Shown: in pieces, positions 1-64,000 of the stretch
How the letters are laid out: each line of letters starts with the position of its first letter
How positions within the stretch are numbered: position 1 is the first letter of the stretch
Source of the DNA: an uncultured Spirochaetota bacterium
GTDB lineage: Bacteria; Spirochaetota; Spirochaetia; SZUA-6; Fen-1364
Direction: 5' to 3'
DNA length: 64,000 nt
Assembly (NCBI GenBank): GCA_963781885.1
Contig: CAWAHW010000004.1
Span: 32,001 to 96,000 of the forward strand
The notes under the pieces: generated by a model
Databases searched by the model: none
What the model saw: the letters and a program-made list of their open reading frames with translations, nothing else
Told to the model about the DNA's origin: nothing
Translations under genes and position numbers: made by a program

Positions 1-1
1 G

Positions 2-385
2 GGCAGCTTCAAGGTGCTCGTGGCAACCGACATCGCCGCGCGGGGCATCGACGTGGAAGCCCTGGGCTCCGTCGTGAACTTCGACGTGCCGCACCAGGCG
101 GATGACTACATCCACCGCGTGGGCCGCACCGCGCGGGCGCATCTCACCGGGGACGCCTATACGCTCGTGTCCCCCGAGGAAGACAGGGATTTCGGCGCGA
201 TCGAGCGCGCCCTGGGCAAGCGCCTTTCGCGGATGACCGTGGAAGGTTTCGACTACACCTCAAAGCCAACGGCGGCGCGTGCCGCCGGATCGGCGCAGCG
301 GACTCCCGTGCAGCAGCCGCGGCGGAATGGCGCCGCGCATCGGTATGCGGCGCCGGGCAACAGGGATCCACGCAGGCGAAGGTAA
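2..385 (+). CDS. DEAD/DEAH-box RNA helicase, C-terminal part (5'-truncated by window)
   Basis: Helicase motifs V (ATDIAARGIDV) and VI (YIHRVGRTARA), followed by a basic low-complexity tail as in RhlE-like helicases. Confidence 0.92.
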   Translation, partial: GSFKVLVATDIAARGIDVEALGSVVNFDVPHQADDYIHRVGRTARAHLTGDAYTLVSPEEDRDFGAIERALGKRLSRMTVEGFDYTSKPTAARAAGSAQRTPVQQPRRNGAAHRYAAPGNRDPRRRR

Positions 386-395
386 AGGAGACAGA

Positions 396-887
396 ATGAA
401 AAGCGTTCATGAAGCGGTCGTCAAGGACATCGACGGAAAAGAGAGATCGCTCTCCGAGTTTGCGGGCAAGGTGCTTCTGATCGTGAATGTCGCGAGCAAG
501 TGCGGCTTCACGCCCCAGTACAAGAATCTCCAGGCGCTGTACACGAAATTCGCACAGCGCGGCTTCGAGATCCTTGGATTTCCGTCCAATGATTTCGCAC
601 ACCAGGAACCGGGCACCGAAGCGGAGATCAAGACATTCTGCAGCACCACCTACGGAGTCACCTTCCCGATGTTCGCGAAGATTTCCGTCAAGGGCAGGGA
701 GATACACCCACTGTACGCGTTCCTGACGGAGAAGGCCACGAATCCGCAGTTCCCCGGCAAGATCACGTGGAACTTCAACAAGTTCGTCATCGATCGCAAG
801 GGGGTCGTCGTGGCCCGGTTCGACTCCAAGGACGACCCGCTGGGCGACAAGATACCCCGGATGGTGGAGCTCACCCTCGACCGATAG
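396..887 (+). CDS. Glutathione peroxidase (Cys-type, BtuE/Gpx family)
   Basis: Motifs NVASKCGFTPQY, LGFPSNDF..QEPG and WNFNKF; AAGGAG RBS before ATG 396. Confidence 0.95.
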   Translation: MKSVHEAVVKDIDGKERSLSEFAGKVLLIVNVASKCGFTPQYKNLQALYTKFAQRGFEILGFPSNDFAHQEPGTEAEIKTFCSTTYGVTFPMFAKISVKGREIHPLYAFLTEKATNPQFPGKITWNFNKFVIDRKGVVVARFDSKDDPLGDKIPRMVELTLDR

Positions 888-927
888 TGCCTTCCGTACC
901 GCGGGGCATGGGGCCGTCGCGCACCGG

Positions 928-956
928 TTGCTACACGGTGCGCCGGTTGCTATACT
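928..956 (+). promoter_or_regulatory. Sigma70-type promoter of gpmA (probably leaderless)
   Basis: TTGCTA(928-933)-N17-TATACT(951-956) with extended TG; ATG lies 6 nt after the -10 and there is no SD. Confidence 0.6.
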
Positions 957-962
957 GCGGTC

Positions 963-1709
963 ATGACACGGCTGGTATTGCTTCGGCATGGCGAAAGTGA
1001 GTGGAACAAGGAAAACCGGTTCACCGGGTGGACCGACGTCGACCTGTCGGACAAGGGCAGGAGCGAGGCGAAGAGCGCCGGTCAGAGACTGCGCGCCGAA
1101 GGGTACGTGTTCGACCTCGCCTTCACCTCCGTCCTGAAGCGCGCCATCCGCACGCTGTGGATCGCGCTCGACGAAATGGACCTCATGTGGATCAAGGTCC
1201 AGAACAGCTGGCGGCTGAACGAGCGCCACTACGGCGGGCTGCAGGGCTTGAACAAGGCGGAGACCGCGTCGAAGTACGGCGAGGAGCAGGTCCACATCTG
1301 GCGCCGCAGCTACGACGTGCCGCCCCCGCCGCTGGAGGCAAGCGATCCGCGGCATCCGTCCCGCGATCCCCGCTATCGCGACCTCGCGCCAAAGGACCTC
1401 CCGCTCACGGAATGCCTGAAGGATACCGTCGCGCGCGCCGTGCCCTACTGGCATGATGCCATTGCCCCGGCCCTCCGCGCGGGAAAAAAGCTCATCATCG
1501 CGGCGCATGGCAACAGCATCCGGGCGCTGGTGAAGATGCTCGATTCCATCTCCGATGCCGACATCGCCGGGCTGGACATTCCCACGGGCATTCCCTTGAT
1601 CTACGAGCTGGATGACGCGCTTGCGCCGATCAAGCACTACTACCTCGCCGACCAGGCGGAGCTGGAGAAGGCCGTGGCATCGGTCAAGAGCCAGGGCAAG
1701 GCAAAATAG
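963..1709 (+). CDS. gpmA: 2,3-bisphosphoglycerate-dependent phosphoglycerate mutase
   Basis: [43 protein letters not shown]; 248 aa. Confidence 0.98.
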
Positions 1710-1746
1710 CGGCCAAGAGCTTCCCCGAGGCTCCCGGGACACACCC

Positions 1747-3129
1747 ATGACGACTCGGTATCGCGAGGTCACCCTCGGTCACATGCTCACCATCGCCTTC
1801 CCCCTGGTCGTCTCCCAGGGATCGGAGACGGTCATGCTCTTCTGCAACCGGTATTTCGTCTCATTTCTCGGATCGGATTTCATCCCCGCCTCCATGAGCG
1901 GCGGTCTCACGCAGTTCGTCTTCACCTCGTTCTTCGGTGGGGTCGTGGGGTACGTGAACGCGCTCGCCGCGCAGTACCACGGGGCGGGTCGGCCCGAGCG
2001 TTGCGTGCAGGCCGTCTCCCAGGGTTTGCTGCTCTCCGTCATTTTCTACCCCTGCCTTCTCGCGCTCATCCCGCTCGTGCATCGCGGTTTCGGCTGGGCA
2101 GGGCACGATCCGCATCTCATCGCCCTCGAGTTCGCCTATTTCCGCATCCTGATGCTCGGGTCGATGCTCTTTCTCCTGCAGGGCGTGCTCGCGGGCTACT
2201 TCATCGGGACGGGAAAGACGCGAACGGTGATGCTCGCCAGCTTTTTCGGCATCTTCGCGAATATTCCCATGACGTGGCTGCTGGTATTCGGGAAGCTTGG
2301 CGTTCCCCGGCTGGGCATCGAGGGGGCGGCCATCGGCACCCTCTGCGGATCGTTCTTCACGGTCGGCATTCTCTTCATCTCCTACCTGCGGAGTCCTCCC
2401 TACCGCGCCCATCACGGTAGCGGCGCGTGGAAGCCCCGACCGGAGCTCCTTGCACGGCTTCTTCGCTATGGCACGCCGGCAGGCGCGGAGACATTCATCA
2501 ATGTCTTCGCATTCAACCTCTTCGTCCTCCTGATGCAGTCCTACAGCCCTTCGGTTGCCGCCGCCGTCACGATCACGTTCAACTATGACCTTGTCGCCTT
2601 CATCCCGATGCTCGGCGTCGGCGCGGCGGTGACGTCGATGGCGGCCCAGCGCATGGGCGCGGGCGACGTCCGGGGAGCGCGCCGCGTTGCATTTCTCGGT
2701 CTGCGCGTGGCGTGGGGGTACGCGGGCGTCATGATGGTCCTCTTTGTCACGGCCGCGCCTTTTCTGGTGAAGATCTTCTCGGGCGGCTTCACCTCCGGTG
2801 ACGAGGCGATCCTCCCGCTTGCGCAGACGCTGCTGCGCCTTGCCGCGCTCTATACCCTCGGGGACGCGACGCAGGTGGTCTTTTCCGGGGCGCTCCGCGG
2901 CGCCGGTGACACCAAGTGGGTGATGATCATTTCCGGCACCCTGCACTGGATCATGGCGACCGGCTCATTCATCTTCATCCGCATCCTCGTCCTGCCGCCG
3001 GTCGCGGTATGGCTGTTCTTCATCGCGTTTGTCGTCTCCATGGGATTCGCGATGTACCTGCGTCACCGCCGCGGCGCCTGGCAGAAGATGCGCCTCGTGG
3101 AGAGCGCGCCGGCACTCCCCCTGGCATGA
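1747..3129 (+). CDS. MATE family efflux transporter
   Basis: About 12 hydrophobic segments; PRLGIEGAAIGT and GALRGAGDTK signatures. Confidence 0.92.
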   Translation: MTTRYREVTLGHMLTIAFPLVVSQGSETVMLFCNRYFVSFLGSDFIPASMSGGLTQFVFTSFFGGVVGYVNALAAQYHGAGRPERCVQAVSQGLLLSVIFYPCLLALIPLVHRGFGWAGHDPHLIALEFAYFRILMLGSMLFLLQGVLAGYFIGTGKTRTVMLASFFGIFANIPMTWLLVFGKLGVPRLGIEGAAIGTLCGSFFTVGILFISYLRSPPYRAHHGSGAWKPRPELLARLLRYGTPAGAETFINVFAFNLFVLLMQSYSPSVAAAVTITFNYDLVAFIPMLGVGAAVTSMAAQRMGAGDVRGARRVAFLGLRVAWGYAGVMMVLFVTAAPFLVKIFSGGFTSGDEAILPLAQTLLRLAALYTLGDATQVVFSGALRGAGDTKWVMIISGTLHWIMATGSFIFIRILVLPPVAVWLFFIAFVVSMGFAMYLRHRRGAWQKMRLVESAPALPLA

Positions 3130-3217
3130 GCCGTCCCCTGCCCCGTGTAGGCCCGCGCCGGCATGTCGGTGGCGTCGAAGTATTGTTCGGATTGTGTCAA
3201 TTGGAAAGGATGAGCGG

Positions 3218-5574
3218 TTAATCCGTCTTTGCGCCGCGCGCGGCGTCGATCTGGCCCGCCAGACGCGCCAGGCGCGTGTCACGGTCCGCGACGAATCGGC
3301 GTATGCCCTCAAGGAGCCACGCAGGAGAGAGATGCGCCTCGTCGAGCACCTCATCCACGGAGCCGCCGGTGCGCCAACGGTTGTCCCAGTCCGTGGAAAG
3401 CGCGTATTCCTCCGCGACCTTGTTGAAAAGCCAGTCGTGCATCAGCCAGCGCGCCTGCGTGGTCACAACGGTGGAATCCATCCTGTCGGCGTCGGAGAGC
3501 ACCTGCCGCCGGTAGTCCTCGCCCTGGCGCGCGAAAAGCTGGGGGCTCGTCACGCAGACCAGCTTCACGTTGAGCGCGCGGAGGTCCGCGATGATCCGCA
3601 CAAGACCCGCCACCGCGCTCGTGCCCTGCGCAATGACCACGCCGCCCCGGCGGGCGCGCGGGTCGAAGTCGCGGACGACGTACGCGCCGCGTGCCGCTTC
3701 GAAGTGGGAGGGCATGCCGAGCGCCGCCCTGTCGGGGATGACGATCGGGGGACGCGTGAGGTGCAAGGCGATGATGGGCACGTCGGTCGCAAGGGCCGCT
3801 CCCAGCAGCACCGGCACCTCGTTGTGCTCCCACGGGTAGAGATTGATGACGCGCCCCTCGGGAAAGAGCTGCGTCACCCCCGGTGAGAACACGCCGAAAT
3901 GCGTGCGGCTGTCCTCCGCTGTCTCGGGGCCCGAATGCCCGGCGACATAGATGACCTTGCCGACCTTGAGCTGGCAGTCCTGCGCAAGCTGGCTGAAGAG
4001 ACGCAGCGGACCGTACAGGAGATAGGAGAATGAGCCGTACGTGGAGGTGGCGCCCCAGAAACCGTCGAAAACCTTCTCTGGCTCCGTGGACAAGTTCACG
4101 CTCGCCATGCCGACCATGATGCCGGCGTTCGCAAACTCCGTGATCTCCTGCGTGAGGAGCGCGCCCTCCGGCGAGCCGTGACGGCCGAACCAGCCCCATC
4201 CCTTGAAGCCGTCGCGCCCCCGCGCGAAGCCGGCGATATTCGTGGACTCCGCAAGGTCTGCGGAAGAGGCGATGATCAGCGGCCGGCCGTACTCTTTCTC
4301 TCCGAAGGAATTGATCCATGCGCCCCACTTGGCAAGGGCGGCGCGGTTGGCTGCCGACGTGCCCGGCGCAACGTAGAGGTCCGCGGGATAGTTGCGATAG
4401 TCGAAAAGCCGCGCGTCCGTGAAGGGGTTTCCTTTTGCGCCGAGACGGAAGCCGGGGATGTCGCGCGGCACGCTTTCCCCCAGCTCCACGAGCCTTTCGG
4501 CGAGGTAGTCGACCAGCGCACCGTCGCGGTGCAGCACGTCGATGACGGCCGCGAGGTTCGCAAGGCATTCCTCCCGCACGGCCGCAGGATCTTTGGGCGC
4601 CGCACCCCCGACATTCACGAAATGCGCGCCGTATTTTTCCGCGAACTCGCGGCGCAGCTGCCAGAACTTGTCGTCATTCATCTTGTGCGGCGTCCCGTGC
4701 GACGCGGCGTCATAGGTGAGGTAGCCGCGACCCTTGCGCGTCTTGAACCAGGCAGCGCTGGGAAGCGATTCGGGATTCTCCGCCCGCACCAGCTCCAGGA
4801 GCGTCCGGGTCACGGGACCCCAGGCGCTTCCCTCCTCCGTGCCGACCACGCGCCAGCCGTGACCGCCGAACCAGTCGCGCGGCGTGCCGGGCACGGCGTC
4901 GCTCACCCGGTGCTCGTCGATGCCATAGTCGTTCCAGTCGACCACGTAGTAGAGATTGTCCAGCGCGAGGCCCCAGGCGGAGTTCATCGTCTCGTGGGTG
5001 ACCCCGGGTGTAAGCCCCCCTTCCCCCTCGAAGATGAATACCTTGACGCCTTCCGCGCCGGCCCGTTTCAGCGCCACCGCCTCCCCGGCCGCTGCCGGGC
5101 TGCCATGACCGGAAGGGCCGGTGTTGAACTTCAGGAAGAGGCTCTTCCCTTCCATCTCCGCGTGGCCGGAGAGCCCCTTGTGCCGGCGGAGCATGGCGAG
5201 GTCCTCCCAGGTGAGCGTGCGCGCGGCGCCGCCGGGGACGGCGTACCGTGCATCGCCGGTCTCCCGGTGTTTCACCCGCAGAGCCTCGTTGAAGAGCGCG
5301 AGGGTGGCATAGATCATCGGCACCGTGTGCCCGGCGCCCAGCACGAACCGGTCGCCGAATCGCTTTTCCGGGTCCGGATGTCCCAGCGCATGACGCCGCC
5401 CAGGAGGGTCGCGATGAGGATGTGGAGCTTCGACCGGGAGCCGCCGGGGTGGCCGCTCTGTCGGTAGTTGAGCATGATGTCGAGAAGCTGCTCGATCAGA
5501 TCCTTCGTCTTTTCCCACTGCGGGAAAAGCGGCTCGAGTGACCGACAGCTTGTCTCGACGTCATTCATTTCCAT
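3218..5574 (-). CDS. tkt: Transketolase-like ThDP enzyme (~785 aa), split by a 1-nt frameshift near 5374
   Basis: N-terminal QSGHPGGSRS (ORF 5314..5574) continues as DPEKRFGDRFVLGAGH in ORF 3218..5518; SGHAE, NTGPSGHG, ThDP motif GEGG..N, SADL, and C-terminal transketolase domains. Confidence 0.85.
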
Positions 5575-6689
5575 CAGTGAAGCAGCTTCTCCAGAGGGCT
5601 GTAGGCGAGGTCAAAACTTTCCGCGACCGCGCGGCAGGTGATGGCTCCGTCGAAGAGATTGATGCCCTTTGCAATGGCCCGGCTGGAGGCAGCGGCCGCT
5701 TCCAGTCCCTTGGACGCAATGGTAAGGCCATACGAATCGGTCATATTTGTCAAGGCTATCGTGGAAGTCTTTGCCACGGCGCCGGGCATGTTCGCGACGC
5801 AGTAGTGCACGATGGAATCCACGATGAATGTCGGCGCGTCGTGCGTCGTGGGGTGCGTGGTCTCCACGCATCCTCCCTGGTCCACCGCGACGTCGACGAT
5901 GACGGAGCCCCTCTTCATGCTCGCCAGGTGCCCCTTGCGCAGGAGGATCGGGGCGCGCGCGCCGGCAACGAGCACCGCGCCGATGATCAGGTCGCTTTCC
6001 TCCGCGAGCTTCGCGATGTTCGCCTCGTTGCTGATGAGCGTCGTCACCTGGCCGCCGAAGAGGTCGTCCACGAACTCCAGCCTCTCGGGATTGAGGTCGA
6101 TCACCGTCGTTGCCGCGCCCAGACCGACGGCGATCTTTGCCGCGTTCAGGCCCACGGTTCCCGCGCCCAGGATGCCGACCCTCCCCTTGTCCACGCCGGG
6201 AACGCCGCCGAGCAGGACCCCGCTTCCGTTCTGGGGATTCTCCAGGCATTTCGCGCCTTCCTGGACGCTGAGACGTCCCGCGATCTGGCTCATCGGTTTG
6301 AGGAGGGGAAGCGTATGATCGTCCGTCTCGATCGTTTCGTAGGCCACCGCGCGCAGCCCACGCTCCCGCAGCGCATCGGTGAGCGTCCGATCCGCGGCCA
6401 GGTGCAGATAGGTGAAGAGGATCTGGCCGGGATGGAAGCAGTCATACTCCGCCGGCTGGGGCTCCTTCACCTTCACGATCATGTCGGAGAGGGCGAAAAT
6501 CTTCCGCGGGTCATCGACGATCGCGGCCCCCGCTCGCGCGTAGTCCGCATCGTCGAAACCCGCGCCGCGACCCGCCCCTTCCTGGATGGCCACGGTATGG
6601 CCGTTCTCCACGTATCGACGAGCCGACGCGGGCGTGAGCCCGACGCGGTACTCGTGACGCTTCACTTCCTTCAGACAGCCTATCCTCAT
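5574..6689 (-). CDS. ald: Alanine dehydrogenase
   Basis: MRIGCLKEVKRHEYRVGLTP, KVKEP, FTYLHLAA, LLGGVPGV, DVAVDQGGC, HYCVANMPGAV. Confidence 0.97.
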   Translation of the reverse strand: MRIGCLKEVKRHEYRVGLTPASARRYVENGHTVAIQEGAGRGAGFDDADYARAGAAIVDDPRKIFALSDMIVKVKEPQPAEYDCFHPGQILFTYLHLAADRTLTDALRERGLRAVAYETIETDDHTLPLLKPMSQIAGRLSVQEGAKCLENPQNGSGVLLGGVPGVDKGRVGILGAGTVGLNAAKIAVGLGAATTVIDLNPERLEFVDDLFGGQVTTLISNEANIAKLAEESDLIIGAVLVAGARAPILLRKGHLASMKRGSVIVDVAVDQGGCVETTHPTTHDAPTFIVDSIVHYCVANMPGAVAKTSTIALTNMTDSYGLTIASKGLEAAAASSRAIAKGINLFDGAITCRAVAESFDLAYSPLEKLLH

Positions 6690-6690
6690 C

Positions 6691-7329
6691 TCATCCCCCT
6701 GCCTTTGCGAGCCCCTCATGAAATCCCCTGACGATCAGGAAACCCGTTCGTGCACCCGGGTCCTCGACACCCCGGGATGCGTCCTTGTGGTAGAAACTTT
6801 TTCCGTGGGCGGGCTCCATGCCGCGCGTGGCTTCCATTCCGTCTTTTGCGGCCGTTTCGGCGGCGAGGAGGGCATCCGCAAGGGCGAGCTTGACGGTCCG
6901 GCGAAGCGCCTCGGCCGCGGGAGAAAGCGCGTCCAAGATGGTCTTTTCCCCGAGCTTCGCCTTGCCCCGTTCCATGATCCCCTGGACGAATGCCTCGAAA
7001 AAGGCGGCAAGCGCCGCGACGTCGATGTCCTGCCGACCGGCAACGGCCTTCCCGCCCTTCATGAATCCAGTGGCCACGAGCGTCCCCATGGTGGAGGGGG
7101 CGGCTTTTGCGACGGCCATGCCGACCTTCAGGAAGCACTTTCCGACGTCGGTCTCCGTGGACGCCGCCATCTCCACGTCCGCGGCGTGAAAGGCCTTTGC
7201 CATTGTCAGGCCCAGGTCGCCGTCTCCCATGAGGCTGTCCAGCTCCGTGAGCCGATCCTTGTCGGCATCCACCAGCTCCCGCATCCGGCGAAATACAGCC
7301 GGGAGCTCACGCGCGGCGAATGTTGTCAT
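6691..7329 (-). CDS. dhaL: Dihydroxyacetone kinase subunit L (DAK2 domain)
   Basis: LTELDSLMGDGDLGLTM, RGKAKLGEKTILDAL, DPGA motifs. Confidence 0.92.
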   Translation of the reverse strand: MTTFAARELPAVFRRMRELVDADKDRLTELDSLMGDGDLGLTMAKAFHAADVEMAASTETDVGKCFLKVGMAVAKAAPSTMGTLVATGFMKGGKAVAGRQDIDVAALAAFFEAFVQGIMERGKAKLGEKTILDALSPAAEALRRTVKLALADALLAAETAAKDGMEATRGMEPAHGKSFYHKDASRGVEDPGARTGFLIVRGFHEGLAKAGG

Positions 7330-7338
7330 GAAAGCCTC

Positions 7339-8352
7339 CTACAGCGGAATCTGGCCCTGCTGGAAGAAAGGCGTGCTCGCGGGGCGCGCAAGGAGCTGCC
7401 GGAGCTCGGCGTCCAGCCGCAGGAGGGAGATCGACATGCCCGCCATTTCCATTGACGTGGCGAACTCCCCCGCGTACACGCGGAACACGCCGATACCTTC
7501 CCGCGCCAGGATCTGTCCGATGCGGCGATACGCGATGTACAGCTCCTCCGCCGGCGTCCCACCCAGGCCGTTCACGAGCACGGCGACCTCGTCGCCGCGG
7601 CGGTACGGCAGATCGCCAAGCAACGGCTCCATCATCTCATCCACGATGGCATCCGCCTTCTTCAGCTTGCCCCGTCTCACGCCGGCCTCGCCATGGATGC
7701 CCATGCCGATCTCCATCTCCTCATCGCCGAGTGTGAATGTGGGCTTGCCGACTTCAGGGATGATGCACGGCGAGAGGGCGACGCCCATGGTCCGCACGTT
7801 CGCCGCGGCTTTCTCCGCCACCCGCTTCACCTCTGCGAGCGGGGCAAGCTCGTCCGCCTTTGCCCCGGCGACCTTGTAGACGAAAACGATGCCCGCGACG
7901 CCGCGGCGCTTGTCTTCCTGTCCCTTTGGCGCCGAGGCGACGTCCTCTGCCGCGGCAAGGGACTCCACGTGGATCCCTTCCACGTCGGCCATCTCGGCAG
8001 CCATGTCGAAGTTGATCACGTCGCCGCTGTAGTTGCCGTAGATATAGAGCACGCCGGCGCCGCCATCGATTGCCTTCGTCACGTTCAGCATCTGCTCGGC
8101 GCTCGGGGACTGGAAAACGCCGCCCACGGCGCAGCCGTCCAGCATTCCGTCACCGACGTAGCCGACGAAAAGGGGAAGGTGGCCCGAGCCGCCGCCGGTG
8201 GAGAGCCCCACCTTGCCCTTCCGCGGGGAGCCGGCCTTCACGATGCAGCGCAGGTCGTTTGCAACCGAGACGATCCTTGTGGGATGCGCGGCGATGAGGC
8301 CCTGGATCATCTCATCCACGAAATCCTCCGGCCTGTTCATGAACTTCTTCAT
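7339..8352 (-). CDS. dhaK: Dihydroxyacetone kinase subunit K (DAK1 domain); may be a tetrulose-kinase paralogue
   Basis: GGGSGHLP, GGVFQSPS, NYSGDVINF, RRGVAG, EIGMGIHGEAG; GGAGG RBS before ATG 8352. Confidence 0.93.
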   Translation of the reverse strand: MKKFMNRPEDFVDEMIQGLIAAHPTRIVSVANDLRCIVKAGSPRKGKVGLSTGGGSGHLPLFVGYVGDGMLDGCAVGGVFQSPSAEQMLNVTKAIDGGAGVLYIYGNYSGDVINFDMAAEMADVEGIHVESLAAAEDVASAPKGQEDKRRGVAGIVFVYKVAGAKADELAPLAEVKRVAEKAAANVRTMGVALSPCIIPEVGKPTFTLGDEEMEIGMGIHGEAGVRRGKLKKADAIVDEMMEPLLGDLPYRRGDEVAVLVNGLGGTPAEELYIAYRRIGQILAREGIGVFRVYAGEFATSMEMAGMSISLLRLDAELRQLLARPASTPFFQQGQIPL

Positions 8353-8366
8353 GGTTCCTCCAATCG

Positions 8367-9224
8367 TCAGAAGCTCTTCAGCCCCGGGCCCGATCGCTGG
8401 GAGATGTGCCAGGGGATGAATTGTCTTTCCAGGAGCCGCACAAGGTAGTACTGGCTCAAACCCAGGAGGGCGAGGACGACGATGACGGCAAACGCAAGGC
8501 TCATGTGGAGCTCGCCCGTCTGGATCTGCAGGTAGTAGCCCAGTCCCGTGTCCCCTCCGATCCACTCCCCGACCGTCGCGCCCACCGTGGCGTTCACCGC
8601 GGCCCAACGGAAACCGACGAATATCTGCGGAAGGGCGGCGGGAAGACGTATTCGCAGGAAGGTGGCCGTCTGGCCCGCGCCGGTCGTACGCGCGAAGAAC
8701 GAGAGCTCCTGGCTCATCGACATGAATCCCAGGATGCAATTGAGCAGGATCGGGAAAAAGCAGACGAGGAACGTGATCAGGATCTTCGGCGTGATGCCGA
8801 AGCCGAACCAGGTGATGAAAAGGGGGGCGAGCGCGATCTTCGGCACGAGCTGGAACGCGACGACGCCGGGATAGAAGGTGCGCTTCATGATGGGCGAAAA
8901 GGCGATCAGCAGGGAAAGCGGGACCCCGATGAGGATCGCCAGGACGAAGCCGCCGTAGCTTTCGTAGGCGGTGACGCCCAGGTAGCCCAGCATGAACGGG
9001 AAGTGGAGCACGAGCTGGACGACGACGGAGACCGGCCCGGGCAGGATGTAGGTCGGGACGCGGAGAATGTCGACCAGTACCTCCCAGAGGACGAAGAAAC
9101 CGAGTATGCCGAATATCGTCACGCGGATGTCGTTGGCCTTCCTCGACCCGCCCCGGTGCGCCGACCGCCCGCCAACATTCCTTTTTCCGCGGAACCCCCC
9201 CGCGGTGCCGGCCCGGTCAGCCAT
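8367..9224 (-). CDS. ABC transporter permease (NitT/TauT family)
   Basis: VPKIALAPLFITWFG, LPAALPQIF..GATVGEWIGG; start overlaps the upstream stop. Confidence 0.92.
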   Translation of the reverse strand: MADRAGTAGGFRGKRNVGGRSAHRGGSRKANDIRVTIFGILGFFVLWEVLVDILRVPTYILPGPVSVVVQLVLHFPFMLGYLGVTAYESYGGFVLAILIGVPLSLLIAFSPIMKRTFYPGVVAFQLVPKIALAPLFITWFGFGITPKILITFLVCFFPILLNCILGFMSMSQELSFFARTTGAGQTATFLRIRLPAALPQIFVGFRWAAVNATVGATVGEWIGGDTGLGYYLQIQTGELHMSLAFAVIVVLALLGLSQYYLVRLLERQFIPWHISQRSGPGLKSF

Positions 9225-10015
9225 TACATGCCCTCCTGGCGCTGCGAGATGTGCCACCGCAGGAGCCGCCCCTCCACGAGGGCGACGAGACCGTACAAGG
9301 CAAGCCCGAGCGCCGTGAGGACGATGATGGAAGCAAGCGCGAGGTCCGTGCGGAACGCCCCCGAGGAAACGGCGATGTAGTAGCCCAGACCCGCGTTCCC
9401 GCCGACCCATTCGGCGATCGTGGCGCCGACGGTGGCGTTGATCGCCGCGCCCTTCAGACCGATGAACACCTGGGGCAGCGCGGCGGGGAACCGGATCTTC
9501 CAGAACGTCCGCAGCGGGCTCGCGCCCGTGGACTGGCTGAAGAACTCCAGGTACTCATTCAGAGAGAGGAAGCCGAAGACGGCGTTGATCAGGATCGGGA
9601 AGAAGCAGACGAGAAAGACGACGACCATCTTCGAGCTGAACTGAAAGCCCAGCCAGACGACGAAAATGGGGGCAAAAGCGATCTTCGGGACCATCTCCAG
9701 CGTCACCGCGGCCGGGTAGAGCGTCTGGCGCATGAAGCGCGAAAAGGCGACGAGGATGGAGAGCGGGATCGCGAGGGCGGCGGAGATCGCGAAGCCCACC
9801 AGCGTTTCCACCGCGGTCGCCAGTGTATGGTGGCCGATGACGCGTATGTTCGTGACAAGCTGCGTGACGACGCTGGAAAACGCGGGAAGGATGTAGCGGG
9901 GTATCTTCAGGACCCGCACCGCCGCCTCCCAGAGGGCGCAGAAAAGGATGACGGCGAGCATGGGGAGCCACGAGCCTTTGACCGACCGCATGAATCGCGA
10001 GTCCATCGTGTGCAT
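9224..10015 (-). CDS. ABC transporter permease (NitT/TauT family)
   Basis: VPKIAFAPIFVVWLG, FPAALPQVF..GATIAEWVGG. Confidence 0.92.
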   Translation of the reverse strand: MHTMDSRFMRSVKGSWLPMLAVILFCALWEAAVRVLKIPRYILPAFSSVVTQLVTNIRVIGHHTLATAVETLVGFAISAALAIPLSILVAFSRFMRQTLYPAAVTLEMVPKIAFAPIFVVWLGFQFSSKMVVVFLVCFFPILINAVFGFLSLNEYLEFFSQSTGASPLRTFWKIRFPAALPQVFIGLKGAAINATVGATIAEWVGGNAGLGYYIAVSSGAFRTDLALASIIVLTALGLALYGLVALVEGRLLRWHISQRQEGM

Positions 10016-10026
10016 GTGCGGCGGCC

Positions 10027-10794
10027 TCAGACGACCCCGTACCCCATGAAGACCTCCTTGATCTCGGCTTCATGGCGCGCGAACTTCTCGCTCTTCAGGA
10101 CGGAAAAATCCCGCGGCCGGGGGAGGTCGATGTCGATCGTCCGATCCACCATACCGGGGCGCGGGGTGATGAGCACGACGCGGTCGGAGAGCTGCACGGC
10201 CTCCCCGATGTCGTGCGTGACGAAGACGAGCGTCTTGCGCGTCGAAAGCCAGAGCCGCTCGAGGTCGCGGCGCAGCTGCTCGCGCGTCATGGCATCCAGG
10301 GCGCCCAGCGGCTCATCCATCAGGATCAGCGGGGGATCGTGGATGAGCGCCCGGCAGAAAGCGGTGCGCTGCTGCATGCCCCCGGAAAGCTCGTAGGGAT
10401 GCTTGTGGAGAAAGTCCTTCAGCCCGACCGACGTGAGGAGCTGGACGGCCTTGGCTTCATACGCGGCGCGATCCAGCTTGCGCATCTCGATCTGGAGAAG
10501 CACGTTGCCCAGCACGTCGCGCCAGTCGACCAGCACGGGGCTCTGAAATACGATGCCAATGTTGGTCTGGGGCTCGCGCACCTCCCTGCCCTCGATTGCG
10601 ATGGCGCCCTCCGTAGGCTCGACCAGGCCCGCGATCATCATGAGCAGGGTGCTCTTGCCGCAGCCCGAGGGCCCGAGCAAGGAGACGAACTCCCCCCGCT
10701 TCACCTGGAGACTCAACGGTCCCACCGCGTGCACGGCGTCCTTGCGCGACGCGAACACCTTCTTCACCGCGTCCAACCTGATGGCATCGTCCAA
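10027..10794 (-). CDS. ABC transporter ATP-binding protein (NitT/TauT family)
   Basis: Walker A GPSGCGKS, signature LSGGMQQR, Walker B ILMDEP, H-loop VTHD. Confidence 0.96.
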   Translation of the reverse strand: MDDAIRLDAVKKVFASRKDAVHAVGPLSLQVKRGEFVSLLGPSGCGKSTLLMMIAGLVEPTEGAIAIEGREVREPQTNIGIVFQSPVLVDWRDVLGNVLLQIEMRKLDRAAYEAKAVQLLTSVGLKDFLHKHPYELSGGMQQRTAFCRALIHDPPLILMDEPLGALDAMTREQLRRDLERLWLSTRKTLVFVTHDIGEAVQLSDRVVLITPRPGMVDRTIDIDLPRPRDFSVLKSEKFARHEAEIKEVFMGYGVV

Positions 10795-10873
10795 AACGTG
10801 GGCTCCTCTTTCCGGCGCGTGAGGGAGGCATCGGCGTCACCTTCGCCTCCGGGAATACGGTTCCTCTGATCGG

Positions 10874-10938
10874 CGGGTGCGGAGGGGATCCGACCGCGCC
10901 GCACCCGAATGCGGCGCGCGGCGGGACCGCCGCGCGCC
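10874..10938. terminator. Two GC-rich intergenic stem-loops downstream of the SBP gene (mRNA stabiliser or attenuator)
   Basis: CGGGTGCGG(10874-82)/CCGCACCCG(10899-907) and GGCGCGCGGCGG-GA-CCGCCGCGCGCC(10913-38); no U-tract. Confidence 0.45.
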
Positions 10939-10947
10939 CGGAATCTC

Positions 10948-11964
10948 CTATTTCAAGAAGTCGTTCGTGTAGAATTGGGACGCCTGCATGGTCGTCTGGA
11001 GCCCCGAGAACTTCTGCAGGAGGCTCTCCGCGCTTTCCCAATCCTTCGCGACGTTCAGCCCCAGCACCTTGTCGGTGTTGTTGGGAGAGTAAAGGATGGA
11101 CAGGGTCACGTCCAGGACGGTCCGCGCCTGCTTTGCATCGACGGCGGCGCCGCCGGCCCACCGAACGAGGGACTGGATGCACGCATCGGGGTCGGCCTGT
11201 GCCGCCTGGATGGACTGCACCGTGGCCTTCACGAAGCGCCGCACGAGGTCGGGATTGCTCTTCACGAGGTCGGTGTTCGCCACGATGGAGTATCCCGGCT
11301 GGTACACGCCGTAGGAGGAGTACGGGATTTCGACAGGCATCTGGCCGCCCTCGGCCACGATTTGCGCGGGCTTGTCGTCGATGCCGCCGAGCATGGCAGG
11401 CGCAAGACCCTGGAGGTAGCTTGCGACGAGGGCGTTTTCAGAGACGTTCACGAGCTCGATGGAGCTGGGATCGACGCCGGCGTTCTGCGCCGCGACGGCG
11501 AAGAACGTGTTCACGCCGGCGCCCGCCGTCGTGAGGACCTTCTTGCCCACGAGGTCCTTGAATGTCTTGATGCCGGAATCCGGCCGCGCGAGCACGGCGT
11601 CCGTGCCCATCGCGTCGACCTCCATGACGGAGATCACCGGGGCAGCCTGCGCCGCGAGGTTCATCATCGTCGCCGACGAGACGTAGGCGAAGGTGTCTTC
11701 CTTGTTCGCGACGAGCCTCACCGCGTTGCCGGAGCCGTTGCCCTGGCGCACGACGAGGTCGATGCCCTGCGCCGCGTAGAACCCCTTGTCGATGCCCAGG
11801 AAAAAGATGCCGTGGGACCCGTAGAAGAGCCAGTTCGTGCGGAGCGTCACCTTGTCCATGCCCGGTTTCGCGGACTCTTTCGCTCCGTTTGCGAAGACGG
11901 CCCCGACCAGACAAATGCCCAGCACGACCGCGAGCATTGTGACGACCAACCTTTTGCGAATCAT
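10948..11964 (-). CDS. ABC substrate-binding protein, NMT1/THI5-like
   Basis: Signal peptide, VTLRTNWLFYGSH..KGFYAAQGIDL..GNGS; AGGAGG RBS. Confidence 0.9.
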   Translation of the reverse strand: MIRKRLVVTMLAVVLGICLVGAVFANGAKESAKPGMDKVTLRTNWLFYGSHGIFFLGIDKGFYAAQGIDLVVRQGNGSGNAVRLVANKEDTFAYVSSATMMNLAAQAAPVISVMEVDAMGTDAVLARPDSGIKTFKDLVGKKVLTTAGAGVNTFFAVAAQNAGVDPSSIELVNVSENALVASYLQGLAPAMLGGIDDKPAQIVAEGGQMPVEIPYSSYGVYQPGYSIVANTDLVKSNPDLVRRFVKATVQSIQAAQADPDACIQSLVRWAGGAAVDAKQARTVLDVTLSILYSPNNTDKVLGLNVAKDWESAESLLQKFSGLQTTMQASQFYTNDFLK

Positions 11965-12078
11965 ACGAGACCTCCTCTGCACACCCATTCGACGGGTAGA
12001 AACTCTACCCCCGCCCGGTCACACCTGACGACGAACGATCGGCCGCGGTTTCCGAGCTTCGCCGCGGCCGCTCATCAC

Positions 12079-13521
12079 CTATTTGATGCCGAACTTCTTC
12101 TCCGCTTCGCCGAAGACCTTGTCGAAGATCGCGAGCACCCCGTCGAGCTCCGTACGCGCGATGTTCAGCGGCGGGATGAGCTGCAGGCGGTTGTGGTAGT
12201 AGCCACCCTTCTCGAAGACGAGTCCCTCCGCGACGCACCGCGCCAGGACGAATGCGCTCTCCTGCGCGGCAGGCTCCTTCGTCACGCGGTCCCGCACCAG
12301 CTCGAGCCCGGTGTAGATGCCCTTCATGTTGATGTGCCCGAGCAGGGGGTGGCGCTTCTGCAGCTCCTGGAGACCCTTCAGGAAGTACGCCCCCGTCTCG
12401 TTCACCTTCTGGAGAAATGCGGGGGAGGAGACGACGTCCAGGACGTAATTGCCCGCGGCGCAGGCAAGCGCATTTCCCGCCTGCGTGGAGACGTGGGCAC
12501 CCGGCCCCCATTCCTTCAGGATTTCCTCCCGCGCGATGACCGCGGAGATCGGCACCCCTCCCCCGAGAGCCTTGGAGGTGAGGATCATGTCCGGCTCGAT
12601 CTCCGAGTGCTCGAATGCCCAGAGCTTTCCCGTGCGGCCCAGACCCGTCTGTATTTCATCCACGATGAGGAGGATGCCGTGCTTGTCCGCGATCCTCCGC
12701 AGCTCCTGCAGGTATTCCTTGGGGGGGATGTAGTAGCCGGCGGAGCTCTGGAAAGGCTCCACAAGGATTGCCGCCACGTTGCAGATGCCGTTCATGCCGT
12801 CCGTGTACGGGGTTTCCTTGCTGTCCAGGAGCCGGTCCAGAGTGCGGATCTCCTCCATGCCGAAGCCGGGAAACTTGTCCGTCGGCAGGCGGTACTCGTG
12901 CGGGAACGGGAAGTGACCGACCGCCGTGTCGGGGAGCACGGGATAGAAGAACTCCTGGAGGCCACCCTTGCCCGTGAGCCCCATGGTGCCGTACGTCACG
13001 CCGTGATAGTCGCCGTACGCGCTGAGGATGTACGGCTGCCCCGTGTAGTAGCGCGCGGCACGCACCGCCAGCTCCGTCGCATCGGAGCCGGTGACGCCGA
13101 AGATGACCTTCGTCTTGCCGGAAATGCGCGAGTTCTTGCAGAGCTTCTCGGCAAGCTGGATGCGCTGGGGATGGGGGAGATCGAAATAGTGCGTGAGCTT
13201 CCCCGCCTGTTCCTGGATGATCCGCGTGATGTCTTCATTGCACTCGCCGAGTGACGACACAGAGAAGCCAGACAGCAGGTCCAGGTACTCCTTGCCGTCG
13301 ACGTCGTAGAGGTGGGCGCCCTTTGCCCGCTCGATGATCGGCGGCACGTCGAACAAGCCCCAGCCGATGCTCCCGAATGACTCGTACTGCTGCCACTTCC
13401 GCGCCCATTCCTTGCCTTTTGGGCCGAAGGGCGATTTCTCGATCCGCTGGGCGAGGATCTCATCCGTCACCTTCAGCTTTTTTCTCTGGTTGATCTGACT
13501 CTCACGCGCCTTGTTGGTCAT
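12079..13521 (-). CDS. Class III PLP-dependent aminotransferase (GabT/omega-transaminase-like)
   Basis: YDVDGKEYLD, GSDATE, YHG, VEPFQ, DEIQTGLGRTG and PLP lysine in TSKALGGG. Confidence 0.93.
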   Translation of the reverse strand: MTNKARESQINQRKKLKVTDEILAQRIEKSPFGPKGKEWARKWQQYESFGSIGWGLFDVPPIIERAKGAHLYDVDGKEYLDLLSGFSVSSLGECNEDITRIIQEQAGKLTHYFDLPHPQRIQLAEKLCKNSRISGKTKVIFGVTGSDATELAVRAARYYTGQPYILSAYGDYHGVTYGTMGLTGKGGLQEFFYPVLPDTAVGHFPFPHEYRLPTDKFPGFGMEEIRTLDRLLDSKETPYTDGMNGICNVAAILVEPFQSSAGYYIPPKEYLQELRRIADKHGILLIVDEIQTGLGRTGKLWAFEHSEIEPDMILTSKALGGGVPISAVIAREEILKEWGPGAHVSTQAGNALACAAGNYVLDVVSSPAFLQKVNETGAYFLKGLQELQKRHPLLGHINMKGIYTGLELVRDRVTKEPAAQESAFVLARCVAEGLVFEKGGYYHNRLQLIPPLNIARTELDGVLAIFDKVFGEAEKKFGIK

Positions 13522-13571
13522 CGCACGCCTCCGTTGGTGAAATGTGTGTTCCGATCTCGGGCTTCAAATCT

Positions 13572-14729
13572 CTACAAGGCCATTCGGACGAACGCCGCGA
13601 TGCTCTCTTCGGTTATCTCGCGCGGATTGCCCGCCTGGAGATCCTTCGTGCGGTTCTTCAGAATGGCGAGGATGGAAGGCACGGCCTCCTTCGTGACGCC
13701 GAGGTCCGACAGCCGGGCAGGGATGCCGATGTCGTGCAGCAGGGAGCGCACGCGCAGCACCGCCTTTTTTGCCGCCTCGTCCGTGCCGAGCGTCGCCACG
13801 TTCTCCCCCAGGGCCTGGGCGATCCGCGCCAACCTCACCGCGCTCTCCGCGCGGTTGAACTCCATCGCGTAGGGGAGAAGCAGGGCGGCGGTCTCTCCGT
13901 GATGGGTCTTGAAAAGGGCGCCGACTGCTTCGCTCACGTGGTGTCCAATGACCACGTCCACGGCGCTGATGGCGATGCCGGCCAGGCTGCTCGCCCAGCC
14001 CATGGCCAGCCGGTGCTCCAGATTCCGTCCGTCCTGCGTGGCCGCACGCAGGTGCTCTCCGCAGAGCCGGATGGACTCCAAGGCCAGGAGATCGGAAAAG
14101 GGGGTGGCGCGCTTCGTGAGGTACGCCTCGATGCCCTGCGCCAGCACGTCCCCGCCTGCTTTTGCGGTCAGGTCCGGACGGGTCGTGCTCATGAGCTCCG
14201 CGTCGATGATGGCGACCAGTGGAATGATGTAGTCGCTTGCAAAGCCTTCCTTGAGGCGCGCCTTTTCATCGCTGATGACGGCGTACTTCGTGACCTCGCT
14301 GCCCGTGCCGGCCGTGGAAGGCACCCCGATCAGGGGAAGGACCGGCCCGGTGATTTCCTTGCCTCCCACGTAGTCCCAGATGTCGCCGCCGTGCCGCGCC
14401 AGGACCGCGATGCCTTTCGCCACGTCGAGGGCGCTTCCGCCGCCAAGCCCGATCACCAGGTCGATCTTGTCGGCACGCGCCAGCGCTCCCCCCTGGTTCA
14501 CGGTGTCGCGGGACGGGTTGGAATCCACCTTGTCGAAAAGCTCCACGGAGACCCCCGCCTGCTCGAGGGAGCGAGTGGCTTTTGCCGTGTAGCCCGCTTC
14601 CTTCATGCTCTTGCGCCCGGTAACGAGCAGTGCTTTTCTGCCAAGCCTTCTTGCCTGATCGCCAAGGAGTTGCAGTGCCTTTTCGCCGGCGAGAATCCGG
14701 GTGGGTGAATACGATTCAAATCCAAGCAT
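13572..14729 (-). CDS. Iron-containing alcohol dehydrogenase
   Basis: GLGGGSALDVAK, PSTAGTGSEVT, HH..THHG metal ligands; GGAGG RBS before ATG 14729. Confidence 0.93.
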   Translation of the reverse strand: MLGFESYSPTRILAGEKALQLLGDQARRLGRKALLVTGRKSMKEAGYTAKATRSLEQAGVSVELFDKVDSNPSRDTVNQGGALARADKIDLVIGLGGGSALDVAKGIAVLARHGGDIWDYVGGKEITGPVLPLIGVPSTAGTGSEVTKYAVISDEKARLKEGFASDYIIPLVAIIDAELMSTTRPDLTAKAGGDVLAQGIEAYLTKRATPFSDLLALESIRLCGEHLRAATQDGRNLEHRLAMGWASSLAGIAISAVDVVIGHHVSEAVGALFKTHHGETAALLLPYAMEFNRAESAVRLARIAQALGENVATLGTDEAAKKAVLRVRSLLHDIGIPARLSDLGVTKEAVPSILAILKNRTKDLQAGNPREITEESIAAFVRMAL

Positions 14730-14754
14730 TGCAGCCTCCATAACAATCTGGATG

Positions 14755-14785
14755 AACGATAACGATAAACGAAATCGTTATCGTT
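14755..14785. promoter_or_regulatory. Palindromic operator 1 (probable LacI-family site)
   Basis: Perfect AACGATAACGAT-N7-ATCGTTATCGTT, just downstream of a minus-strand TTGACA(14824-19)-N18-TAGAGT promoter. Confidence 0.7.
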
Positions 14786-14880
14786 AATTGACACACTCTA
14801 AACATGTCCGGTCCAATCTGTCAAGAAAAATATTAAAAAATATCAGTTTTGCTTTGTTAATTTTCGCTTAAGTCTGCATG

Positions 14881-14932
14881 TTGACAAATGTGAAAGTTTC
14901 CTATAGCATACTTTAACGATATCGGAAATCGT
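14881..14932 (+). promoter_or_regulatory. Promoter of rraA-lacI with operator 2
   Basis: TTGACA(14881-86)-N17-TAGCAT(14904-09), followed by ACGAT-N7-ATCGT (14916-32), the same core as operator 1. Confidence 0.65.
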
Positions 14933-14958
14933 AAAAGCGAGAGACAAAGGGAGGCGAA

Positions 14959-15708
14959 ATGCGGGAATCCTACTATTCTGCGGCGGAGCTGCAAGTACTG
15001 CGCGCGCTGAGCGTTCCAACGCTTGCAAACGCCCTGGAAACATTCAAGGTGACGAATCCAAACGACGGCTGCTGCGATTCCTCGATTCTCTGCCGTTTTC
15101 CCGCGCTCCCGATCATGGTGGGATACGCGGTGACGTCGAAAGTCACTACCGACCAGCCCATGGGCAAAGCCATGCGCGGCATCGACGAACACGCGTACTG
15201 GGACTTTGTCGCGGGGCTGCCGGGCCCGAAGATCGCTGTCTGCCGGGACGTGGACACGCCGGTTCACGGGGCAATGTGGGGAGAGTTCAACTCGAATGTG
15301 CACAAGGCCCTGGGATGCGAAGGGGCGATCGTGGACGGAGCCGTGCGCGATCTGGACGGCGTTGAAAAGCTCGGCTTCCGGTTCTTCTCGCGCCACGTGC
15401 ATCCCTCCCACGGCAACGGGCTTTTCATCGACTATGGCGGGTCCGTCCGCATCGGGGGCCTGGAAATCGCGACCGGCGACCTTCTCGTCGCGGACCAGCA
15501 TGGCATTATGCGCATTCCCGAATCGGTGCCCCTCAAGGAGCTCGCGGAGACGGCGCGGGAAATCGACAGGCTGGAAAGCGAGGTCTTCGCGCTGTGCAAG
15601 TCTCCTTCATTCTCCGTGAACGACCTGAAGGCGCTCGACGCGAGCGTCATGAAGCGCTGGCCGGATCCGTTGCGCGGAAGGGCCCCGCAGGGGCAGCGGC
15701 ACCATTGA
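14959..15708 (+). CDS. RraA family protein / HMG-aldolase-like (class II pyruvate aldolase or decarboxylase)
   Basis: LANALE, VGYAVT, AMWGE, IVDGAVRD, GDLLVADQHG; GGGAGG RBS. Confidence 0.88.
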   Translation: MRESYYSAAELQVLRALSVPTLANALETFKVTNPNDGCCDSSILCRFPALPIMVGYAVTSKVTTDQPMGKAMRGIDEHAYWDFVAGLPGPKIAVCRDVDTPVHGAMWGEFNSNVHKALGCEGAIVDGAVRDLDGVEKLGFRFFSRHVHPSHGNGLFIDYGGSVRIGGLEIATGDLLVADQHGIMRIPESVPLKELAETAREIDRLESEVFALCKSPSFSVNDLKALDASVMKRWPDPLRGRAPQGQRHH

Positions 15709-15754
15709 TCGCCGTGCTATCATCGACCCTCATGCATGGCAGGGAGCGGACCTG

Positions 15755-16765
15755 ATGGGCGTCACGCTCAAGGAAATCGCGAAGATGGCGGGGGTCTCCG
15801 CCACCACTGTCTCCCGTGTGCTGAATGGAAAGGCGCCCGGCAACATGAGCCGGGAGACCCTGGAAAAAGTCACCCGCATCGTGGAGCTCACCGGCTATGC
15901 GCCGAATCCCGTTGCAAGCTCCCTGCGCAGCGGCTCCAGCAAGGTGATCGGAATCGTCCTGCCCAGCAGCACGAACCCGTACTACGCCCAGCTGGGCTCC
16001 TTCATCGAGAACGAGGCCTACAACAACGAGCACCTCATCTTCGTCTGCAACTCCAACTCCGACGTCGCGCGGGAGCGCCGCTATATCGAGGCGCTGAAGA
16101 ACCACCGGGTGTCGGGCATCCTCCTCTGCAGCACGGGTCTCACCAGCCAGGAGATCCAGGGCCTGCGGGAGGAGAACGCGCGCTGCGTGCTGCTGGACGA
16201 GGAAGTAAAGGACTACCAGGGCGACATCGTCGTGGGCGACGACTGGAGCGGCGGCCGCATGGGCGCGGAGTACCTCTACGGTCTGGGCCACCGGGAGATA
16301 CTCGTCATCCTGGGACCCGAGCAGCTCAGCTCCACGAAGAACAGGCTGGCCGGTTTCCTCTCCTTCTTCGCGTCGATCCCCGATGCCAAGAACACGATCA
16401 CGAATGGGGACTTCACCATCCAGTCAGGGTACGTCGCCGTGAGCGAGAAGCTTCGCCGCGCGCCGTTCACCGCGGTCTTTTCCTTCAACGACCTGATGGC
16501 CATCGGCGCCATCCACGCGCTGCAGACCAGCGGCGCGCGCGTCCCTGCCGACGTCTCCGTAATGGGCTACGACAACATTTTCATCGATCCTTACGTCTCG
16601 CCCGGGATTACGACCGTTTCCACCCCCCTGGACGAGCTGGCACGCACCGCCGTGGCCGCGGTCATTCACAACCCCTCGCAGCCCGCCGTCGCCCTGGGAA
16701 GGCGGACCATACTCCCGCGGATCATCGAGCGGGAATCCTGCGGACAGGCTGCCCGCGGGACCTGA
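15755..16765 (+). CDS. LacI family transcriptional regulator
   Basis: TLKEIAKMAGVSATTVSRVLN HTH, YAPNPVASSL hinge, periplasmic-binding-type C-terminal domain. Confidence 0.96.
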   Translation: MGVTLKEIAKMAGVSATTVSRVLNGKAPGNMSRETLEKVTRIVELTGYAPNPVASSLRSGSSKVIGIVLPSSTNPYYAQLGSFIENEAYNNEHLIFVCNSNSDVARERRYIEALKNHRVSGILLCSTGLTSQEIQGLREENARCVLLDEEVKDYQGDIVVGDDWSGGRMGAEYLYGLGHREILVILGPEQLSSTKNRLAGFLSFFASIPDAKNTITNGDFTIQSGYVAVSEKLRRAPFTAVFSFNDLMAIGAIHALQTSGARVPADVSVMGYDNIFIDPYVSPGITTVSTPLDELARTAVAAVIHNPSQPAVALGRRTILPRIIERESCGQAARGT

Positions 16766-16786
16766 CCCCGCGCGCGCGGAGAATCG

Positions 16787-17029
16787 CTACACCCTGCCCT
16801 TCCAGGCCGGCAGCCGGGTCATCATGTCCCTTGCGGAAGCCTTGGCCGCGTGCTCTTCGAAACCCTGCGTTTTCATGATGAAGGCCGCCAGGGACGCGAG
16901 CTTTTCATCGTAGGACTGCATGCTCCCATCCGTCCGCGCACAATGGACGCAATAGTCCCTCGTCACGTCCCCCGCGGCAAAATGTTCCGGCTTGGTCATG
17001 GGCATGCCGCATGAAATGCAGTCCTTCAT
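16787..17029 (-). CDS. Small zinc-ribbon protein
   Basis: CISCGMPM…DYCVHC and C-terminal LPAWK; GGAGG RBS. Confidence 0.85.
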   Translation of the reverse strand: MKDCISCGMPMTKPEHFAAGDVTRDYCVHCARTDGSMQSYDEKLASLAAFIMKTQGFEEHAAKASARDMMTRLPAWKGRV

Positions 17030-17052
17030 CGGTTCCTCCTGCTCCCTTTCTG

Positions 17053-17415
17053 TCATTCGACCGCAGCCGTCGGCCGGGCCGAATAGTCCGTGATGCCCAG
17101 CCTGTTTCCGAACGGGTCGTCGAACTCGGCGGCGAGTCCCGTTGCAATCTGGAATGGCGCGGTGACGAACCGGACGCCGCGGGCCTCCAATCTGGCGAAC
17201 TCCTCCCGGACGTCATCCACGGTGAACCATATGGCAGGACGGGAGTCCGGCCGCGCGGTAAGAATGATGGCCGGTTCCTGCGTGCCGACCCTGAAGCCGG
17301 TCATGCCCTTTGACGAGAAATCGAACTTCACATCGAGGCCGAGCACACCCTGATAGAACTCCTTGCCGCGTAACAGGTCGTCTGCCGGAAGAAAGAAATT
17401 GTCATAGTCCTTCAT
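17053..17415 (-). CDS. VOC/glyoxalase family protein
   Basis: FYQGVLG, WFTVDDV, AEFDDPFGNRLG. Confidence 0.9.
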   Translation of the reverse strand: MKDYDNFFLPADDLLRGKEFYQGVLGLDVKFDFSSKGMTGFRVGTQEPAIILTARPDSRPAIWFTVDDVREEFARLEARGVRFVTAPFQIATGLAAEFDDPFGNRLGITDYSARPTAAVE

Positions 17416-17419
17416 CGTT

Positions 17420-18031
17420 TCACCCCTTTTTCTCCGCCAGCGCGGAAATGAGACCATAAAAGTGCTCCACCAATGCCGGGCCATGCCGCTTCAGCACGGA
17501 CTGGCCAGGCGCCGCGAACGAGTCGGCGTGGGAGACGTAATGATGGACCAGACCGATCCAGGTGTTGAAAAGCAGGTGAAAAGGCATGTCCCGAATCACT
17601 CCCGCGGCGGATTCACGCTCGACCGCCTGGCTGAGGTGAAAGGAAATGGCGGACTGGATCATGACGACGGCGCTTTTCGCACGCGGGCTGAGCACCGACT
17701 CCTCCATCACAAGCCGCGCGTACAGAGGCTCGAACTCCGCCAGCCCCTGCACGTGGGCTTCCAGCAGCTCCTTCACGCCGGCGCCGGATTCGGAAAGCTC
17801 GTGGATGCGGCGCGCGACACGGGTGCCAAGCTCGTCGACAACCGCCTCCAGGAGATCCTCGCGCGAGGGAAAGTGGACGAAGACCGCCCCGTGCGAGACG
17901 CCGGCCTCGACGGCGATGTCGGAGGTGCGGGCGGCCGCCAGCCCGTCGCGCGCAAAACGGTCGAATGCCGCGTTCATGAGGAGATGCCGGGTCCGGCTTT
18001 TTCTCTTTGATCGAATGCTCTCAGTAATCAT
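17420..18031 (-). CDS. TetR/AcrR family transcriptional regulator
   Basis: TSDIAVEAGVSHGAVFVHFPSREDL HTH. Confidence 0.94.
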   Translation of the reverse strand: MITESIRSKRKSRTRHLLMNAAFDRFARDGLAAARTSDIAVEAGVSHGAVFVHFPSREDLLEAVVDELGTRVARRIHELSESGAGVKELLEAHVQGLAEFEPLYARLVMEESVLSPRAKSAVVMIQSAISFHLSQAVERESAAGVIRDMPFHLLFNTWIGLVHHYVSHADSFAAPGQSVLKRHGPALVEHFYGLISALAEKKG

Positions 18032-18090
18032 ACTGACTCCAAACTCACTGAGTTTATACTCAGTTTATAGCAACAAAGACTGACTGTCAA
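18021..18090 (-). promoter_or_regulatory. TetR operon promoter with palindromic operators
   Basis: TTGACA(18090-85)-N17-TAAACT(18067-62); inverted repeats ACTGAGT-N4-ACTCAGT(18047-64) and TCAGTA-N4-TACTGA(18021-36). Confidence 0.65.
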
Positions 18091-18135
18091 GCGCTTTTTC
18101 TGACGCGGACTCGGGGCGCCGCCTGAAACTAGGTA

Positions 18136-21100
18136 TCAGTAAAAATCGTGGCTCGCTCCCGTGAACGTTCCCGATGTCGTGGCCAGATCGGGCTTCCAGA
18201 ACGAATCGGCCACGACGTGGACAACCCCCTCGGACACCTGGAGACGCCCCGTCACGCCGAGCAGCCAATTGGTGAGGATGACGGTCCTGAATTTCTGGAA
18301 GACCTTGCTCCACACGACGAGATTCGCAAACCCTGTCTCGTCCTCCAGCGTCATGAAAAGCACGCCAGATGCCGTGCCCGGCATCTGGCGGCAGATCGCG
18401 GACCCCACGAAGGAAACCCTTTCACCGTTCTTCATTCGGGAAACGGCTGCCGCATCAGGAAGTCCTTCGCTGTCGAGCCGGCCGCGGAACTGCTCCATGA
18501 CATGCCCACGGGGGCTCTGATCGGAGGCGTTGTAGTCCCATGACACCTCCTCAGAGGGGGTCAGGCGGCGCAACGCGGGGAGGCTTTCCTCGGGCTCGAT
18601 GAGGATGGCCTCCGGGGGTCGATGCGGGTCGAGCACGCTCCAGAGGGCTTCACGGCGATGATTGCCGAAGCCGTCAAATGCTCCCACGGCCGCCAACCGC
18701 TCCAGGGAATCGCTGGGGAGCCGACACCGCGCCGTAAACTCCGCGAGCGATGCAGGGTGGCCTGTTTCGCGGAGCTCACGGATCTTTTCCCAATCGGCCT
18801 TGCGGAAGCCTTTGACGTAGCGCAACCCGATGCGGACGGCATGGCCGGATGCGGGATCCTCCTCCAAAAGGCATTCCCAGTCGCTTGCAAGCACGTCAAT
18901 GGGCAGGAACCTCACCCCGTGCCGTTTCGCGTCGTCGATGACCGTTGCCGGCGAATAGAAGCCAAAGGGCCACGCGTTCAGCAGGGCGCAGGCAAAAACC
19001 GCGGGGTAGTGCTGCTTCACGTAAGCCGTTGCATAGGCAATGAGGGCAAAGCTCGCCGCGTGGGATTCCGGGAACCCGTATTCACCGAACCCGCGGATCT
19101 GTGCAAAAACCCTTTCTGCAAACTCGGCTTCTATTCCCTTCGCCACCATGCGGGAAACCAGCCTCTCATGGTGCTGATCGATGCGGCCCTGCTGTCTCCA
19201 GGCTGCCATGTCGCGACGAAGCTGGTCCGCCTCACCCGGCGTGTAGTCGGCTGCAACCACCGCGAGCTTCATCACCTGCTCCTGAAAAAGGGGAATGCCG
19301 AGGGTCTTGCCGAGCACGGGCTCGAGGCTTGGATGCGGGTACGTCACTTTCTCTTCTCCCGCGCGTCGGCGCAGGTACGGATGGACCATGCCGCCCGTGA
19401 TGGGACCGGGACGGACGAGGCTTATCTCGATCACCAGGTCGTAGTAGCTCCGCGGCTTCAGACGCGGCAGCATGGCCATTTGCGCGCGGCTTTCAATCTG
19501 GAAGACTCCCACGGTGTCCGCCCGGCAGATCTGGGAAAAAACCTCCGCGTCATCCGGCGGTATAGTTGCCATGGAAAGGGACACGCCGCAATGCTTCTCC
19601 AACAAGCGGAAGGAATAATCCAGATGAGTGAGCGCGCCCAGACCGAGCAAGTCGACCTTGAAGAGATTCAGCGCTTCGATGTCGGTCTTGTCCCATTGGA
19701 TGACGGTACGGTCCGGCATGGTGGCGTTTTCAATGGGCACGATGGTGTCCACGGGTTCGCTGCCCAGGAGGAAGCCTCCCGGGTGTATCGACAGATGACG
19801 GGGAAAGCCGACGATCTCCCGGGACAATTCGAGCACGTTCCTGTTGACGGGTGCATCCATGTCCAAGCCCGCCGCCGCGAGAAGGGCATCCTTGCCTCCT
19901 TCCCAGTGAGCCATCAGCTTCGCGCAGCGGTCCAGGGCGATCTCCGGTACGCCGAAGGCCTTGCCCACTTCCCGGACGGCCGACCGTGACCGGTAGCGCA
20001 CCACGTTTGCGACCATGGCTGCCTTGTCGCGTCCGTATGTGGCGTACATGTGCTGGATGACCTCTTCCCGTCGATTATGCTCGATGTCCAGGTCGATGTC
20101 GGGCGGCTCTGCCCTTTCGCGGGAAAGGAAACGCTCGAACAGGAGATTCATTTTGACCGGATCAATTGCCGTGACGCCCAGGCAAAAGCAGACGGCGGAG
20201 TTGGCGGCGGATCCGCGTCCCTGGCAGAGTATGCCCTGCTCTGCACAATAGCGGACGATTTCCCTCATCGTGAGGAAGTATCCGCAATAGCGCAGCTCCT
20301 CGATGAGCGCAAGCTCTTTCTCGAGCTGTTTGCTCACGATCTCGGGGACTTCCCCTCCGTAACGTCCCTTCGCGCCTTCAAAGGTCAGCGTGCGCAGCCA
20401 CTCCGCCGTGGTGAGGCCATCCGGCACGGACTCATCAGGATAGCGGTACTCAAGCTCGGCGAGCGAGAAAAGGCATCGGTCCGCGACTTCCCGGGTCCGC
20501 TGGATGAGCTCAGGCGAGTCGCGATACAGGGCTGCAAACTCCACGGGAGCGCAGAGGGCATGCTCCGCATTCGGATGTAGCCTTGTTCCGGCCTCCCGCA
20601 GCGTGCACCCATGCCTGATGCATGTCAGGACGTCCTGGAGCTTCCGGCGGTCGGGGTGGTGGTATAGCACCTCGGTGACCGCGACAAGAGGCATGCCGAG
20701 ACGGGCCGCGGCTCCTCTGGTGGCGCGTTCGCGCGCGACGTCATCAACCCACCGATGACGGCAGATCGCCGCAAAAAGGCGGTCCCCGAATGCTTCGTGG
20801 AGGGAGCCGGGGCCGCGCGCGTCCGGGGCACCGGGGATGCGGTCATTGATCCACACGGCACAGAGGCCGGATGAATGCGCGCAGACTTCATCCCATGACA
20901 CCGAAAACCGACCCTTGACGCCGCGGAGATGACCCCGCGAGAGGAGATGGCACAGGTTGCCGTAGCCGCCCCTGTTTTCAGAAAGGAGGAGGATTGAGGC
21001 GCCGTCGTCGATCGACACCTGGGCGCCGACGATCAGCCGTATCCCCGTTTCGCGCGCGGCCTCGAATGCCCGGACGATGCCATAGAGGCCATTGCGGTCC

Positions 21101-21219
21101 GTGACGGCGACAGCCGGCAGGCCGTACCCGGCCGCCGTGCCGACAAGCTCGTGCGGATGACTGGCGCCTTCCAGGAAGGAAAAGTTGCTCTTGCAGCAGA
21201 GGGGAACGTATGTCGGCAC
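18136..21219 (-). CDS. dnaE2: Error-prone DNA polymerase III alpha paralogue (DnaE2/ImuC)
   Basis: PHP start SNFSFLEGASHP, GRGSAANS, catalytic PPDIDLD, FPESHAASF, OB-fold TLEDETG, C-terminal SHDFY (SRDF-type motif); GTG start inferred. Confidence 0.96.
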   Translation of the reverse strand: MPTYVPLCCKSNFSFLEGASHPHELVGTAAGYGLPAVAVTDRNGLYGIVRAFEAARETGIRLIVGAQVSIDDGASILLLSENRGGYGNLCHLLSRGHLRGVKGRFSVSWDEVCAHSSGLCAVWINDRIPGAPDARGPGSLHEAFGDRLFAAICRHRWVDDVARERATRGAAARLGMPLVAVTEVLYHHPDRRKLQDVLTCIRHGCTLREAGTRLHPNAEHALCAPVEFAALYRDSPELIQRTREVADRCLFSLAELEYRYPDESVPDGLTTAEWLRTLTFEGAKGRYGGEVPEIVSKQLEKELALIEELRYCGYFLTMREIVRYCAEQGILCQGRGSAANSAVCFCLGVTAIDPVKMNLLFERFLSRERAEPPDIDLDIEHNRREEVIQHMYATYGRDKAAMVANVVRYRSRSAVREVGKAFGVPEIALDRCAKLMAHWEGGKDALLAAAGLDMDAPVNRNVLELSREIVGFPRHLSIHPGGFLLGSEPVDTIVPIENATMPDRTVIQWDKTDIEALNLFKVDLLGLGALTHLDYSFRLLEKHCGVSLSMATIPPDDAEVFSQICRADTVGVFQIESRAQMAMLPRLKPRSYYDLVIEISLVRPGPITGGMVHPYLRRRAGEEKVTYPHPSLEPVLGKTLGIPLFQEQVMKLAVVAADYTPGEADQLRRDMAAWRQQGRIDQHHERLVSRMVAKGIEAEFAERVFAQIRGFGEYGFPESHAASFALIAYATAYVKQHYPAVFACALLNAWPFGFYSPATVIDDAKRHGVRFLPIDVLASDWECLLEEDPASGHAVRIGLRYVKGFRKADWEKIRELRETGHPASLAEFTARCRLPSDSLERLAAVGAFDGFGNHRREALWSVLDPHRPPEAILIEPEESLPALRRLTPSEEVSWDYNASDQSPRGHVMEQFRGRLDSEGLPDAAAVSRMKNGERVSFVGSAICRQMPGTASGVLFMTLEDETGFANLVVWSKVFQKFRTVILTNWLLGVTGRLQVSEGVVHVVADSFWKPDLATTSGTFTGASHDFY

Positions 21220-21227
21220 GGCTTCAG

Positions 21228-22685
21228 TCAATCGACGACACCTTGCATCCAGCAGGCATTCGTGTGCCGGTCCACAAAGAGCCAGAGACAACCGGCGTCC
21301 GTCCCCTGGAAATAATAATCGCGGAGAAAGGGCCCCTTCTCCCCTTCGTCACCCCACCATTCACCCGAGACGACGAACGGACCTGCCATTGCGCCCAGCG
21401 TCGGACGTCCCGGGGGCATCTGCATCGGCGCGCAGAGAATTCTCCTGACCGCCCGGGCCGGCCCTTCAATCTCCCGTGATCCGGATGGGGCCTGGGGACG
21501 CTGAAGCGGCACCCATGTGAAGGACCTTTCGGGAAGATATGAATCGCACAGGCGCGCGCTGGTCACGCTGTTATTGCCGAAACGAGCGCAAATGAGTGCA
21601 AAAGCGCGTGCCCCGGAATCCAGGTCGCGTCTGCGCAGGTCGAACAGATCCTCCTGCCGATGCGACGGCCGGACCCGGGCGGAGCGGATCTCTATGTCAC
21701 CGATGCCGGATGAAAAGCTCAGGCGTGAAAGACGAAGGTGAATGAGACGACGCAGAATCGAGGTGGTGAGAGTGGGCGTGGCAGGACGAATGACCTCTGT
21801 CGCAAGCTCGCCCTCCTCCATGCGAAGGGTAAGGGTGAGCTCGGCGATCACCGTCCTTTCCTTGTCCGCCCGCGCGACTTCAGAGGCAACGAGCTCTTCG
21901 ATGTGGGGCATCAGCAGCTCCAGGTCGACGATGGGGAACTCCAGATGGCGCGAGAAGGGAATGTCCTCCGGGATGGCGACAGGCTGGATGGGCAAGACAC
22001 GATCTGCAAGGATCAATTGCCGCAGGAATGCCACCTCCTTTCCAAAGCGCCGGATGCTTCCTCCATCCGGCAAGGAGATGAAATCCCGCACCGTCCGGAT
22101 TCCAAGCCGGGTCAGGGCGCTCCTGGTTTTCACGGAGAGCGGGAGGACCGCGATGGAGGACCCGGACGCCTCGAGCTGCTCTGCCTGCCGGGTTGCCAGG
22201 ACGCGGGACCTTGATTTCCCGCGCGCGATGGCGTACGTGCCGAAGCGCGAAAAGCCGATCACGGCATGTGCCTTGTAGCCCGCAGCCTGGAGCGCCTGTC
22301 GAACGGCAAGGATCCAGCGGGAGGGCGATGCAAAGAGGGATCGAAGCCCTTCGACGGACACCCAGATGGCGTCCGGGTCAAAGGGGCAGGGCTCGATGTC
22401 CGGCGTGAAAGTGGAAAGCAGCTTCACGATGTCACCACGGGCTGCCTCTATCTTTTCCTTTGAGACGGCCCCTGCGCGCAGGCCGGGGACCAGGGAAAGG
22501 GCTTCCGCATAGCGCATGCCAACTGCCAATCCCCTGTCCCGGGCCGCCCGGCTGAGTGAAAGAATCGGGCTCAAGGGCTTTTCCTCTTTTGTCACCGCAA
22601 CGGGCATGCCCCTCCACCCGGGGTTTTTTCGTAAAAGGATCTGCAGGGGCAGCCGGGGAATATCAATACAGCCCAGGCGGGCCAT
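21228..22685 (-). CDS. imuB: Y-family polymerase-like scaffold ImuB
   Basis: Y-family N-terminus (ARDRGLAVGMRYAEALSLVP) without the canonical catalytic acidic motif; C-terminal GPFVVSGEWW…RDYY…WMQGVVD; lies between imuA and dnaE2. Confidence 0.88.
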   Translation of the reverse strand: MARLGCIDIPRLPLQILLRKNPGWRGMPVAVTKEEKPLSPILSLSRAARDRGLAVGMRYAEALSLVPGLRAGAVSKEKIEAARGDIVKLLSTFTPDIEPCPFDPDAIWVSVEGLRSLFASPSRWILAVRQALQAAGYKAHAVIGFSRFGTYAIARGKSRSRVLATRQAEQLEASGSSIAVLPLSVKTRSALTRLGIRTVRDFISLPDGGSIRRFGKEVAFLRQLILADRVLPIQPVAIPEDIPFSRHLEFPIVDLELLMPHIEELVASEVARADKERTVIAELTLTLRMEEGELATEVIRPATPTLTTSILRRLIHLRLSRLSFSSGIGDIEIRSARVRPSHRQEDLFDLRRRDLDSGARAFALICARFGNNSVTSARLCDSYLPERSFTWVPLQRPQAPSGSREIEGPARAVRRILCAPMQMPPGRPTLGAMAGPFVVSGEWWGDEGEKGPFLRDYYFQGTDAGCLWLFVDRHTNACWMQGVVD

Positions 22686-23280
22686 GCCATGCCTTCTTCT
22701 GCCGGAGGGTGGAGGCTGCATTCTTGTCCTTCGCGGTATGGAGGTCACCGACAAAGGACCGCGTTCCCGACCGGGCGACGCATCCGCGAAGGGAGATCAG
22801 GGAGCCGAGGGAGGCTTCTTCGCAGCGCTTGTGCGTGAGAAAGATGACCGCGCACGTGGTGCGCGTGGCGAGCTTCTGGATGCGGCCCAGGGACGCATCG
22901 CTTGCCCGCCAGCCGGGGCCGACATCGACGATCACGAGGCCCATCGATCCGGACCGGACCAGCCATTCCGTTGCCGTGAGCGAGTCTGCATCTCCCTCAG
23001 CCCACACCACGGCAATGGCCGCAAGATCGATGCCGCGGGCCTCCATGTCGGGCGGATAGAAAATCGACCCGCTGCCGGCGATCCAGGCAACGGGCTCCCT
23101 TTCCGCCTGTGCCTCGGCGATGATCTCCGCGACGAAGGAGACGGCTCCTGAAGCCTTCTCTTCGGAGAGCTCCGCCAATCTTCCAAGGAGATTCACGAAT
23201 TTCCATTCGCCGCTTCCTGCCTGCGACTTCAGATGTGCTGCACGGATCAAAGGCAGGTCTTCAAGCGCGCGTGTCGCCAT
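22663..23280 (-). CDS. imuA: RecA-like ImuA protein
   Basis: GRLAELS, EPVAWI, FYPPDMEARGIDL, LVRSGSMGLVIVD, SLGSLISLR; degenerate P-loop; first gene of the imuB-dnaE2 operon. Confidence 0.85.
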   Translation of the reverse strand: MATRALEDLPLIRAAHLKSQAGSGEWKFVNLLGRLAELSEEKASGAVSFVAEIIAEAQAEREPVAWIAGSGSIFYPPDMEARGIDLAAIAVVWAEGDADSLTATEWLVRSGSMGLVIVDVGPGWRASDASLGRIQKLATRTTCAVIFLTHKRCEEASLGSLISLRGCVARSGTRSFVGDLHTAKDKNAASTLRQKKAWHGPPGLY

Positions 23281-23289
23281 TGCAATAAC

Positions 23290-23318
23290 AGGGTAACATC
23301 CGTTAAGTACTTTGTCAA
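23290..23318 (-). promoter_or_regulatory. imuA promoter containing a candidate SOS (LexA) box
   Basis: TTGACA(23318-13)-N17-TACCCT(23295-90) with extended TG; palindrome TAAC-ATCC-GTTA (23294-305) overlaps the spacer and -10. Confidence 0.55.
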
Positions 23319-23361
23319 CAAAACGCAGAGGGTGGCTTTCCATCCCCTTGCAACAAGACGG

Positions 23362-23394
23362 TACATTGCATTACAATCTACCTTGTCGTGCAAG
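23362..23394. promoter_or_regulatory. Tandem candidate PadR operators
   Basis: TAC-ATTG-N5-CAAT (23362-77) and TAC-CTTG-N5-CAAG (23379-94) directly upstream of padR. Confidence 0.45.
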
Positions 23395-23433
23395 CTTGTT
23401 GAATGTGCGTCTTGCTTCACCAAAGGAGCGTTC

Positions 23434-23784
23434 ATGGGGGGAACCGACATCGACGGACGGCTGTCGCAGTTTCGCAAGGGCGTGGTGGAGCTTGCGATAC
23501 TCGCCCTGCTGTATCGCGGTGAGGCCTACGGCGGGGCGATCGTCGAGCGCCTGGGCAGGCACCCGGGCCTGGCGATCGGCACCGGCACCGTCTACCCGCT
23601 GCTCTCGCGCCTGAAAAAGGCGGGGCTGATCGATTCGTCGTGGTGCGAGTCTCCCGTGGGCCCGCCGCGCAAGTATTACCGCCTCACCGCGGCCGGCAGG
23701 GCGAGCTTCGCGGCGATGACTGCGTCGTGGGAAGGCGTCGCGGAAGCAATGGATGAGCTGCTGGCAAAAGGGGAATCGCGATGA
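23434..23784 (+). CDS. PadR family transcriptional regulator (short subfamily)
   Basis: QFRKGVVELAIL, GTVYPLLSRL, GPPRKYYRLT; AAGGAG RBS. Confidence 0.94.
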   Translation: MGGTDIDGRLSQFRKGVVELAILALLYRGEAYGGAIVERLGRHPGLAIGTGTVYPLLSRLKKAGLIDSSWCESPVGPPRKYYRLTAAGRASFAAMTASWEGVAEAMDELLAKGESR

Positions 23785-24731
23785 ACGGGCCCCGTGAGAC
23801 ATCGGACGAGGGCCTGACGCCCGAAACGGCGGAGCTGGTCGATGCATACTTCCAGCGCGTTCAGAGCGCCCTCCCTGCCGGCGTCCGTGAAGAATGCGGA
23901 GAATCGATGGAGAGCCTGCGTGCGCACGTGCGGGAAGAGCTCGCCGGCAGCGAGGGTACCGCCGCGGATGCCGCGCGCGTCCTCGGCTCGCTCGGCACAC
24001 CGGAGGTCCTCGCGGCCCAGTGGGAAGAGGCCGCGCGCGAGGAACTGCCGAAGGCCGCGAAGGGCGGCTCCCGGCTGTCCGGTCGCCTGCTCGGCCTGCC
24101 ATATGAATTGCGCCTGCCCACACCCGAGCGGATCGGAGCGCGCTTGTGGGACCCCCTCAATCCGCACGTGTTCGTGCCGCGCCTTTTCGGCGTCGGCTGG
24201 ACGGTCAATTTCGCCTCCATCGCCGTGCGCCTCGGGCTCGTCCGTCCCGATGACGAGGATGTCCCGTTCGGGCTGGTGCCGCGGCGCTGGCTTGCCGCGG
24301 CGTTGGCGGTCCCCCTTGTCCTGGCGGCCGGTCTCATTTCACTCGCGGCGATCTGCCAGCCCACCCTGCCGGATTTCGTCCCGGTCCACTTTTCCATCGC
24401 CGGCATGCCGGACCGTTTTAGCCCCAAGGCCAGGGCGCTCGTCATGCCCATTTGCATGACCGCACTGGGCGCGGCGCTCGCCGCGTGGCCCTGGCTGCGG
24501 CGACGGGCGCCCCTGATGCGCGTCGCGGCAGGAGCATTCGCCACGATGATTGCCGCAATTTCTCTGGGTTCATACGGGCAGCAGGTGGCGTCCGCCCGGG
24601 GAAGCGTCGGCATCGGGATACTCGCTGCGGGTCTGACCGCGGCACTCGTTTTACCATTCGCGCTGCTCGTGATCCTGTCTCGCGTCGGTCGCGCCATGGA
24701 GCAGAAACGTGACCGGGAAAGGAATGCATGA
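23781..24731 (+). CDS. Membrane protein with N-terminal HAAS-like domain, DUF5808-like and SdpI/DUF1648-like regions
   Basis: VDAYFQRV…LGSLGTPEVLA (HAAS-like), FVPRLFGVGWTVNF, LPDFVPVHFSIAGMPD plus TM helices; ATGA-coupled to padR. Confidence 0.75.
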   Translation: MNGPRETSDEGLTPETAELVDAYFQRVQSALPAGVREECGESMESLRAHVREELAGSEGTAADAARVLGSLGTPEVLAAQWEEAAREELPKAAKGGSRLSGRLLGLPYELRLPTPERIGARLWDPLNPHVFVPRLFGVGWTVNFASIAVRLGLVRPDDEDVPFGLVPRRWLAAALAVPLVLAAGLISLAAICQPTLPDFVPVHFSIAGMPDRFSPKARALVMPICMTALGAALAAWPWLRRRAPLMRVAAGAFATMIAAISLGSYGQQVASARGSVGIGILAAGLTAALVLPFALLVILSRVGRAMEQKRDRERNA

Positions 24732-25054
24732 TGAAAGGATTTGATGGTCTTCTGTCCCTGCCGCCCGCGGCGCTCGCCGCGCTCTGTGTGCTTGCCGCGG
24801 CGCAAATCGCGCTGGACGTCATCGCGCTGGTCGACCTCGCCCGACGCCCGACCGCAAGGCTCACGATCGCCAACAAGTGGGTCTGGGTGGCGATCATCAT
24901 CGTGGTGAGCATGATCGGCGCGATCGTGTACCTCGCCGCGGGCCGCAAGGCGGGGCCCGCAGCGGACATCCGACCGGCATCTCCCGCCGCCGCGCGTGCC
25001 GCCGATGCGGCGGACCTGCTGTACGGCCCGCGAAAGGATGCCCCCAAGCAATGA
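24728..25054 (+). CDS. Small membrane protein with PLDc_N-like domain
   Basis: ALVDL…KWVWVAIIIVVSMIGAIVYL pattern. Confidence 0.8.
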   Translation: MMKGFDGLLSLPPAALAALCVLAAAQIALDVIALVDLARRPTARLTIANKWVWVAIIIVVSMIGAIVYLAAGRKAGPAADIRPASPAAARAADAADLLYGPRKDAPKQ

Positions 25055-25981
25055 ACGACGCGCTCGTCGTACGGGATGTCACGAAGCACTACGGCAGGAA
25101 GTGTGCCCTGGACCATGTCGACCTCAGGGTCGAGGAGGGGTCGCTCTTTGGCTTCCTCGGGCCGAATGGGGCGGGAAAAACCACGATGCTTCGCATCCTC
25201 ACGGGCCTGGCGCGGCCGACGTCCGGCAGCGTGAGCGTGCTGGGCAGCGACGTGGCGCGCGCCGGGCAATGCCGTGCGCGCCGGCATCGGCTACCTGCCG
25301 GACGTGCCCGGCTTCTATAACTGGATGACCGCCAATGAGTTCCTTGGATTCTCCGGCGGGTTGTTCGGCATCGGCCGGCCGGCGCTCGACGCGCGCATCC
25401 GTGTCCTGCTGGGTCTGGCCGGGCTCAACGGCGTCACGACCCGGATCGGGGGCTACTCGCGCGGCATGAAGCAGAGGCTGGGGATCGCGCAGGCGCTGAT
25501 CAACGCCCCACGGCTGCTGCTGCTCGACGAGCCGACAAGCGCGCTCGACCCGATGGGCCGCAAGGAAGTCCTCGACATGCTCGAAACGCTGAAAGGCCGC
25601 ACGACGGTGTTTTTCTCCACGCACATCCTTGCGGACGTCGAGCGCGTCTGCGACACGGTCGCCATCCTCGACCAGGGACGCCTCGTCGCCCAGGCTCCGA
25701 TCGACGAGCTGAAGGCGCGCTACGGCGCTTCGAAGATAGTCGTGGAAGTGGAGGAAGGCGCCGATGAGCTCGCCGCCGCACTCGGCCGGGAGCCGTGGAC
25801 GTCGGCGGTCGCGCGTGCCGACAACGGGGGAATCATCGTCACGGTGAGTGACACGGCCGCGGCGAAGCGGACAATCCCGGCGATGGTCGCCGCGCGGGCA
25901 CTGGCGCTCACGCGCATGGAGGCGGGGGAAATGGGGCTGGAAGAGGTATTCGTCCAGCTCGTGAGCGGGAGGAAGCTATGA
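25051..25981 (+). CDS. ABC-2 type exporter ATP-binding protein, +1 frameshift near 25265
   Basis: Walker A GPNGAGKTT is in one frame, and YSRGMKQR/LLLDEP/STH in another; removing one G from GCCGGGCAAT restores ARAGNAVRAGIGYLP. Confidence 0.9.
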
Positions 25982-26739
25982 GAGGATTTGTCGCCTTCGC
26001 GCGCAAGGAAGCGGTCGAGATTCTGCGCACCTGGCGCATCTGGGTCCTGCCGGGGATCCTGCTCTTCTTCGGCCTCACCGGCCCCGCCACGGCCCGCTAT
26101 ACGCCGCAGATCGTTGCCGCGGTGGCCGGGAGCCAGTTCGCAGGGTTCACGCTCCCGCCACCGGTCTTCCAGGACGCGTACGCGCAGTGGATCAAGAGCC
26201 TTTCGCAGATCGGGCTTTTCGCCGTCATCATCATCTACGGCGGCATCGTCTCCTCCGAGCGCAGGAGCGGCACCGCGGCCCTCGTCCTCACGAAGCCCGT
26301 ATCCCGCACGGCTTTCATCGTCGCGAAGACGCTCGTGCATGCGCTTTTCCTCGCCATCACCGTCGCGGCAGGCACGCTCATCACGTGGGGCGGCACCGCG
26401 CTGCTGTTCGGAGCGGCACCGGCGGGGCCCCTGTTTGCAGCCACCGGTGCGTGGCTCGCCTTCGGGTTTTTTTTCATCGCGGTGATGACGCTTCTCTCCG
26501 TCCTGGTGAGCTCGCAGGCAGGCGCGGCAGGCATTGGGCTAGGGACGTACGTTCTCGTCTCGATCGCCGGGCTGTGGAAACCGCTGGGCATATACTCGCC
26601 GGCGGCGCTTGTGGGCGGGCCCGCGACCGTGGCATCCGGCAAGGTCTTTGACGCGGGCTGGCCTGTCGCAACCGCGTTGCTGTTCGCGGTCGCGATCGTG
26701 GCGGCGGCGGCCGTCTCATTCGGTCGCAAAGAATTGTGA
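25978..26739 (+). CDS. ABC-2 type exporter permease
   Basis: RKEAVEILRT, SSERRSGTAALVLTKPVSR, six TM segments, C-terminal RKEL. Confidence 0.9.
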   Translation: MRGFVAFARKEAVEILRTWRIWVLPGILLFFGLTGPATARYTPQIVAAVAGSQFAGFTLPPPVFQDAYAQWIKSLSQIGLFAVIIIYGGIVSSERRSGTAALVLTKPVSRTAFIVAKTLVHALFLAITVAAGTLITWGGTALLFGAAPAGPLFAATGAWLAFGFFFIAVMTLLSVLVSSQAGAAGIGLGTYVLVSIAGLWKPLGIYSPAALVGGPATVASGKVFDAGWPVATALLFAVAIVAAAAVSFGRKEL

Positions 26740-26803
26740 TGGCGGTCGGCGTCCCCTGGCGGGCCGCGCCGGCCGTGGGGGGCGGGAAGGACGCCGCCGC
26801 TCG

Positions 26804-29219
26804 CTAGCGGTCGAGTATCGACCGCACCGCCTTGACGAGGACATTGGTGGAAAAGGGCTTCTGCAGAAAGGCCATGGACGGCTGGAGGCTCACGCCGCTG
26901 GCGAAGGCATTGTCGGCGTAGCCGGAAATGAAGAGCACCTTGATCCCCGGCAGGATGCGATGGACGCGCTCCGCGAGCTCCTTCCCTCCCATGCCCGGCG
27001 ATGACGATGTCGGTGACGAGAAGGTCGAAGCGACGCCCCGCCGCGACTTCTGCAAGAGCCTCCTCAGGCCGGGCTGCCGCCGTCACCGCGTACCCGCGGC
27101 TTTCGAGCACGGTGACGATCATCCTCCGCACCCCGTCATCGTCTTCCGCGAAGAGGATGGCCTCCGTGCCCGGCGTGAATACCCTCTGCTCCCGGCTTGG
27201 CGGCTCCACCGTGTGCTCTTCGAAAGACCGCGGCAGGCGAATGTCGAAGCGCGTCCCCGTGCCGGGCTCGCTCCATAGCGCGATGTGACCCCCGCTCTGT
27301 TTCACGATCCCATAGACGGTGGCGAGCCCCAGGCCGGTGCCCCTGCCATCGGTCTTCGTCGTGAAGAAAGGCTCGAAGACATGGGGGAGCGCATCGGGAC
27401 TAATGCCGATGCCCGTGTCCGAAACGGAGAGAAGGACGTAGGAGCCGGGCCGCAGGCCCGGATGCGCACCGGCAAGCTCTTCGTCGACCTCCGCGTTCGC
27501 CGTCGTCAGGGTGAGAACGCCGCCGCGGGGCATCGCGTCGCGCGCATTGACGGCAAGATTCATGATCACCTGGACGAGCTGGACCGGGTCGGCCCTCACG
27601 TTGCCCAGCCGCGGGTCAGGCACGATGCAGAGCTCCACGTCGTCGCGGATCAAGGGCTTCAGCATGACCTTGACCTCGTCGAGGATGGCGTTCACGTTCA
27701 GCACCTGGGGCTGCAGCACCTGCTTGCGGCTGAAGGCGAGAAGCTGCTTCGTGAGAGCCGCGGCGCGCTGGGCGGCCCCTTCGATGAAATCGAGGTCCGC
27801 CTGCTCCGGGCCTCCGGAGGGGAGTCTGGCGGAAAGGAGATCCGCATACCCGGTGATCGTCGTGAGGATGTTGTTGAAGTCGTGGGCGACGCCGCCCGCC
27901 AGCCTCCCCACGGCCTCCATCTTCTGGGCCTGCATGAGTCGCTCCTCCTTCAGGAGCTCTTCGGTGATATCGCGCAGGATTCCGACGAAGCTCATCACCC
28001 TGCCGCTGCGATCGCGGACGGGTGAAAGGGAAAGCTCCGCGGTATAGGAAGATCCCTTCCTGCCGCGATTCTGCGTCCGTCCGCGCCACGTGCCCTCGGC
28101 GCACGCGGTTTCCCGCATGACGCGGCAGAAGCCGTCATCCGCGAAGCCCATGACGCTGCAGGCCGAGTGCCCGATCACGTCGTTGCGCGCGTAGCCGCTC
28201 ATCCGCTCGAAGCTCAGATTCACGTATTGGACGATTCCATCGATGTCCATGAAAATGATGGCATCGGATATCTGTTCGATGGCAGCGCTCTGGCGCAGGT
28301 GCTCGCGTTCCAGGCGGATGCGGAGCAACGCGCGGGAAAGCTCCGCGGCGACGCCGGACAGGAGCGTCATCTTCTCCTGCCCGAAATGATCGGGCAGGGT
28401 CGCCGCAAAACCCAGAATGCCGACCGGCCTGCCTTCCACGGGCAACGGAAGGAGCGCGAGCGACGAAATCCCGTGGGACAGGAGTCGCGCATGGAAACCA
28501 GCCAGGTCATGCTGCTCGGCGAGACGATTCACCGGCAGGGGACGCGTGAGGTGCGAAAGCAATTGCCCCATGGCATTGGCGGAAAACAGAAAGACGTGGC
28601 CCAGGAACGAGAGATCGCGCACCGCGCCGGTTTCTGCCACGACGACCGCGCCGGTCCGGGCGTCGTTGACGAGGGCGGCGAATGTCAGGGTGGCGTCGAC
28701 GGCGCCCGCAAGCTCGTCGCAGGCGTGCTGGAGGAAGGCCTGCTCATCCACGCTCGTGGCCGACGCGGCGACGAGGGCGCGGAAAAGGGCTCGCTCCTGG
28801 TTGCGGCGGAATATCTGCTCGTCGGCCTGCTGCTTCGCCGCACGTTCCCGGCGGGCAGCGAGCGCCTGGACGATGGCGGGCCCCAATCGCGCGAGCCGGT
28901 CCTTGAGAAGGTAGTCGGTGGCGCCGTTCTTCATGCACGCGACCGGTGCCTCCTCGCTGGCGGCGCCCGTGACCACGATGAAGGGAACGTCCAGGTGCCG
29001 TGACTGGAGGATACGCAGCGCGCGCAGGGCATCGAACTGGGGCAAGGAATAGTCGGCGAGGATCAGGTCGAGATCGGGTGAAAGCTCCGCGGTGTAGTCG
29101 GCTTCGCCCTGGACCCGCCGATAGTCCGGGTCAAAGCCCGTGCGGCGGAGCTCTCGCACGATCAGCTCGACGTCAGCGTCAAGGTCTTCCAGGATAAGTG
29201 TCCGCAGCGATGTTGTCAT
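26804..29219 (-). CDS. Hybrid sensor histidine kinase REC-GAF-PAS-HisKA-HATPase-REC, frameshift near 27000
   Basis: N-terminal REC (ILED…LILADYSLP), H-box GGVAHDFNN, FEPFFTTK..GTGLGL; the C-terminal REC continues in ORF 26804..27055 (PGMGGKEL…FLQKPF). Confidence 0.9.
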
Positions 29220-32200
29220 GGCAGCCTCTTGCGGAGCGTGAAAGAGAAGGTCGCGCCCCGGTCGATCTCCCCCTCCCCCCACGCGCGCCCTCCGTGCCGC
29301 TGGATCACGCGCTGCACGATGGCAAGACCGACGCCGGTGCCTTCGAACTCCCGTTCCCCGTGCAGACGCCGGAACACCCCGAAGAGCTTGCCGGCGTCGC
29401 GCATGTCGAAACCCGCCCCGTTGTCCCGCACGGAATACACCACCTCGTTTCCCGCGTACGCGAATCCCACCTCGATGACGGCCCGCGCGCGCCGGGAGGA
29501 GAACTTCAGCGCATTGGAAAGGAGATTGATCCAGACCTGGCGCAGCAGCGTGGGATCCCCTTCCGCCGGGGGAAGGGCGGGAAGACGAAGGTCGATCCGT
29601 GCCGCGCTGTCGGGGGTGAGAAGCTCGTCAATCACCGACCGGACGAGCGCGTTCATGTCGATCGTTGCCGTCTGCATTTCCCGGCGCCCTACCCGGGAGA
29701 AGGCAAGGAGGTCGTCGATCAGCGCGGCCATGCGGCGCGTGTTCTCCTGCACGACGGAGCACAGGCGCCTGCCCTCGGCGTCAAGGGACTCCGCGTGGTC
29801 TTCCACGAGAATGCGCGTGAAGCCGTCGATGGCGCGCAGCGGGGCGCGCAGGTCGTGGGACACCGAGTAGCTGAACGACTCCAGCTCGCGATTGGCGGAT
29901 TCAAGTTGTGCCGTGCGCTCCCGCACGCGCCGCTCAAGCTCCTCATTGAGCTGGCGGATGTGCGTCTCCGCCTCCTTGCGCTCGGTGATGTCCACCATCT
30001 GGCCCATGGTGCGCGGCCGCCCGGCCGGGTCCTGCACGATCGTGACGCTCATCTCCACCCACCGCTGCCGGCCGTCGAGCCGCTGGATGACGATCTCGTA
30101 GCGCGGCGGCAGCGTCTCACCGCGCTGTCGGCGGACGTAGCGATCGGCGACGAGGGACTGGTAGGCGGGCGTCAGGAAAGCGCGGAAATCCATGCCCATG
30201 AGATCCTCCCGCGGGCGTCCGATCAGATCGCACATGATGTCGTTCACATAGATGAATCGGAAGCCGTCGTCGATCGTGAAGATGCCGATCAGGGAGCTTT
30301 CGACGAGGGACCGGAACTTCTCCTCGCTCTCCCGCAGGGTTTCCTCCGCGGCGCGGCGCTCGGCGATTTCCCGCTGCGCCTGCTGGAAAAGCCGGGCGTT
30401 GTCGAGGGAGAGCGCCATCTGCGCGAGCAGGAGATTGATCAGGGAAAGCCGTCCGGGCGTGAAGGCGCCGGCAACAAGGTTGTTTTCCAGATAGAGGATG
30501 CCGCTCAGCCTGCCCTGATTCACCAGGGGCGCGCAGATCACGGACTTGATGGCGCGCTGCCGGACGCGCGGGTCGTCGACGAAGGGACCCGCACGCGCCG
30601 CGTCGTCGAGGACGACATTCGTCCGGTCGCGGGCAACGGCGCGGACGATGGCCTCGGGCACCATGTCGCTGCGCGGGAGCGAAATGCCGGTGAGCACGTC
30701 GAAGCGTCCCTCGTTGACATCCCCTTCGGCTTCGATCGCCCAGTCGCCGCCCCGGTCCAGGAGGAGCGCGGCACGCTCCGCGCCGGCGTTCTGTATCGCG
30801 ATCCGCATCAGCCTGTCCAGAAGCCGCGGCAGCTCGATTTCCCCGGCGATGGCCTGTGATGACTTGATGACCGTTGCGAGGTCGAGCAACGGCGGAAGGC
30901 TTGCCGCTGACGCGTCCGCCTCCCCTTCCGCCCGGGTTTCTTTCTGCGCGCCCAGGCGGAGCGCGGGAAAGCGCCTCTCCAGCGCGACGGCCTTCGCGGT
31001 CGCGCCCCAGCGGGCGTAGCAGGAGTGCGCTTCCCGCAGGAAGGGATGCGCAAGGCTCTCCATGCCCCGGTCAAGCAGGAAGCCCGCCGCGAGCTCGTTT
31101 GCCACGGCCTCATCCCGCCGGTAGCCATTGTCCCGCGCGCCCGCGATGGCGCGGTCGTATGCCGCCAGCGCAAGCTCCCTGTCGCCGAATGTCCTCTGAA
31201 GCTCCGCCTCGACAAGATCGGTCTTGTACTGGCAGTTCATGGGGGCATGGCGCGCCCATGCCGCGAGCTTTTCCTGGTTCGCGGCGACTCTTCGCCGAAG
31301 ATCCTCCGGCGACACCTTGCGGCTCTGTCGATATGCCGCCAGGCGCGCGAGGGAATCGTAGAGACAGTACACGGGCAGGAAAGGGAGGCCCATCGCATTG
31401 TCGAGGTATGCCGCAACGCGTGATGAATCGTCGACGGCCCGCTCGTAGTCGCCGAACAGGAAGCTCAGGAGCAGCTTGTGGAAATGGACGTAGAAGATGC
31501 CGTTGCCGTCGTTCGCCGCGACAAGGCGGGGCATCATGATGCTTTCGTCGTAGTGCGCGCCCTGGAGGAGCCCCGCGTGCGCCCTCCCCTCGCGCAGGTC
31601 GTGCAAGGCCTGGAGGAGTATCAGGAAGTGCTGATGGACCGTGTCCTGTCGCGCCTGGCGAATCGTCTCGCTCAGCGCGAGGATTTCCGGCAGCAGCTCA
31701 CCGAGACTCTTCCCGATCCCCGGCAGGTACATGAAGGTGCAGGAGCAGAATGCGGCGTACCCGGCGAATTGCAGGTCTCCGATTTCAAGCCCCCTATAGT
31801 ACGCCGCGCGCAGCGGCGCCACGGTGTCACGGACGTGCCTTCTCCAGTGCGTAATGAAGGTGTTCACGATGCTCACGATCTTGCAGTCCCACTCGCGGAC
31901 ATCCATGCGATGGAGAAGATCCATGCTGAGCTGCCCGAAGGCGTCTCCGGCCTCGATGTCCTCCACCATGCCGCACAGGATCAGGCCGTAGGAGGCATAG
32001 CAGAAAGCCGAGGCGGGCGCCGTCCCATGCGCGACCGACGCGCGCACCTGCCTTGAGGATGAGCAGCGTGTAGAGCTTCGGCGCCGAGAGGAATGCCGCC
32101 GCGGACATGCTCACCAGGATGCGCATGACCGCGAGCTCCATCGGATCCGTCATCGGCGACCTGTCGAGCAACGAGGCGAATGCCCGCCGCTCGGGTGACG

Positions 32201-34869
32201 TCACGGGTTTCCCGGATCGCCGCCTCGACGTCCGCCGCCGTCGGCTCCGCGGGGAATGTCGTGCCGACGCCGTGCAGGACGTCGAGTCCGAGACCGATGG
32301 CGTCCCGCATACGGTTCTGCACCGCCAGGGCTTCGATCTCCACCTCGTAGACCTTGCACCGGTCGGGCAGATCGCGCGCCCGGGCACGTACGATGTCCCC
32401 CAACGACCTCATCTCTTCGAAGTTGCCGTAGAGGTAGGCGGCTTCCACCGAGGCTTCGTAGATGTCCAGGGTGAGACGATAGTCGCTGTCCCAGCAGTCT
32501 GCACCGAGGAGCCGGCGGGCCACTGCAAGGTATCCCGCCGCTGCCGAAAAAGCGGTCGCGGCCCTCGCGCAACGGCCGGCCTGCAGGTTCATTTCCGCCA
32601 GCGCGCGTCGTTCCACCGGGTCGCCCTCCAGCTCGATCCCCTGGTTGAGCTGGCCCGCGATCTCAAAGAGACGCTCCTCGCCATGCTCTTCCACGAGGGA
32701 GCTGCGGAGCATGCGCCCGATGTGCAGGTGCGTGAGCGGTTTCCTGTCATCGGGGATCATGGAATATGCCGCCTGCCGGGCCCGGTCGTGGAAGAAACGG
32801 TAGGACGGCGCCTGAAAGCCCGCGCCGAGGGGATGTTCCTGTCCGACCGTCGCCCGCTGAAAGCGATAGACCTGGCCGAGCGGCAACAGGAGCCCCGCTT
32901 CCAAGGCGGGCCAGACGTCCGCCGCGGTCTCTTCCAGGGATTTCTGAAGGATGATGGCGAGCGTTCCGAGGTCGAAGGCGCTGCCGACGCACGCGGCCAG
33001 CTTCAACGCCTCCTGGGTGCCGGCCGGCAGCTTCTCCACCTGGCGTGTCATGAACTCCATGATGTCGTCGCCAAGGGCAAGGGTGCCCACGCGCGCGACG
33101 TCGCACTCCCAGAAGCCCGCCTCCGCGTTGAAGGCGATCAGGCCCTCGGCGTGAAGCGCCTCCACGAAGCGGTTGATGAAAAAGGGGTTGCCCCCGGTTT
33201 TCTCGAAGACCAGCCTGGCAAGCGGGGATGCGCGCTTCAGCGGGCAGCCGAGCGTGTCGGCGATCAGGCGCGTGACGACCCGCTCCTTGAGGGAAGCCAG
33301 CGCGATGAAGCTGACGGTGACGCCCTCCTCCTCCATCTGACGGAAAGCGACGCTGAGGGGATGGGTGGCGGGCACCTCATCTTCGCGGAAAGCGCCGACC
33401 AGAAGGAGGTACGCCGCCTTGCGTTCGCCTACGAGAAGACGCAGGAGCTCCAGCGACGCGAGGTCGGCCCATTGCATGTCATCGAGAAAGATGACCAGCG
33501 GGTGCGTCTCCGCGGCGAAGCTCGCCACGAGCCGACAGGCAAGCAGGTTGAAGCGGTTCTGCGCCGCGACGCCCGCGAGCGCGGGGACCGGTGGCTGGCT
33601 GCCGATGATCCGTTCAAGATCCGGCACGACATCGATCATGACCCCTCCGCTTTCGCCGACGGCCGACAGGATCTGTGCGCGCGCTGCCGCGAGCTCGGCG
33701 TCACTCGCGCCCACCACCTGCCCGATGAGATCCTGCAGCGCCTGGAGAAACCCGGCAAAGGGGATGCCGTGATTGAACTGGTCGAACTTCCCCCTGATGA
33801 AATGACCGCGGCGGCGTTCGACCGGCCCGCTGATCTCGTTCACGATGGAGGTCTTTCCGATGCCCGATGCCCCTGACACCATCACGAGCTCCGTGGATCC
33901 GGCCGCCGCGCGGTCGAAAGCCGAAAGAAGAGCCGCCGTTTCATGGGCGCGGCCGTAGAGCTTCTCGGGGATGAGGAAACGCTCCGCCCGGTCGTGCAGA
34001 CCGAGGTCGAAGGCACGTTCCTCCTTTTCCGCCTGGCGTCCGCATCGACGCAGGTCATGGAGGAGACCGCGCGAGCTCTGGTAGCGCTCTTCCGGCGCCT
34101 TGGACATGAGCTTCATGACGATAGCGGACAGGACAGGGGACACGGCGGGATTCAGGGCCGTCGGGGGCGGCGGCGTGCGCGCCAGATGGAAGTGGACCTG
34201 CTCCGCCGGATCGGAAGACTCCAGCGGCAGGCGGCCGGTGAGCAGGTGATACAACGTCGCGCCGAGGGAGTAGAAATCGGACCTGTAGTCCACGGCGCGG
34301 TTCATGCGGCCCGTCTGCTCCGGGGCAATGTAGGCGATGGTCGCGTCGAGGGATCGGGCGCCTTTCGGCGACGGCACTTCCCGGTCCAGGGTCGTCGAGA
34401 GGTCGAAGTCGATGATCCGAAGGCTTTCCGCCTGGGGGTTGTAGACGATATTCGACGGGCAGACGTCCTTATGGATGACGCCGGATGCATGGATCGCGGC
34501 GATTCCTTCCACGATCTGGTCCGTCAGCTTGAGAAAATGCGCCAGTGAAAAGCGCGCGAGCCGCCAGTCGCCTAGGAGCGCGCTGAGCGGCGAGCCCCCG
34601 ATGTCTTCAAGCACCAGGAAGACGGTGTTTTCCCATGTCTCCAGCCCATACGCCTGGATCACATTCGCCGAGTGGACCAGGCGGATCATCTCGAGCTCGT
34701 GATGGTAGCGGTCGGGACTTGCGTGGCTCGCCGGACTGGGCTTCAGGATTTTCAGGATGACCGGAAGCTGGTCGCGACGCCGGATCGCCCTGCAGACCAT
34801 GGTGGTATGGCTTTCGTAGATCGTCGCAGCGGCGTCGTAGCCCGGGATTTCAATGGTTCTCAGCTCCAT
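29216..34869 (-). CDS. Ser/Thr kinase-AAA ATPase-GAF-PAS-histidine kinase (~1880 aa), two frameshifts near 32180 and 32051
   Basis: Kinase domain (IHKD, YIAPEQTGRMNR..DYRSDFYSLG), Walker A GASGIGKT, Walker B IFLDDMQW, GAF (ILYLENN), PAS, H-box SVSHDLRAPLR, GTGVGL; the bridging segment is in ORF 31827..32387. Confidence 0.9.
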
Positions 34870-34981
34870 CGAATCTCCGCCGCGGCGACGACCTGACGGC
34901 CCTGTCGTTGAGCAAGGCTATACATCCGCTTTGTCCAGGCTCGTTTTCTCCATTTCCACGCGCGTTGCCTCGTTACCCTTT

Positions 34982-34997
34982 TGCAATAGGCGTGCCA
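34982..34997 (-). promoter_or_regulatory. Sigma54 (-24/-12) promoter upstream of the STK-HK operon
   Basis: Minus strand reads TGGCACG-CCTA-TTGCA, matching the RpoN consensus, about 110 nt before ATG 34869. Confidence 0.75.
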
Positions 34998-35294
34998 TGT
35001 GACAGCAAAATGAAGGCTTCAAGCGTTGCCGCGGCGTGTCACCTTAAGTCATATTGGATAAACAATTAGCCAATGTACACGGAGTCCGCACAATGGGAGG
35101 AACAGGCGCACAGATTTATTTGCCTTTTTTATGCGTCTGTTCCAGGAGGTTTGGAACAATGGCGGAACAGTTTCGAACGCTGCTGTCTGGGAAATCGACG
35201 ACTTCCACCAAGTCTCTGCTCTTGCTCCTCCCTTTTTCATGCTATGCTTTCCATTGGACCCGGATGTCGCAGCGTGAACCGGGCAAGTGCGATC

Positions 35295-36560
35295 ATGCAG
35301 TATTTCATCTTTCTCATGCTCTCACCCCTGACAGCGATCATACTCGTGGCAGCGATCGTGATGGTGGCCCGGCGCCCGCGGTCAGGGCAGTCTTTCCCGA
35401 TCGCCAGCGCGCTCTGGGCATCGCTGGGTTTCGTCGTCACGAACACGCTCGAGCTTGTCTGGCCGACTGCCGCGGGCACGATGCTCTTCGCGAAGCTCGG
35501 CTACCTTTTTTCAACGCCCCTGCCCGTCTTTCTTTTTCTCTTCACCCTCTCGTTCACGGGTCACGAAAACTGGCTTGCGCCGCGCCGGGCGCTCCCGCTC
35601 TTCGTCGTTCCGTTTGCCACCACGCTGCTTGCGGTCACGGAGCCGCTCCATGGATTGATCTGGGCGGGCATTACCTATCAGCCCATCGCGGGCATGCTCG
35701 CGATGAGTGTCACGTACGGCTGGTTCTACTGGATCTACTTCGCCTACGCGCTTGCCCTCCTGATCGCCAGTGCGGCCCTCATCCTGTGGGAACACGCGCA
35801 TGCCCCTCGCGTCTATCGCGCCCAATCCACTTCCGTGATGGTCGGCGTCCTCATCCCGCTTGCCTTTTACGTCGTCTACACGGTGAAGATGATCCCAGGC
35901 CTCACGAAAAACTTCTCCCCCATCGCCTTTGCCGCCGCGGGTCTCTTTCTCGCGGCGAGCCTGCGCAGGCACAGCTTTCTCGATCTCATCCCTGTCGCGC
36001 GCGGCGTCCTTGTCGACGAGATGGCCGACGGCATGATCATCGTGGACCTCGACGGCAGGATCGTCGACGCGAACGATGCGGCCCGGCAGGCCTTCGGCGT
36101 CACGGAGAACATCATCGGGGGCGCGATCGCGCGCCTTCCCGGGCTCGAGGACGTCATCGGCCTGATGACGGCGGACAGGAAAAGCAGGGAAATACCGGTG
36201 GGAGAGCCGCCGCTGCGGCGCTATTACGATGCACATGTTTCCCCGATCGCCAACAGGCGGCACGAAGCAATCGGCTCCATGATCCTGCTGCGCGACGTAT
36301 CAGAGACCCACGCTCTGCTCGAGGAGAAGAACAGCCTGATCGCCGACCTGGAGCGGGCTGCCGGGGAGATCGAGACCCTCCAGGGGATCATCCCGATCTG
36401 CATGTATTGCAAAAAGATCAGGGACGACGCGGGGTACTGGCATCAGGTGGAGAGCTACGTGAGCGACCATTCCCGGTTGCAGTTCAGCCACGGGCTCTGC
36501 CCGGACTGCGAAAGGAAGCATCGGGAAACGCATGGGGCGGCGCCGGCCGACGATTCGTGA
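35295..36560 (+). CDS. HisKA_7TM-PAS membrane sensor with a C-terminal Cys-rich domain and no kinase domain
   Basis: Seven TM segments, LDLIPVARG, PAS (MADGMIIVDLDGRIVDAN), coiled coil, IPICMYCKKIRDDAGYW…FSHGLCPDC. Confidence 0.85.
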   Translation: MQYFIFLMLSPLTAIILVAAIVMVARRPRSGQSFPIASALWASLGFVVTNTLELVWPTAAGTMLFAKLGYLFSTPLPVFLFLFTLSFTGHENWLAPRRALPLFVVPFATTLLAVTEPLHGLIWAGITYQPIAGMLAMSVTYGWFYWIYFAYALALLIASAALILWEHAHAPRVYRAQSTSVMVGVLIPLAFYVVYTVKMIPGLTKNFSPIAFAAAGLFLAASLRRHSFLDLIPVARGVLVDEMADGMIIVDLDGRIVDANDAARQAFGVTENIIGGAIARLPGLEDVIGLMTADRKSREIPVGEPPLRRYYDAHVSPIANRRHEAIGSMILLRDVSETHALLEEKNSLIADLERAAGEIETLQGIIPICMYCKKIRDDAGYWHQVESYVSDHSRLQFSHGLCPDCERKHRETHGAAPADDS

Positions 36561-36573
36561 GCACGAGGCGGGT

Positions 36574-38046
36574 CTAGGGACTGCGTCCCGCGGCCGTGCT
36601 CTCTGCATTTCCTTTGTGGACGATCGGGAGCTCGATCCTGAAGCAGGCCCCCGCCCCCGGTTCGCTCCTTACCGTGAGCGACCCTCCGTGGTTTCGCACG
36701 ATGATGTCGTATGAAATGTTGAGACCGAGTCCCGTCCCCTGGCCGACGGGCTTCGTGGTAAAGAACGGGTCGAATATCCTGGGCTGTATCTCCCGCGGTA
36801 TGCCGGGGCCGTCATCCTCGATCTCTATCCAGGCGGCATCTCCAAAGGCTCCCGTGCGGATCTCGATGCGCCCCTTCTGCGCCCTGCCCTGCGCCTTGAT
36901 GGCCTGCGCGGCATTCACGATGATGTTCAGCAATACCTGGAGAATCTCCCCTTCGCTGCACTCCACGAGGGGAAGCTCCCCCAGCTTCAGCGTGACATCC
37001 GCGCTGTAGACCACTTCATTGTGCGCCACCGCGAGCGTCTTCCTGATTCCCCCGTTGATGTCGACGAGTGTGCGCGCGTCACCGGAATCGATGCGGGAAA
37101 AGGAGCGGAGGTTCTGGACGATATCCGAGATGCGCCGAAACCCCTCGTCCAGGTCGGCCAGAATCTTGCCCAGCCCGGCGAGGATGTAGTCGATGTTGTA
37201 GGCCGCCCGGGCCTCGGCAAGCGCCGGCAGCCCGGCATCGTTCAGATGCCGGAGAAAATCCTCGATATTGCGCAGAAAATGCCCGAGCGCCGACTGGTTG
37301 CTCTTCATGAATCCCAGCGGGTTGTTGATCTCGTGGGCGATTCCCGCGGCGAGCTGGCCGATGGAGGCGAGCTTCTCCTGCTGGATCATCATGGCCTGGG
37401 ATTCCTTCAGCTTCTGGTTGGCCTCCGCGAGCTGCACGTTCAGCTTCCAGCGCGTCTGTTCGTCGTGGATGCGCGCGCTGATGTCCTTCACGATCGCGTG
37501 GATCCGCGAGACGCCGCCCGCCTCGTCGGGGATCAGCGTGGCGTTTTCGAGCCCGAATATCGTGGCACCGTCCGTCCGCGTGAGGATGACCTCGAAGTTC
37601 TTGACGGAGCCGCCCTCCTGGATGAGCTGCATGAGCACGGCGTGGTCGCGGGGGTTCGACCAGAGCTCCGCCTCCACCCGGCCGATCACCTGGTCCGGGC
37701 TCTCATAGCCGAGAAGCTGCGCCCCTGCCCGGTTGATCTCGGCGATCCTGCCGGCGCCGTCGATCGTCAGGATCATGTCCTGCGACTCGGCGACAAGCGC
37801 ATTGAGCTTTTCCAGCTGCGCGCGGCCGGCGTCGTCGAGGCCCTTCGCCGGTTCTTTTGCGGACGTCTCCCGCGCGCGCCGCAGCACCGTGAGGAGGAGC
37901 AGCGCAGCAAAAAGCCCGACGGGGAGAATGACGCGAAGGACGGCCGACGCGTGATCGGGGTACGCAAACAGGACGAGCGTTCCCCCTGCAAGGGCGAGCA
38001 AGAGGATGACGGTGAGCGCACACGACAAAGCCTTCTGGCGTCTCAT
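36574..38046 (-). CDS. Membrane-bound PAS sensor histidine kinase (NtrB-like)
   Basis: Two N-terminal TM segments, PAS, QEKLASIGQLAAGIAHEINNP, FDPFFTTKPVGQGTGLGL. Confidence 0.93.
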   Translation of the reverse strand: MRRQKALSCALTVILLLALAGGTLVLFAYPDHASAVLRVILPVGLFAALLLLTVLRRARETSAKEPAKGLDDAGRAQLEKLNALVAESQDMILTIDGAGRIAEINRAGAQLLGYESPDQVIGRVEAELWSNPRDHAVLMQLIQEGGSVKNFEVILTRTDGATIFGLENATLIPDEAGGVSRIHAIVKDISARIHDEQTRWKLNVQLAEANQKLKESQAMMIQQEKLASIGQLAAGIAHEINNPLGFMKSNQSALGHFLRNIEDFLRHLNDAGLPALAEARAAYNIDYILAGLGKILADLDEGFRRISDIVQNLRSFSRIDSGDARTLVDINGGIRKTLAVAHNEVVYSADVTLKLGELPLVECSEGEILQVLLNIIVNAAQAIKAQGRAQKGRIEIRTGAFGDAAWIEIEDDGPGIPREIQPRIFDPFFTTKPVGQGTGLGLNISYDIIVRNHGGSLTVRSEPGAGACFRIELPIVHKGNAESTAAGRSP

Positions 38047-38432
38047 TCCGCAGCGGGTCGATCCTGCATGGACATGTAGGTGAACACGCCGAGCAGCTCG
38101 AGCACATGACGGACCGGAGGCTGGGAGTTCTCCAGGAAATGGGCGAATCCGCGCTCGCGGGCCACCGCCTTTGCCGTGATGAGCATGCCGACGCCCAGCG
38201 ACGAGACGTACTCCAGCTTGTCCAGGACGAAAACGACGCGCGGCTGCCCGTCCCACTTTTCGATCAATGCAATCACGACGGGCATCAAGGCGCTCGCCGC
38301 ATCGCCGTCGAGATACCCCTCGAGATGGATGCGGAGGCCCCCGTCAATTCCGTTGCGCGCGACCGCCCGTGCGGAGAAATGTTTCATGGCGTGCGTCACG
38401 CGCTCCAGCGCTTCAAGGTCGATTTCGCTCAT
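38043..38432 (-). CDS. STAS domain protein (anti-anti-sigma-like)
   Basis: LEGYLD, LDKLEYVSSLGVGML, VRHVLELLG; upstream TTGAGC-N17-TACACT promoter. Confidence 0.85.
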   Translation of the reverse strand: MSEIDLEALERVTHAMKHFSARAVARNGIDGGLRIHLEGYLDGDAASALMPVVIALIEKWDGQPRVVFVLDKLEYVSSLGVGMLITAKAVARERGFAHFLENSQPPVRHVLELLGVFTYMSMQDRPAAE

Positions 38433-38509
38433 GGCTCCGGTCGAGTGTACGACGATTGTCGCGCCCGCTCAAGGCACCGGAATCCGGCGGTTCTGCGGCA
38501 AGCGACGTC

Positions 38510-39355
38510 TCACGGGTGAGGATCGGCCATGTACTTCTGCACGTCCGCCGAGCGAATGGCACCGGCGGCGAGCGTGAATGTCCCCTTCTCGCTGATCTCC
38601 CGCGCCGCGTCGATGAAAGCACCCAGCGCCGTGCGGCACAGGGACGCGCCGAGGCTGATGCGCCGAACGCCCAGCCGGGCGAGCTCGGCAACCGAAAGGG
38701 GCGGCTCGGCCGAGCCGCTGACGCCGACAAGCGCGTTGACGGGTTTGGCCGCGGAGGCGCACACGGTCCGGATATCGTCCGCCCGGGTGAGCCCCGGCGC
38801 GTACAGGGCATCCGCGCCGGCGGACGCGTATGCCTGGAGACGGCGTATCGTGTCATCGAGGTCGGGCCGGCCGCGGAGGTGATTCTCCGCGCGCGCAACA
38901 AGGACGAACGGGACGGGGAGCCGGTGCGCAGCTTCCGCCGCCGCCGCGACGCGTTCCACGGCATGCGCGAAGTCGTAGAGAGGGCGCGCGGGATCCCCCG
39001 TGTAGTCCTCGATCGATCCGCCGACGAGCCCGGCGATCTCCGCTGCCAGACGGATCGTCTCCGCGGCGGCTTCGGGTGAATCGCCGAAGCCATTTTCCAG
39101 GTCGGCGGCGACGGGCAGCTCCGTGGCATCGACAATCGCCTTCGCATTGGCGAGCGTCTCCTCACGGGTCGACGTGCCATCGCGTCTTCCCAGGCTGTAG
39201 GCCAGGCCTGCGCTCGTGGTCGTGAGCGCCTCGAAGCCGAGCCCCGCAAGGATGCGCGCCGTGCCGGCATCCCAGGGGTTGGGAATGACAAAGGCCCCCG
39301 CGCGCGCGTGGAGCGCCCGGAAAAGCTCACCCTTCTGCGTCTGGCTGGTCTTCAT
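38510..39355 (-). CDS. Isocitrate lyase/PEP mutase family protein
   Basis: PNPWDAG, TTSAG, ADLENGFG, GSIED, AGADALYAPG. Confidence 0.92.
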   Translation of the reverse strand: MKTSQTQKGELFRALHARAGAFVIPNPWDAGTARILAGLGFEALTTTSAGLAYSLGRRDGTSTREETLANAKAIVDATELPVAADLENGFGDSPEAAAETIRLAAEIAGLVGGSIEDYTGDPARPLYDFAHAVERVAAAAEAAHRLPVPFVLVARAENHLRGRPDLDDTIRRLQAYASAGADALYAPGLTRADDIRTVCASAAKPVNALVGVSGSAEPPLSVAELARLGVRRISLGASLCRTALGAFIDAAREISEKGTFTLAAGAIRSADVQKYMADPHP

Positions 39356-39594
39356 GATGATCGGCTCCCTCCATGCCCGGCGGCCGTTCGCGCGCCGTTG
39401 CTTGCATGCAGCACAATGATCGCCCGGACGACACGTCACAGACAAGGGGGATTGGCCTCCCGTTGGCGCACGGTTCCCCCTGATGGGAGCGCTCACGATC
39501 CGCGCAATCCGACCTCAGCCCTCGGCGCGCCGCGGCTCTTTGCCGGGGCGTTCGCCGTCGTCAATAGCGATTCGCAAAGGGCGGAGCCGAGGCG

Positions 39595-40613
39595 TCAGAC
39601 CGACGTGGCAAGACGGATGGACCCGCGCAGCTTGATGGGAGATTCGACGAGCGTATGCTTCGGCGGGACCGACTTTCTGTCGGAAGTTCCAATGAGCTCG
39701 AAGAGTCTGTTTGCCGCCGTTTGTCCGATTTCGTGAAGCGGCTGCCGGAACGTGGTGAGCGGAGGATCCATGTATGCCGCGAGAGGAAAATCATCGAAGG
39801 AGACGATGGAGATCTGATCCGGTATCTTCACCTGCTTCGCTTTCGCGGCATCATAGGCGCCCTCGGCGAGAAAGTCGCTGCACAGCATCACGGCGGACGG
39901 GACCTCCTTGCGGCTGAGCAGCCGGTACATGCCCTCCGCGCCCCCGTGCATGTCCCAGGAGGTGATGTCGTCGATGATCTTGCGGGGATCCACCTCCATG
40001 CCGGCGTCCTGCAGGCCTTCCCGATACCCCTGGAAACGGTCCCGGTGATTGGTCAGGTTCAGGTAGCCTCCGATGAATCCAATGCTCCTGTGCCCGTTCT
40101 CCACCAGGAAGCGGATCGCCTTCTTGGAAGCGGCGAGATTGTCGCTCTTGATGAAGTCGATGGGGATGTTGTCGTCGCAGTTGTTGATGACCACGCAGGG
40201 GATCCGCTTCTCCTTCACGATGGAGCAGAACTTTTCGTTGAACATCGGTTCCAGCCAGAGCAGACCTTCAAACCGGTCCAGGATGCTTGCGTTGCCGTAC
40301 GTCAGCAATTCCTTTTCGATCATGTCGGCGTGCACGAGCGCCGTGACGTAGTTCATCGCATGGATTCTTTCATCCGCGCCCTCGATCACCTCCGAGATGT
40401 AGTAGCTGTCGAGCTTGTGACGCGAGTAGAGATCGACGATGCCGATCATCTTGAACACGCCGGCATTGCGGGCAACCCTGCCCTGGTCCATGAGATAGCG
40501 CAGCACGGTTTCGCGGGTTTCCGCCGGATACCGGGCTTGTTGTTCATGACCCGCGACACGGTGGTTACAGAGACGCCAAGATCGGCCGCAATATCCTTGA
40601 TTTTTCTCTTCAT
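39595..40613 (-). CDS. LacI family regulator, frameshift near 40527
   Basis: Reading from ATG 40613 gives MKRKIKDIAADLGVSVTTVSRVMNNKPGI, out of frame with the sensor domain (…AETRETVL…IVSFDD..PPLTT) of ORF 39595..40746. Confidence 0.88.
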
Positions 40614-40806
40614 CCCACGACCAGCTCGTTTCCTGACCTAATATAGCATGAGCAACATGGGATGTAAATGGCACATATTGAAAATATACGTCATTTGAAG
40701 ACGCATATTTGCAGTTTGAAATCATTATTAGTACCAATAATTGCATATTAGTTTTAATTACTTATAATATATATATTTAGTTTTAGTAATAAATTGAGCT
40801 TTTTTC

Positions 40807-40835
40807 TTGACTTGTCAACAAACGAGTCATATGAT
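40807..40835 (+). promoter_or_regulatory. Sigma70-type promoter of the sugar ABC operon within a very AT-rich intergenic region
   Basis: TTGACT(40807-12)-N17-TATGAT(40830-35), preceded by an AT-rich tract at about 40720-40806. Confidence 0.65.
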
Positions 40836-40871
40836 GGCAAATATAAATCTCATCAGAAAGAGGAGGAGCAA

Positions 40872-42176
40872 ATGGCAAAGGTCAAGTGTGCGATCATCTT
40901 CTTCCTTGTCCTGGTTGCGGCCTTCGCATCAGCGACAGGCTCAAAAGAGGCAGGCAATGCGAAGCCTGTCACAATTACATTCTGGTATCAGGCGGACGCG
41001 GCGTCCGCGAACGACCCCTGGGTGATTTGGCATTCCAGCATCCTGAAAAGCTTTGCAGAGAAATATCCAAACATCACGGTGGATGCAACCGTCGTGGCAG
41101 ACGGGGATGAATACCTCAACAAGATCAGCACCGCAATGGCCGCGGGGAACACCCCCGACGTGTTCAAGACCTGGCTTTCGGGACGGCTCCAGCCTTTTGT
41201 CGAGGCAGGAAGGGTTCAGCCGCTCAACGACCTCATTGAAAAATCGCCGGATCTGAAGAAGGTGCTGAACATGTCGTACCTGGACACGGGAACCTTCGAT
41301 GGAAAGATCTATGCGATCCCGGTAAGCCTCACCGACGAAGTCATCTTCTACAACAAGGCGATTTTCCAGAAATGCGGTCTGTCGGTGCCGAAGACGTGGG
41401 ATGATCTCCTCACCGTCGTGAAGACCCTGAAAGCGAACGGATTCATCCCGGACTCACTGGGCAACAAGAGCGCCTGGCGCGGCTCAATGCCGTACATGGC
41501 GATCTTCGATCGGCTCAACGGCCCTGCTCTCTACAACCAGGTGGTGATCCAGCACAAGGCCAAGTGGAACGACCCCGCGTTCGTCAAGGCGGCCGAATAC
41601 CTGATGAAGTACCGGGATGCGGGCGCGTTCGCGGAAAACTTCAATTCCTTGAGCAGCAGCGAAGGCCAGGCAATGTTCACGTCGAAGAAAGCCGGGATGT
41701 ACTTCATCCTCACGGGCGAAATATCCACCCTGGGCCCCGCCCTGGGGTCTGATCTCGGATTCTTCGATTTCCCCGTCATCCCGGCGCCCGCGGGCACGGG
41801 CAAGATCGGGGGCGGCCTCATCAACAAGGACAACGGGTATGCCATCGGCAGCAATTCCCTGCACAAAGAGGAAGCCGCGACCTTCTTCAAGCACATATTC
41901 TCGCAGGGATCGCAGAAGACGATTGCCGAGCTTGGCGATCTTATCGCGTGCGTGAACGTGGACTACGACAAGTCCAAAGTGCACCCCATCCTCTCCGACC
42001 TCATGAAATCAATCCGCACCGCGGAGTACCCCATCATACCCTGGGACAACCCGCTCGGGGTCAACATCGGCAAAGAGTTCAATCTCACGACGCAGGCCAT
42101 CCTGGGAGGCGCCGATCCGACGGAAGCGTTCCAGAAGCTCCAGAAGGTTGCTGCCGCGGAATGGGAATCCCAGTAA
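40872..42176 (+). CDS. Carbohydrate ABC transporter substrate-binding protein (CUT1)
   Basis: Signal peptide, YPNITV, AGNTPDVF, DGKIYAIP, FYNKAIF, PKTWDDL; AGGAGG RBS. Confidence 0.93.
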   Translation: MAKVKCAIIFFLVLVAAFASATGSKEAGNAKPVTITFWYQADAASANDPWVIWHSSILKSFAEKYPNITVDATVVADGDEYLNKISTAMAAGNTPDVFKTWLSGRLQPFVEAGRVQPLNDLIEKSPDLKKVLNMSYLDTGTFDGKIYAIPVSLTDEVIFYNKAIFQKCGLSVPKTWDDLLTVVKTLKANGFIPDSLGNKSAWRGSMPYMAIFDRLNGPALYNQVVIQHKAKWNDPAFVKAAEYLMKYRDAGAFAENFNSLSSSEGQAMFTSKKAGMYFILTGEISTLGPALGSDLGFFDFPVIPAPAGTGKIGGGLINKDNGYAIGSNSLHKEEAATFFKHIFSQGSQKTIAELGDLIACVNVDYDKSKVHPILSDLMKSIRTAEYPIIPWDNPLGVNIGKEFNLTTQAILGGADPTEAFQKLQKVAAAEWESQ

Positions 42177-42245
42177 AGCCCGGGTGCAAAGGAAAGCCCA
42201 TGGGCAGCGCTCATGGCCTTCTCGTCCTGACGCAAAGGAATAGTC

Positions 42246-43133
42246 GTGGACAAGATGCTGCGGAATGGCGGGACGATTGCTCTTTTCATCCTGCCGGTCT
42301 TCCTCGTGTATTCCCTGATCATTCCGATCCCGCTCATCACGTCTCTCGTCCTGAGCGGCTTCGATTGGAATCTTCTGGGACCCATGAAATTCATCGGCCT
42401 CAGGAATTTCATCAACCTCTTCACCACCGACTTCATCCTCATGCAGGCACTGAGGAACACACTGGTGTACCTGGTCTTTTCCATCCTCCTGCAGCTTCCA
42501 ATGGCGTTCCTCCTTGCCAATATCCTGGGAGCAAACCTGCCCGGGAGAAACGCTTTCCGGACAATACTCTACATGCCCGTGACATTTTCCGGCGTGGCGG
42601 TTTCCCTCATCTGGTATTTTTTCTACCACCGTCGGTCTGTTGAACCAGTTCATCCGATTGATCGGGTTTGCAAACTTCCACCTGGCGTGGCTCGACACGG
42701 GACCGCCCGCGCTCGGCGCCGTCATCGTGAGCGTTGCATGCAATGGACGGGTTATCACATGGTGCTCTATCTCGCCGGCATGGCGAGCATCCCGGATGAG
42801 GTGATCGAATCCGCAAGGATGGACGGCGCGAACGCCCTGCAGCTCGCGCGGCATATCATCTTCCCCTTCCTGCTGCCGATGTTGTCCGTCAGCACCGTCC
42901 TGATCACCACCTCGTCCCTCAAGAGCTTCGACAGCATCTACATCATGACTGACGGGGGACCCAACCATGCCACGGAGGTGCTCGCCTCCCACATGTACGT
43001 GAAGTCTTTCGCACAGTTGAAATATGGATACGGAAGCGCCATCGGCGTCCTGTTGTTCATTCTCTGCGTTGTCGCGACCTTGATCATTCGACGAACTTAC
43101 AAAAGCCTCGGGGAGGAAGACTTTGAAGAATAA
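42246..43133 (+). CDS. Carbohydrate ABC permease, with compensating frameshifts at about 42630 and 42740
   Basis: FIGLRNF, EAA motif ESARMDGA, TDGGPN; the segment VGLLNQF…AVIVSVA is displaced into another frame. Confidence 0.9.
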   Translation: MDKMLRNGGTIALFILPVFLVYSLIIPIPLITSLVLSGFDWNLLGPMKFIGLRNFINLFTTDFILMQALRNTLVYLVFSILLQLPMAFLLANILGANLPGRNAFRTILYMPVTFSGVAVSLIWYFFYHRRSVEPVHPIDRVCKLPPGVARHGTARARRRHRERCMQWTGYHMVLYLAGMASIPDEVIESARMDGANALQLARHIIFPFLLPMLSVSTVLITTSSLKSFDSIYIMTDGGPNHATEVLASHMYVKSFAQLKYGYGSAIGVLLFILCVVATLIIRRTYKSLGEEDFEE

Positions 43134-43956
43134 GCGTCCTTCCCCCATCGACGTCATCAAGTATGCCTTCCTGATTGCCTACGCGCTGATGATTCTCGTG
43201 CCGCTGTTCTTCATCCTGATCTCGTCCCTCAAGGATGACCAGGACATATTCATGCATCCGTTCGCCCTCCCCCAGACCTGGCATTTCGTCTATTACAAGG
43301 AAGTCTGGGTCAACTATGACCTGTACAAATACTTCATCAACAGCATCTATTACACGTCCGTTTCCGTCATTGCCACCATTTCACTGTGCGCCCTGGGCGC
43401 CTACGCAGTCGTGCGTCTGAAATGGAGGCTGAAGAACGTCGCGTTCGGCTATTGCCTGCTCGGCCTGATGGTCCCGACGCATGCGCTGGTGGTTCCCCTC
43501 TACATCATGGCCGTGAAGCTCAGGGTCAACGATCCCCGGATTACGATCGTGTTGATCATGACGGCCACCCATATCACGACGTCCCTGTTTATCCTGAGCG
43601 GCTATCTGAAAAAGATGCCTCTGGAAATGGAAGAAGCGGCGGTCATCGATGGCTGTTCGATCACGAGCGTCTTCTTCCGCATCGTTGCCCCGATCATGCA
43701 GCCGGCAATCGCAACCGTGGCCATCTTCACGTTCCTCTCCATCTGGAACGATTTCTTCGTCAGCCTCATTTTCATCGATAACCAGAAGCTCTGGAGCATC
43801 CAGCTCGGGATGAGCATGTTCAAGGGAAGCCTGTCTGTGAGCTATTCGCACCTGCTTGTCGCGATCTCCATCACCATCATCCCCGCCATTGTCCTGTACG
43901 CGTTCCTGAACCGGAAGATCATCGCCGGCTTGACCGCGGGCGCAGTGAAGGCGTAG
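43123..43956 (+). CDS. Carbohydrate ABC permease
   Basis: SSLK, YFINS, EEAAVIDGCS, WNDF, GLTAGAVKA. Confidence 0.93.
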   Translation: MKNKRPSPIDVIKYAFLIAYALMILVPLFFILISSLKDDQDIFMHPFALPQTWHFVYYKEVWVNYDLYKYFINSIYYTSVSVIATISLCALGAYAVVRLKWRLKNVAFGYCLLGLMVPTHALVVPLYIMAVKLRVNDPRITIVLIMTATHITTSLFILSGYLKKMPLEMEEAAVIDGCSITSVFFRIVAPIMQPAIATVAIFTFLSIWNDFFVSLIFIDNQKLWSIQLGMSMFKGSLSVSYSHLLVAISITIIPAIVLYAFLNRKIIAGLTAGAVKA

Positions 43957-43978
43957 GGCGGCGAAAGAGGAAATGCCC

Positions 43979-44845
43979 ATGGAACTTATTTTTCTCGGCA
44001 CGGGAGCGGCGGAAGGGGTCCCGGCGGCCTACTGCCGATGCGCCATCTGCCAGGGCGTCAGGCAAAGAGGCGGCGTGGAGGTGAAATCCCGTTCCTCCTT
44101 CCGTGTCGGACCCCATCACCAGATCGACATCTCTCCCGATCACTACTGGCAGATGATCAGAACAGGCACGGATATGTACGATGTCGAGCATGTCCTCATC
44201 ACCCACACGCACGAGGATCACTGTTCGCTCTTCGCGCTCCTCGACAAGGAAATGGCCGAGGAAGGCAACCGCAAGCCCCTTTCCCTCTACATGTCCAAAC
44301 CTGCCAGAGTATATGTCCAGGAGATGATCGCACACCTCTCGCTCCCCGCAGGGAAGATGCGCTGGATCGACGCGAACTTCGCCTTCCACGGTCTGGACTA
44401 TTTCCAGGAGTATGCAATCGGCGGCCTTTCGGTAAGGACGGTCAAGGGAAACCACACCGCCTACGGAGCAAACGAGTATTCCATCAACTACCTTGTGGGC
44501 ATGCCGCACGGGAAGACGCTCCTGTACGCCTGCGACACGGGCTTCTACCAGGAGGAGACGTGGGAATACCTTGCGGGTAAGCATGTCGATGTGCTCGTCT
44601 TGGAGTGCACCTTCGCAGGGCGGACGGACCGCGGGGAGTTCCCCGAGGCCCACCTGGACCTGGCAAGCTGGTTCGCGACGCTGGGCCGCATGTCAGACAC
44701 CGGTTTCATCGACGCGAAGACCATGGTATACGCCACGCACCTCAACCCTCACCAGGGGCTCGACCATTTCGGCCTCCACGACAGGCTCCAGCACAGCCCC
44801 TACCATGGCACGGCGGCGTACGACGGGCTGCGCGTCGAGGTGTGA
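43979..44845 (+). CDS. MBL-fold metallohydrolase, PhnP-like
   Basis: FLGTGAAEGVP..CRCAIC, THTHEDH, YACDTG, ECT, ATH, AYDG; alternative start at 43973. Confidence 0.85.
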   Translation: MELIFLGTGAAEGVPAAYCRCAICQGVRQRGGVEVKSRSSFRVGPHHQIDISPDHYWQMIRTGTDMYDVEHVLITHTHEDHCSLFALLDKEMAEEGNRKPLSLYMSKPARVYVQEMIAHLSLPAGKMRWIDANFAFHGLDYFQEYAIGGLSVRTVKGNHTAYGANEYSINYLVGMPHGKTLLYACDTGFYQEETWEYLAGKHVDVLVLECTFAGRTDRGEFPEAHLDLASWFATLGRMSDTGFIDAKTMVYATHLNPHQGLDHFGLHDRLQHSPYHGTAAYDGLRVEV

Positions 44846-44919
44846 GGAGGTGCGCCCGCGCCCCGGTGATTCCGTCATCTCTACAGGTGAGGCACCCCGG
44901 CGCATCAGAAATGCGCAGC

Positions 44920-46341
44920 CTAGAGCCCGCGGATCCAGTCGCGCATGGCCGCCAGCGCCTCGGGTGCAAAGGTTTCCGTGAGCTTTCCATATTCATCGGG
45001 GAGACCCGTTCCCGCGTGCTGGAAAAGGTGATTGAGGCCGTCCAGCTTCACAAGCTTGTAGCGCGTGTTGCCCGCCGCTTTCAGCGCGGTCTCTATTGCG
45101 GGAAGATCGAGGTCAGCCGGGACTTGAAGATCCTTTGAGCCGTTCAAGGCGAGCACTGGCACCTTGATCTGGGACAGGTATGCGGCCGGATCGAGGGCCA
45201 GGAAGGTCCTGAACCATGGGGCAAACAAAGGCGAAACGACGCTCGCGGCATTCGCTTTGGCGTCCGCCTTGTCCTTTTCTGAAAGCGACGTGTCGGCATC
45301 CAGGGCGTCCAGGTAGGTCTGCTTTGCCTCGGCGAAGAGGGCGTCTGCGCTTCCCGGCTTCATGGCGATGGCGTAGAGCTTCTGGTTCAACTGGGACGAT
45401 CGCGCAACGGTCGTTTCGTCGATGCCGGAAGCCCTGGCGATGGCGCTGCCTTGAGCCGCAAGGAGCTTGTCACCGGGAAGGCCCGGCCCGGCCAGAAGCA
45501 CGATGAACGCGACCGCGGGGTTCCGCGCGGCGACGATAGGCGAGATGAGGCCCCCTTCGCTGTGACCGGCGATGCCCACGCGCTTCGGGTCGATCTCCTT
45601 TCGCGCCGCAAGGAATGCAAAGGCGGCTTCCGCGTCATCGGCAAAATCGAATGTCGTCGCCGACGCGAAATCGCCCTTCGACGCAGCGATCCCTCTGTCG
45701 TCATAGCGCAGCACGGCAATGCCGTTCCTGCTCAGGTAGTCGGCGATCACCAGGAAAGGCTTGTGCCCCATGAGCTCCTCGTTGCGGTTCTGCGGCCCCG
45801 ACCCCGTCACCAGGACAACGGCAGGGAAAGGCCCCGGGCCCGGAGGAATCGTGAGGGTGCCGGCAAGCTCGACGTTTGCCTTCCTGTTGATGAACGTCAC
45901 GTCGATGCTCGCGTACGGGAAGGGCGGCCTCGGCTCCTGGGGCCGGTCCAGGACGGGCGCCGCGTCCAGCTTTTTCAGCAGCACGGGGAAGCGTGCACCG
46001 CGCTGACTCCAGATGCCGTCGATGCTCCTGCCGTCCGCCGAGATTTTTCCCGCATACGATCCCGATGCCGATTTCACTTCCAGCACGATGGAATCCTTCT
46101 GGACGTCGACCCGGGTCACCGGTACCCCTTTGACCCCCTGGTCGGGGCTGTCCATCGTGGCGGAAAAAACGCCGTTGGAGGCGCTGACGGCGAAGCCGAT
46201 CCTCAGTGTGACGGCGCCCGCTTTCAGGTCTCCCATCCACGATCCCACGAAAGCGTCGGAAGCCGCGGACTGAGCGGAAACGCCGACGGCGCCAGCCAGG
46301 AAAGCCACAAGCGCCGTCGCCAGGGAACGAGACAAGATCAT
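44920..46341 (-). CDS. Secreted alpha/beta hydrolase (aminopeptidase/S9-S15-like)
   Basis: Signal peptide, GSGPQNRNE, RYDDRG, nucleophile GHSEGG, GSKDLQV, LNHLFQ. Confidence 0.9.
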   Translation of the reverse strand: MILSRSLATALVAFLAGAVGVSAQSAASDAFVGSWMGDLKAGAVTLRIGFAVSASNGVFSATMDSPDQGVKGVPVTRVDVQKDSIVLEVKSASGSYAGKISADGRSIDGIWSQRGARFPVLLKKLDAAPVLDRPQEPRPPFPYASIDVTFINRKANVELAGTLTIPPGPGPFPAVVLVTGSGPQNRNEELMGHKPFLVIADYLSRNGIAVLRYDDRGIAASKGDFASATTFDFADDAEAAFAFLAARKEIDPKRVGIAGHSEGGLISPIVAARNPAVAFIVLLAGPGLPGDKLLAAQGSAIARASGIDETTVARSSQLNQKLYAIAMKPGSADALFAEAKQTYLDALDADTSLSEKDKADAKANAASVVSPLFAPWFRTFLALDPAAYLSQIKVPVLALNGSKDLQVPADLDLPAIETALKAAGNTRYKLVKLDGLNHLFQHAGTGLPDEYGKLTETFAPEALAAMRDWIRGL

Positions 46342-47024
46342 GTGTCACCTCCGTGCATCGATGCAGAGTCGCCGCGGGCGCCTTCCTCCGCACGCCATGC
46401 AAAGTATGAATACGCGTAGGCGTAGAGGATGCTGGCCAGGGCGGTTCCCAGAAGAACGTAATAGGTCCATTTATTCACGAGCAGATCGGTGAAGATCACC
46501 AGAATCCCCGCGATCACAAAGGCCCAACCACACTGACGGTGCGTTTTCGTCCACACGCGCGGACTCGAAAGGGTCCAGGGCGTGCGCACGCCGATGAACC
46601 AGTTGGGCCTGATTTTTCCCATGTAGTTGCCCAGCACGATGAAAAGCGCGCCGAGGGCCAGGGGAAGGATCGCGGTTCCCAAGGCTCCATGGCCGCGGAT
46701 GGAGAGCTGGACGATCCCGTAGACGACGGCAAAGAACGCCAGGAGCGCGATGCGCAGGGCGCGATACGTTCCCTGGAACTTCTGGTAGTTGAGTCTCTTG
46801 GGATCGATAAGAGGAAGAAAAAGCAGAAGAAGATAGACGACTATCGCCACGCCGGGGAAAAGGAAGAGCCCGAATGCCTTTCCCGAGTAGCCGTCCACCT
46901 GACCCAACACGTTCCAATGCGTCGGGATTTGTTCCGGCGCCCAGGGCCAGGCTGTTGCGGCAAGGATGCACATCGCGGCAAGGATGACCCAGGAGGCGAT
47001 CTCTGCACGCCAGTGAATTTTCAT
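46338..47024 (-). CDS. sdpI: SdpI family immunity/membrane protein
   Basis: PEQIPTHWNVLGQVDGY, GNYMGKIRPNWFIGVRTPWTLSSPRVWTKTHR. Confidence 0.92.
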   Translation of the reverse strand: MKIHWRAEIASWVILAAMCILAATAWPWAPEQIPTHWNVLGQVDGYSGKAFGLFLFPGVAIVVYLLLLFLPLIDPKRLNYQKFQGTYRALRIALLAFFAVVYGIVQLSIRGHGALGTAILPLALGALFIVLGNYMGKIRPNWFIGVRTPWTLSSPRVWTKTHRQCGWAFVIAGILVIFTDLLVNKWTYYVLLGTALASILYAYAYSYFAWRAEEGARGDSASMHGGDT

Positions 47025-47326
47025 GAGCCTTTCTTCCTCCTCCGCGCGTCTTTCCGGGCCCGCCCCGTGGAGCTGAAGAGCCGAACCAGCGCGCCCAATG
47101 TCTCCTCCGCCACCGAGGTATTCAGGCTGTAGAGAATGGTCGTCCCCTGGCGCTCGGACAGGATGAGTCCGGCGCGCTTCAGCACGTTGAAATGCCCCGA
47201 CAGCGTGGAGCGGGCAAGATCAAAGCGCCGCGCCAGCTCCCCGGCGGACCTGTCCCCCGCGCGCAGGGCTTTCAGGATCTCCCGGCGCGTCGGATCGCTC
47301 AGCGCATGCAGTATCTCGTCCAGCAC
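47021..47326 (-). CDS. sdpR: ArsR/SdpR family autorepressor
   Basis: ALSDPTRREIL, SAGELA, STLSGHFNVLK, YSLNTSV; ATGA-coupled to sdpI. Confidence 0.88.
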   Translation of the reverse strand: MLDEILHALSDPTRREILKALRAGDRSAGELARRFDLARSTLSGHFNVLKRAGLILSERQGTTILYSLNTSVAEETLGALVRLFSSTGRARKDARRRKKGS

Positions 47327-47333
47327 GATCCCT

Positions 47334-47389
47334 TATTTCCTTATTTCGCGAAATAACGAAATACTAATGACTCTCCCGCTCGGTGTCAA
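47334..47389 (-). promoter_or_regulatory. sdpR promoter with a 30-bp palindromic operator
   Basis: TTGACA(47389-84)-N17-TAGTAT(47366-61); TATTTC-C-TTATTTCGCGAAATAA-C-GAAATA (47334-63). Confidence 0.75.
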
Positions 47390-47475
47390 TGCCCCCGCGT
47401 GTCTTGAACGTCAACGCGGCGCGCCGCCCCCTCCCGATGCGCGGGCCGCACCCACCGCCTTTCGTCGCGGACGCG

Positions 47476-48084
47476 TCAGGCCTTTCTCGCGACCATGATG
47501 AAATACTTCAACAGCCCGAACGGACACTTCTCCTTGAAATGAAGAACATCAAATCCGGCCTGACGAACGTAATCGCGGAACTCTTGCTCCGTCAGCATGG
47601 AATCGTAGGGATGGTCCGTCAGCGCCCCGAACAGTCTCCCGGCAGCATAGGTGAACGTCTCCTGCGATAGCTCCTCGAGAATCAGAAGGCCTCCCGGCTT
47701 GAGCACTCTTTTCAGCTCACGCACGCCTTTTTTCCAATCCGGCATATTGTGAAGATCTGCCAGATTGAAAGCCGCGTCGAAGCTGTTGTCAGCGAAGCTC
47801 ATTGAACGGACGTCTTGTACGGAGAAATCGACCGGCGCATCGCCATGGTTCCTGCATGCAGCCGCAATCATTTCATCGTCCCGGTCAATGGCGGATACTC
47901 TCTCCGCGGAGAAGTACTTGCGGATCAGTTGTGTGGGCTTGCCGTTCCCACAGGCGATATGCAGCGCACGGCGTATGCCCCCGACATCGGTTGCCGCCCG
48001 CAGGGGCTTCACTTCCAGGAGCTCTCTGACGAATGACCGCAGGGGATTATTCTCCAGCATGAACTCGAAAGACTTCTGCTTCAT
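47476..48084 (-). CDS. Class I SAM-dependent methyltransferase
   Basis: ALHIACGNG, FADNSFDA, RVLKPGG. Confidence 0.88.
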   Translation of the reverse strand: MKQKSFEFMLENNPLRSFVRELLEVKPLRAATDVGGIRRALHIACGNGKPTQLIRKYFSAERVSAIDRDDEMIAAACRNHGDAPVDFSVQDVRSMSFADNSFDAAFNLADLHNMPDWKKGVRELKRVLKPGGLLILEELSQETFTYAAGRLFGALTDHPYDSMLTEQEFRDYVRQAGFDVLHFKEKCPFGLLKYFIMVARKA

Positions 48085-48345
48085 GGTTGTTCCTGTTTTT
48101 GCGTGCGACCCGGGACCCGATCATCTTAGGCTGGCACGACAACGCGATCAAGCCCGCGGCCCACCCTGCCGCAGGCGACAATGGGCCGCACGGCTGCCCG
48201 GCAGTCGACGCCAAGCGATGCGCAGGACGCGGCCGTCGAACCGGCGCCCGAACGGCCGAGAGTCCAGACAGGAAAGATGACTCCTGCGCGACCGTTGTCG
48301 ACGACGCGGGAAAAATCGATCTTCTCCTTGTTGGAAGGATCAACC

Positions 48346-49740
48346 ATGCGAAATCGGGTTCTCATGACGGTATTTCTCCTGCTCGGAATGTGCCCCCTCG
48401 TGGAGGCGCAGGATTGGCCGACTTTTGGATGGGACGTCGGCCGCTCCAGCGCGCCGAACGTCGCGACGGGCCTCAGCACGGAGACAGTCAGCTCGCTGTC
48501 ACGTCAACAGGTGGCGATCGACGGAACCGTGGACGGGTCTGCCATCTATCTGCGCGGGGCGACCATCGCGGGATCGCCCCATGACGCTTTTTTTGTCACG
48601 ACCACATACGGCAAGACTCTGGCACTGGACGCCGACAGCGGCGCCGTGCTCTGGGAGGACACGCCGGCGAGCTACGAAAGCCTGAAGGGGACCTATCGAA
48701 TCACGAACGCAACACCCGTTGCCGACGACGATCGGAAGTTCATCTATGCCGCCGCCCCGGATGGGATGATCAGAAAGCTGGCGGTGGCGGACGGCCGGGT
48801 GATGTGGGCAACGGCAATCACCAGGCTCGCCGAGCGCGAAAAGATTGCATCGCCGCTGTCTTTTTTTCACGGAAGGGTGATTGCGGCAACGGACGGCTAT
48901 ATCGGCGACCAGCCGCCCTACCAGGGTCACGTGGCGATCCTGGACGCCGCAACCGGCTCCCTGCTCCACGTATGGAACTCCCTGTCCAGTGACCGTCGCG
49001 AGCTGCTCGACCCTTCATCCGTGCCGCAGAGCGATTCAGGGATCTGGGGGCGCGCCGGCGTCGTCATCGATCCTGCGACCGGCGATCTCTACGTCGCAAC
49101 GGGCAACGGCACATGGGACGGCGCGGTCAACTGGGGCGACGCCGTCATCGAGCTTAACCCGGACGCCGCGAAAATCCTGGGCAACTATACACCCGACAAC
49201 ACCGAGGCGCTCAATGAACAAGACCAGGATCTTGGCTCGACGTCACCGGTGCTCCTGGGACACGGCTTGATTGCCCAGGGGGGAAAGGACCGCATCATTC
49301 GCGTGCTCGATTGGCGCACCATGTCTGGTGCCGCCCCGCATCGCGCCGGCGAAGCGGACAAGGTGCCCACGCCCTCCGGGAACCGTCTTTTCACGGCACC
49401 TGCGCTCTTGCGGCGCGGCGATGCGACGTGGTTGTTCGCCGCCGATGGCGGGGCCACCTCCGCGTGGACTCTGGCCGGCGCGTCACTTCAGCCCCGGTGG
49501 CGGGCGGACAACGCCGGAACGAGTCCCGTGGTGGCCGACGGCATGCTCTTCGCGTACGACCCGCATGGCGGACTGCGGATCTACGAGGCGACGTCCGGGC
49601 GGCCGATTGCCACGCTGCCCTGCGGCGCCGGGCACTGGAACAGCCCCGTTGTCGCGGATGGCCGTATCGCCCTGCCTGAGGGCAATGCAAACTCGCACCA
49701 GACGAACGGCGTCATGGATATCTGGCGATTGCGGAAATAG
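48346..49740 (+). CDS. Secreted PQQ-like beta-propeller repeat protein
   Basis: Signal peptide then DWPTFG, repeated ALDADSGAVLW-type blades, LYVATGNG, DQDLGS, SPVVA. Confidence 0.8.
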   Translation: MRNRVLMTVFLLLGMCPLVEAQDWPTFGWDVGRSSAPNVATGLSTETVSSLSRQQVAIDGTVDGSAIYLRGATIAGSPHDAFFVTTTYGKTLALDADSGAVLWEDTPASYESLKGTYRITNATPVADDDRKFIYAAAPDGMIRKLAVADGRVMWATAITRLAEREKIASPLSFFHGRVIAATDGYIGDQPPYQGHVAILDAATGSLLHVWNSLSSDRRELLDPSSVPQSDSGIWGRAGVVIDPATGDLYVATGNGTWDGAVNWGDAVIELNPDAAKILGNYTPDNTEALNEQDQDLGSTSPVLLGHGLIAQGGKDRIIRVLDWRTMSGAAPHRAGEADKVPTPSGNRLFTAPALLRRGDATWLFAADGGATSAWTLAGASLQPRWRADNAGTSPVVADGMLFAYDPHGGLRIYEATSGRPIATLPCGAGHWNSPVVADGRIALPEGNANSHQTNGVMDIWRLRK

Positions 49741-49844
49741 CGACAGGCCGGCGAATGCGCCGGGGCACGTGCCGCACGGATCCGAAACATACGCCCCATC
49801 CGTGACGGCGCAGCCGGGAACTTCCTGCAGAGTTCTTGACCGAA

Positions 49845-49880
49845 CCAAGGGGCTATGTTATTTATAACATAGTGCCTTGG
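49845..49880. promoter_or_regulatory. PadR operator
   Basis: CTATGTTAT-TT-ATAACATAG (49853-72), containing ATGT-N8-ACAT and flanked by CCAAGG/CCTTGG. Confidence 0.75.
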
Positions 49881-49890
49881 AGGTCTAGGT

Positions 49891-50445
49891 GTGGAACTAA
49901 AAGACGTCATTCTCGGTTTTCTGGAGCGAAAGCAACTGACAGGCTACACGCTGAAAGGCATGTTCTCGGAGCTCGATTTCCTTCCGTGGTCGGGCAACAA
50001 CAACCAGATCTATACGGCGCTTATAGAGCTTGAGAAGGAGGGGCTCGTCAAGAAGCAGACGATGCAGCAGGAAAAGCTGCCCGCCCAGAAGCGCTACTCC
50101 GCGACGGAGGCGGGCAAGAAGCGGCTCCGTCATGCGGTTCTGCAGCCTTCGGATGCGCCCGGCGTCAGAAACGACTTCCTTCTGAGACTGGCCTGGACCG
50201 AATGTCTGTCGAATGAAGAGATCACGGCAATGATCGACGACTACAGGAAGACCATCGAAATGGAGCTCGTGATGAGCCAGGAAAAGATGCGGCGGAGGAG
50301 CTCAGGAGAGGCACGGAGCGCGAGAGAGGACTACATGTGGGGCATGATATTGAAAAACCGCGCCATGGCGCTGGAAGGCGAACTGCATTGGCTGGCGCGG
50401 CTGCGGGACGGCCTGACGAGAAATAAAAAGGAGCGATTGCGATGA
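49891..50445 (+). CDS. PadR family regulator (long subfamily with C-terminal helical domain)
   Basis: ILGFL..TGYTLK, WSGNNNQIY, KRYSATEAG; GTG start with GGAGG RBS. Confidence 0.9.
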   Translation: MELKDVILGFLERKQLTGYTLKGMFSELDFLPWSGNNNQIYTALIELEKEGLVKKQTMQQEKLPAQKRYSATEAGKKRLRHAVLQPSDAPGVRNDFLLRLAWTECLSNEEITAMIDDYRKTIEMELVMSQEKMRRRSSGEARSAREDYMWGMILKNRAMALEGELHWLARLRDGLTRNKKERLR

Positions 50446-51197
50446 AGGTGGAGATTTACAGGACCGTGAAGAGCAGGGATATCCTGCTGGAGTTCTACGA
50501 CGGCGTGATGCATGGATGGAGCTTCCGCATGAATCGCTAATGGTTCCGACCCGGTTCGGCGAAACGCACATCATCATGGCAGGCAGCGTCGGCACGCCCG
50601 CGCTCGTGCTGCTGCACGGCGCTGCATCCAACCTGCTGGGCTGGAGCGGTGCCATTCCAGAATACAGTGGAGATTTCCGTGTGATCGCCCTGGACATCCC
50701 CGGCGAGGCAGGCAAGAGCGCCCCGGTGCGCCCGTCCTGGAACAACGACGACTACGTGCGGTGGCTGGACGATGTGCTGAATGCGACGGGAACAGAAAGG
50801 GCGGCGCTGCTGGGAATTTCCTTCGGGGGATGGCTAGCGGCAAAGTACGCGACGTACCGGCCCGAGCGGGCGAGCAAGCTCGCGCCGTTCTCACCCGCGG
50901 GCATCGCACCGGCCAGGACGTCGGCGATCGTGAAAACGATCCTGTATTCGATGCAGAAGGAAAAAGGAGCGAAAAAGATAAAGCGCCTGGTGTTCGGCAC
51001 GGGACGACGAGCTCAAGCGCATCTCATGCCCCGTGATGATGACGACGGGCGGAGAGGACGCCTTCTTCAACGCCCGAAAGGCGGCCGCACGGCTGAAGCG
51101 CTGCCTGCCCGATGCGAGAATCAACATCATTCGCCATGGCACGCACGGCATCACGGAATACGGAGGAAGCATCGCGCGTTTCCTTGTGGACGGATAA
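50442..51197 (+). pseudogene. Alpha/beta hydrolase (esterase) disrupted by frameshifts near 50518 and 51003
   Basis: MKVEIYRT… N-terminus; LLHGA and GISFGG in ORF 50516; the C-terminus DDELKRISCPV..GGEDAF..GTHG..FLVDG* is in another frame; the cap region looks shortened. Confidence 0.75.
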
Positions 51198-51372
51198 ATC
51201 ACGCCGGGCGCCGCCGTGCCCGATTCCTTCCCGGAGGCGTCGTCTCCGAGCACGAGACGGCGATGGACGGCTTCGCCCGGGGGACCTGCTCCAGCCCAAG
51301 ACGCGATGAGCTGACATCGCGTGATGGCTCCTCCCGTGCACGGCGGGTGGAAGAAGCGCGCGCAGAAAATTG

Positions 51373-51430
51373 TTGACATCCTCCCGCGGCGGTCTCATAC
51401 TGCAGCGGCTGGTGGTAATACCACCAGCCG
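51373..51430 (+). promoter_or_regulatory. Promoter and FadR/GntR-type operator
   Basis: TTGACA(51373-78)-N17-CATACT(51396-401); perfect CGGCTGGTGGT-AAT-ACCACCAGCCG (51406-30). Confidence 0.78.
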
Positions 51431-51446
51431 TCACCGGAGGAAAGGC

Positions 51447-52151
51447 GTGAAACAGCTTCTCAAGCCCGTCCAACTCCCCACCCTCAGGAAAGAGGTGGTC
51501 CGCCAGATTGAGGACCTCATCCTTTCCGGCCAGGTCAAGCCTGAGGAGAGGCTGCCCCCCGAACGCGACCTTGCGTCGCTCCTGGGCGTCTCCCGCCCGG
51601 TCGTGCACGCGGCCATCATGGAGCTGGAGCAGAAGGGCCTGGTGCGCAGCGAGCCGCGGCACGGCTGCTTCGTCAACGACTATCGCCAGTCCGGCAGCGC
51701 GGAGCTCCTGACCTCCCTGTGGCGCCACGGCGGCGACAAGCTTGCCCCTGCAATCGTGGAAAGCATGATGGAGCTGCGTGTCGCCGTGGAGCAGGAAGCC
51801 GCGTCCCGTGTCGCGCGGCTGGGAGACCGCACGCTCTGCCGGGAGCTGCGCCGCATCCTGGATGAGGCCGATGCGTTGCCGGCGTCGGACGCGGCTGCGC
51901 AGGTGGAGTACGACTACCGCTTCCACTTCACCATTGCGCTTCGCAGCAACAACATCGTCTATCCCATGCTCATGAACACTTTCAAGCAGATGTACTTTTC
52001 CATCCTGACGGGCTTCTTCGAGAACCAGGCAGTGGTTCCCCGTGTGCACAAGTACCGCCGCAACCTCCTGGCTGCCATCGAAAAGAAGAACCCGAACCGG
52101 GCCCGGGACCTGATGCGGAAGCTGAGCAAGGTGAGCTCCTATGAACGGTAA
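51447..52151 (+). CDS. FadR/GntR family transcriptional regulator
   Basis: LPPERDLASLLGVSRPVV HTH, FCD domain (DYRFH…SNN); GGAGG RBS, GTG start. Confidence 0.93.
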   Translation: MKQLLKPVQLPTLRKEVVRQIEDLILSGQVKPEERLPPERDLASLLGVSRPVVHAAIMELEQKGLVRSEPRHGCFVNDYRQSGSAELLTSLWRHGGDKLAPAIVESMMELRVAVEQEAASRVARLGDRTLCRELRRILDEADALPASDAAAQVEYDYRFHFTIALRSNNIVYPMLMNTFKQMYFSILTGFFENQAVVPRVHKYRRNLLAAIEKKNPNRARDLMRKLSKVSSYER

Positions 52152-53889
52152 GCTGCTCCAGCGGTCCCGACGGGCGCTGCGCAAGACGGGCATGCGGGAC
52201 GTCACGTGCGAGGATCTCGGAGAGTCGATCAGGCTGACGGGCGAGCTTCCGACGTGGGAGAGGAAGGTGCAGGCCGGGCATATCGCCGCGGCCCGCGGCC
52301 ACTGTGAGGTTGTGAACGACGTCGTGGTCCCGGGGTTGACCGAGCCTGCCATGAGCGTCCCTGGCTTCACGGATTCAAGCCTGGAGGGAGCGGAGTACGA
52401 CGTTGTGGTGGTGGGCGCCGGAGTGATTGGCGCGGCCGTTGCGCGGGAGCTCTCACGCCATCGACTTCGGATCGCCGTGGTGGAGAAGGAAGATGATGTC
52501 GCGTTCAACACGACAAGCCGCAACGATGGCATGGTTCACCCCGGACTGGAGCCCACGCATGGCACTCTGAAAGCGTCCTGCAACACCCGGGGAAATCGCA
52601 TGTATACGCAGGTGTCGCAGGAGCTGGGCTTCGAGCTGCAACGCCCGGGCTCCATCATGCTCTTTGACAGGAGAATCAAGTGGCTGCTCGTGCCGCTGCT
52701 GGCCCGCCGCTGCCGAAGGAACGGCGTCCCGGGAGAGTGGCGCTACGTCTCAGGCCGCGAGGTCCGGCGCCTGGAGCCGCACGTCACGCCGCGTCAGCGC
52801 GGCGGCTTCTACGTGAGCTGCACGGGCATCGTCAATCCCTTTGAGGTGACCATTGCGTACGCGGAAAACGCGGCGCAAAACGGCGTGGTCTTCCACCTTC
52901 AGACCGCGGTGCTCGGCTTTGGCACCGTGGATAACGGAGACGGCAGACGCATCGACACCGTGCGCACGAACCGCGGCACGCTTTCAACGCGCGCCGTCGT
53001 GAACGCCGCGGGAAACTGGGCGGACGTGGTGGCTGCCTCCGCGGGGGACCGCTCGTTCTCTCTTCACGGGCGACGGGGGGTGGACGCGATCATTGACAAG
53101 CGTCTTGTGGATACGCAACGCCACGTGCTCGGCATGCCCATGTTCCTGAAGAGCATGGAAAGCCACAGCAAAGGCGGCGGCCTGGTGGTCACCGTTGAAG
53201 GCAACCTCCTTGCAGGCCCAACGGCCGCGGAAACGCCGTACCGGGAGGACTACTCCACGACAGCCGCGGACCTGGCCGAGCTCACGCGTCACCTTGAGCT
53301 GAACACATCCGTCCTGCCGACGGACATCATCACGTACTTTGCCGGTGTCCGGCCCGCAAGCTATTCGGAGGACTTCATCATCCGAAGGTCTTCCACGGTC
53401 GGAAACCTCATCCACGCCGCGGGAATCCAGTCTCCCGGCCTCGCCTCAGCGCCCGCCATAGCGGTGGACGTGGCCGCCTTCACCGTTGAAGCGCTGTCGG
53501 AACGCCAGCAGGTGCTCCCCAACACGGACTTCGTGGCTACGCGAAAGCCGCGGATCCGGCCCGGACGGCTCCCGCTCGCGGAGCGCGCGCGCTGCATCGC
53601 GGAGCGCCCGGACTACGGACGGATCGTTTGCCGCTGCGAGGAAGTCTCGGAGGGCGAAGTGAGGGACGCGCTGCGCTCCCCCTTGAAGGTGTCCAGCCTG
53701 GACGCGGTCAAGCGTCGGACACGGGCGGGCACGGGGAGGTGCCACGGCGGTTTTTGCCTGCCCCGGCTCATCGAGATCATCGCGGACGAGACGGGCCAGC
53801 CGCTCACGGGCATCCGAAAGAAAGGTCACGACTCGTACCTGGTGGCAGCGGAGACCAAGAAACCCGTGACGGAGGCCACGCATGGCTGA
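52141..53889 (+). CDS. FAD-dependent glycerol-3-phosphate dehydrogenase/oxidase-like protein (BON-like N-terminus, BFD-like [2Fe-2S] C-terminus)
   Basis: VGAGVIG, TSRNDGMVH, GIQSPGLASAPA, CRCE…KRRTRAGTGRCHGGFC. Confidence 0.85.
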   Translation: MNGKLLQRSRRALRKTGMRDVTCEDLGESIRLTGELPTWERKVQAGHIAAARGHCEVVNDVVVPGLTEPAMSVPGFTDSSLEGAEYDVVVVGAGVIGAAVARELSRHRLRIAVVEKEDDVAFNTTSRNDGMVHPGLEPTHGTLKASCNTRGNRMYTQVSQELGFELQRPGSIMLFDRRIKWLLVPLLARRCRRNGVPGEWRYVSGREVRRLEPHVTPRQRGGFYVSCTGIVNPFEVTIAYAENAAQNGVVFHLQTAVLGFGTVDNGDGRRIDTVRTNRGTLSTRAVVNAAGNWADVVAASAGDRSFSLHGRRGVDAIIDKRLVDTQRHVLGMPMFLKSMESHSKGGGLVVTVEGNLLAGPTAAETPYREDYSTTAADLAELTRHLELNTSVLPTDIITYFAGVRPASYSEDFIIRRSSTVGNLIHAAGIQSPGLASAPAIAVDVAAFTVEALSERQQVLPNTDFVATRKPRIRPGRLPLAERARCIAERPDYGRIVCRCEEVSEGEVRDALRSPLKVSSLDAVKRRTRAGTGRCHGGFCLPRLIEIIADETGQPLTGIRKKGHDSYLVAAETKKPVTEATHG

Positions 53890-55168
53890 GCGGGCGTCAG
53901 ACGTCGCCGTGATCGGCGGAGGCCCGGCAGGGCTGCAAGCAGCAAGGTCCGCGGCTGACGCCGGAGCGCGCGTCCTGATCGTGGAGCGCGAAGAGAGGCT
54001 GGGAGGCATCCTCAAGCAGTGCGTCCACGACGGGTTTGGAGTCATGGAGTACGGAGAGCGGCTCACGGGCCCCGAGTATGCCTGCCGCGACATCGCCGCA
54101 ATCAAGAATCGCGACATCCCGTATGAGACCAGCGCCTTCGTGCATTCCCTTGCCCGGGACGGAAACGCCTGGACCATCACGCTGGTGACGCCTCGGGGAG
54201 GCGTGGAGGAGCTGCGCTGCCGCAGCGTGATCATGGCAACAGGCTGCCGCGAGCGCACGGACAGGCAGGTGTTCCTGCAGGGGGACAGGCCTGCCGGCAT
54301 CTTCACGGCGGGCCAGGCCCAGCGCCTCATCAACATCAACGGCGTGCTGCCGGGAAAGCGCGTGGTCATCCTGGGATCGGGAGACATCGGCCTCATCATG
54401 GCCCGGCGCTTCACGCTGGAAGGCGCCGCCGTGCTGGGGATCTACGAGATCAAGGACGCGCCATCAGGCCTCACGCGCAACATCGCGCAGTGCGTGGAGG
54501 ACTGGAGCATCCCCCTGCATCTCAAGACCACCGTCACGAAGATCCACGGCCGTGACCGCGTGGAAGCAGTCACCGTCTGCCCGGTGGACGCAAATGGAAG
54601 ACCCGATCTTGACCGCGGCTGCCGCGTGGCCTGTGACACGCTTGTGCTGAGCGTGGGACTCATCCCGGAAGACGACATTCTCTGGGGCCTTGGCCTCGCG
54701 ATGGACGAGCGCACGCGCGGACCCTTCGTCAACCAGCACCGTGAGACCGCGATGCCCGGCCTGTACGTCTGCGGCAATGCACTCCACGTGTATGACCTGG
54801 TGGACTACGTCTCTGAATGCGGCCGCACCGCGGGCCAGAGCGCTGCCCGATACTGCGCCGGGCCTGCCGGAGCGGCGCGCCCTCCCGGGCTTCTCCTCCA
54901 GGCCGCGGACGAGCTTCTCTACCAGGTGCCGCAATACGTGGATCCGGGCGCCGTGGAGCCGCCGGCATTCTTCTACAGGGTGCGGCGCGCCATGGAGCGG
55001 GCCGTCCTTACGATCTCCGTGGAAGAAAGGGAGCTGGAAAGCAGGCCCTTGAGATACTGCAGACCGCAGGAAATGGAGCGCTATGAGATGGCCCCTGCCA
55101 CGTGGGAGGGCATGAGATCCGCGCGATGTCCGGTGCGGCTGTCTGTTCAGGAGGTTCGCCATGGGTAA
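53882..55168 (+). CDS. Pyridine nucleotide-disulfide oxidoreductase family flavoprotein
   Basis: IGGGPAG, GGILKQCVHDGFG, ATGCRER, LGSGDIG, CGNALHVYDLVD. Confidence 0.88.
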   Translation: MAERASDVAVIGGGPAGLQAARSAADAGARVLIVEREERLGGILKQCVHDGFGVMEYGERLTGPEYACRDIAAIKNRDIPYETSAFVHSLARDGNAWTITLVTPRGGVEELRCRSVIMATGCRERTDRQVFLQGDRPAGIFTAGQAQRLININGVLPGKRVVILGSGDIGLIMARRFTLEGAAVLGIYEIKDAPSGLTRNIAQCVEDWSIPLHLKTTVTKIHGRDRVEAVTVCPVDANGRPDLDRGCRVACDTLVLSVGLIPEDDILWGLGLAMDERTRGPFVNQHRETAMPGLYVCGNALHVYDLVDYVSECGRTAGQSAARYCAGPAGAARPPGLLLQAADELLYQVPQYVDPGAVEPPAFFYRVRRAMERAVLTISVEERELESRPLRYCRPQEMERYEMAPATWEGMRSARCPVRLSVQEVRHG

Positions 55169-55526
55169 TTTCCCCCTTGCACGGACGTGCATCGCCTGCC
55201 CGCGGGGATGCCGCCTGGATATTCAAAAGCGTGGAGAGGAGCTCGTTGTGAGCGGCAACGGCTGTCCCAAAGGCGTGCCGTACGGCATCCAGGAGGCCAC
55301 GGCGCCGCAGCGCATCCTCACAACCACGGTCCGAACGACCTTTGCGGACTTGCCGCGGCTCCCGGTCAAAAGCTCCGCGGAGGTGCCGCTTGCGGAGATT
55401 CCAAGGCTCATGCGGCTCATCGACGCCGTGTGCGTGGACCGCGCGGTGGGCTGCGGAGATGCCGTGCTCCGGGGTCTTCTGTCTCCCGGCGTGGACCTGA
55501 TCTGCACGGACGAATCATATGCGTGA
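55161..55526 (+). CDS. DUF1667 CxxC protein (small subunit of G3PDH-like complexes)
   Basis: TCIACPRGC…GNGCPKG…PQRILTTTV…LPVKS. Confidence 0.88.
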   Translation: MGNFPLARTCIACPRGCRLDIQKRGEELVVSGNGCPKGVPYGIQEATAPQRILTTTVRTTFADLPRLPVKSSAEVPLAEIPRLMRLIDAVCVDRAVGCGDAVLRGLLSPGVDLICTDESYA

Positions 55527-57152
55527 CCTCCTGTGCGCCATAGATTGCGGCACGCAGAGCCTGCGCCTGATGCTCTTCCACCCGGACGGCAGGGTGGAAG
55601 GCGGCCAACATATCCACTACCAGCCCTACAGCACGCCGCATCCGGGGTGGGCGGAGCAGGACCCGCAGGTTTTCTGGAACGCGCTGTGCCGCGCCGGCCT
55701 CTGCGTCTTGCATACGGCAAAGCTCAGGGATCGCGTGGCAGCGGTGGGTGTCACGTCGCAACGCGACACCATGATCTGCATGGACAGGGACGGACAGGCG
55801 CTTCGGCCGGCCATCACGTGGCTGGACACGAGAAAGGATCCGGTTTCTACCGCCCAGGACTTCCCATGCGCGTTCTCTACCGCCTTGCAGGAATGACGGA
55901 CACCATGGCGAAAACAATGGCCGACGGAAAAGTGAACTGGATCCGCCGCAATGAGCCTGAGATCTGGGAGAAGACATGGAAGTACGTCCAGGTGTCGGGG
56001 TTCCTGAACTTCAGGCTTTCCGGGGAGGTGGTGGATTCCGTTTCGTCCATCGTCGGCCACGTGCCGATGGACTACCGTGGAAGGCGTTGGGCGTCCCCGC
56101 ATGATCTGACGTCCCGCATCTTCCCCGTGGAGCAGGAGAAACTCTATACGCTCGTCGAGCCCGGCACACGGATCGGAGAGGTCACCAGGGAGGCGGCAAG
56201 AGCCACCGGCCTCCGCCCGGCATCCCGCTTGTCGCCTGTGGAGCGGACAAGGCTTGTGAGACACTTGGCCTCGGTGTGAAGGATCCCAGCGTGGCCTCTC
56301 TCAGCTTCGGCACGACGGCGACGGTGGAGGTGATGACACCGCGCTACTTCGAGCCCCTGCCATTCATCCCCGCCTACTGCGCCGCGCGTCCGGGCTACTA
56401 CAATCCGGAAGATCGAGGTTCTCCGCGGCTACTGGATGATAAGCTGGTTCAAGGAAGTGATGGCCTACCATGAGAGAGAGGAAGCAGAGCGCACGGGCGC
56501 CTGTCCAGAGGATCTCCTTGACCCGCTCCTGGATGAAAGCCCTCCGGGAAACCGCGGGCTCCTGCTGCAGCCCTTTTGGGGCCCCGGGCTGCTTCGGCCG
56601 CACGCGCGCGGCGCCATTGTCGGTTTCGGGGATTGCCATGACCGCGCGGCCGTCTATCGGGCGATCGTGGAGGGTTTGGCCTACTCTCTCCGCGAAGGGC
56701 TTGAGTCCCTGCAGCGCAGCGGACACGCGACGATCCGCTCTGCGGCCGCCTCGGGCGGAGCGAGCAGGAACAGCCGCATCTGCCAGATCACGGCTGACGT
56801 CCTGGGAAAGCCGCTCGTGCGCGGCGTGACACCGGAGGCGAGCGCTCTGGGCGCTGCCCTGATCACGGCGGTGGGGGCGGGAATACATTCCGGCTTTGAT
56901 GAAGCCGTCGCGGCCATGATTCACCCCGGAGATGAGTTCCATCCGCGCAAGGACCTTCGCGCGCTCTATGACGATCTGTACGGCGTCTACGAGTCCGTGT
57001 TCCCATCGATGGACGGCATCTACCGCAGGCTCCGACGCATCACGGGTCATCCAGAAATCGCGCCGTCGAACGTGCAGGCGGCGCGCGCGCCGGCCTCCCG
57101 CGTCCCCGCTTCGCGCGCGCCAGCGCCCCGCGCCGCGGCATCGCACCTGTAG
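55519..57152 (+). CDS. FGGY family carbohydrate kinase, three frameshifts (~55836, ~56220, ~56409)
   Basis: AIDCGTQS, PGWAEQDP, TSQRDT, (GADKACE) SFGTTA, ARGAIVGF, YRAIVEG, GGAS spread over four consecutive frames. Confidence 0.88.
57084..57143 (+). repeat. Four degenerate 15-nt tandem repeats encoding RAPAS/RVPAS/RAPAP/RAAAS
   Basis: Direct reading of the 3' end of the kinase gene. Confidence 0.6.
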
Positions 57153-57166
57153 AGGAGACACTCGCC

Positions 57167-58921
57167 ATGTCAAAGTACAAGGGCTTCAGGCCGGACTGGG
57201 AGCACCTCCCGCCGCCTGCCGGTTCTTTCCGTTCCCTCCTGAAATGGGGAAGCCCGACGGAGTTCAAGGCGCCCAATGAGCCCCTCTATCGACTCATGAA
57301 GCAGACGTTCGGCCTGACGGACGAAGATTTCACGCACAAGCTCGACGAGGGTCTTGATCCCGTGTGTGACACGGTCCCTTCCCGGATGGACCCGGCGCAC
57401 GTCGCGTTCCTGCGCTCGGTGGTGGGAGAGCAGAACGTATCGCTGGACACATTTGCGCGGCTCTCCGTGGCATATGGCAAGACCATGTGGGACGTCTACC
57501 GGCTGCGGGAAAAGCTCATGGAGAACCTGCCGGACGCGGTTGCATATCCGTCAGAAAAGGCCCAGATAGAACGGATCGTGGAGTACTGCGGCCGCCACGC
57601 CATTGCGCTGTACGTCTATGGCGGCGGCTCCTCGGTGACCCGGGGTGTGGAAGCATTTCGGGGCGGAATCACGCTGGACATGCGGCGCAGCTTCACCAAG
57701 GTCATCTCCTTCAGCGAGGCGAACAGCACGATCACGGTGGAGGCAGGCATCAGCGGGCCGAAGCTGGAGGACGCGCTGAACAGGGCGCCGGAGCTTTTTG
57801 GCGCGGCGCACGCATATACCTGCGGCCATTTCCCCCAGTCCTTCGAGTACTCGTCAGTTGGCGGCTGGGTCGTGACCCGGGGCGCGGGACAGAACTCCAC
57901 CTATTACGGCAACATCCATGACCTGGTGATGGGCCAGGAGTACGCCACCCCGCGCGGCCCGGTCAGAAGCTATGGCCTGCCCGCGCACGCGGTGGGTCCG
58001 GACATCGATGAGATCATGATGGGAAGCGAGGGCGCCTTCGGCGTTCTCACGCACGTGACGCTGAAGGTCTTTCGGCTCACGGCGGCCAACCGTCAGAAGT
58101 TCAGCTACATCTTCCCCAGCTGGGAGTCCGGCCGCAAGGCGGTTCGGGAGATCATGCAGGCCGGGGCAGGCTTCCCGTCGGTTTTCCGTCTCTCTGATCC
58201 CGAAGAGACCGATGTTGCCCTCAAGCAGTACTCCGTTGAGGGCACGCCGCTTGACACGGCCATGCGGCTCCTGGGCTACAAGCCCCGCCGCCGCTGCCTT
58301 CTCCTGGGCTGGACGGAGGGGGAGCGCGGGTTCGCACGGAACCTGCGGCACGTTGTGGGACGCATTGCGCGCCGCGCGGGCGGCCTTTCTCTCACCTCCT
58401 ACCCCACCATCAAGTGGGAGCACAGTCGATTCCGGGACCCCTACTTGCGCGAGGCGCTCCATGACTACGGCGTGGTGATCGACACCATGGAATGCGGCGT
58501 CACATGGGAGAGCATGGAACGGGTGTGGGCTGGCGTACGCGCCTTTGCCAAATCCCGGCCGCGCACGATCTGCATGACGCACCTGTCTCACATGTACCCG
58601 CAAGGCGCCAACCTCTACTTCATCTTCATTGGGCGCTTCAAGGACAAGGAAGAGTACCTCGAGTATCAGAGCGGGATCTTCGACAACATCCAGGCCCTGG
58701 GCGCGAGCATGAGCCACCATCACGGCGTGGGAAAGGCCACTGCGCGATGGGTGGAGGATTCAATCGGGCGGGAGCAGCTCGAGCTTTTCCGCGCCCTGAA
58801 GCACCACTTTGATCCTGAAGACGTGATGAACCCCGGTGGCACTGTCGCGCTGGACCTCCCGGATTCGGAAAAACGCGTACCTCGATTCGCGCTCCGCGGC
58901 TGGGACGATCCCGCGTATTGA
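57167..58921 (+). CDS. Alkyl-dihydroxyacetonephosphate synthase-like FAD-linked oxidoreductase (VAO/PCMH family)
   Basis: YGGGSSV, GHFPQSFEYSSVGGW..TRGAGQ, GSEGAFGV, GANLYF, SHHHGVGK, MNPG. Confidence 0.88.
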   Translation: MSKYKGFRPDWEHLPPPAGSFRSLLKWGSPTEFKAPNEPLYRLMKQTFGLTDEDFTHKLDEGLDPVCDTVPSRMDPAHVAFLRSVVGEQNVSLDTFARLSVAYGKTMWDVYRLREKLMENLPDAVAYPSEKAQIERIVEYCGRHAIALYVYGGGSSVTRGVEAFRGGITLDMRRSFTKVISFSEANSTITVEAGISGPKLEDALNRAPELFGAAHAYTCGHFPQSFEYSSVGGWVVTRGAGQNSTYYGNIHDLVMGQEYATPRGPVRSYGLPAHAVGPDIDEIMMGSEGAFGVLTHVTLKVFRLTAANRQKFSYIFPSWESGRKAVREIMQAGAGFPSVFRLSDPEETDVALKQYSVEGTPLDTAMRLLGYKPRRRCLLLGWTEGERGFARNLRHVVGRIARRAGGLSLTSYPTIKWEHSRFRDPYLREALHDYGVVIDTMECGVTWESMERVWAGVRAFAKSRPRTICMTHLSHMYPQGANLYFIFIGRFKDKEEYLEYQSGIFDNIQALGASMSHHHGVGKATARWVEDSIGREQLELFRALKHHFDPEDVMNPGGTVALDLPDSEKRVPRFALRGWDDPAY

Positions 58922-59017
58922 AGCAGGCGCGGCGGTTTTCCGCAGCCCCCCTGCCCCGGACGGCCGTGTGGCGCGGTAAAGCGCCAATGGTGGGCGCACG
59001 GCGCCGGCGGGGACAGC

Positions 59018-59046
59018 TTGACCATTATGCCGGCGCGGATTAAGGT
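59018..59046 (+). promoter_or_regulatory. Putative sigma70 promoter
   Basis: TTGACC(59018-23)-N17-TAAGGT(59041-46). Confidence 0.45.
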
Positions 59047-59086
59047 CTGATTCAATCCTTCATCCTCTCCATAGGAGACACCTCTG

Positions 59087-59743
59087 ATGAAAAAAAGCCT
59101 GGCTGCAGCGCTCATGTTGCTCGGAGCAACAACGGCTTACTCGGCGCCCCTCCTCCCCCCGTCCTGGGGCGCCATCTTCTACGCGTCCGGCGGCTACAGT
59201 GCGGACACGGTCACCTACACGTCGACGGCCGCCCTCCCGACAAGAGTGGACGCATCGGGGCTCGTCCTTGAGCTCGGGGGCTCCGTGCGTTGGATCCCGG
59301 TCACTTTTCTCGCCGCGGAGGCCACTGTCGGAAGCGACTGGTATACAGGGGTCGACGGAGCGTTGACGCGGATGGGGACGCTGAGTCCTTTTGGCAGCTC
59401 CACTATCTACACCGACTCCTCCGACTACGCAAGTGGAGACGACGAGTCCATCTTCCTGGCCGCAGACGTTTATCTCTGCCTTCCCTTCCTGCCCTTCAAC
59501 CTGTTTGCCGGCTACAAGCACAACTGGTTCATCGCGAGCCTGGTGACCACGATGGTGGGCTCCGACGAGCTGCGCTTCGGCGTTGAGATCCTTGCCACCC
59601 GCTTTCTCTCCGTGAAGATCGCGGGAGAGATCCCTTTCGCGTACGGAGCCACCTACACGATGATGGACGGCGCCACGGTCAGTCCCGGCTCCGGCTACAA
59701 CATCACCGCGGAAGCCGTCTACAGATTCGACTCCGGGGAGTAA
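59087..59743 (+). CDS. Hypothetical exported protein, possible small outer-membrane beta-barrel
   Basis: Signal peptide, alternating hydrophobic strands, near-terminal AVYRF; AGGAGA RBS. Confidence 0.65.
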   Translation: MKKSLAAALMLLGATTAYSAPLLPPSWGAIFYASGGYSADTVTYTSTAALPTRVDASGLVLELGGSVRWIPVTFLAAEATVGSDWYTGVDGALTRMGTLSPFGSSTIYTDSSDYASGDDESIFLAADVYLCLPFLPFNLFAGYKHNWFIASLVTTMVGSDELRFGVEILATRFLSVKIAGEIPFAYGATYTMMDGATVSPGSGYNITAEAVYRFDSGE

Positions 59744-59747
59744 GCTA

Positions 59748-61184
59748 ATGAAGAAACACACCCTCGTCATTGCCCTTTGTGCCGGCCTGCTCTGCCTCAT
59801 GATCCTTGGCTGCGCAACCCCCTTCTACCAGGACCGACGGCGCGCCCTCATTTACTCGCCCCCCGCGTCCTTCCATCCCTACAGCACGGCGCTCGCAAAG
59901 GAGCTGGGATACAAGGAGCAGTGGAAGCTTCCGCTCGCGGGCACGACGAACGTCGACGCGGCGAGCCTCCAGATCACACGGATCACGGACGAATCCTTCG
60001 TCGCGTCGCTGAAGGAGACGCCGCTCGCGGGAGAGCGCACGACCAATTTCCTGGTGAGCGGCATCCACACTGCCTCCCCACGGATCGTTTCCCGCAGCTT
60101 CCCCGGCACCATCCTCCCCGTGGGCGGGGAGATCTACTGCGTGGAAGAGACCTCGACGGGCTTCTCGCTCTCCGCATACGATGAGAACATGTCCCCGACG
60201 GACGTGAAAAAGATCACCTGCTACAAGTACAAGCACGCGGAGAACAACATGCTGGACTCCACCAGCACCGGCAATTTCCACGAGGAGGGCAACATCAGCT
60301 CGTACTTCTACGCGGATCCCTACATCGTGTTCACCTCCGTCAACTATTCCACGGACAAGTATTACGCCTCCACGCACTACCAATCCCAGGCCGTGTCCGC
60401 CAACACCGTCCAGTTCATCTGCGTGAACCTGCTCACCGGGGACACGTTCAGGACCGCGGAGGTGAACTTCGGCCCCTATTACAAGAGCCAGAACAACAAG
60501 GCGCTCCCCGGCGTGCTCACACCCTCCAGTTCCGCCTTTTTCGTCATCCCGGACCAGGTGGCCTTCGCCTTCACCCTCACGGATGACCAGAAGGACTCGT
60601 ATCTTTGCTACTTCACGCCCGAAGCGGGGAAGGACGCCGGGATCCGCGTCGATACGGCAGAGAACATCGTGAAGATGTTCCCCTCCCTGACGCTTACCAA
60701 CCAGGTGGTCATGGAGGAGACCGCCGAGATCCGCATCCTGCGACAGGCAATCAGCACCGGCGGGACGATAACCCTCGCAGGGGAGGACAGGCCGGTGATC
60801 GCGTTCCAGGGGATCCCCGGGGATGGCTTTCTCATCTATTCGCGTGAGAAGGCACGGAACGGTTCACCGTGCAGCCTGTTCTACACGGACCTCACCCTCC
60901 AGACCGTCCGCTGGAAACACGACTTTGCTAAGGGCGTGACGGTATCCGAGGGAGTCGTGAACACGGCGGATGGGAATGTCCTGCTCACGGACTGCGATGC
61001 GTCCGGGGGCGGGCTCCTGCTCGTGAAGATGCTCCAGACGGGAAACGAGAGCAGGCTGGTACCGGTGAACGTCGTGCAAAAGGACTTGGACGCCGATGCC
61101 GCGGGGTACTGCTTCGTCGGCGGCGGACTTGCCCTGTACGACGACCAGTCCGGAACGGTGTCGTACTTCATCCAGCAGAAATGA
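59748..61184 (+). CDS. Hypothetical lipoprotein
   Basis: MKK..hydrophobic..ILGC lipobox; long ORF with genome-typical GC3 bias; beta-rich. Confidence 0.75.
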   Translation: MKKHTLVIALCAGLLCLMILGCATPFYQDRRRALIYSPPASFHPYSTALAKELGYKEQWKLPLAGTTNVDAASLQITRITDESFVASLKETPLAGERTTNFLVSGIHTASPRIVSRSFPGTILPVGGEIYCVEETSTGFSLSAYDENMSPTDVKKITCYKYKHAENNMLDSTSTGNFHEEGNISSYFYADPYIVFTSVNYSTDKYYASTHYQSQAVSANTVQFICVNLLTGDTFRTAEVNFGPYYKSQNNKALPGVLTPSSSAFFVIPDQVAFAFTLTDDQKDSYLCYFTPEAGKDAGIRVDTAENIVKMFPSLTLTNQVVMEETAEIRILRQAISTGGTITLAGEDRPVIAFQGIPGDGFLIYSREKARNGSPCSLFYTDLTLQTVRWKHDFAKGVTVSEGVVNTADGNVLLTDCDASGGGLLLVKMLQTGNESRLVPVNVVQKDLDADAAGYCFVGGGLALYDDQSGTVSYFIQQK

Positions 61185-62890
61185 GCTCTCTCCTTCCCCG
61201 CATGAAGCTCCTGCGATACGTCCCTGGCGTCTTCATTCTGCTCACCATGCTGGGATGCGTGACCCGGCTCACGCCGGCACCCGGTCTGTTCCCTCCGGGC
61301 GAATGGAATGGCACTCCGGTCGTGCAGACCGAGTACGGCCTGGTTTCCGGGGCTGCCGATGCCGAACGCACGTGGGCATGGAAAGGAATCCCGTACGCGG
61401 CGCCGCCCGTCGGGGATTTGCGGTGGAAAGCCCCCCGACCGCCCGCCTCCTGGCAGGGGATCCGAGAGGCGGACCGGTTCGGCAATTCATCTGCGCAAGT
61501 CGTGCCCATCCTGGGGCAAATTGGTTCCGAGGACTGCCTGTATCTCAACGTCTGGAGGCCGAAAAGCGCAGAAGGAATGCTTCCGGTGTACGTATTCGTC
61601 CACGGCGGAGGAAACACCATCGGAAGCTCGGACCTTCCCGACTACCATGGCAACGCGGTGGCTGCGCGGTCGAACATGGTCTACGTGTCCCTCAACTACC
61701 GCCTGTCCGTATTTGGATGGTTCCGCTCACCGGCGCTGACGGCGGGTGAGTCGGCGCTGGACGCTTCGGGCAACTATGGGACGCTGGACATCATCGCGGC
61801 GCTTCGGTGGGTCAAGGAAAACATCGCGGCATTCGGCGGCGATCAATCCAGGGTGACGGTGGCGGGAGAATCCGCGGGTGGTTTCAACGTGCTGTCACTC
61901 CTCGTTTCTCCCGAGGCGGAGGGTCTGTTCCAGAGGGCCGTCGTGGAGAGCGGCATGACGGTGATGGAGAGCACGGAGACGGCAGAGCATGCCGCCAGGA
62001 CAATCACCCTGAAGCTCCTTGTGCGCCGTGGAAAGGCGAAGAACATGCAGGATGCCGCGGCGGTGCTCGATGCAATGTCTGACACCGACATTCGCGCCTT
62101 CCTCTATTCCGTGCCCACATCGGACTTTCTCCGGTCACTGGACAAGAGCCCGGTCGGGCTTGCAATGGCGGACTGGCCCACCATCTACGCGGACGGAGCC
62201 GTGCTGCCTTCAGCAGGGTACAGGGTATTCGGGGACGGAAGCTATCCGAACAAGGTTCCCCTCGTCATCGGGACAAACAAGGATGAGGCCAAGCTCTTCA
62301 TGTTCTTTGGCAAGCAGTATCAGCAGGACCCCGCACTCTATGACGCCATCGCAGCCTACCGCACCGCGTTGTGGCGCTACGCGGGCGTGGACTCCGTGGC
62401 GCAGGGGATAACCGCGCAGGAGGGGCATCCGCCGGTGTATGCGTATCGCTTCGACTGGGGCAGCCCTGACACCCGCGGCCGAAGCCCCTTGCCGGGCGAC
62501 CTTGGACGGCGGTTGGGCGCCTTCCACTCCACGGAAATTCCTTTCTTCCTTGGCACGGGCAGGAATTCCGTCTCATTCATGACGGGGCAGTTCTTTACCG
62601 CGGCCAACGAGCCCGGCCGAAAGGTTCTCACCGAAGCGGCCATGCGCTATCTCGCAGCCTTTGCACGGACGGGCAATCCGAACGACGCAACTGGCGCCTC
62701 GCTTCCCGCCTGGGAGCCTTGGGACCCCGCGGACGGAGGATTCAAGGCCCTCGTCATGGACGTTGACGGGGACGCGTTGCACTTTTCCGCCCTGCATGAA
62801 AGCCCGTCGCTCGCATCGATCAAGTCCACGGCACCGGCCTCGTACGGCGCCGGAGCTGACATGGGATTGCTGCGGGAGATCGCAGAGTAG
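61181..62890 (+). CDS. Type-B carboxylesterase/lipase, probable lipoprotein
   Basis: KGIPYAAPPVGDLRW, SEDCLYLNVW, VHGGG, GESAGG, GAFHSTE; MLGC lipobox; alternative start at 61202. Confidence 0.94.
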   Translation: MSSLLPRMKLLRYVPGVFILLTMLGCVTRLTPAPGLFPPGEWNGTPVVQTEYGLVSGAADAERTWAWKGIPYAAPPVGDLRWKAPRPPASWQGIREADRFGNSSAQVVPILGQIGSEDCLYLNVWRPKSAEGMLPVYVFVHGGGNTIGSSDLPDYHGNAVAARSNMVYVSLNYRLSVFGWFRSPALTAGESALDASGNYGTLDIIAALRWVKENIAAFGGDQSRVTVAGESAGGFNVLSLLVSPEAEGLFQRAVVESGMTVMESTETAEHAARTITLKLLVRRGKAKNMQDAAAVLDAMSDTDIRAFLYSVPTSDFLRSLDKSPVGLAMADWPTIYADGAVLPSAGYRVFGDGSYPNKVPLVIGTNKDEAKLFMFFGKQYQQDPALYDAIAAYRTALWRYAGVDSVAQGITAQEGHPPVYAYRFDWGSPDTRGRSPLPGDLGRRLGAFHSTEIPFFLGTGRNSVSFMTGQFFTAANEPGRKVLTEAAMRYLAAFARTGNPNDATGASLPAWEPWDPADGGFKALVMDVDGDALHFSALHESPSLASIKSTAPASYGAGADMGLLREIAE

Positions 62891-62989
62891 CGCCTGCAGG
62901 ACTTCCGCGTCGGGCGTGTCCTCGGCGCTGGATCGCCTGCAATCACGCCGTGGCCGCCCCGACGCTGCATAAGTACATTGACGCCACCA

Positions 62990-63925
62990 ATGCGTTCTCA
63001 CAGAACAGAATCCCCGGAGTCGGAATCCACGGCTCCTCCGCTCTCCGCGCCCCGCGCGGCCGGCGTGGAGCGCCTCAAGGCATATGTCGAGCTCACCAAG
63101 CCGCGCATCCTGGTCCTGTTGGTGATCGTGGCACTCGCTTCCTTCTATCTCGCCTCCCCCCGCACCCTGGACTGGGGAAGGCTGGTGTCGGCTGCGGTGG
63201 GGATCTCCACGCTCGCCGCGGGCATCCTTGCGCTCAACGGGCACTGGGAGCGTGGCTCGGACGCCCTCATGCGGCGTACGGCTGGCCGGCCTGTTCCCAG
63301 CGGCCGGCTCTCACCGCGCGAGGCGTTTGCGTTCGGCACGGCGGCCACCACCGCGGCGGTCGCGTTCATCACCTTCCGGCTGGGGTGGATCGCCGGGGCG
63401 GCCGCGCTCTTCACATTCGCAAGCTACGTGCTTGTCTACACGCCGCTCAAACGGCGCACCGCGTGGCACACCACTCTCGGCGCGCTCTCCGGCGCCATGC
63501 CCCCGCTCCTGGGGTGGGCGTCGGCGCGCGGTGCGCTGAGCCTCGAGGCATGGGCCCTTTTCGCCATGCTCTTCTTCTGGCAGTTCCCCCATTTCCTGGC
63601 AATTGCGACGATGTACGGCGAGGACTACGCGCGCGCGGGCATCAAGGTGCTGCCGGCGGTGGATGCGAAGGGCGGCGGGCTCACCGCCTCACTCATCGTG
63701 GCAAGTCTCGTGCTCCTTCTGGCCGCCAGCATGCTGCCCTGGCTCACCGGGCTTTCCGGCACCGTCTACCTCGTGGGCGCGGCAGCGGCTGGCGCGGGAT
63801 TCGCCGCTTCGGGGGTTCTCCTGCTTGCACGACGCACCAGGCGCAGCGCCCGGATGGTCCTCCGCGCCTCGGTGCTTTACCTGCCCGTCGTGTTCGCGCT
63901 CATGGTCTTCGACGTGGTACGCTGA
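62990..63925 (+). CDS. cyoE: Protoheme IX farnesyltransferase (heme o synthase)
   Basis: ELTKPRI, DALMRRTAGRPVPSG, YTPLKR, GAMPPLLGW, WQFPHF, EDYARAG. Confidence 0.95.
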   Translation: MRSHRTESPESESTAPPLSAPRAAGVERLKAYVELTKPRILVLLVIVALASFYLASPRTLDWGRLVSAAVGISTLAAGILALNGHWERGSDALMRRTAGRPVPSGRLSPREAFAFGTAATTAAVAFITFRLGWIAGAAALFTFASYVLVYTPLKRRTAWHTTLGALSGAMPPLLGWASARGALSLEAWALFAMLFFWQFPHFLAIATMYGEDYARAGIKVLPAVDAKGGGLTASLIVASLVLLLAASMLPWLTGLSGTVYLVGAAAAGAGFAASGVLLLARRTRRSARMVLRASVLYLPVVFALMVFDVVR

Positions 63926-64000
63926 GCGCGGAACGGGGCGGCAGGGCCCTTTCGGCGGCGCTCCCCGCCCCTGCGCGGCGGCGGCAGGGCCGCCACAATC

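Follow-up and report, generated by a model that had tools for sequence, protein, structure and literature searches.

What does a spirochete import and degrade with a gene set that joins an ABC importer, an aminotransferase, an alanine dehydrogenase and a dihydroxyacetone-type kinase? This question is raised by a 64-kb window (the whole stretch of DNA analysed) from an uncultured freshwater spirochete (genome G000), in which ten minus-strand genes (3218–14741) diverge from two plus-strand genes (14959–16765). ORF, Pfam, and NCBIfam analyses recovered every gene named in an earlier note on this DNA, at the same coordinates. That note had proposed a pathway for an amino-polyol, with transamination, alanine recycling, phosphorylation of a ketose, and a transketolase step into the pentose phosphate pathway, and had recognised no characterised counterpart; our literature search likewise found no characterised pathway for this gene combination.

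Gene content and transcriptional control

The two arms are separated by an intergenic region with two divergent sigma-70-like promoters, one on the minus strand (TTGACA at 14824–14819, TAGAGT ending at 14795) and one on the plus strand (TTGACA at 14881, TAGCAT ending at 14909), each with an operator just downstream of its −10 box. Operator O1 (TAACGATAAACGAAATCGTTA; 14760–14780), at the minus-strand promoter, is a 21-bp palindrome of the form TAACGAT-N7-ATCGTTA, and O2 (TAACGATATCGGAAATCGTAA; 14914–14934), at the plus-strand promoter, carries one mismatch relative to the O1 half-sites. These are the only two matches to the motif in the window, against 0.06 expected from shuffles, so the pair of matching operators noticed earlier is real. 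The LacI-family repressor (15755–16765, plus strand) combines a LacI HTH domain (Pfam, 56 bits) with Peripla_BP_1/3, and its best NCBIfam matches are RbsR-like proteins, below cut-off.

Next to lacI, the plus-strand gene at 14959–15708 encodes a long-form RraA-like protein with a fold like that of HMG/CHA aldolases (Pfam RraA-like, 75 bits). Its AlphaFold2 model (pLDDT 91) superimposes in Foldseek on YER010Cp, PSPTO_3204, and HMG/CHA aldolase 3noj with TM scores of 0.69–0.72 at ~20% identity, and residues G127, R130, and D131 are invariant across 27 homologues. As judged from the model, the predicted RraA-like fold is confirmed, together with the invariant Arg-Asp pair that it shares with these proteins. 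It nevertheless scores 36 bits against the HMG/CHA aldolase model TIGR02798 (cut-off 304.5), and, unlike genes for those aldolases (LigK/ProA), it has no aromatic meta-cleavage genes nearby.

The minus-strand arm opens with an iron-type alcohol dehydrogenase (Fe-ADH; 13572–14741; Pfam Fe-ADH 174 bits, ADH_Fe_C 136 bits), for which the best matches among solved structures are 1,3-propanediol oxidoreductase, methanol dehydrogenases, and lactaldehyde reductase, and a class III PLP aminotransferase (AT; 12079–13521; Pfam Aminotran_3, 312.8 bits). The importer genes follow on the same strand. The substrate-binding protein (SBP; 10948–11988; Pfam NMT1, 127 bits) is of the NMT1/THI5 type and probably a lipoprotein; it scores 46 bits against the taurine SBP model TIGR01729 (cut-off 304), and its best solved relatives are ThiY (3ix1) and 4nmy, for which we know of no ligand. 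The ATPase (10027–10794; Pfam ABC_tran, 117 bits) starts with TTG at 10794 behind GAGGAG. Permease 1 (9224–10015; BPD_transp_1) has its best NCBIfam matches in SaoP, SsuC, and TauC, all below cut-off, while permease 2 (8367–9224; BPD_transp_1, NitT/TauT-type) has an ATG at 9224 that overlaps the permease 1 stop and is preceded by GGAGG.

The remaining genes of this arm, again on the minus strand, encode DhaK (7339–8352; Pfam Dak1, 401.6 bits), DhaL (6691–7329; Pfam Dak2, 136 bits), and alanine dehydrogenase (Ald; 5574–6689; TIGR00518, 492.1 bits, cut-off 391.85), followed by a transketolase-like gene discussed below. The substrate-binding subunit DhaK retains His58, Asp111, and His220, aligned with His56, Asp109, and His218 of E. 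coli DhaK, and the nucleotide-binding subunit DhaL retains Asp31, Asp36, and Asp38, aligned with the GDxDxG aspartates of E. coli DhaL, which upholds their identification as a dihydroxyacetone-type kinase. This DhaK is the only Dak1 protein in the genome (92.55% complete), in which neither DhaM nor EIIA-Man gave a match. The ald gene is a second copy, the other being at G000:C2. Ald alone among the module enzymes reaches an NCBIfam equivalog cut-off, so any specificity given to the others is putative. Five gene pairs in the operon are joined by stop/start overlaps or gaps of 9–14 nt.

Conservation of an eleven-gene unit

Synteny comparison reduces the conserved unit to 11 genes, from ald to lacI (5574–16765), with Fe-ADH, AT, the NMT1-type importer, DhaK, DhaL, and Ald in one arm and the RraA-like gene and lacI in the other. 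The congener G017 carries the same genes in the same order at 75–90% protein identity (Ald 84%, LacI 86%) between different flanks, and DNA synteny (5586–16746) breaks off right at the ald and lacI ends. Its intergenic region also contains the operator motif (L098:9700), which recurs upstream of lacI in L121. Directly after lacI, the congener has a beta-hydroxyaspartate-dehydratase-like gene.

The conservation extends further: the core of the cluster lies on metagenome contigs L100–L104. In L100, Fe-ADH, AT, SBP, ATPase, two permeases, DhaK, DhaL, and RraA form a single row, and in L101 and L103 lacI-rraA faces Fe-ADH-AT-SBP. Ald was not found in L100, where the contig ends 62 bases past a transketolase-like ORF. 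The SBP was found in only one of 401 genomes sampled across the phylum, G000 itself. The arrangement, syntenic in the congener and largely so on L100–L104, is beyond chance, and these results support the genes at 5574–16765 as a coherent, regulated, and conserved catabolic module. From sequence, it seems to be mobile, accessory, and LacI-repressed.

The aminotransferase belongs to an uncharacterised orthologous family

Sequence comparison places the AT in an uncharacterised orthologous family with many relatives at 62–89% identity; it reaches no NCBIfam equivalog cut-off. With E. coli GabT it shares the class III fold, 33% identity, and the PLP lysine (Lys317, aligned with Lys268), but Val and Ser stand in place of GabT Arg141 and Glu211, and Gln in place of Arg398, an arginine (Arg445) lying two residues before it. 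Loss of the Arg141 and Glu211 equivalents disfavours GABA/2-oxoglutarate, the activity that would have spoken against the earlier proposal. A score of 266 bits against TIGR00700 (cut-off 506.65) and a conserved N-terminal extension of ~55 residues further separate this family from GABA aminotransferases. The nearest solved relatives are isoleucine 2-epimerase, amino-acid racemases, and GABA aminotransferases rather than pyruvate-type omega-transaminases, and since the epimerase and racemases act on alpha-amino acids, a hydroxylated amino acid is as possible a substrate as the amino-polyol proposed earlier.

Across 56 loci with AT orthologues, many of them on short contigs, 22 encode a sugar-type kinase (DhaK 8, PfkB 7, FGGY 8), 34 do not, and 24 encode a dehydrogenase; sugar-type ABC systems also adjoin the orthologues repeatedly. 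These neighbours fit a route in which an amine yields a ketose or aldose that is then phosphorylated. The proposed AT-Ald link is supported by the second ald copy and by Ald beside AT orthologues in five of 48 metagenome loci (L107, L108, L109, L142, and L143); the phylum sample yielded 14 AT loci, none with Ald.

The transketolase-like gene

The gene at 3218–5574 (minus strand) is a divergent member of the ThDP-dependent transketolase superfamily (Pfam Transketolase_N, 43.8 bits; TIGR00232, 69.4 bits, cut-off 682), so that its earlier description as a transketolase holds only at the level of remote kinship. It is frameshifted: relative to homologues P0003, P0004, and P0011, one base is missing at ~5373/5374 (codon 67/68), which puts the N-terminal 67 codons (ATG at 5574–5572, with SGHPGG) in a different frame from the rest of a protein whose homologues have ~786 aa.

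The earlier note had made this enzyme the last step, passing a phosphorylated ketose to the pentose phosphate pathway. Its start ATG does overlap the ald stop, the same two of 21 genomes of the genus contain both this gene and the cluster, and in L100 a 29%-identical gene, likewise with the GEGG motif, comes right behind the cluster. That copy is convergent, however, and thus outside the operon; the gene in the window is not only broken but outside the syntenic block and not adjacent to the cluster in the congener, none of 79 loci with transketolase-like homologues has DhaK, DhaL, Ald, SBP, or RraA close by, and a canonical transketolase is present elsewhere in the genome. We therefore consider the full scheme with this last step improbable. 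Membership of the gene in the module is doubtful; in its present, broken state it is no more than an addition with loose ties to the rest.

Proposed function and alternatives

On top of the observed gene identities, conserved catalytic residues, operators with their promoters, synteny, and recurrent AT neighbourhoods, we propose a route whose substrates, sequence of steps, and reaction directions are all inferred. In partial agreement with the earlier note, we somewhat favour the import of a small primary amine bearing hydroxyl groups, followed by its deamination; the most likely substrate is a C3–C4 amino-polyol such as serinol, an aminopropanediol, or an aminotetritol. Without inducer, LacI would occupy O1 and O2 and block both divergent promoters; with inducer, the amine would be imported by the SBP and its ABC partners, and the AT would transfer the amino group to pyruvate, which the dedicated second Ald would regenerate from alanine with release of ammonium and NADH. 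The carbonyl product (dihydroxyacetone, glyceraldehyde, or a tetrulose) may then be captured by DhaK on His220, phosphorylated by the DhaL-bound nucleotide, probably ATP since no DhaM was seen, and enter glycolysis. Fe-ADH may either prepare the carbonyl compound or re-oxidise Ald-made NADH by aldehyde reduction, and the RraA-like protein could provide or restore the amino acceptor, acting with a metal either as a lyase that yields pyruvate or as an oxaloacetate decarboxylase. Serinol as substrate would leave these last two proteins without a necessary role, and we know of no natural origin for amines of the proposed kind in this habitat.

The substrate could instead be a hydroxylated alpha-amino acid or a 2-amino-2-deoxy-aldonic acid, converted by the AT to a hydroxy-2-oxo acid that the RraA-like aldolase cleaves to pyruvate, again the amino acceptor, and a triose-type aldehyde or ketone, to be phosphorylated by DhaKL or reduced by Fe-ADH with Ald-made NADH; alternatively, the ThDP enzyme could decarboxylate the 2-oxo acid. 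Such a route gives every enzyme a role, including the HMG/CHA-aldolase-like protein, and accords with the chemistry of the closest solved relatives of the AT, which takes place at the alpha carbon of amino acids, with the PfkB kinases beside AT orthologues (the family includes 2-keto-sugar-acid kinases), with aminotransferases beside transketolase-like genes in 18 of the 79 loci and at G017:C249 and G017:C39, and with the dehydratase-like gene behind the congener's lacI. Yet only three of 42 metagenome AT loci have an RraA-like gene, AT-DhaK pairs occur in L109, L110, and L111 where neither an RraA-like nor another aldolase was found, no natural amino acid presents itself as a candidate, and aldolase activity is putative for this RraA-like subfamily; we regard this route as unlikely. 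It is quite improbable that the AT is not a transaminase in vivo but a class III racemase or epimerase, or else an ammonia- or phospho-lyase whose substrate is made by a kinase, even with isoleucine 2-epimerase and amino-acid racemases as its best PDB matches, sub-threshold NCBIfam matches to a Leu/Met racemase (273 bits) and the PbfA ammonia-lyase (252 bits), and kinases as its commonest enzymatic neighbours. Alanine/pyruvate cycling agrees with the dedicated second Ald and with the repeated occurrence of Ald next to AT orthologues, and DhaK chemistry requires a carbonyl substrate; with His220 kept, DhaK could therefore not make a phosphorylated amino alcohol for a phospho-lyase.

Comparison with known systems

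Taurine and other omega-amines are catabolised via an amine:pyruvate aminotransferase (Tpa) and alanine dehydrogenase, the classic taurine logic, and the module resembles these systems in its NitT/TauT-type importer, class III PLP enzyme, and dedicated Ald that would recycle pyruvate and release ammonium. Nitrogen scavenging from a taurine-like sulfonate or a phosphonate, with Fe-ADH reducing the sulfo- or phosphono-aldehyde, would also draw on sub-threshold matches of the importer to TauA/SsuA, TauC/SsuC, and TauB and of Fe-ADH to SarD (231 bits against 700) and a Phn Fe-ADH. However, all taurine-specific models score far under cut-off, the AT matches no taurine-specific model among those listed, and the cluster lacks a desulfonating enzyme; the carbon skeleton would be handled by DhaK/DhaL, not by a desulfonating ThDP enzyme, and these subunits, which accompany the AT more constantly than any other partner in clusters of this type, have no role with sulfonates. 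LacI regulation and the Fe-ADH and RraA-like partners are further differences, and we consider this explanation highly improbable.

Tetritol and D-apiose pathways use DAK-family erythrulose kinases or apulose-4-phosphate transketolase. Like the amino-polyol route proposed here, they phosphorylate a polyol-derived ketose, which in the apiose route then passes to transketolase, but entry into the module would be by transamination, not by a polyol dehydrogenase alone; the module lacks the isomerases found in tetritol routes, and the broken transketolase-like gene beside it falls in a different, very divergent clade. With glycerol and dihydroxyacetone dissimilation (E. coli gldA-dhaKLM and the Klebsiella dha regulon with DhaT) the module shares DhaK/DhaL with conserved catalytic residues, and the best solved relative of its Fe-ADH is the 1,3-propanediol oxidoreductase DhaT. 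In contrast, no DhaM or EIIA-Man match was obtained, glycerol dehydrogenase and dehydratase are lacking, and the kinase here comes together with an aminotransferase, Ald, and an importer of amine type.

Gene content and regulation of the cluster

Every gene that the earlier note had listed between 3218 and 16765 was recovered by ORF calling together with Pfam and NCBIfam searches, in a window of ~64% G+C. The minus strand encodes an Fe-ADH (13572-14741), a class III aminotransferase (AT; 12079-13521), an NMT1/THI5-type solute-binding protein (SBP; 10948-11988), an ABC ATPase (10027-10794), permease 1 (9224-10015), permease 2 (8367-9224), DhaK (7339-8352), DhaL (6691-7329), Ald (5574-6689), and a divergent transketolase-like gene (3218-5574); the plus strand carries an RraA-like gene (14959-15708) and lacI (15755-16765). 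Packing is operon-like: the stop of permease 1 overlaps the start of permease 2, the ald stop overlaps the ATG of the transketolase-like gene, and the remaining junctions from the ATPase to ald measure 1-14 nt. Ald alone passes an NCBIfam equivalog cut-off; DhaK and DhaL fall narrowly short, and all other proteins score far below. No Rfam family matched within 1-22000.

The 217-bp spacer between the two arms is A+T-richer and contains two divergent sigma-70-like promoters, with one copy of the 21-bp palindrome TAACGAT-N7-ATCGTTA just downstream of each -10 box (14760-14780 and 14914-14934). The two matching operators proposed in the earlier note are confirmed, because the 64-kb window contains the pattern twice, where 0.06 occurrences are expected, and the pattern recurs both in the equivalent spacer of a congener (G017; L098:9700) and upstream of a lacI homologue at a further locus (L121). 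The lacI product combines a LacI helix-turn-helix with a periplasmic-binding-protein-like domain, which together with the palindromic promoter sites places it in the LacI family. The natural reading is that LacI would bind the two predicted operators and repress both arms.

The module is an accessory unit

The cluster does occur elsewhere. G017:C238 encodes the complete lacI-to-ald set of 11 genes in the same order, at 75-90% protein identity, and the core recurs on metagenome contigs. One of these (L100) encodes the Fe-ADH, AT, SBP, ATPase, both permeases, DhaK, DhaL, and RraA-like protein in a single row, as determined by tblastn and Pfam, since longest-ORF calling was misled by wrong-strand ORFs in this high-GC locus. 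Two others (L101 and L103) carry lacI-rraA opposite Fe-ADH-AT-SBP, and L102 and L104 hold partial versions of the same core.

Among 20 congeners only G017 has an AT orthologue (89% identity), further matches among 61 relatives being paralogues at 33-37% identity. In a 401-genome sample of the phylum, 13 genomes have an AT orthologue; one family, represented by 17 genomes, accounts for 11 of these. The SBP has no orthologue in the 400 genomes other than the window's own. DNA similarity with G017 is limited to 5586-16746 and stops where ald and lacI end. Beyond these limits, G017 encodes two acyltransferases and a phage-type integrase on the lacI side and sensor and regulator genes on the ald side; the transketolase-like and MATE genes are not found at its cluster. 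Given this distribution and a shared block bounded at ald and lacI with different flanks, the module is an accessory unit that has probably moved horizontally.

Directly after lacI, and on the same strand, G017 also encodes a PLP enzyme (L098:6782-7747) near the beta-hydroxyaspartate dehydratase BhcB (439 bits against a cut-off of 550), which is missing from the window. This BhcB-like dehydratase could feed oxaloacetate to the RraA-like protein.

A widespread family of class III aminotransferases

The AT belongs to PF00202 (312.8 bits; gathering threshold 30.5), and its Lys317, invariant in eight sequences, aligns with the PLP lysine of GabT (Lys268). A preference for GABA and 2-oxoglutarate, named in the earlier note as an outcome that would undo its pathway, is not what the sequence suggests. 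The score to the GABA aminotransferase model (GabT/PuuE, TIGR00700) is 266 bits against a cut-off of 506.65, and of the E. coli GabT residues that we take to recognize the carboxylates of GABA and 2-oxoglutarate, Arg141 is replaced by Val, Glu211 by Ser, and Arg398 by Gln with an Arg two residues earlier. These replacements argue against a GABA aminotransferase.

Relatives are numerous in public data, with more than 100 clusters at 62-89% identity among the matches listed, nearly all unnamed or labelled "GABA-AT-like". Sources include Spirochaetota, and homologues carry the source labels KSB3, Clostridiaceae, and Bacteroidota. None of the 214 records that matched the AT in a plasmid collection reached 60% identity (the 25 listed stood at 34%), and no annotated orthologue was among them.

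Neighbourhoods were counted at 56 AT loci, 42 from metagenomes and 14 from the phylum sample. A sugar-type kinase is encoded at 22 (DhaK at 8, PfkB at 7, FGGY at 8) and was not seen at 34. Metagenome contigs in the set are short, with a median of 8.3 kb; for loci of at least 8 kb the fraction with a kinase is 16/33. Dehydrogenases of the SDR, Fe-ADH, or GFO type occur at 24 of the 56 loci, sugar-type SBPs at 17, M20 amidohydrolases at 10, and LacI regulators at 10. Genes for a non-pyrrolysine MttB-family methyltransferase, an FGGY kinase, an SDR, and an M20 amidohydrolase flank the AT orthologue in some loci (L116, L117, L119, L176, and relatives), a hint that the amine is used in methylated or N-acylated form as well.

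Tentatively, and with considerable doubt, the family may be generalized as widespread amino-sugar/amino-polyol (or 2-amino-aldonate):pyruvate transaminases, the entry to a modular catabolism in which transamination is followed by a fitting sugar kinase (DhaKL, PfkB, or FGGY) with interchangeable transporters, M20 deacylases, and dehydrogenases, and in which a transketolase-like clade with a GEGG motif would supply a ThDP enzyme acting on aminotransferase products.

Proposed route and enzyme assignments

We propose that a small hydroxylated primary amine, the putative substrate, would be imported and its amino group transaminated onto pyruvate, that Ald would recover the pyruvate and yield ammonium and NADH, and that DhaKL would capture and phosphorylate the resulting carbonyl compound. 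Supporting parts would fall to the Fe-ADH and the RraA-like lyase, which may serve redox balance and either supply of the acceptor or cleavage.

Ald scores 492.1 bits to the alanine dehydrogenase equivalog TIGR00518 (cut-off 391.85) and adjoins the AT at five loci (L107, L108, L109, L142, and L143); it is absent from the 14 AT loci of the phylum sample. Since a second ald is found elsewhere in the window's genome, the cluster copy looks dedicated to the pathway. DhaK and DhaL match Dak1 (401.6 bits) and Dak2 (136.2 bits) in Pfam and retain the counterparts of E. coli His56, Asp109, and His218 and of the DhaL Asp triad, respectively, so that both agree with the family in domains and residues; their equivalogs are narrowly missed (TIGR02363, 381.9 against 406.25 bits; TIGR02365, 127.4 against 138.3). 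The genome has one Dak1 gene and, at 92.55% completeness, no PF03610 (EIIA-Man/DhaM) match, whereas a PTS-dependent DhaKLM system would need one; DhaKL is likely an ATP-dependent two-subunit kinase. PMC5017801 concerns an unrelated PTS-type DhaK cluster.

The closest relatives of the Fe-ADH are 1,3-propanediol oxidoreductase, NAD-dependent methanol dehydrogenases, and lactaldehyde reductase, enzymes that act on small hydroxylated aldehydes and alcohols. All named equivalogs (FucO, SarD, GbsB, GldA, and EutG) were missed, the best being GbsB (275.8 against 550 bits), with FucO at 257.8 against 523, SarD at 231.5 against 700, and glycerol dehydrogenase at 67.6 against 336.

The logic of this route is known in two halves, an amine:pyruvate transaminase with Ald and an Fe-ADH with DhaKL, and the locus has both. 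In the openly accessible literature listings and abstracts searched, neither their combination nor the AT family nor the operator of the regulator is described, and the gene combination matched no characterized pathway, in line with the earlier note. To our knowledge, the turnover of hydroxylated amines is barely charted, and the route, if true, would give anaerobic sediment bacteria an additional way to recover nitrogen and carbon from such compounds and offer a first functional clue to the large orthologous AT family. The pairing of transaminase, alanine dehydrogenase, and Fe-ADH mirrors the redox-neutral amination cascade of biocatalysis, so the module enzymes could also serve there.

Alternative readings and the transketolase-like gene

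The substrate could instead be a hydroxylated amino acid or a 2-amino-aldonate cleaved by the RraA-like protein as an aldolase. An alpha-amino-acid-like substrate is possible, because the AT has its best solved matches in Ile 2-epimerase and archaeal amino-acid racemases (269-247 bits); these matches also bear on the reading that the AT is not a transaminase, to be set beside the recurrent adjacency of Ald. On the aldolase side, G127, R130, and D131 of a DGxxRD stretch are invariant in 27 homologues, and this conserved Arg-Asp stretch presumably supplies the pyruvate and metal ligands. A structural model of the RraA-like protein (pLDDT 91) aligns with the long RraA-like proteins YER010Cp and PSPTO_3204 and the HMG/CHA aldolase 3noj at TM 0.69-0.72 (3noj 0.69) and ~20% identity. 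The protein lies outside LigK by sequence, since TIGR02798 gives 36.2 bits against 304.5, and the ESM Atlas returned generic "HMG aldolase/RraA" cluster names only. A sulfonate operon, as the NitT/TauT type of the importer might suggest, fits poorly with the importer scores to TauABC/SsuABC models (TIGR01729, 46 against 304 bits; PRK11365, 80-83 against 347; PRK11248, 201 against 357). The best 25 of 69 NCBIfam matches include no model for a taurine:pyruvate aminotransferase (Tpa). The leads "Sao" and 4NMY point to a selenoprotein-associated ABC family without a ligand.

The full scheme of the earlier note, with a transketolase as final member, is an unlikely reading; a link is suggested by the overlap of the gene with the end of ald and by its occurrence, within the genus, in the same two of 21 genomes that carry the cluster, the window's own and G017. 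By sequence the gene does not qualify as a transketolase. It scores 69.4 bits to the transketolase equivalog TIGR00232 (cut-off 682.25), its Pfam matches are superfamily-level only (24-44 bits), and a canonical transketolase (G000:C4:650072-651034; 426 bits, PF00456) rules it out as the housekeeping enzyme of the lineage. Its first 67 codons lie in another frame than the rest, with one base missing at ~5373/5374 relative to homologues P0003, P0004, and P0011 ("MRWDIRHPEKRF"). Because these 67 upstream codons are still highly conserved, the frameshift at codon 67/68 would have arisen very recently or be an error of assembly. The one public contig set listed with this DNA (Logan) has a gap over 5292-5414, and no RNA data set with it was listed. 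At the 79 loci with homologues (L001-L079), DhaK, DhaL, Ald, SBP, and RraA were found near none, and a 35%-identical class III AT near two. Our conclusion is that the module does not include this gene as a conserved part and that the gene is broken in its present form, and we retain the hydroxylated-amine route without it.

The gene falls within a large clade that encodes proteins of ~786 aa with GEGG in place of GDG and spans Chloroflexota, Spirochaetota, NC10, Marinimicrobia, and others at 55-86% identity. Class I/II aminotransferases are the commonest neighbours at the 79 loci (18), followed by Rrf2 regulators (15), malic enzyme-PTA (13), 2-hydroxyacid dehydrogenases (11), and xylose-isomerase-like TIM barrels (10). 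The clade seems generally coupled to aminotransferases, and our guess is a hydroxypyruvate- or serine-linked role. Convergent to the cluster on L100 is a 29%-identical gene (L100:12289-14376) that shares the GEGG form of the ThDP motif. In G017, copies lie away from the cluster (L182, G017:C249; L184, G017:C39), one between a class I/II aminotransferase and a GcvT-SHMT fusion and another, of the L100 type, preceded by a PLP enzyme and two class I/II aminotransferases. A 95-aa remnant of the window-type gene (L183:160-2484, G017:C36; 77% identical) adjoins a DDE transposase, which suggests that the gene is decaying in G017.

Genes flanking the cluster

Outside the cluster, a 542-aa ORF on the minus strand (144-1772), unmatched in both Pfam and NCBIfam, shares sequence with the beginning of a plus-strand MATE efflux gene (1612-3129) and may be a spurious high-GC ORF. 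On the other side, an error-prone polymerase cassette (18136-22754) pairs a gene for a DnaE2-type polymerase (PRK05672, 1303 bits) with a downstream ImuB-like IMS-family gene, and is preceded by a glyoxalase-fold gene (17053-17484) and a TetR regulator (17420-18031).

Follow-up and report, generated by a model that had tools for sequence, protein, structure and literature searches.

Gene order and regulatory site

The window analysed in this study is a stretch of 64,000 nucleotides from an uncultured Spirochaetota bacterium, in which members of six gene families lie in close succession on the plus strand. The open reading frame of a regulator with GntR and FadR_C/FCD domains (51321..52151; likely start GTG 51448) is followed by an FngA-type (GlpA/GlpO-like) flavoprotein with DAO and Fer2_BFD domains (52141..53889), an FngB-type pyridine-nucleotide/FAD oxidoreductase (53882..55168; Pyr_redox_2, 99.6 bits) and an FngC-type cysteine-rich DUF1667 protein (55161..55526; 75.2 bits). 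An FGGY kinase gene, recognised in pieces by Pfam (FGGY_N and FGGY_C) and tblastn, occupies 55519..57152, and the last gene (57167..58921; FAD_binding_4 and FAD-oxidase_C) encodes a VAO-family flavoenzyme of 584 amino acids resembling alkyl-DHAP synthase (ADPS/AGPS). The junctions are, in order, overlaps of 11, 8, 8 and 8 bases and a 14-base gap before the ADPS-like gene. The gene set and tight operon described in the first-pass annotation are borne out by the ORFs and Pfam matches, and none of the regulator, FngA, FngB, FngC and ADPS-like genes (about 5.9 kb in total) is interrupted; their third-position GC content is high.

A promoter-like site, TTGACA-17 nt-CATACT (51373..51401, plus strand; 10 of 12 positions matched), was the sole sigma-70-like site found in 51000-59300. 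Directly 3' of it, a palindrome search located a perfect 11-1-11 palindrome at 51407..51429, GGCTGGTGGTA-A-TACCACCAGCC. The window has a single match to TGGT-N3-ACCA, namely the core of this palindrome, TGGTAATACCA at 51413-51423; TGGT-N3-ACCA is a type of palindrome which we take to be the operator consensus of FadR-subfamily GntR regulators, and which is found here near the regulator's own promoter-like site. The perfect putative operator noticed earlier is therefore present as the core of a longer palindrome. Matches to TGGT-N3-ACCA are expected 0.43 times per window and occurred at least once in 35 of 100 shuffles, and palindrome length alone is weak evidence because palindromes with 10-base arms arise 0.5 times per shuffled window. 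TTGACA and the core GTGGTAnTACCAC were found to be invariant, and at the same place upstream of the cassette, in an alignment of three Treponema loci (L001, L002, L003); this conservation of the putative operator is a new observation.

The regulator comprises 234 amino acids from GTG 51448, with the ribosome binding site GGAGGA 5 nt before the GTG, and was matched by GntR (67.5 bits), FadR_C (68.1) and FCD (60.2). It was considered as a FadR orthologue and rejected: the domains are present, but the scores of 71.2 bits with NF003444 (cut-off 189) and 67.8 with TIGR02812 (cut-off 249.2) miss the FadR equivalog cut-offs, the PdhR and LldR models scored as good or slightly higher, and no NCBIfam equivalog cut-off was reached. 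In other lineages the cassette regulators are of the HutC-type GntR or TetR families. Among the 80 best loci, a HutC/UTRA regulator occurs in 21; regulators of this kind are often sugar-phosphate sensors. The fatty-acid link read into 'FadR control' was thus not upheld by the model scores and the differing regulators.

The ADPS-like flavoenzyme and its sugar-context relatives

The flavoenzyme had been proposed to be ADPS-like rather than GlcD-like, and this assignment holds. Its match in PDB to ADPS (2uuu) has an E value of 2.3e-64 against 8e-23 for glycolate oxidase, and in the Foldseek search of its model, ranks 1-37 were all AGPS/ADPS (TM-score 0.66-0.75 among the matches listed). The alignment with 2uuu is near full length (query residues 70-557 with chain residues 86-581), the solved ADPS chains score 184-221 bits (E 2.9e-53 to 2.3e-64), and model confidence is low at residues 222-248, 270-290 and 519-526. 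Both SHHHGVGK and GANLYF are present. R341, S474, Y484 and H517-519 correspond to Arg419, Thr568, Tyr578 and His615-617 of ADPS in guinea-pig numbering, which is backed by the PDB titles 'Tyr578Phe' and 'Arg419His', and these residues are invariant in 14 orthologues (alignment A1). The enzyme shares with ADPS/AGPS (EC 2.5.1.26; PDB 2uuu, 4bby), its nearest solved relative, the VAO-type FAD fold, the phosphate-binding Arg, the Ser/Thr position, the catalytic Tyr and the HHH loop, whereas in the cassette it is accompanied by a dehydrogenase and a kinase instead of FAR or GNPAT.

The retained catalytic residues and the exclusively ADPS/AGPS nature of the closest structures would suit ether-lipid biosynthesis, in which a true alkyl-DHAP synthase would replace the acyl group with a fatty alcohol, while alkyl-DHAP would be reduced by the Fng-type complex running in reverse. 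Moreover, the host lineages of the cassette include Clostridia, Treponema, Brachyspira and Thermotogae, in which ether lipids or plasmalogens are known to occur. The chemistry described for FngABC implies that ketone reduction by NADH together with ferredoxin reduction would be its downhill direction (PMC13689815). However, neither a fatty acyl-CoA reductase nor a DHAP acyltransferase was found among the annotated recurrent neighbour clusters of the 80 loci, the kinase would have no role in a synthetic route, and a dedicated repressor together with presence in 1 of 21 genus genomes is unlike core membrane synthesis. A different, reductive route to plasmalogens is also reported for anaerobes (PMC13012113), and the biosynthetic role is considered highly improbable.

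The HHH, Tyr and Arg motifs are no proof of a lipid substrate because E. coli YgcU and a homologue in a sugar operon carry the same. YgcU of E. coli K-12 (29% identity, E 7e-48) has HHHGIGK and the Tyr in NMYF, and a genome of the same order (G030) encodes a 713-aa homologue, 34% identical and with the R, Y and HHH motifs kept, which is flanked by a sugar ABC transporter, an FGGY kinase, a class II aldolase and a GH127 glycosidase. The motif set is necessary, not sufficient, for ADPS identity, and it cannot serve as the diagnostic of acyl/alkyl exchange for which it had been taken. The related pair ygcE/ygcU exists in E. coli as had been pointed out (YgcE, 28% identity to an intact cassette kinase), with ETF-like ygcQR, FixCX-like ygcNO, MFS transporters and an SDR in its cluster instead of FngABC. 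Across phyla, the cassette ADPS-like proteins share 56-76% identity with one another and 34% with the more distant bacterial homologues of this analysis; identities and scores suggest that they may form a separate clade.

These sugar contexts of the FGGY and ADPS-like pair (E. coli ygc and G030) speak for a soluble polyol or sugar pathway ('FnpABC'), in which the kinase would phosphorylate a small polyol and the Fng-type complex would oxidise the product to a ketose phosphate. On this compound, and not on a lipid, the ADPS-like enzyme would act as an isomerase, epimerase or dehydrogenase. The HutC/UTRA regulators are in line with such a pathway, as is the FGGY family itself, whose known substrates are soluble sugars and polyols; all three points also count against a lipid substrate. 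On the other hand, the cassette loci are without a recurrent transporter, unlike the ygc and G030 clusters, and the ADPS score of the cassette enzyme (221 bits) exceeds those of the two homologues in sugar contexts (180 and 135 bits).

The Fng-type trio and the kinase position

FngA was matched by DAO with 204.3 bits and by Fer2_BFD, the C-terminal [2Fe-2S] domain, with 52 bits; its closest PDB match is a glycerophosphate oxidase (4x9m, E 6.4e-34). The three subunit families and their order (DAO/BFD flavoprotein, Pyr_redox_2, DUF1667) are those of FngABC, a named family of electron-bifurcating glycerol-3-phosphate oxidoreductases with DUF1667 as FngC, and its ferredoxin- and NAD-linked electron bifurcation is described as established for P. 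furiosus, the only source from which it is known (Biochemistry 2026, PMC13689815). The subunit families of the G3PDH-like complex proposed earlier are therefore confirmed, whereas the description of the complex is weakened by this named family. An A subunit with DAO and BFD-like domains and adjacent genes for B and C, as in FngABC, are found here. No GlpK or GlpF adjoins the trio, the kinase pieces reaching 63-65 bits against the GlpK cut-off of 590. The cassette differs from FngABC in an extra N-terminal BON-like domain on FngA, in an adjoining kinase that is not GlpK, and in the attached ADPS-like gene. The whole trio lies beside the ADPS-like gene on the same strand in 69 of the 80 best loci (FngB in 71, DUF1667 in 71), and a GlpD-type G3P dehydrogenase takes the place of FngA in one (L051).

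According to the main text of the FngABC report, many Clostridia homologues adjoin sugar kinases and not glycerol genes, and Schut et al. suggest that the enzymes of those FngABC loci that lack glycerol genes, 32% of all, act on polyols; 'alkyl' has no occurrence in that main text, nor is the ADPS-like gene mentioned there (PMC13689815). The proposal favours the soluble polyol pathway. Against this pathway stands the BON-like region at the N-terminus of FngA (about residues 1-85, nt 52141-52395). Pfam BON was the top match in 10 of 12 FngA orthologues (E 1e-6 to 0.016), the closest PDB profile match was OsmY (E 0.0027), and Foldseek of the model (pLDDT 83.7) gave DolP, OsmY and DolP as the top three (E 9e-4 to 1.3e-2). 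By these three tests, on sequence and model, the N-terminus appears to be BON-like, of the phospholipid-binding type, which is newly described here. The putative domain was found in 65 of 74 FngA-cluster ORFs and is missing from the 474-aa second copies in two loci (L015, L020). The BON score of the window FngA itself is 15.9 bits, below the PF04972 cut-off of 27 (29.2, above it, in L004), and this counts against the lipid reading.

The kinase gene is not a single ORF and was found to be split over three reading frames: 55519-~55840, ~55840-~56214, ~56214-~56411 and, back in the second frame, ~56411-57152. Comparison with intact orthologues (518-525 aa) by tblastn and three-frame translation placed the frameshifts near 55837-55842, 56211-56217 and 56411, and reading through encounters three TGA stops; FGGY_N and FGGY_C are both present over the three frames, not in one intact frame. 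The breaks may be assembly errors because other conserved genes of the window are also frameshifted. In the claim that the kinase is YgcE/xylulokinase-like and not GlpK-like, the likeness to YgcE stands, YgcE being nearest (204 bits) and above any solved kinase. The contrast with GlpK is weakened, since solved glycerol kinase and xylulokinase score alike (131 bits each) and the GlpK-type QR(D/E)T motif is kept in the cassette kinase, whereas the QRDT motif is absent from YgcE.

The three frameshifts would also be in keeping with a cassette that, in the source genome, is a mere G3P dehydrogenase operon or a decaying import, with a dead kinase, G3P from a separate GlpK and an ADPS-like gene without a role whose decay is yet to come. 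A bona fide GlpK is encoded on another contig (667 bits, cut-off 590), neither a further FngA nor a GlpD that reaches its cut-off was found in the genome, and no other genome of the genus sample has the cassette. With the kinase broken, its FngA the sole GlpA/Fng-type enzyme and the true GlpK elsewhere, the complex may simply serve glycerol. Opposed to such decay are the five intact genes, the possible assembly origin of the breaks and the natural occurrence of kinase-less cassettes, which are common (31 of the 80 loci), and we consider it quite unlikely.

The association of kinase, dehydrogenase and ADPS-like enzyme, already recognised in the first-pass annotation, is strongly conserved, an FGGY kinase being present, likewise next to the ADPS-like gene and on its strand, in 49 of the 80 best loci and together with the trio in 42. 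In three loci without it, a YegS/Rv2252-family lipid kinase (128.4 bits, cut-off 118.65) lies directly downstream and apparently substitutes for the FGGY kinase, which is a new observation, and a PhnP-like phosphodiesterase is found within five kinase-less loci. Three putative glycerol-phosphate-making routes (FGGY, YegS-type and PhnP-like) are tied to the same ADPS-like gene, a point in favour of the lipid reading. A lipid kinase as the alternative is a further point against the soluble polyol pathway, which we hold to be unlikely but a real contender; the occurrence of this variant in only 3 of 80 loci was counted against the lipid reading.

Distribution and proposed route

Of 597 matched stretches in species genomes, 594 encode a relative, and at least 594 species genomes share the five-gene core. 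No transporter family recurs in the 80 loci, where two regulator families are the only non-core clusters to exceed 10 loci; this absence of a conserved transporter is newly recorded here. None of 40 related genomes (20 from the same genus, 4 from the same family and 16 from the same order) yielded a close homologue; of the 21 genomes in the genus sample, the source genome itself (G000) is the only one with the cassette. It was probably acquired by horizontal transfer, also a new observation, because it was not found in these relatives. The ADPS-like enzyme is 64-70% identical to Spirochaetota-labelled proteins, and with the same regulator type and the common putative operator, the operon looks like a horizontally acquired, spirochaete-type version. 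The patchy distribution suits an accessory catabolic trait.

In the literature search, no paper was found that assigns a function to the five-gene cassette. The earlier interpretation is, overall, partly supported. We favour, with a probability of about 0.45, the reading that the operon, controlled by a repressor, serves the catabolism or salvage of a 1-O-substituted glycerol backbone, most likely derived from membrane lipids. Candidate substrates would be glyceryl ethers of the alkyl or alkenyl type, or the corresponding lyso-phosphatidates, and a substituted glycerol phosphate of lipid origin is favoured with the same probability. We infer a route of three steps from what is observed, namely which gene families are present, how they are arranged and conserved, and the regulator site. 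The FGGY kinase would phosphorylate the substituted glycerol, a step performed in other genomes by the YegS-type lipid kinase or by the PhnP-like phosphodiesterase acting on a phosphodiester; the kinase being out of frame in the source genome, only already phosphorylated substrates could enter there. An FngABC-type complex, presumably membrane-docked, would then oxidise C2 to give the substituted DHAP, FngA contributing the BON-like domain and FAD, FngB reducing NAD and FngC providing the link to ferredoxin. Finally, the ADPS-like enzyme would follow ADPS chemistry, with enolisation, formation of a flavin N5 adduct at C1 and expulsion of the C1-O substituent, yielding DHAP and an alcohol or aldehyde.

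The logic of phosphorylating, creating or using a carbonyl beside the bond and then breaking or rearranging it is the same in the Brucella EryA/EryB and MurQ routes, of which the downstream enzymes differ and which are without an ADPS-like flavoenzyme. A narrower and rather doubtful form of the salvage reading is oxygen-independent cleavage of glycerolipid ethers or vinyl ethers, in which a BON-tethered bifurcating dehydrogenase would convert 1-alkyl(enyl)-glycerol-3-phosphate to alkyl-DHAP and the ADPS homologue would act as an etherase, releasing DHAP and a fatty alcohol or aldehyde. If the lipid reading is right, the cassette would share its net task, the breaking of the 1-O-alkyl bond in glyceryl ethers, with alkylglycerol monooxygenase (AGMO), a membrane di-iron enzyme that needs oxygen and tetrahydrobiopterin and is unrelated in sequence to the cassette enzymes. 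If true, the etherase route would be the anaerobic equivalent of animal AGMO, and it would occur in hundreds of anaerobes from the gut, from sediment and from association with hosts.

Operon organization and the predicted operator

The cassette (51373..58921) consists of six consecutive plus-strand genes, with overlaps of 11, 8, 8 and 8 bases followed by a 14-base gap. A regulator with Pfam GntR and FadR_C/FCD domains (ORF 51321..52151) is followed by an FngA-type flavoprotein (52141..53889; DAO, 204 bits, and BFD [2Fe-2S], 52 bits), an FngB-type oxidoreductase (53882..55168; Pyr_redox_2), a Cys-rich FngC-type protein (55161..55526; DUF1667), the pieces of a kinase (55519..57152; FGGY_N and FGGY_C) and a flavoenzyme resembling alkyl-dihydroxyacetonephosphate synthase, ADPS (57167..58921; FAD_binding_4 and FAD-oxidase_C). 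None of the six proteins reached an NCBIfam equivalog cut-off. Because the listed regulator ORF would cover its own promoter, the GTG at 51448, five bases past GGAGGA, is taken as the likely start.

The sole sigma-70-like site in 51000-59300 is TTGACA-17-CATACT at 51373-51401, and directly past it lies a perfect 11-1-11 palindrome (51407-51429) with TGGT-N3-ACCA at its centre. The gene set, the overlapped layout and the operator motif noted in the first-pass annotation are confirmed. The chance expectation for the short operator motif is 0.43 per window, and shuffled windows hold on average 0.5 palindromes with 10-base arms; taken alone, without comparison to other loci, palindrome and motif are weak evidence. 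Three AT-rich Treponema loci have the motif ahead of their cassette too, and when the four regions are aligned, TTGACA and GTGGTAnTACCAC alone are invariant. Since this footprint is kept across all four, a genuine operator at the promoter is very likely. The proposed FadR control holds as far as a FadR-subfamily GntR regulator and a very likely operator are concerned. The regulator scored 71 bits against the FadR model (cut-off 189), with PdhR and LldR scoring no worse than FadR, so that by sequence it is a subfamily member without FadR orthology, and the fatty-acid link is not given by it. Among the 80 loci examined, this regulator type is limited to the window and three loci.

The ADPS-like flavoenzyme and its FngABC-type partners

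The best solved relatives of the flavoenzyme are the ADPS of Dictyostelium (E 2.3e-64) and guinea pig (E 2.9e-53), whereas glycolate oxidase and D-lactate dehydrogenase were matched with E 8e-23 and weaker, in line with its earlier placement nearer to ADPS than to the GlcD type. With its AlphaFold model (pLDDT 74.3), Foldseek ranks 1-37 were all AGPS/ADPS. Ether-lipid synthesis also has to be considered for an enzyme of this kinship, and is regarded as very improbable, the least favoured of the readings. Guinea-pig R419, T568, Y578 and H615-617 correspond, counted along the alignment, to R341, S474, Y484 and H517-519, which are invariant across 14 orthologues. The His and Tyr motifs had been read as the mark of ADPS; they are also kept in E. 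coli YgcU (29% identical) and in a 713-aa homologue (34% identical) of a same-order genome, the gene of which sits among sugar ABC transporter, FGGY kinase, class II aldolase and GH127 glycosidase genes. Hence, they are no proof of lipid chemistry. Against the ADPS structure 2uuu, the cassette enzyme scored 221 bits, the sugar-operon homologue 180 and YgcU 135. The presence of the diagnostic motifs in sugar contexts speaks for a soluble polyol pathway, a possible if somewhat unlikely reading, and takes some support from the preferred one, in which the substrate would be a lipid-derived substituted glycerol.

In the locus of the 713-aa enzyme (L102, G030:C1:2040000-2058000, 4269-14359), the flavoenzyme has a 290-residue N-terminal extension and the transporter comprises a binding protein and two permeases. 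This apparent sugar operon may reflect an uncharacterised role of the ADPS/YgcU-like fold in sugar catabolism.

A complex of the same three families as the FngA-, FngB- and FngC-type proteins was purified from P. furiosus and named FngABC. According to the available text of that paper (PMC13689815, October 2026), it couples glycerol-3-phosphate oxidation and reduced-ferredoxin oxidation to NAD+ reduction, and 'polyol' substrates are assumed for the 32% of FngABC loci without glycerol genes. The main text has no occurrence of 'alkyl' and no mention of an ADPS-like neighbour, and searches of the supplements for 'alkyl', 'FGGY' and 'IPR025650' matched generic InterPro text alone. By analogy with this complex, the cassette trio would be a bifurcating dehydrogenase of a recently described kind, placed by this widespread operon alongside an enzyme of probable ADPS-type chemistry.

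The cassette FngA carries about 85 additional N-terminal residues. Pfam BON was the top match in 10 of the 12 FngA orthologues tested (E 1.1e-6 to 0.016), the window protein scoring 15.9 bits, under the Pfam cut-off. Among solved structures, a profile built from 15 FngA N-termini matched OsmY best (E 0.0027), and the three best fold matches of the model of residues 1-95 (pLDDT 83.7) were DolP, OsmY and DolP; one of these structure entries carries phospholipid binding in its title. With our own profile, a BON-like N-terminus was found in 65 of 74 FngA-cluster ORFs (14 of the 65 were in the profile seed), and two 474-aa second FngA copies, in loci L015 and L020, begin at the FAD motif without it. 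The domain is not mentioned in the available text of the Schut paper (PMC13689815). The predicted BON-like domain appears to be a new feature of the cassette FngA, and its presence on a cytoplasmic dehydrogenase suggests membrane docking.

The broken kinase gene and the cassette in this genome

Intact kinase orthologues have 518-525 residues; the window kinase matches them in three frames, with shifts near 55837-55842, 56211-56217 and 56411, every piece being well conserved within its own frame. In the same genome (a 7-contig assembly, completeness 92.55%), more than 10 other FGGY genes read open across their matches, and most of the window is covered by long ORFs. The frameshift density, three within 1.6 kb vs two in the other 62 kb of the window, argues for real decay of the gene; alternatively, the breaks may be assembly errors. 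Of the sampled words, 26% were present in one public DNA read run, with a depth of about 3x; no RNA run with the sequence was found. The five small contigs of the DNA run agree with the window at every base where they align, but they leave 55740-56660, and with it every kinase shift site, uncovered and are therefore silent on whether the breaks are genuine. Two of the three shifts lie on GATC and the window's two other frameshifts lie off it; at 7 GATC per kb, no link between the shifts and this word was drawn. GATC occurs 449 times in the 64 kb, by a rough estimate about twice the base-composition prediction. Just upstream of the operon, an alpha/beta-hydrolase gene (50516-51376) is frameshifted near 51000, so that the C-terminal part (ISCPVMMTTGGED...HGTHG) is read in the next frame. 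An ABC transporter ATPase (25042-25981) is split near 25.25 kb, with the Walker A part in frame from 25042 and the rest in ORF 25274..25981; this further frameshift in a conserved gene bears on assembly quality.

An intact kinase orthologue scored 204 bits against YgcE, compared with 131 bits for Thermococcus glycerol kinase and likewise 131 for E. coli xylulokinase. Its QRDT motif corresponds to QRET in glycerol kinase and QMHG in xylulokinase, and the Arg-acid pair of QRDT/QRET is presumably glycerol-binding. The likeness to YgcE proposed earlier is therefore borne out, whereas the preference for a xylulokinase-like over a GlpK-like enzyme is not.

Searches of 40 related genomes, many of them incomplete (same genus, 20; same family, 4; same order, 16), gave no close homologue of the ADPS-like gene, one same-order genome having the distant 34% homologue. 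The named close homologues of the enzyme (64-70% identical) are all from Spirochaetota, and those of Bacillota stop at about 61%. This absence, the Spirochaetota-only close homologues and the operator shared with the Treponema loci are explained most simply by horizontal acquisition. A true GlpK is encoded in the genome, and neither a second FngA nor a GlpD above cut-off was found there, so that the FngABC-type complex could also serve plain glycerol here. A reading of the operon as simply a G3P dehydrogenase operon in this genome, or as a relic, would agree with such a role and with a decayed kinase gene, and is considered distinctly unlikely.

Next to a LacI-like regulator and a PEP-mutase/isocitrate-lyase-family gene, the region 40794-44845 (with 38510-40746) has genes for a binding protein of the sugar type, two permeases and a metallo-hydrolase resembling PhnP. 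The hydrolase shares 28% identity (E 2e-32) with its PhnP-like counterpart inside kinase-less cassettes elsewhere and could supply a phosphorylated substrate. Three genes downstream of the operon (59087-62890) are not kept next to the cassette in other genomes, namely two lipoprotein-like ORFs that match no Pfam family and a type-B carboxylesterase whose N-terminus is lipoprotein-like. Dihydroxyacetone kinase subunits (Dak1, Dak2) next to alanine-dehydrogenase/transhydrogenase-type and transketolase-like genes, together with an iron alcohol dehydrogenase (3218-8739 and 13572-14741), indicate further three-carbon metabolism in the window.

Cassette variants in other genomes and the proposed pathway

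Scanning one genome per species with a sequence pattern gave at least 597 matching stretches, at least 594 of them confirmed relatives, and the best 80 loci were kept. Among these, 69 have the whole trio next to the ADPS-like gene in the same orientation, 49 have the FGGY kinase there and 42 have both; the kinase occurs without the full trio in 7 and neither occurs in 4, two of which are truncated. Where the flank was sufficient (n=60), the trio is found in 54 and the kinase in 40. Cultured anaerobes with an intact cassette include Brassicibacter mesophilus DSM 24659 (L007), Clostridium subterminale JCM 1417 (L008) and Clostridium amylolyticum DSM 21864 (L010). On clustering the flanking ORFs of the best 80 loci, the sole other families in more than 10 loci were GntR/UTRA (21 loci) and TetR (21 loci) regulators, and no recurrent uptake transporter was seen. 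A cluster of ABC ATPases (c7, 10 loci) was rejected as the cassette transporter, being heterogeneous (branched-chain amino-acid, oligopeptide and exporter types).

In three loci without FGGY, a kinase above the YegS/Rv2252/BmrU lipid-kinase family cut-off directly follows the ADPS-like gene; five kinase-less loci have a PhnP-like metallo-phosphodiesterase within the cassette, and one Chloroflexota locus has a GlpD-type dehydrogenase in place of FngA. In M. tuberculosis, glpD1, a TetR gene, the ADPS-like flavoprotein Rv2251 and the lipid kinase Rv2252 presumably stand side by side. A 'Corallococcus' locus (L045) was not accepted as evidence for myxobacteria, its source genome being 1.5 Mb. In six loci (L038, L042, L055, L057, L072 and L007), the ADPS-like gene is followed by one for an aldehyde:ferredoxin oxidoreductase. 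Of the five cases with both genes on one strand, four carry Christensenellaceae or Eubacteriales labels and have flanking gene clusters in common; as several of the loci are not independent, little weight is given to this gene as a functional clue. If the cassette released fatty aldehydes, this oxidoreductase would also renew the reduced ferredoxin used by FngABC.

In the proposed scheme, a (substituted) glycerol phosphate would be made by the FGGY kinase or, in the variants, by the YegS-type kinase or the PhnP-like enzyme; its C2 would be oxidised by the Fng- or GlpD-type dehydrogenase, and the product would be passed to the ADPS-like enzyme. The lipid-kinase, PhnP-like and GlpD-type variants all fit this single scheme, and the chemical logic of the first-pass annotation, an alkylglycerol or ether-lipid pathway of kinase, G3PDH-like complex and ADPS-like enzyme, is the best available reading. 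A pathway for lipid-derived substituted glycerols is given a probability of about 0.45; in its favour stand the predicted BON domain, the loci with a lipid kinase or a phosphodiesterase, and the fact that no transporter recurs.

Animals and anaerobes alike are rich in ether lipids and plasmalogens. The oxygen-dependent alkylglycerol monooxygenase (AGMO) is called, in one abstract (PMC9192799), the sole enzyme able to cleave the alkyl ether bond. Our literature searches found no paper on the recycling of ether lipids or plasmalogens by anaerobes, and those on alkyl-DHAP synthase with FGGY or bacteria, DUF1667, ygcU, Rv2251 and anaerobic alkylglycerol cleavage found no functional study of the cassette. 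The cassette is a concrete, testable candidate for anaerobic recycling of ether lipids. If the substrate is instead a soluble polyol, the ADPS fold would be credited with a new non-lipid reaction, and the 'FnpABC' enzymes, the polyol reading of FngABC, with a substrate. Either outcome would give a function to genes found in at least 594 species genomes.
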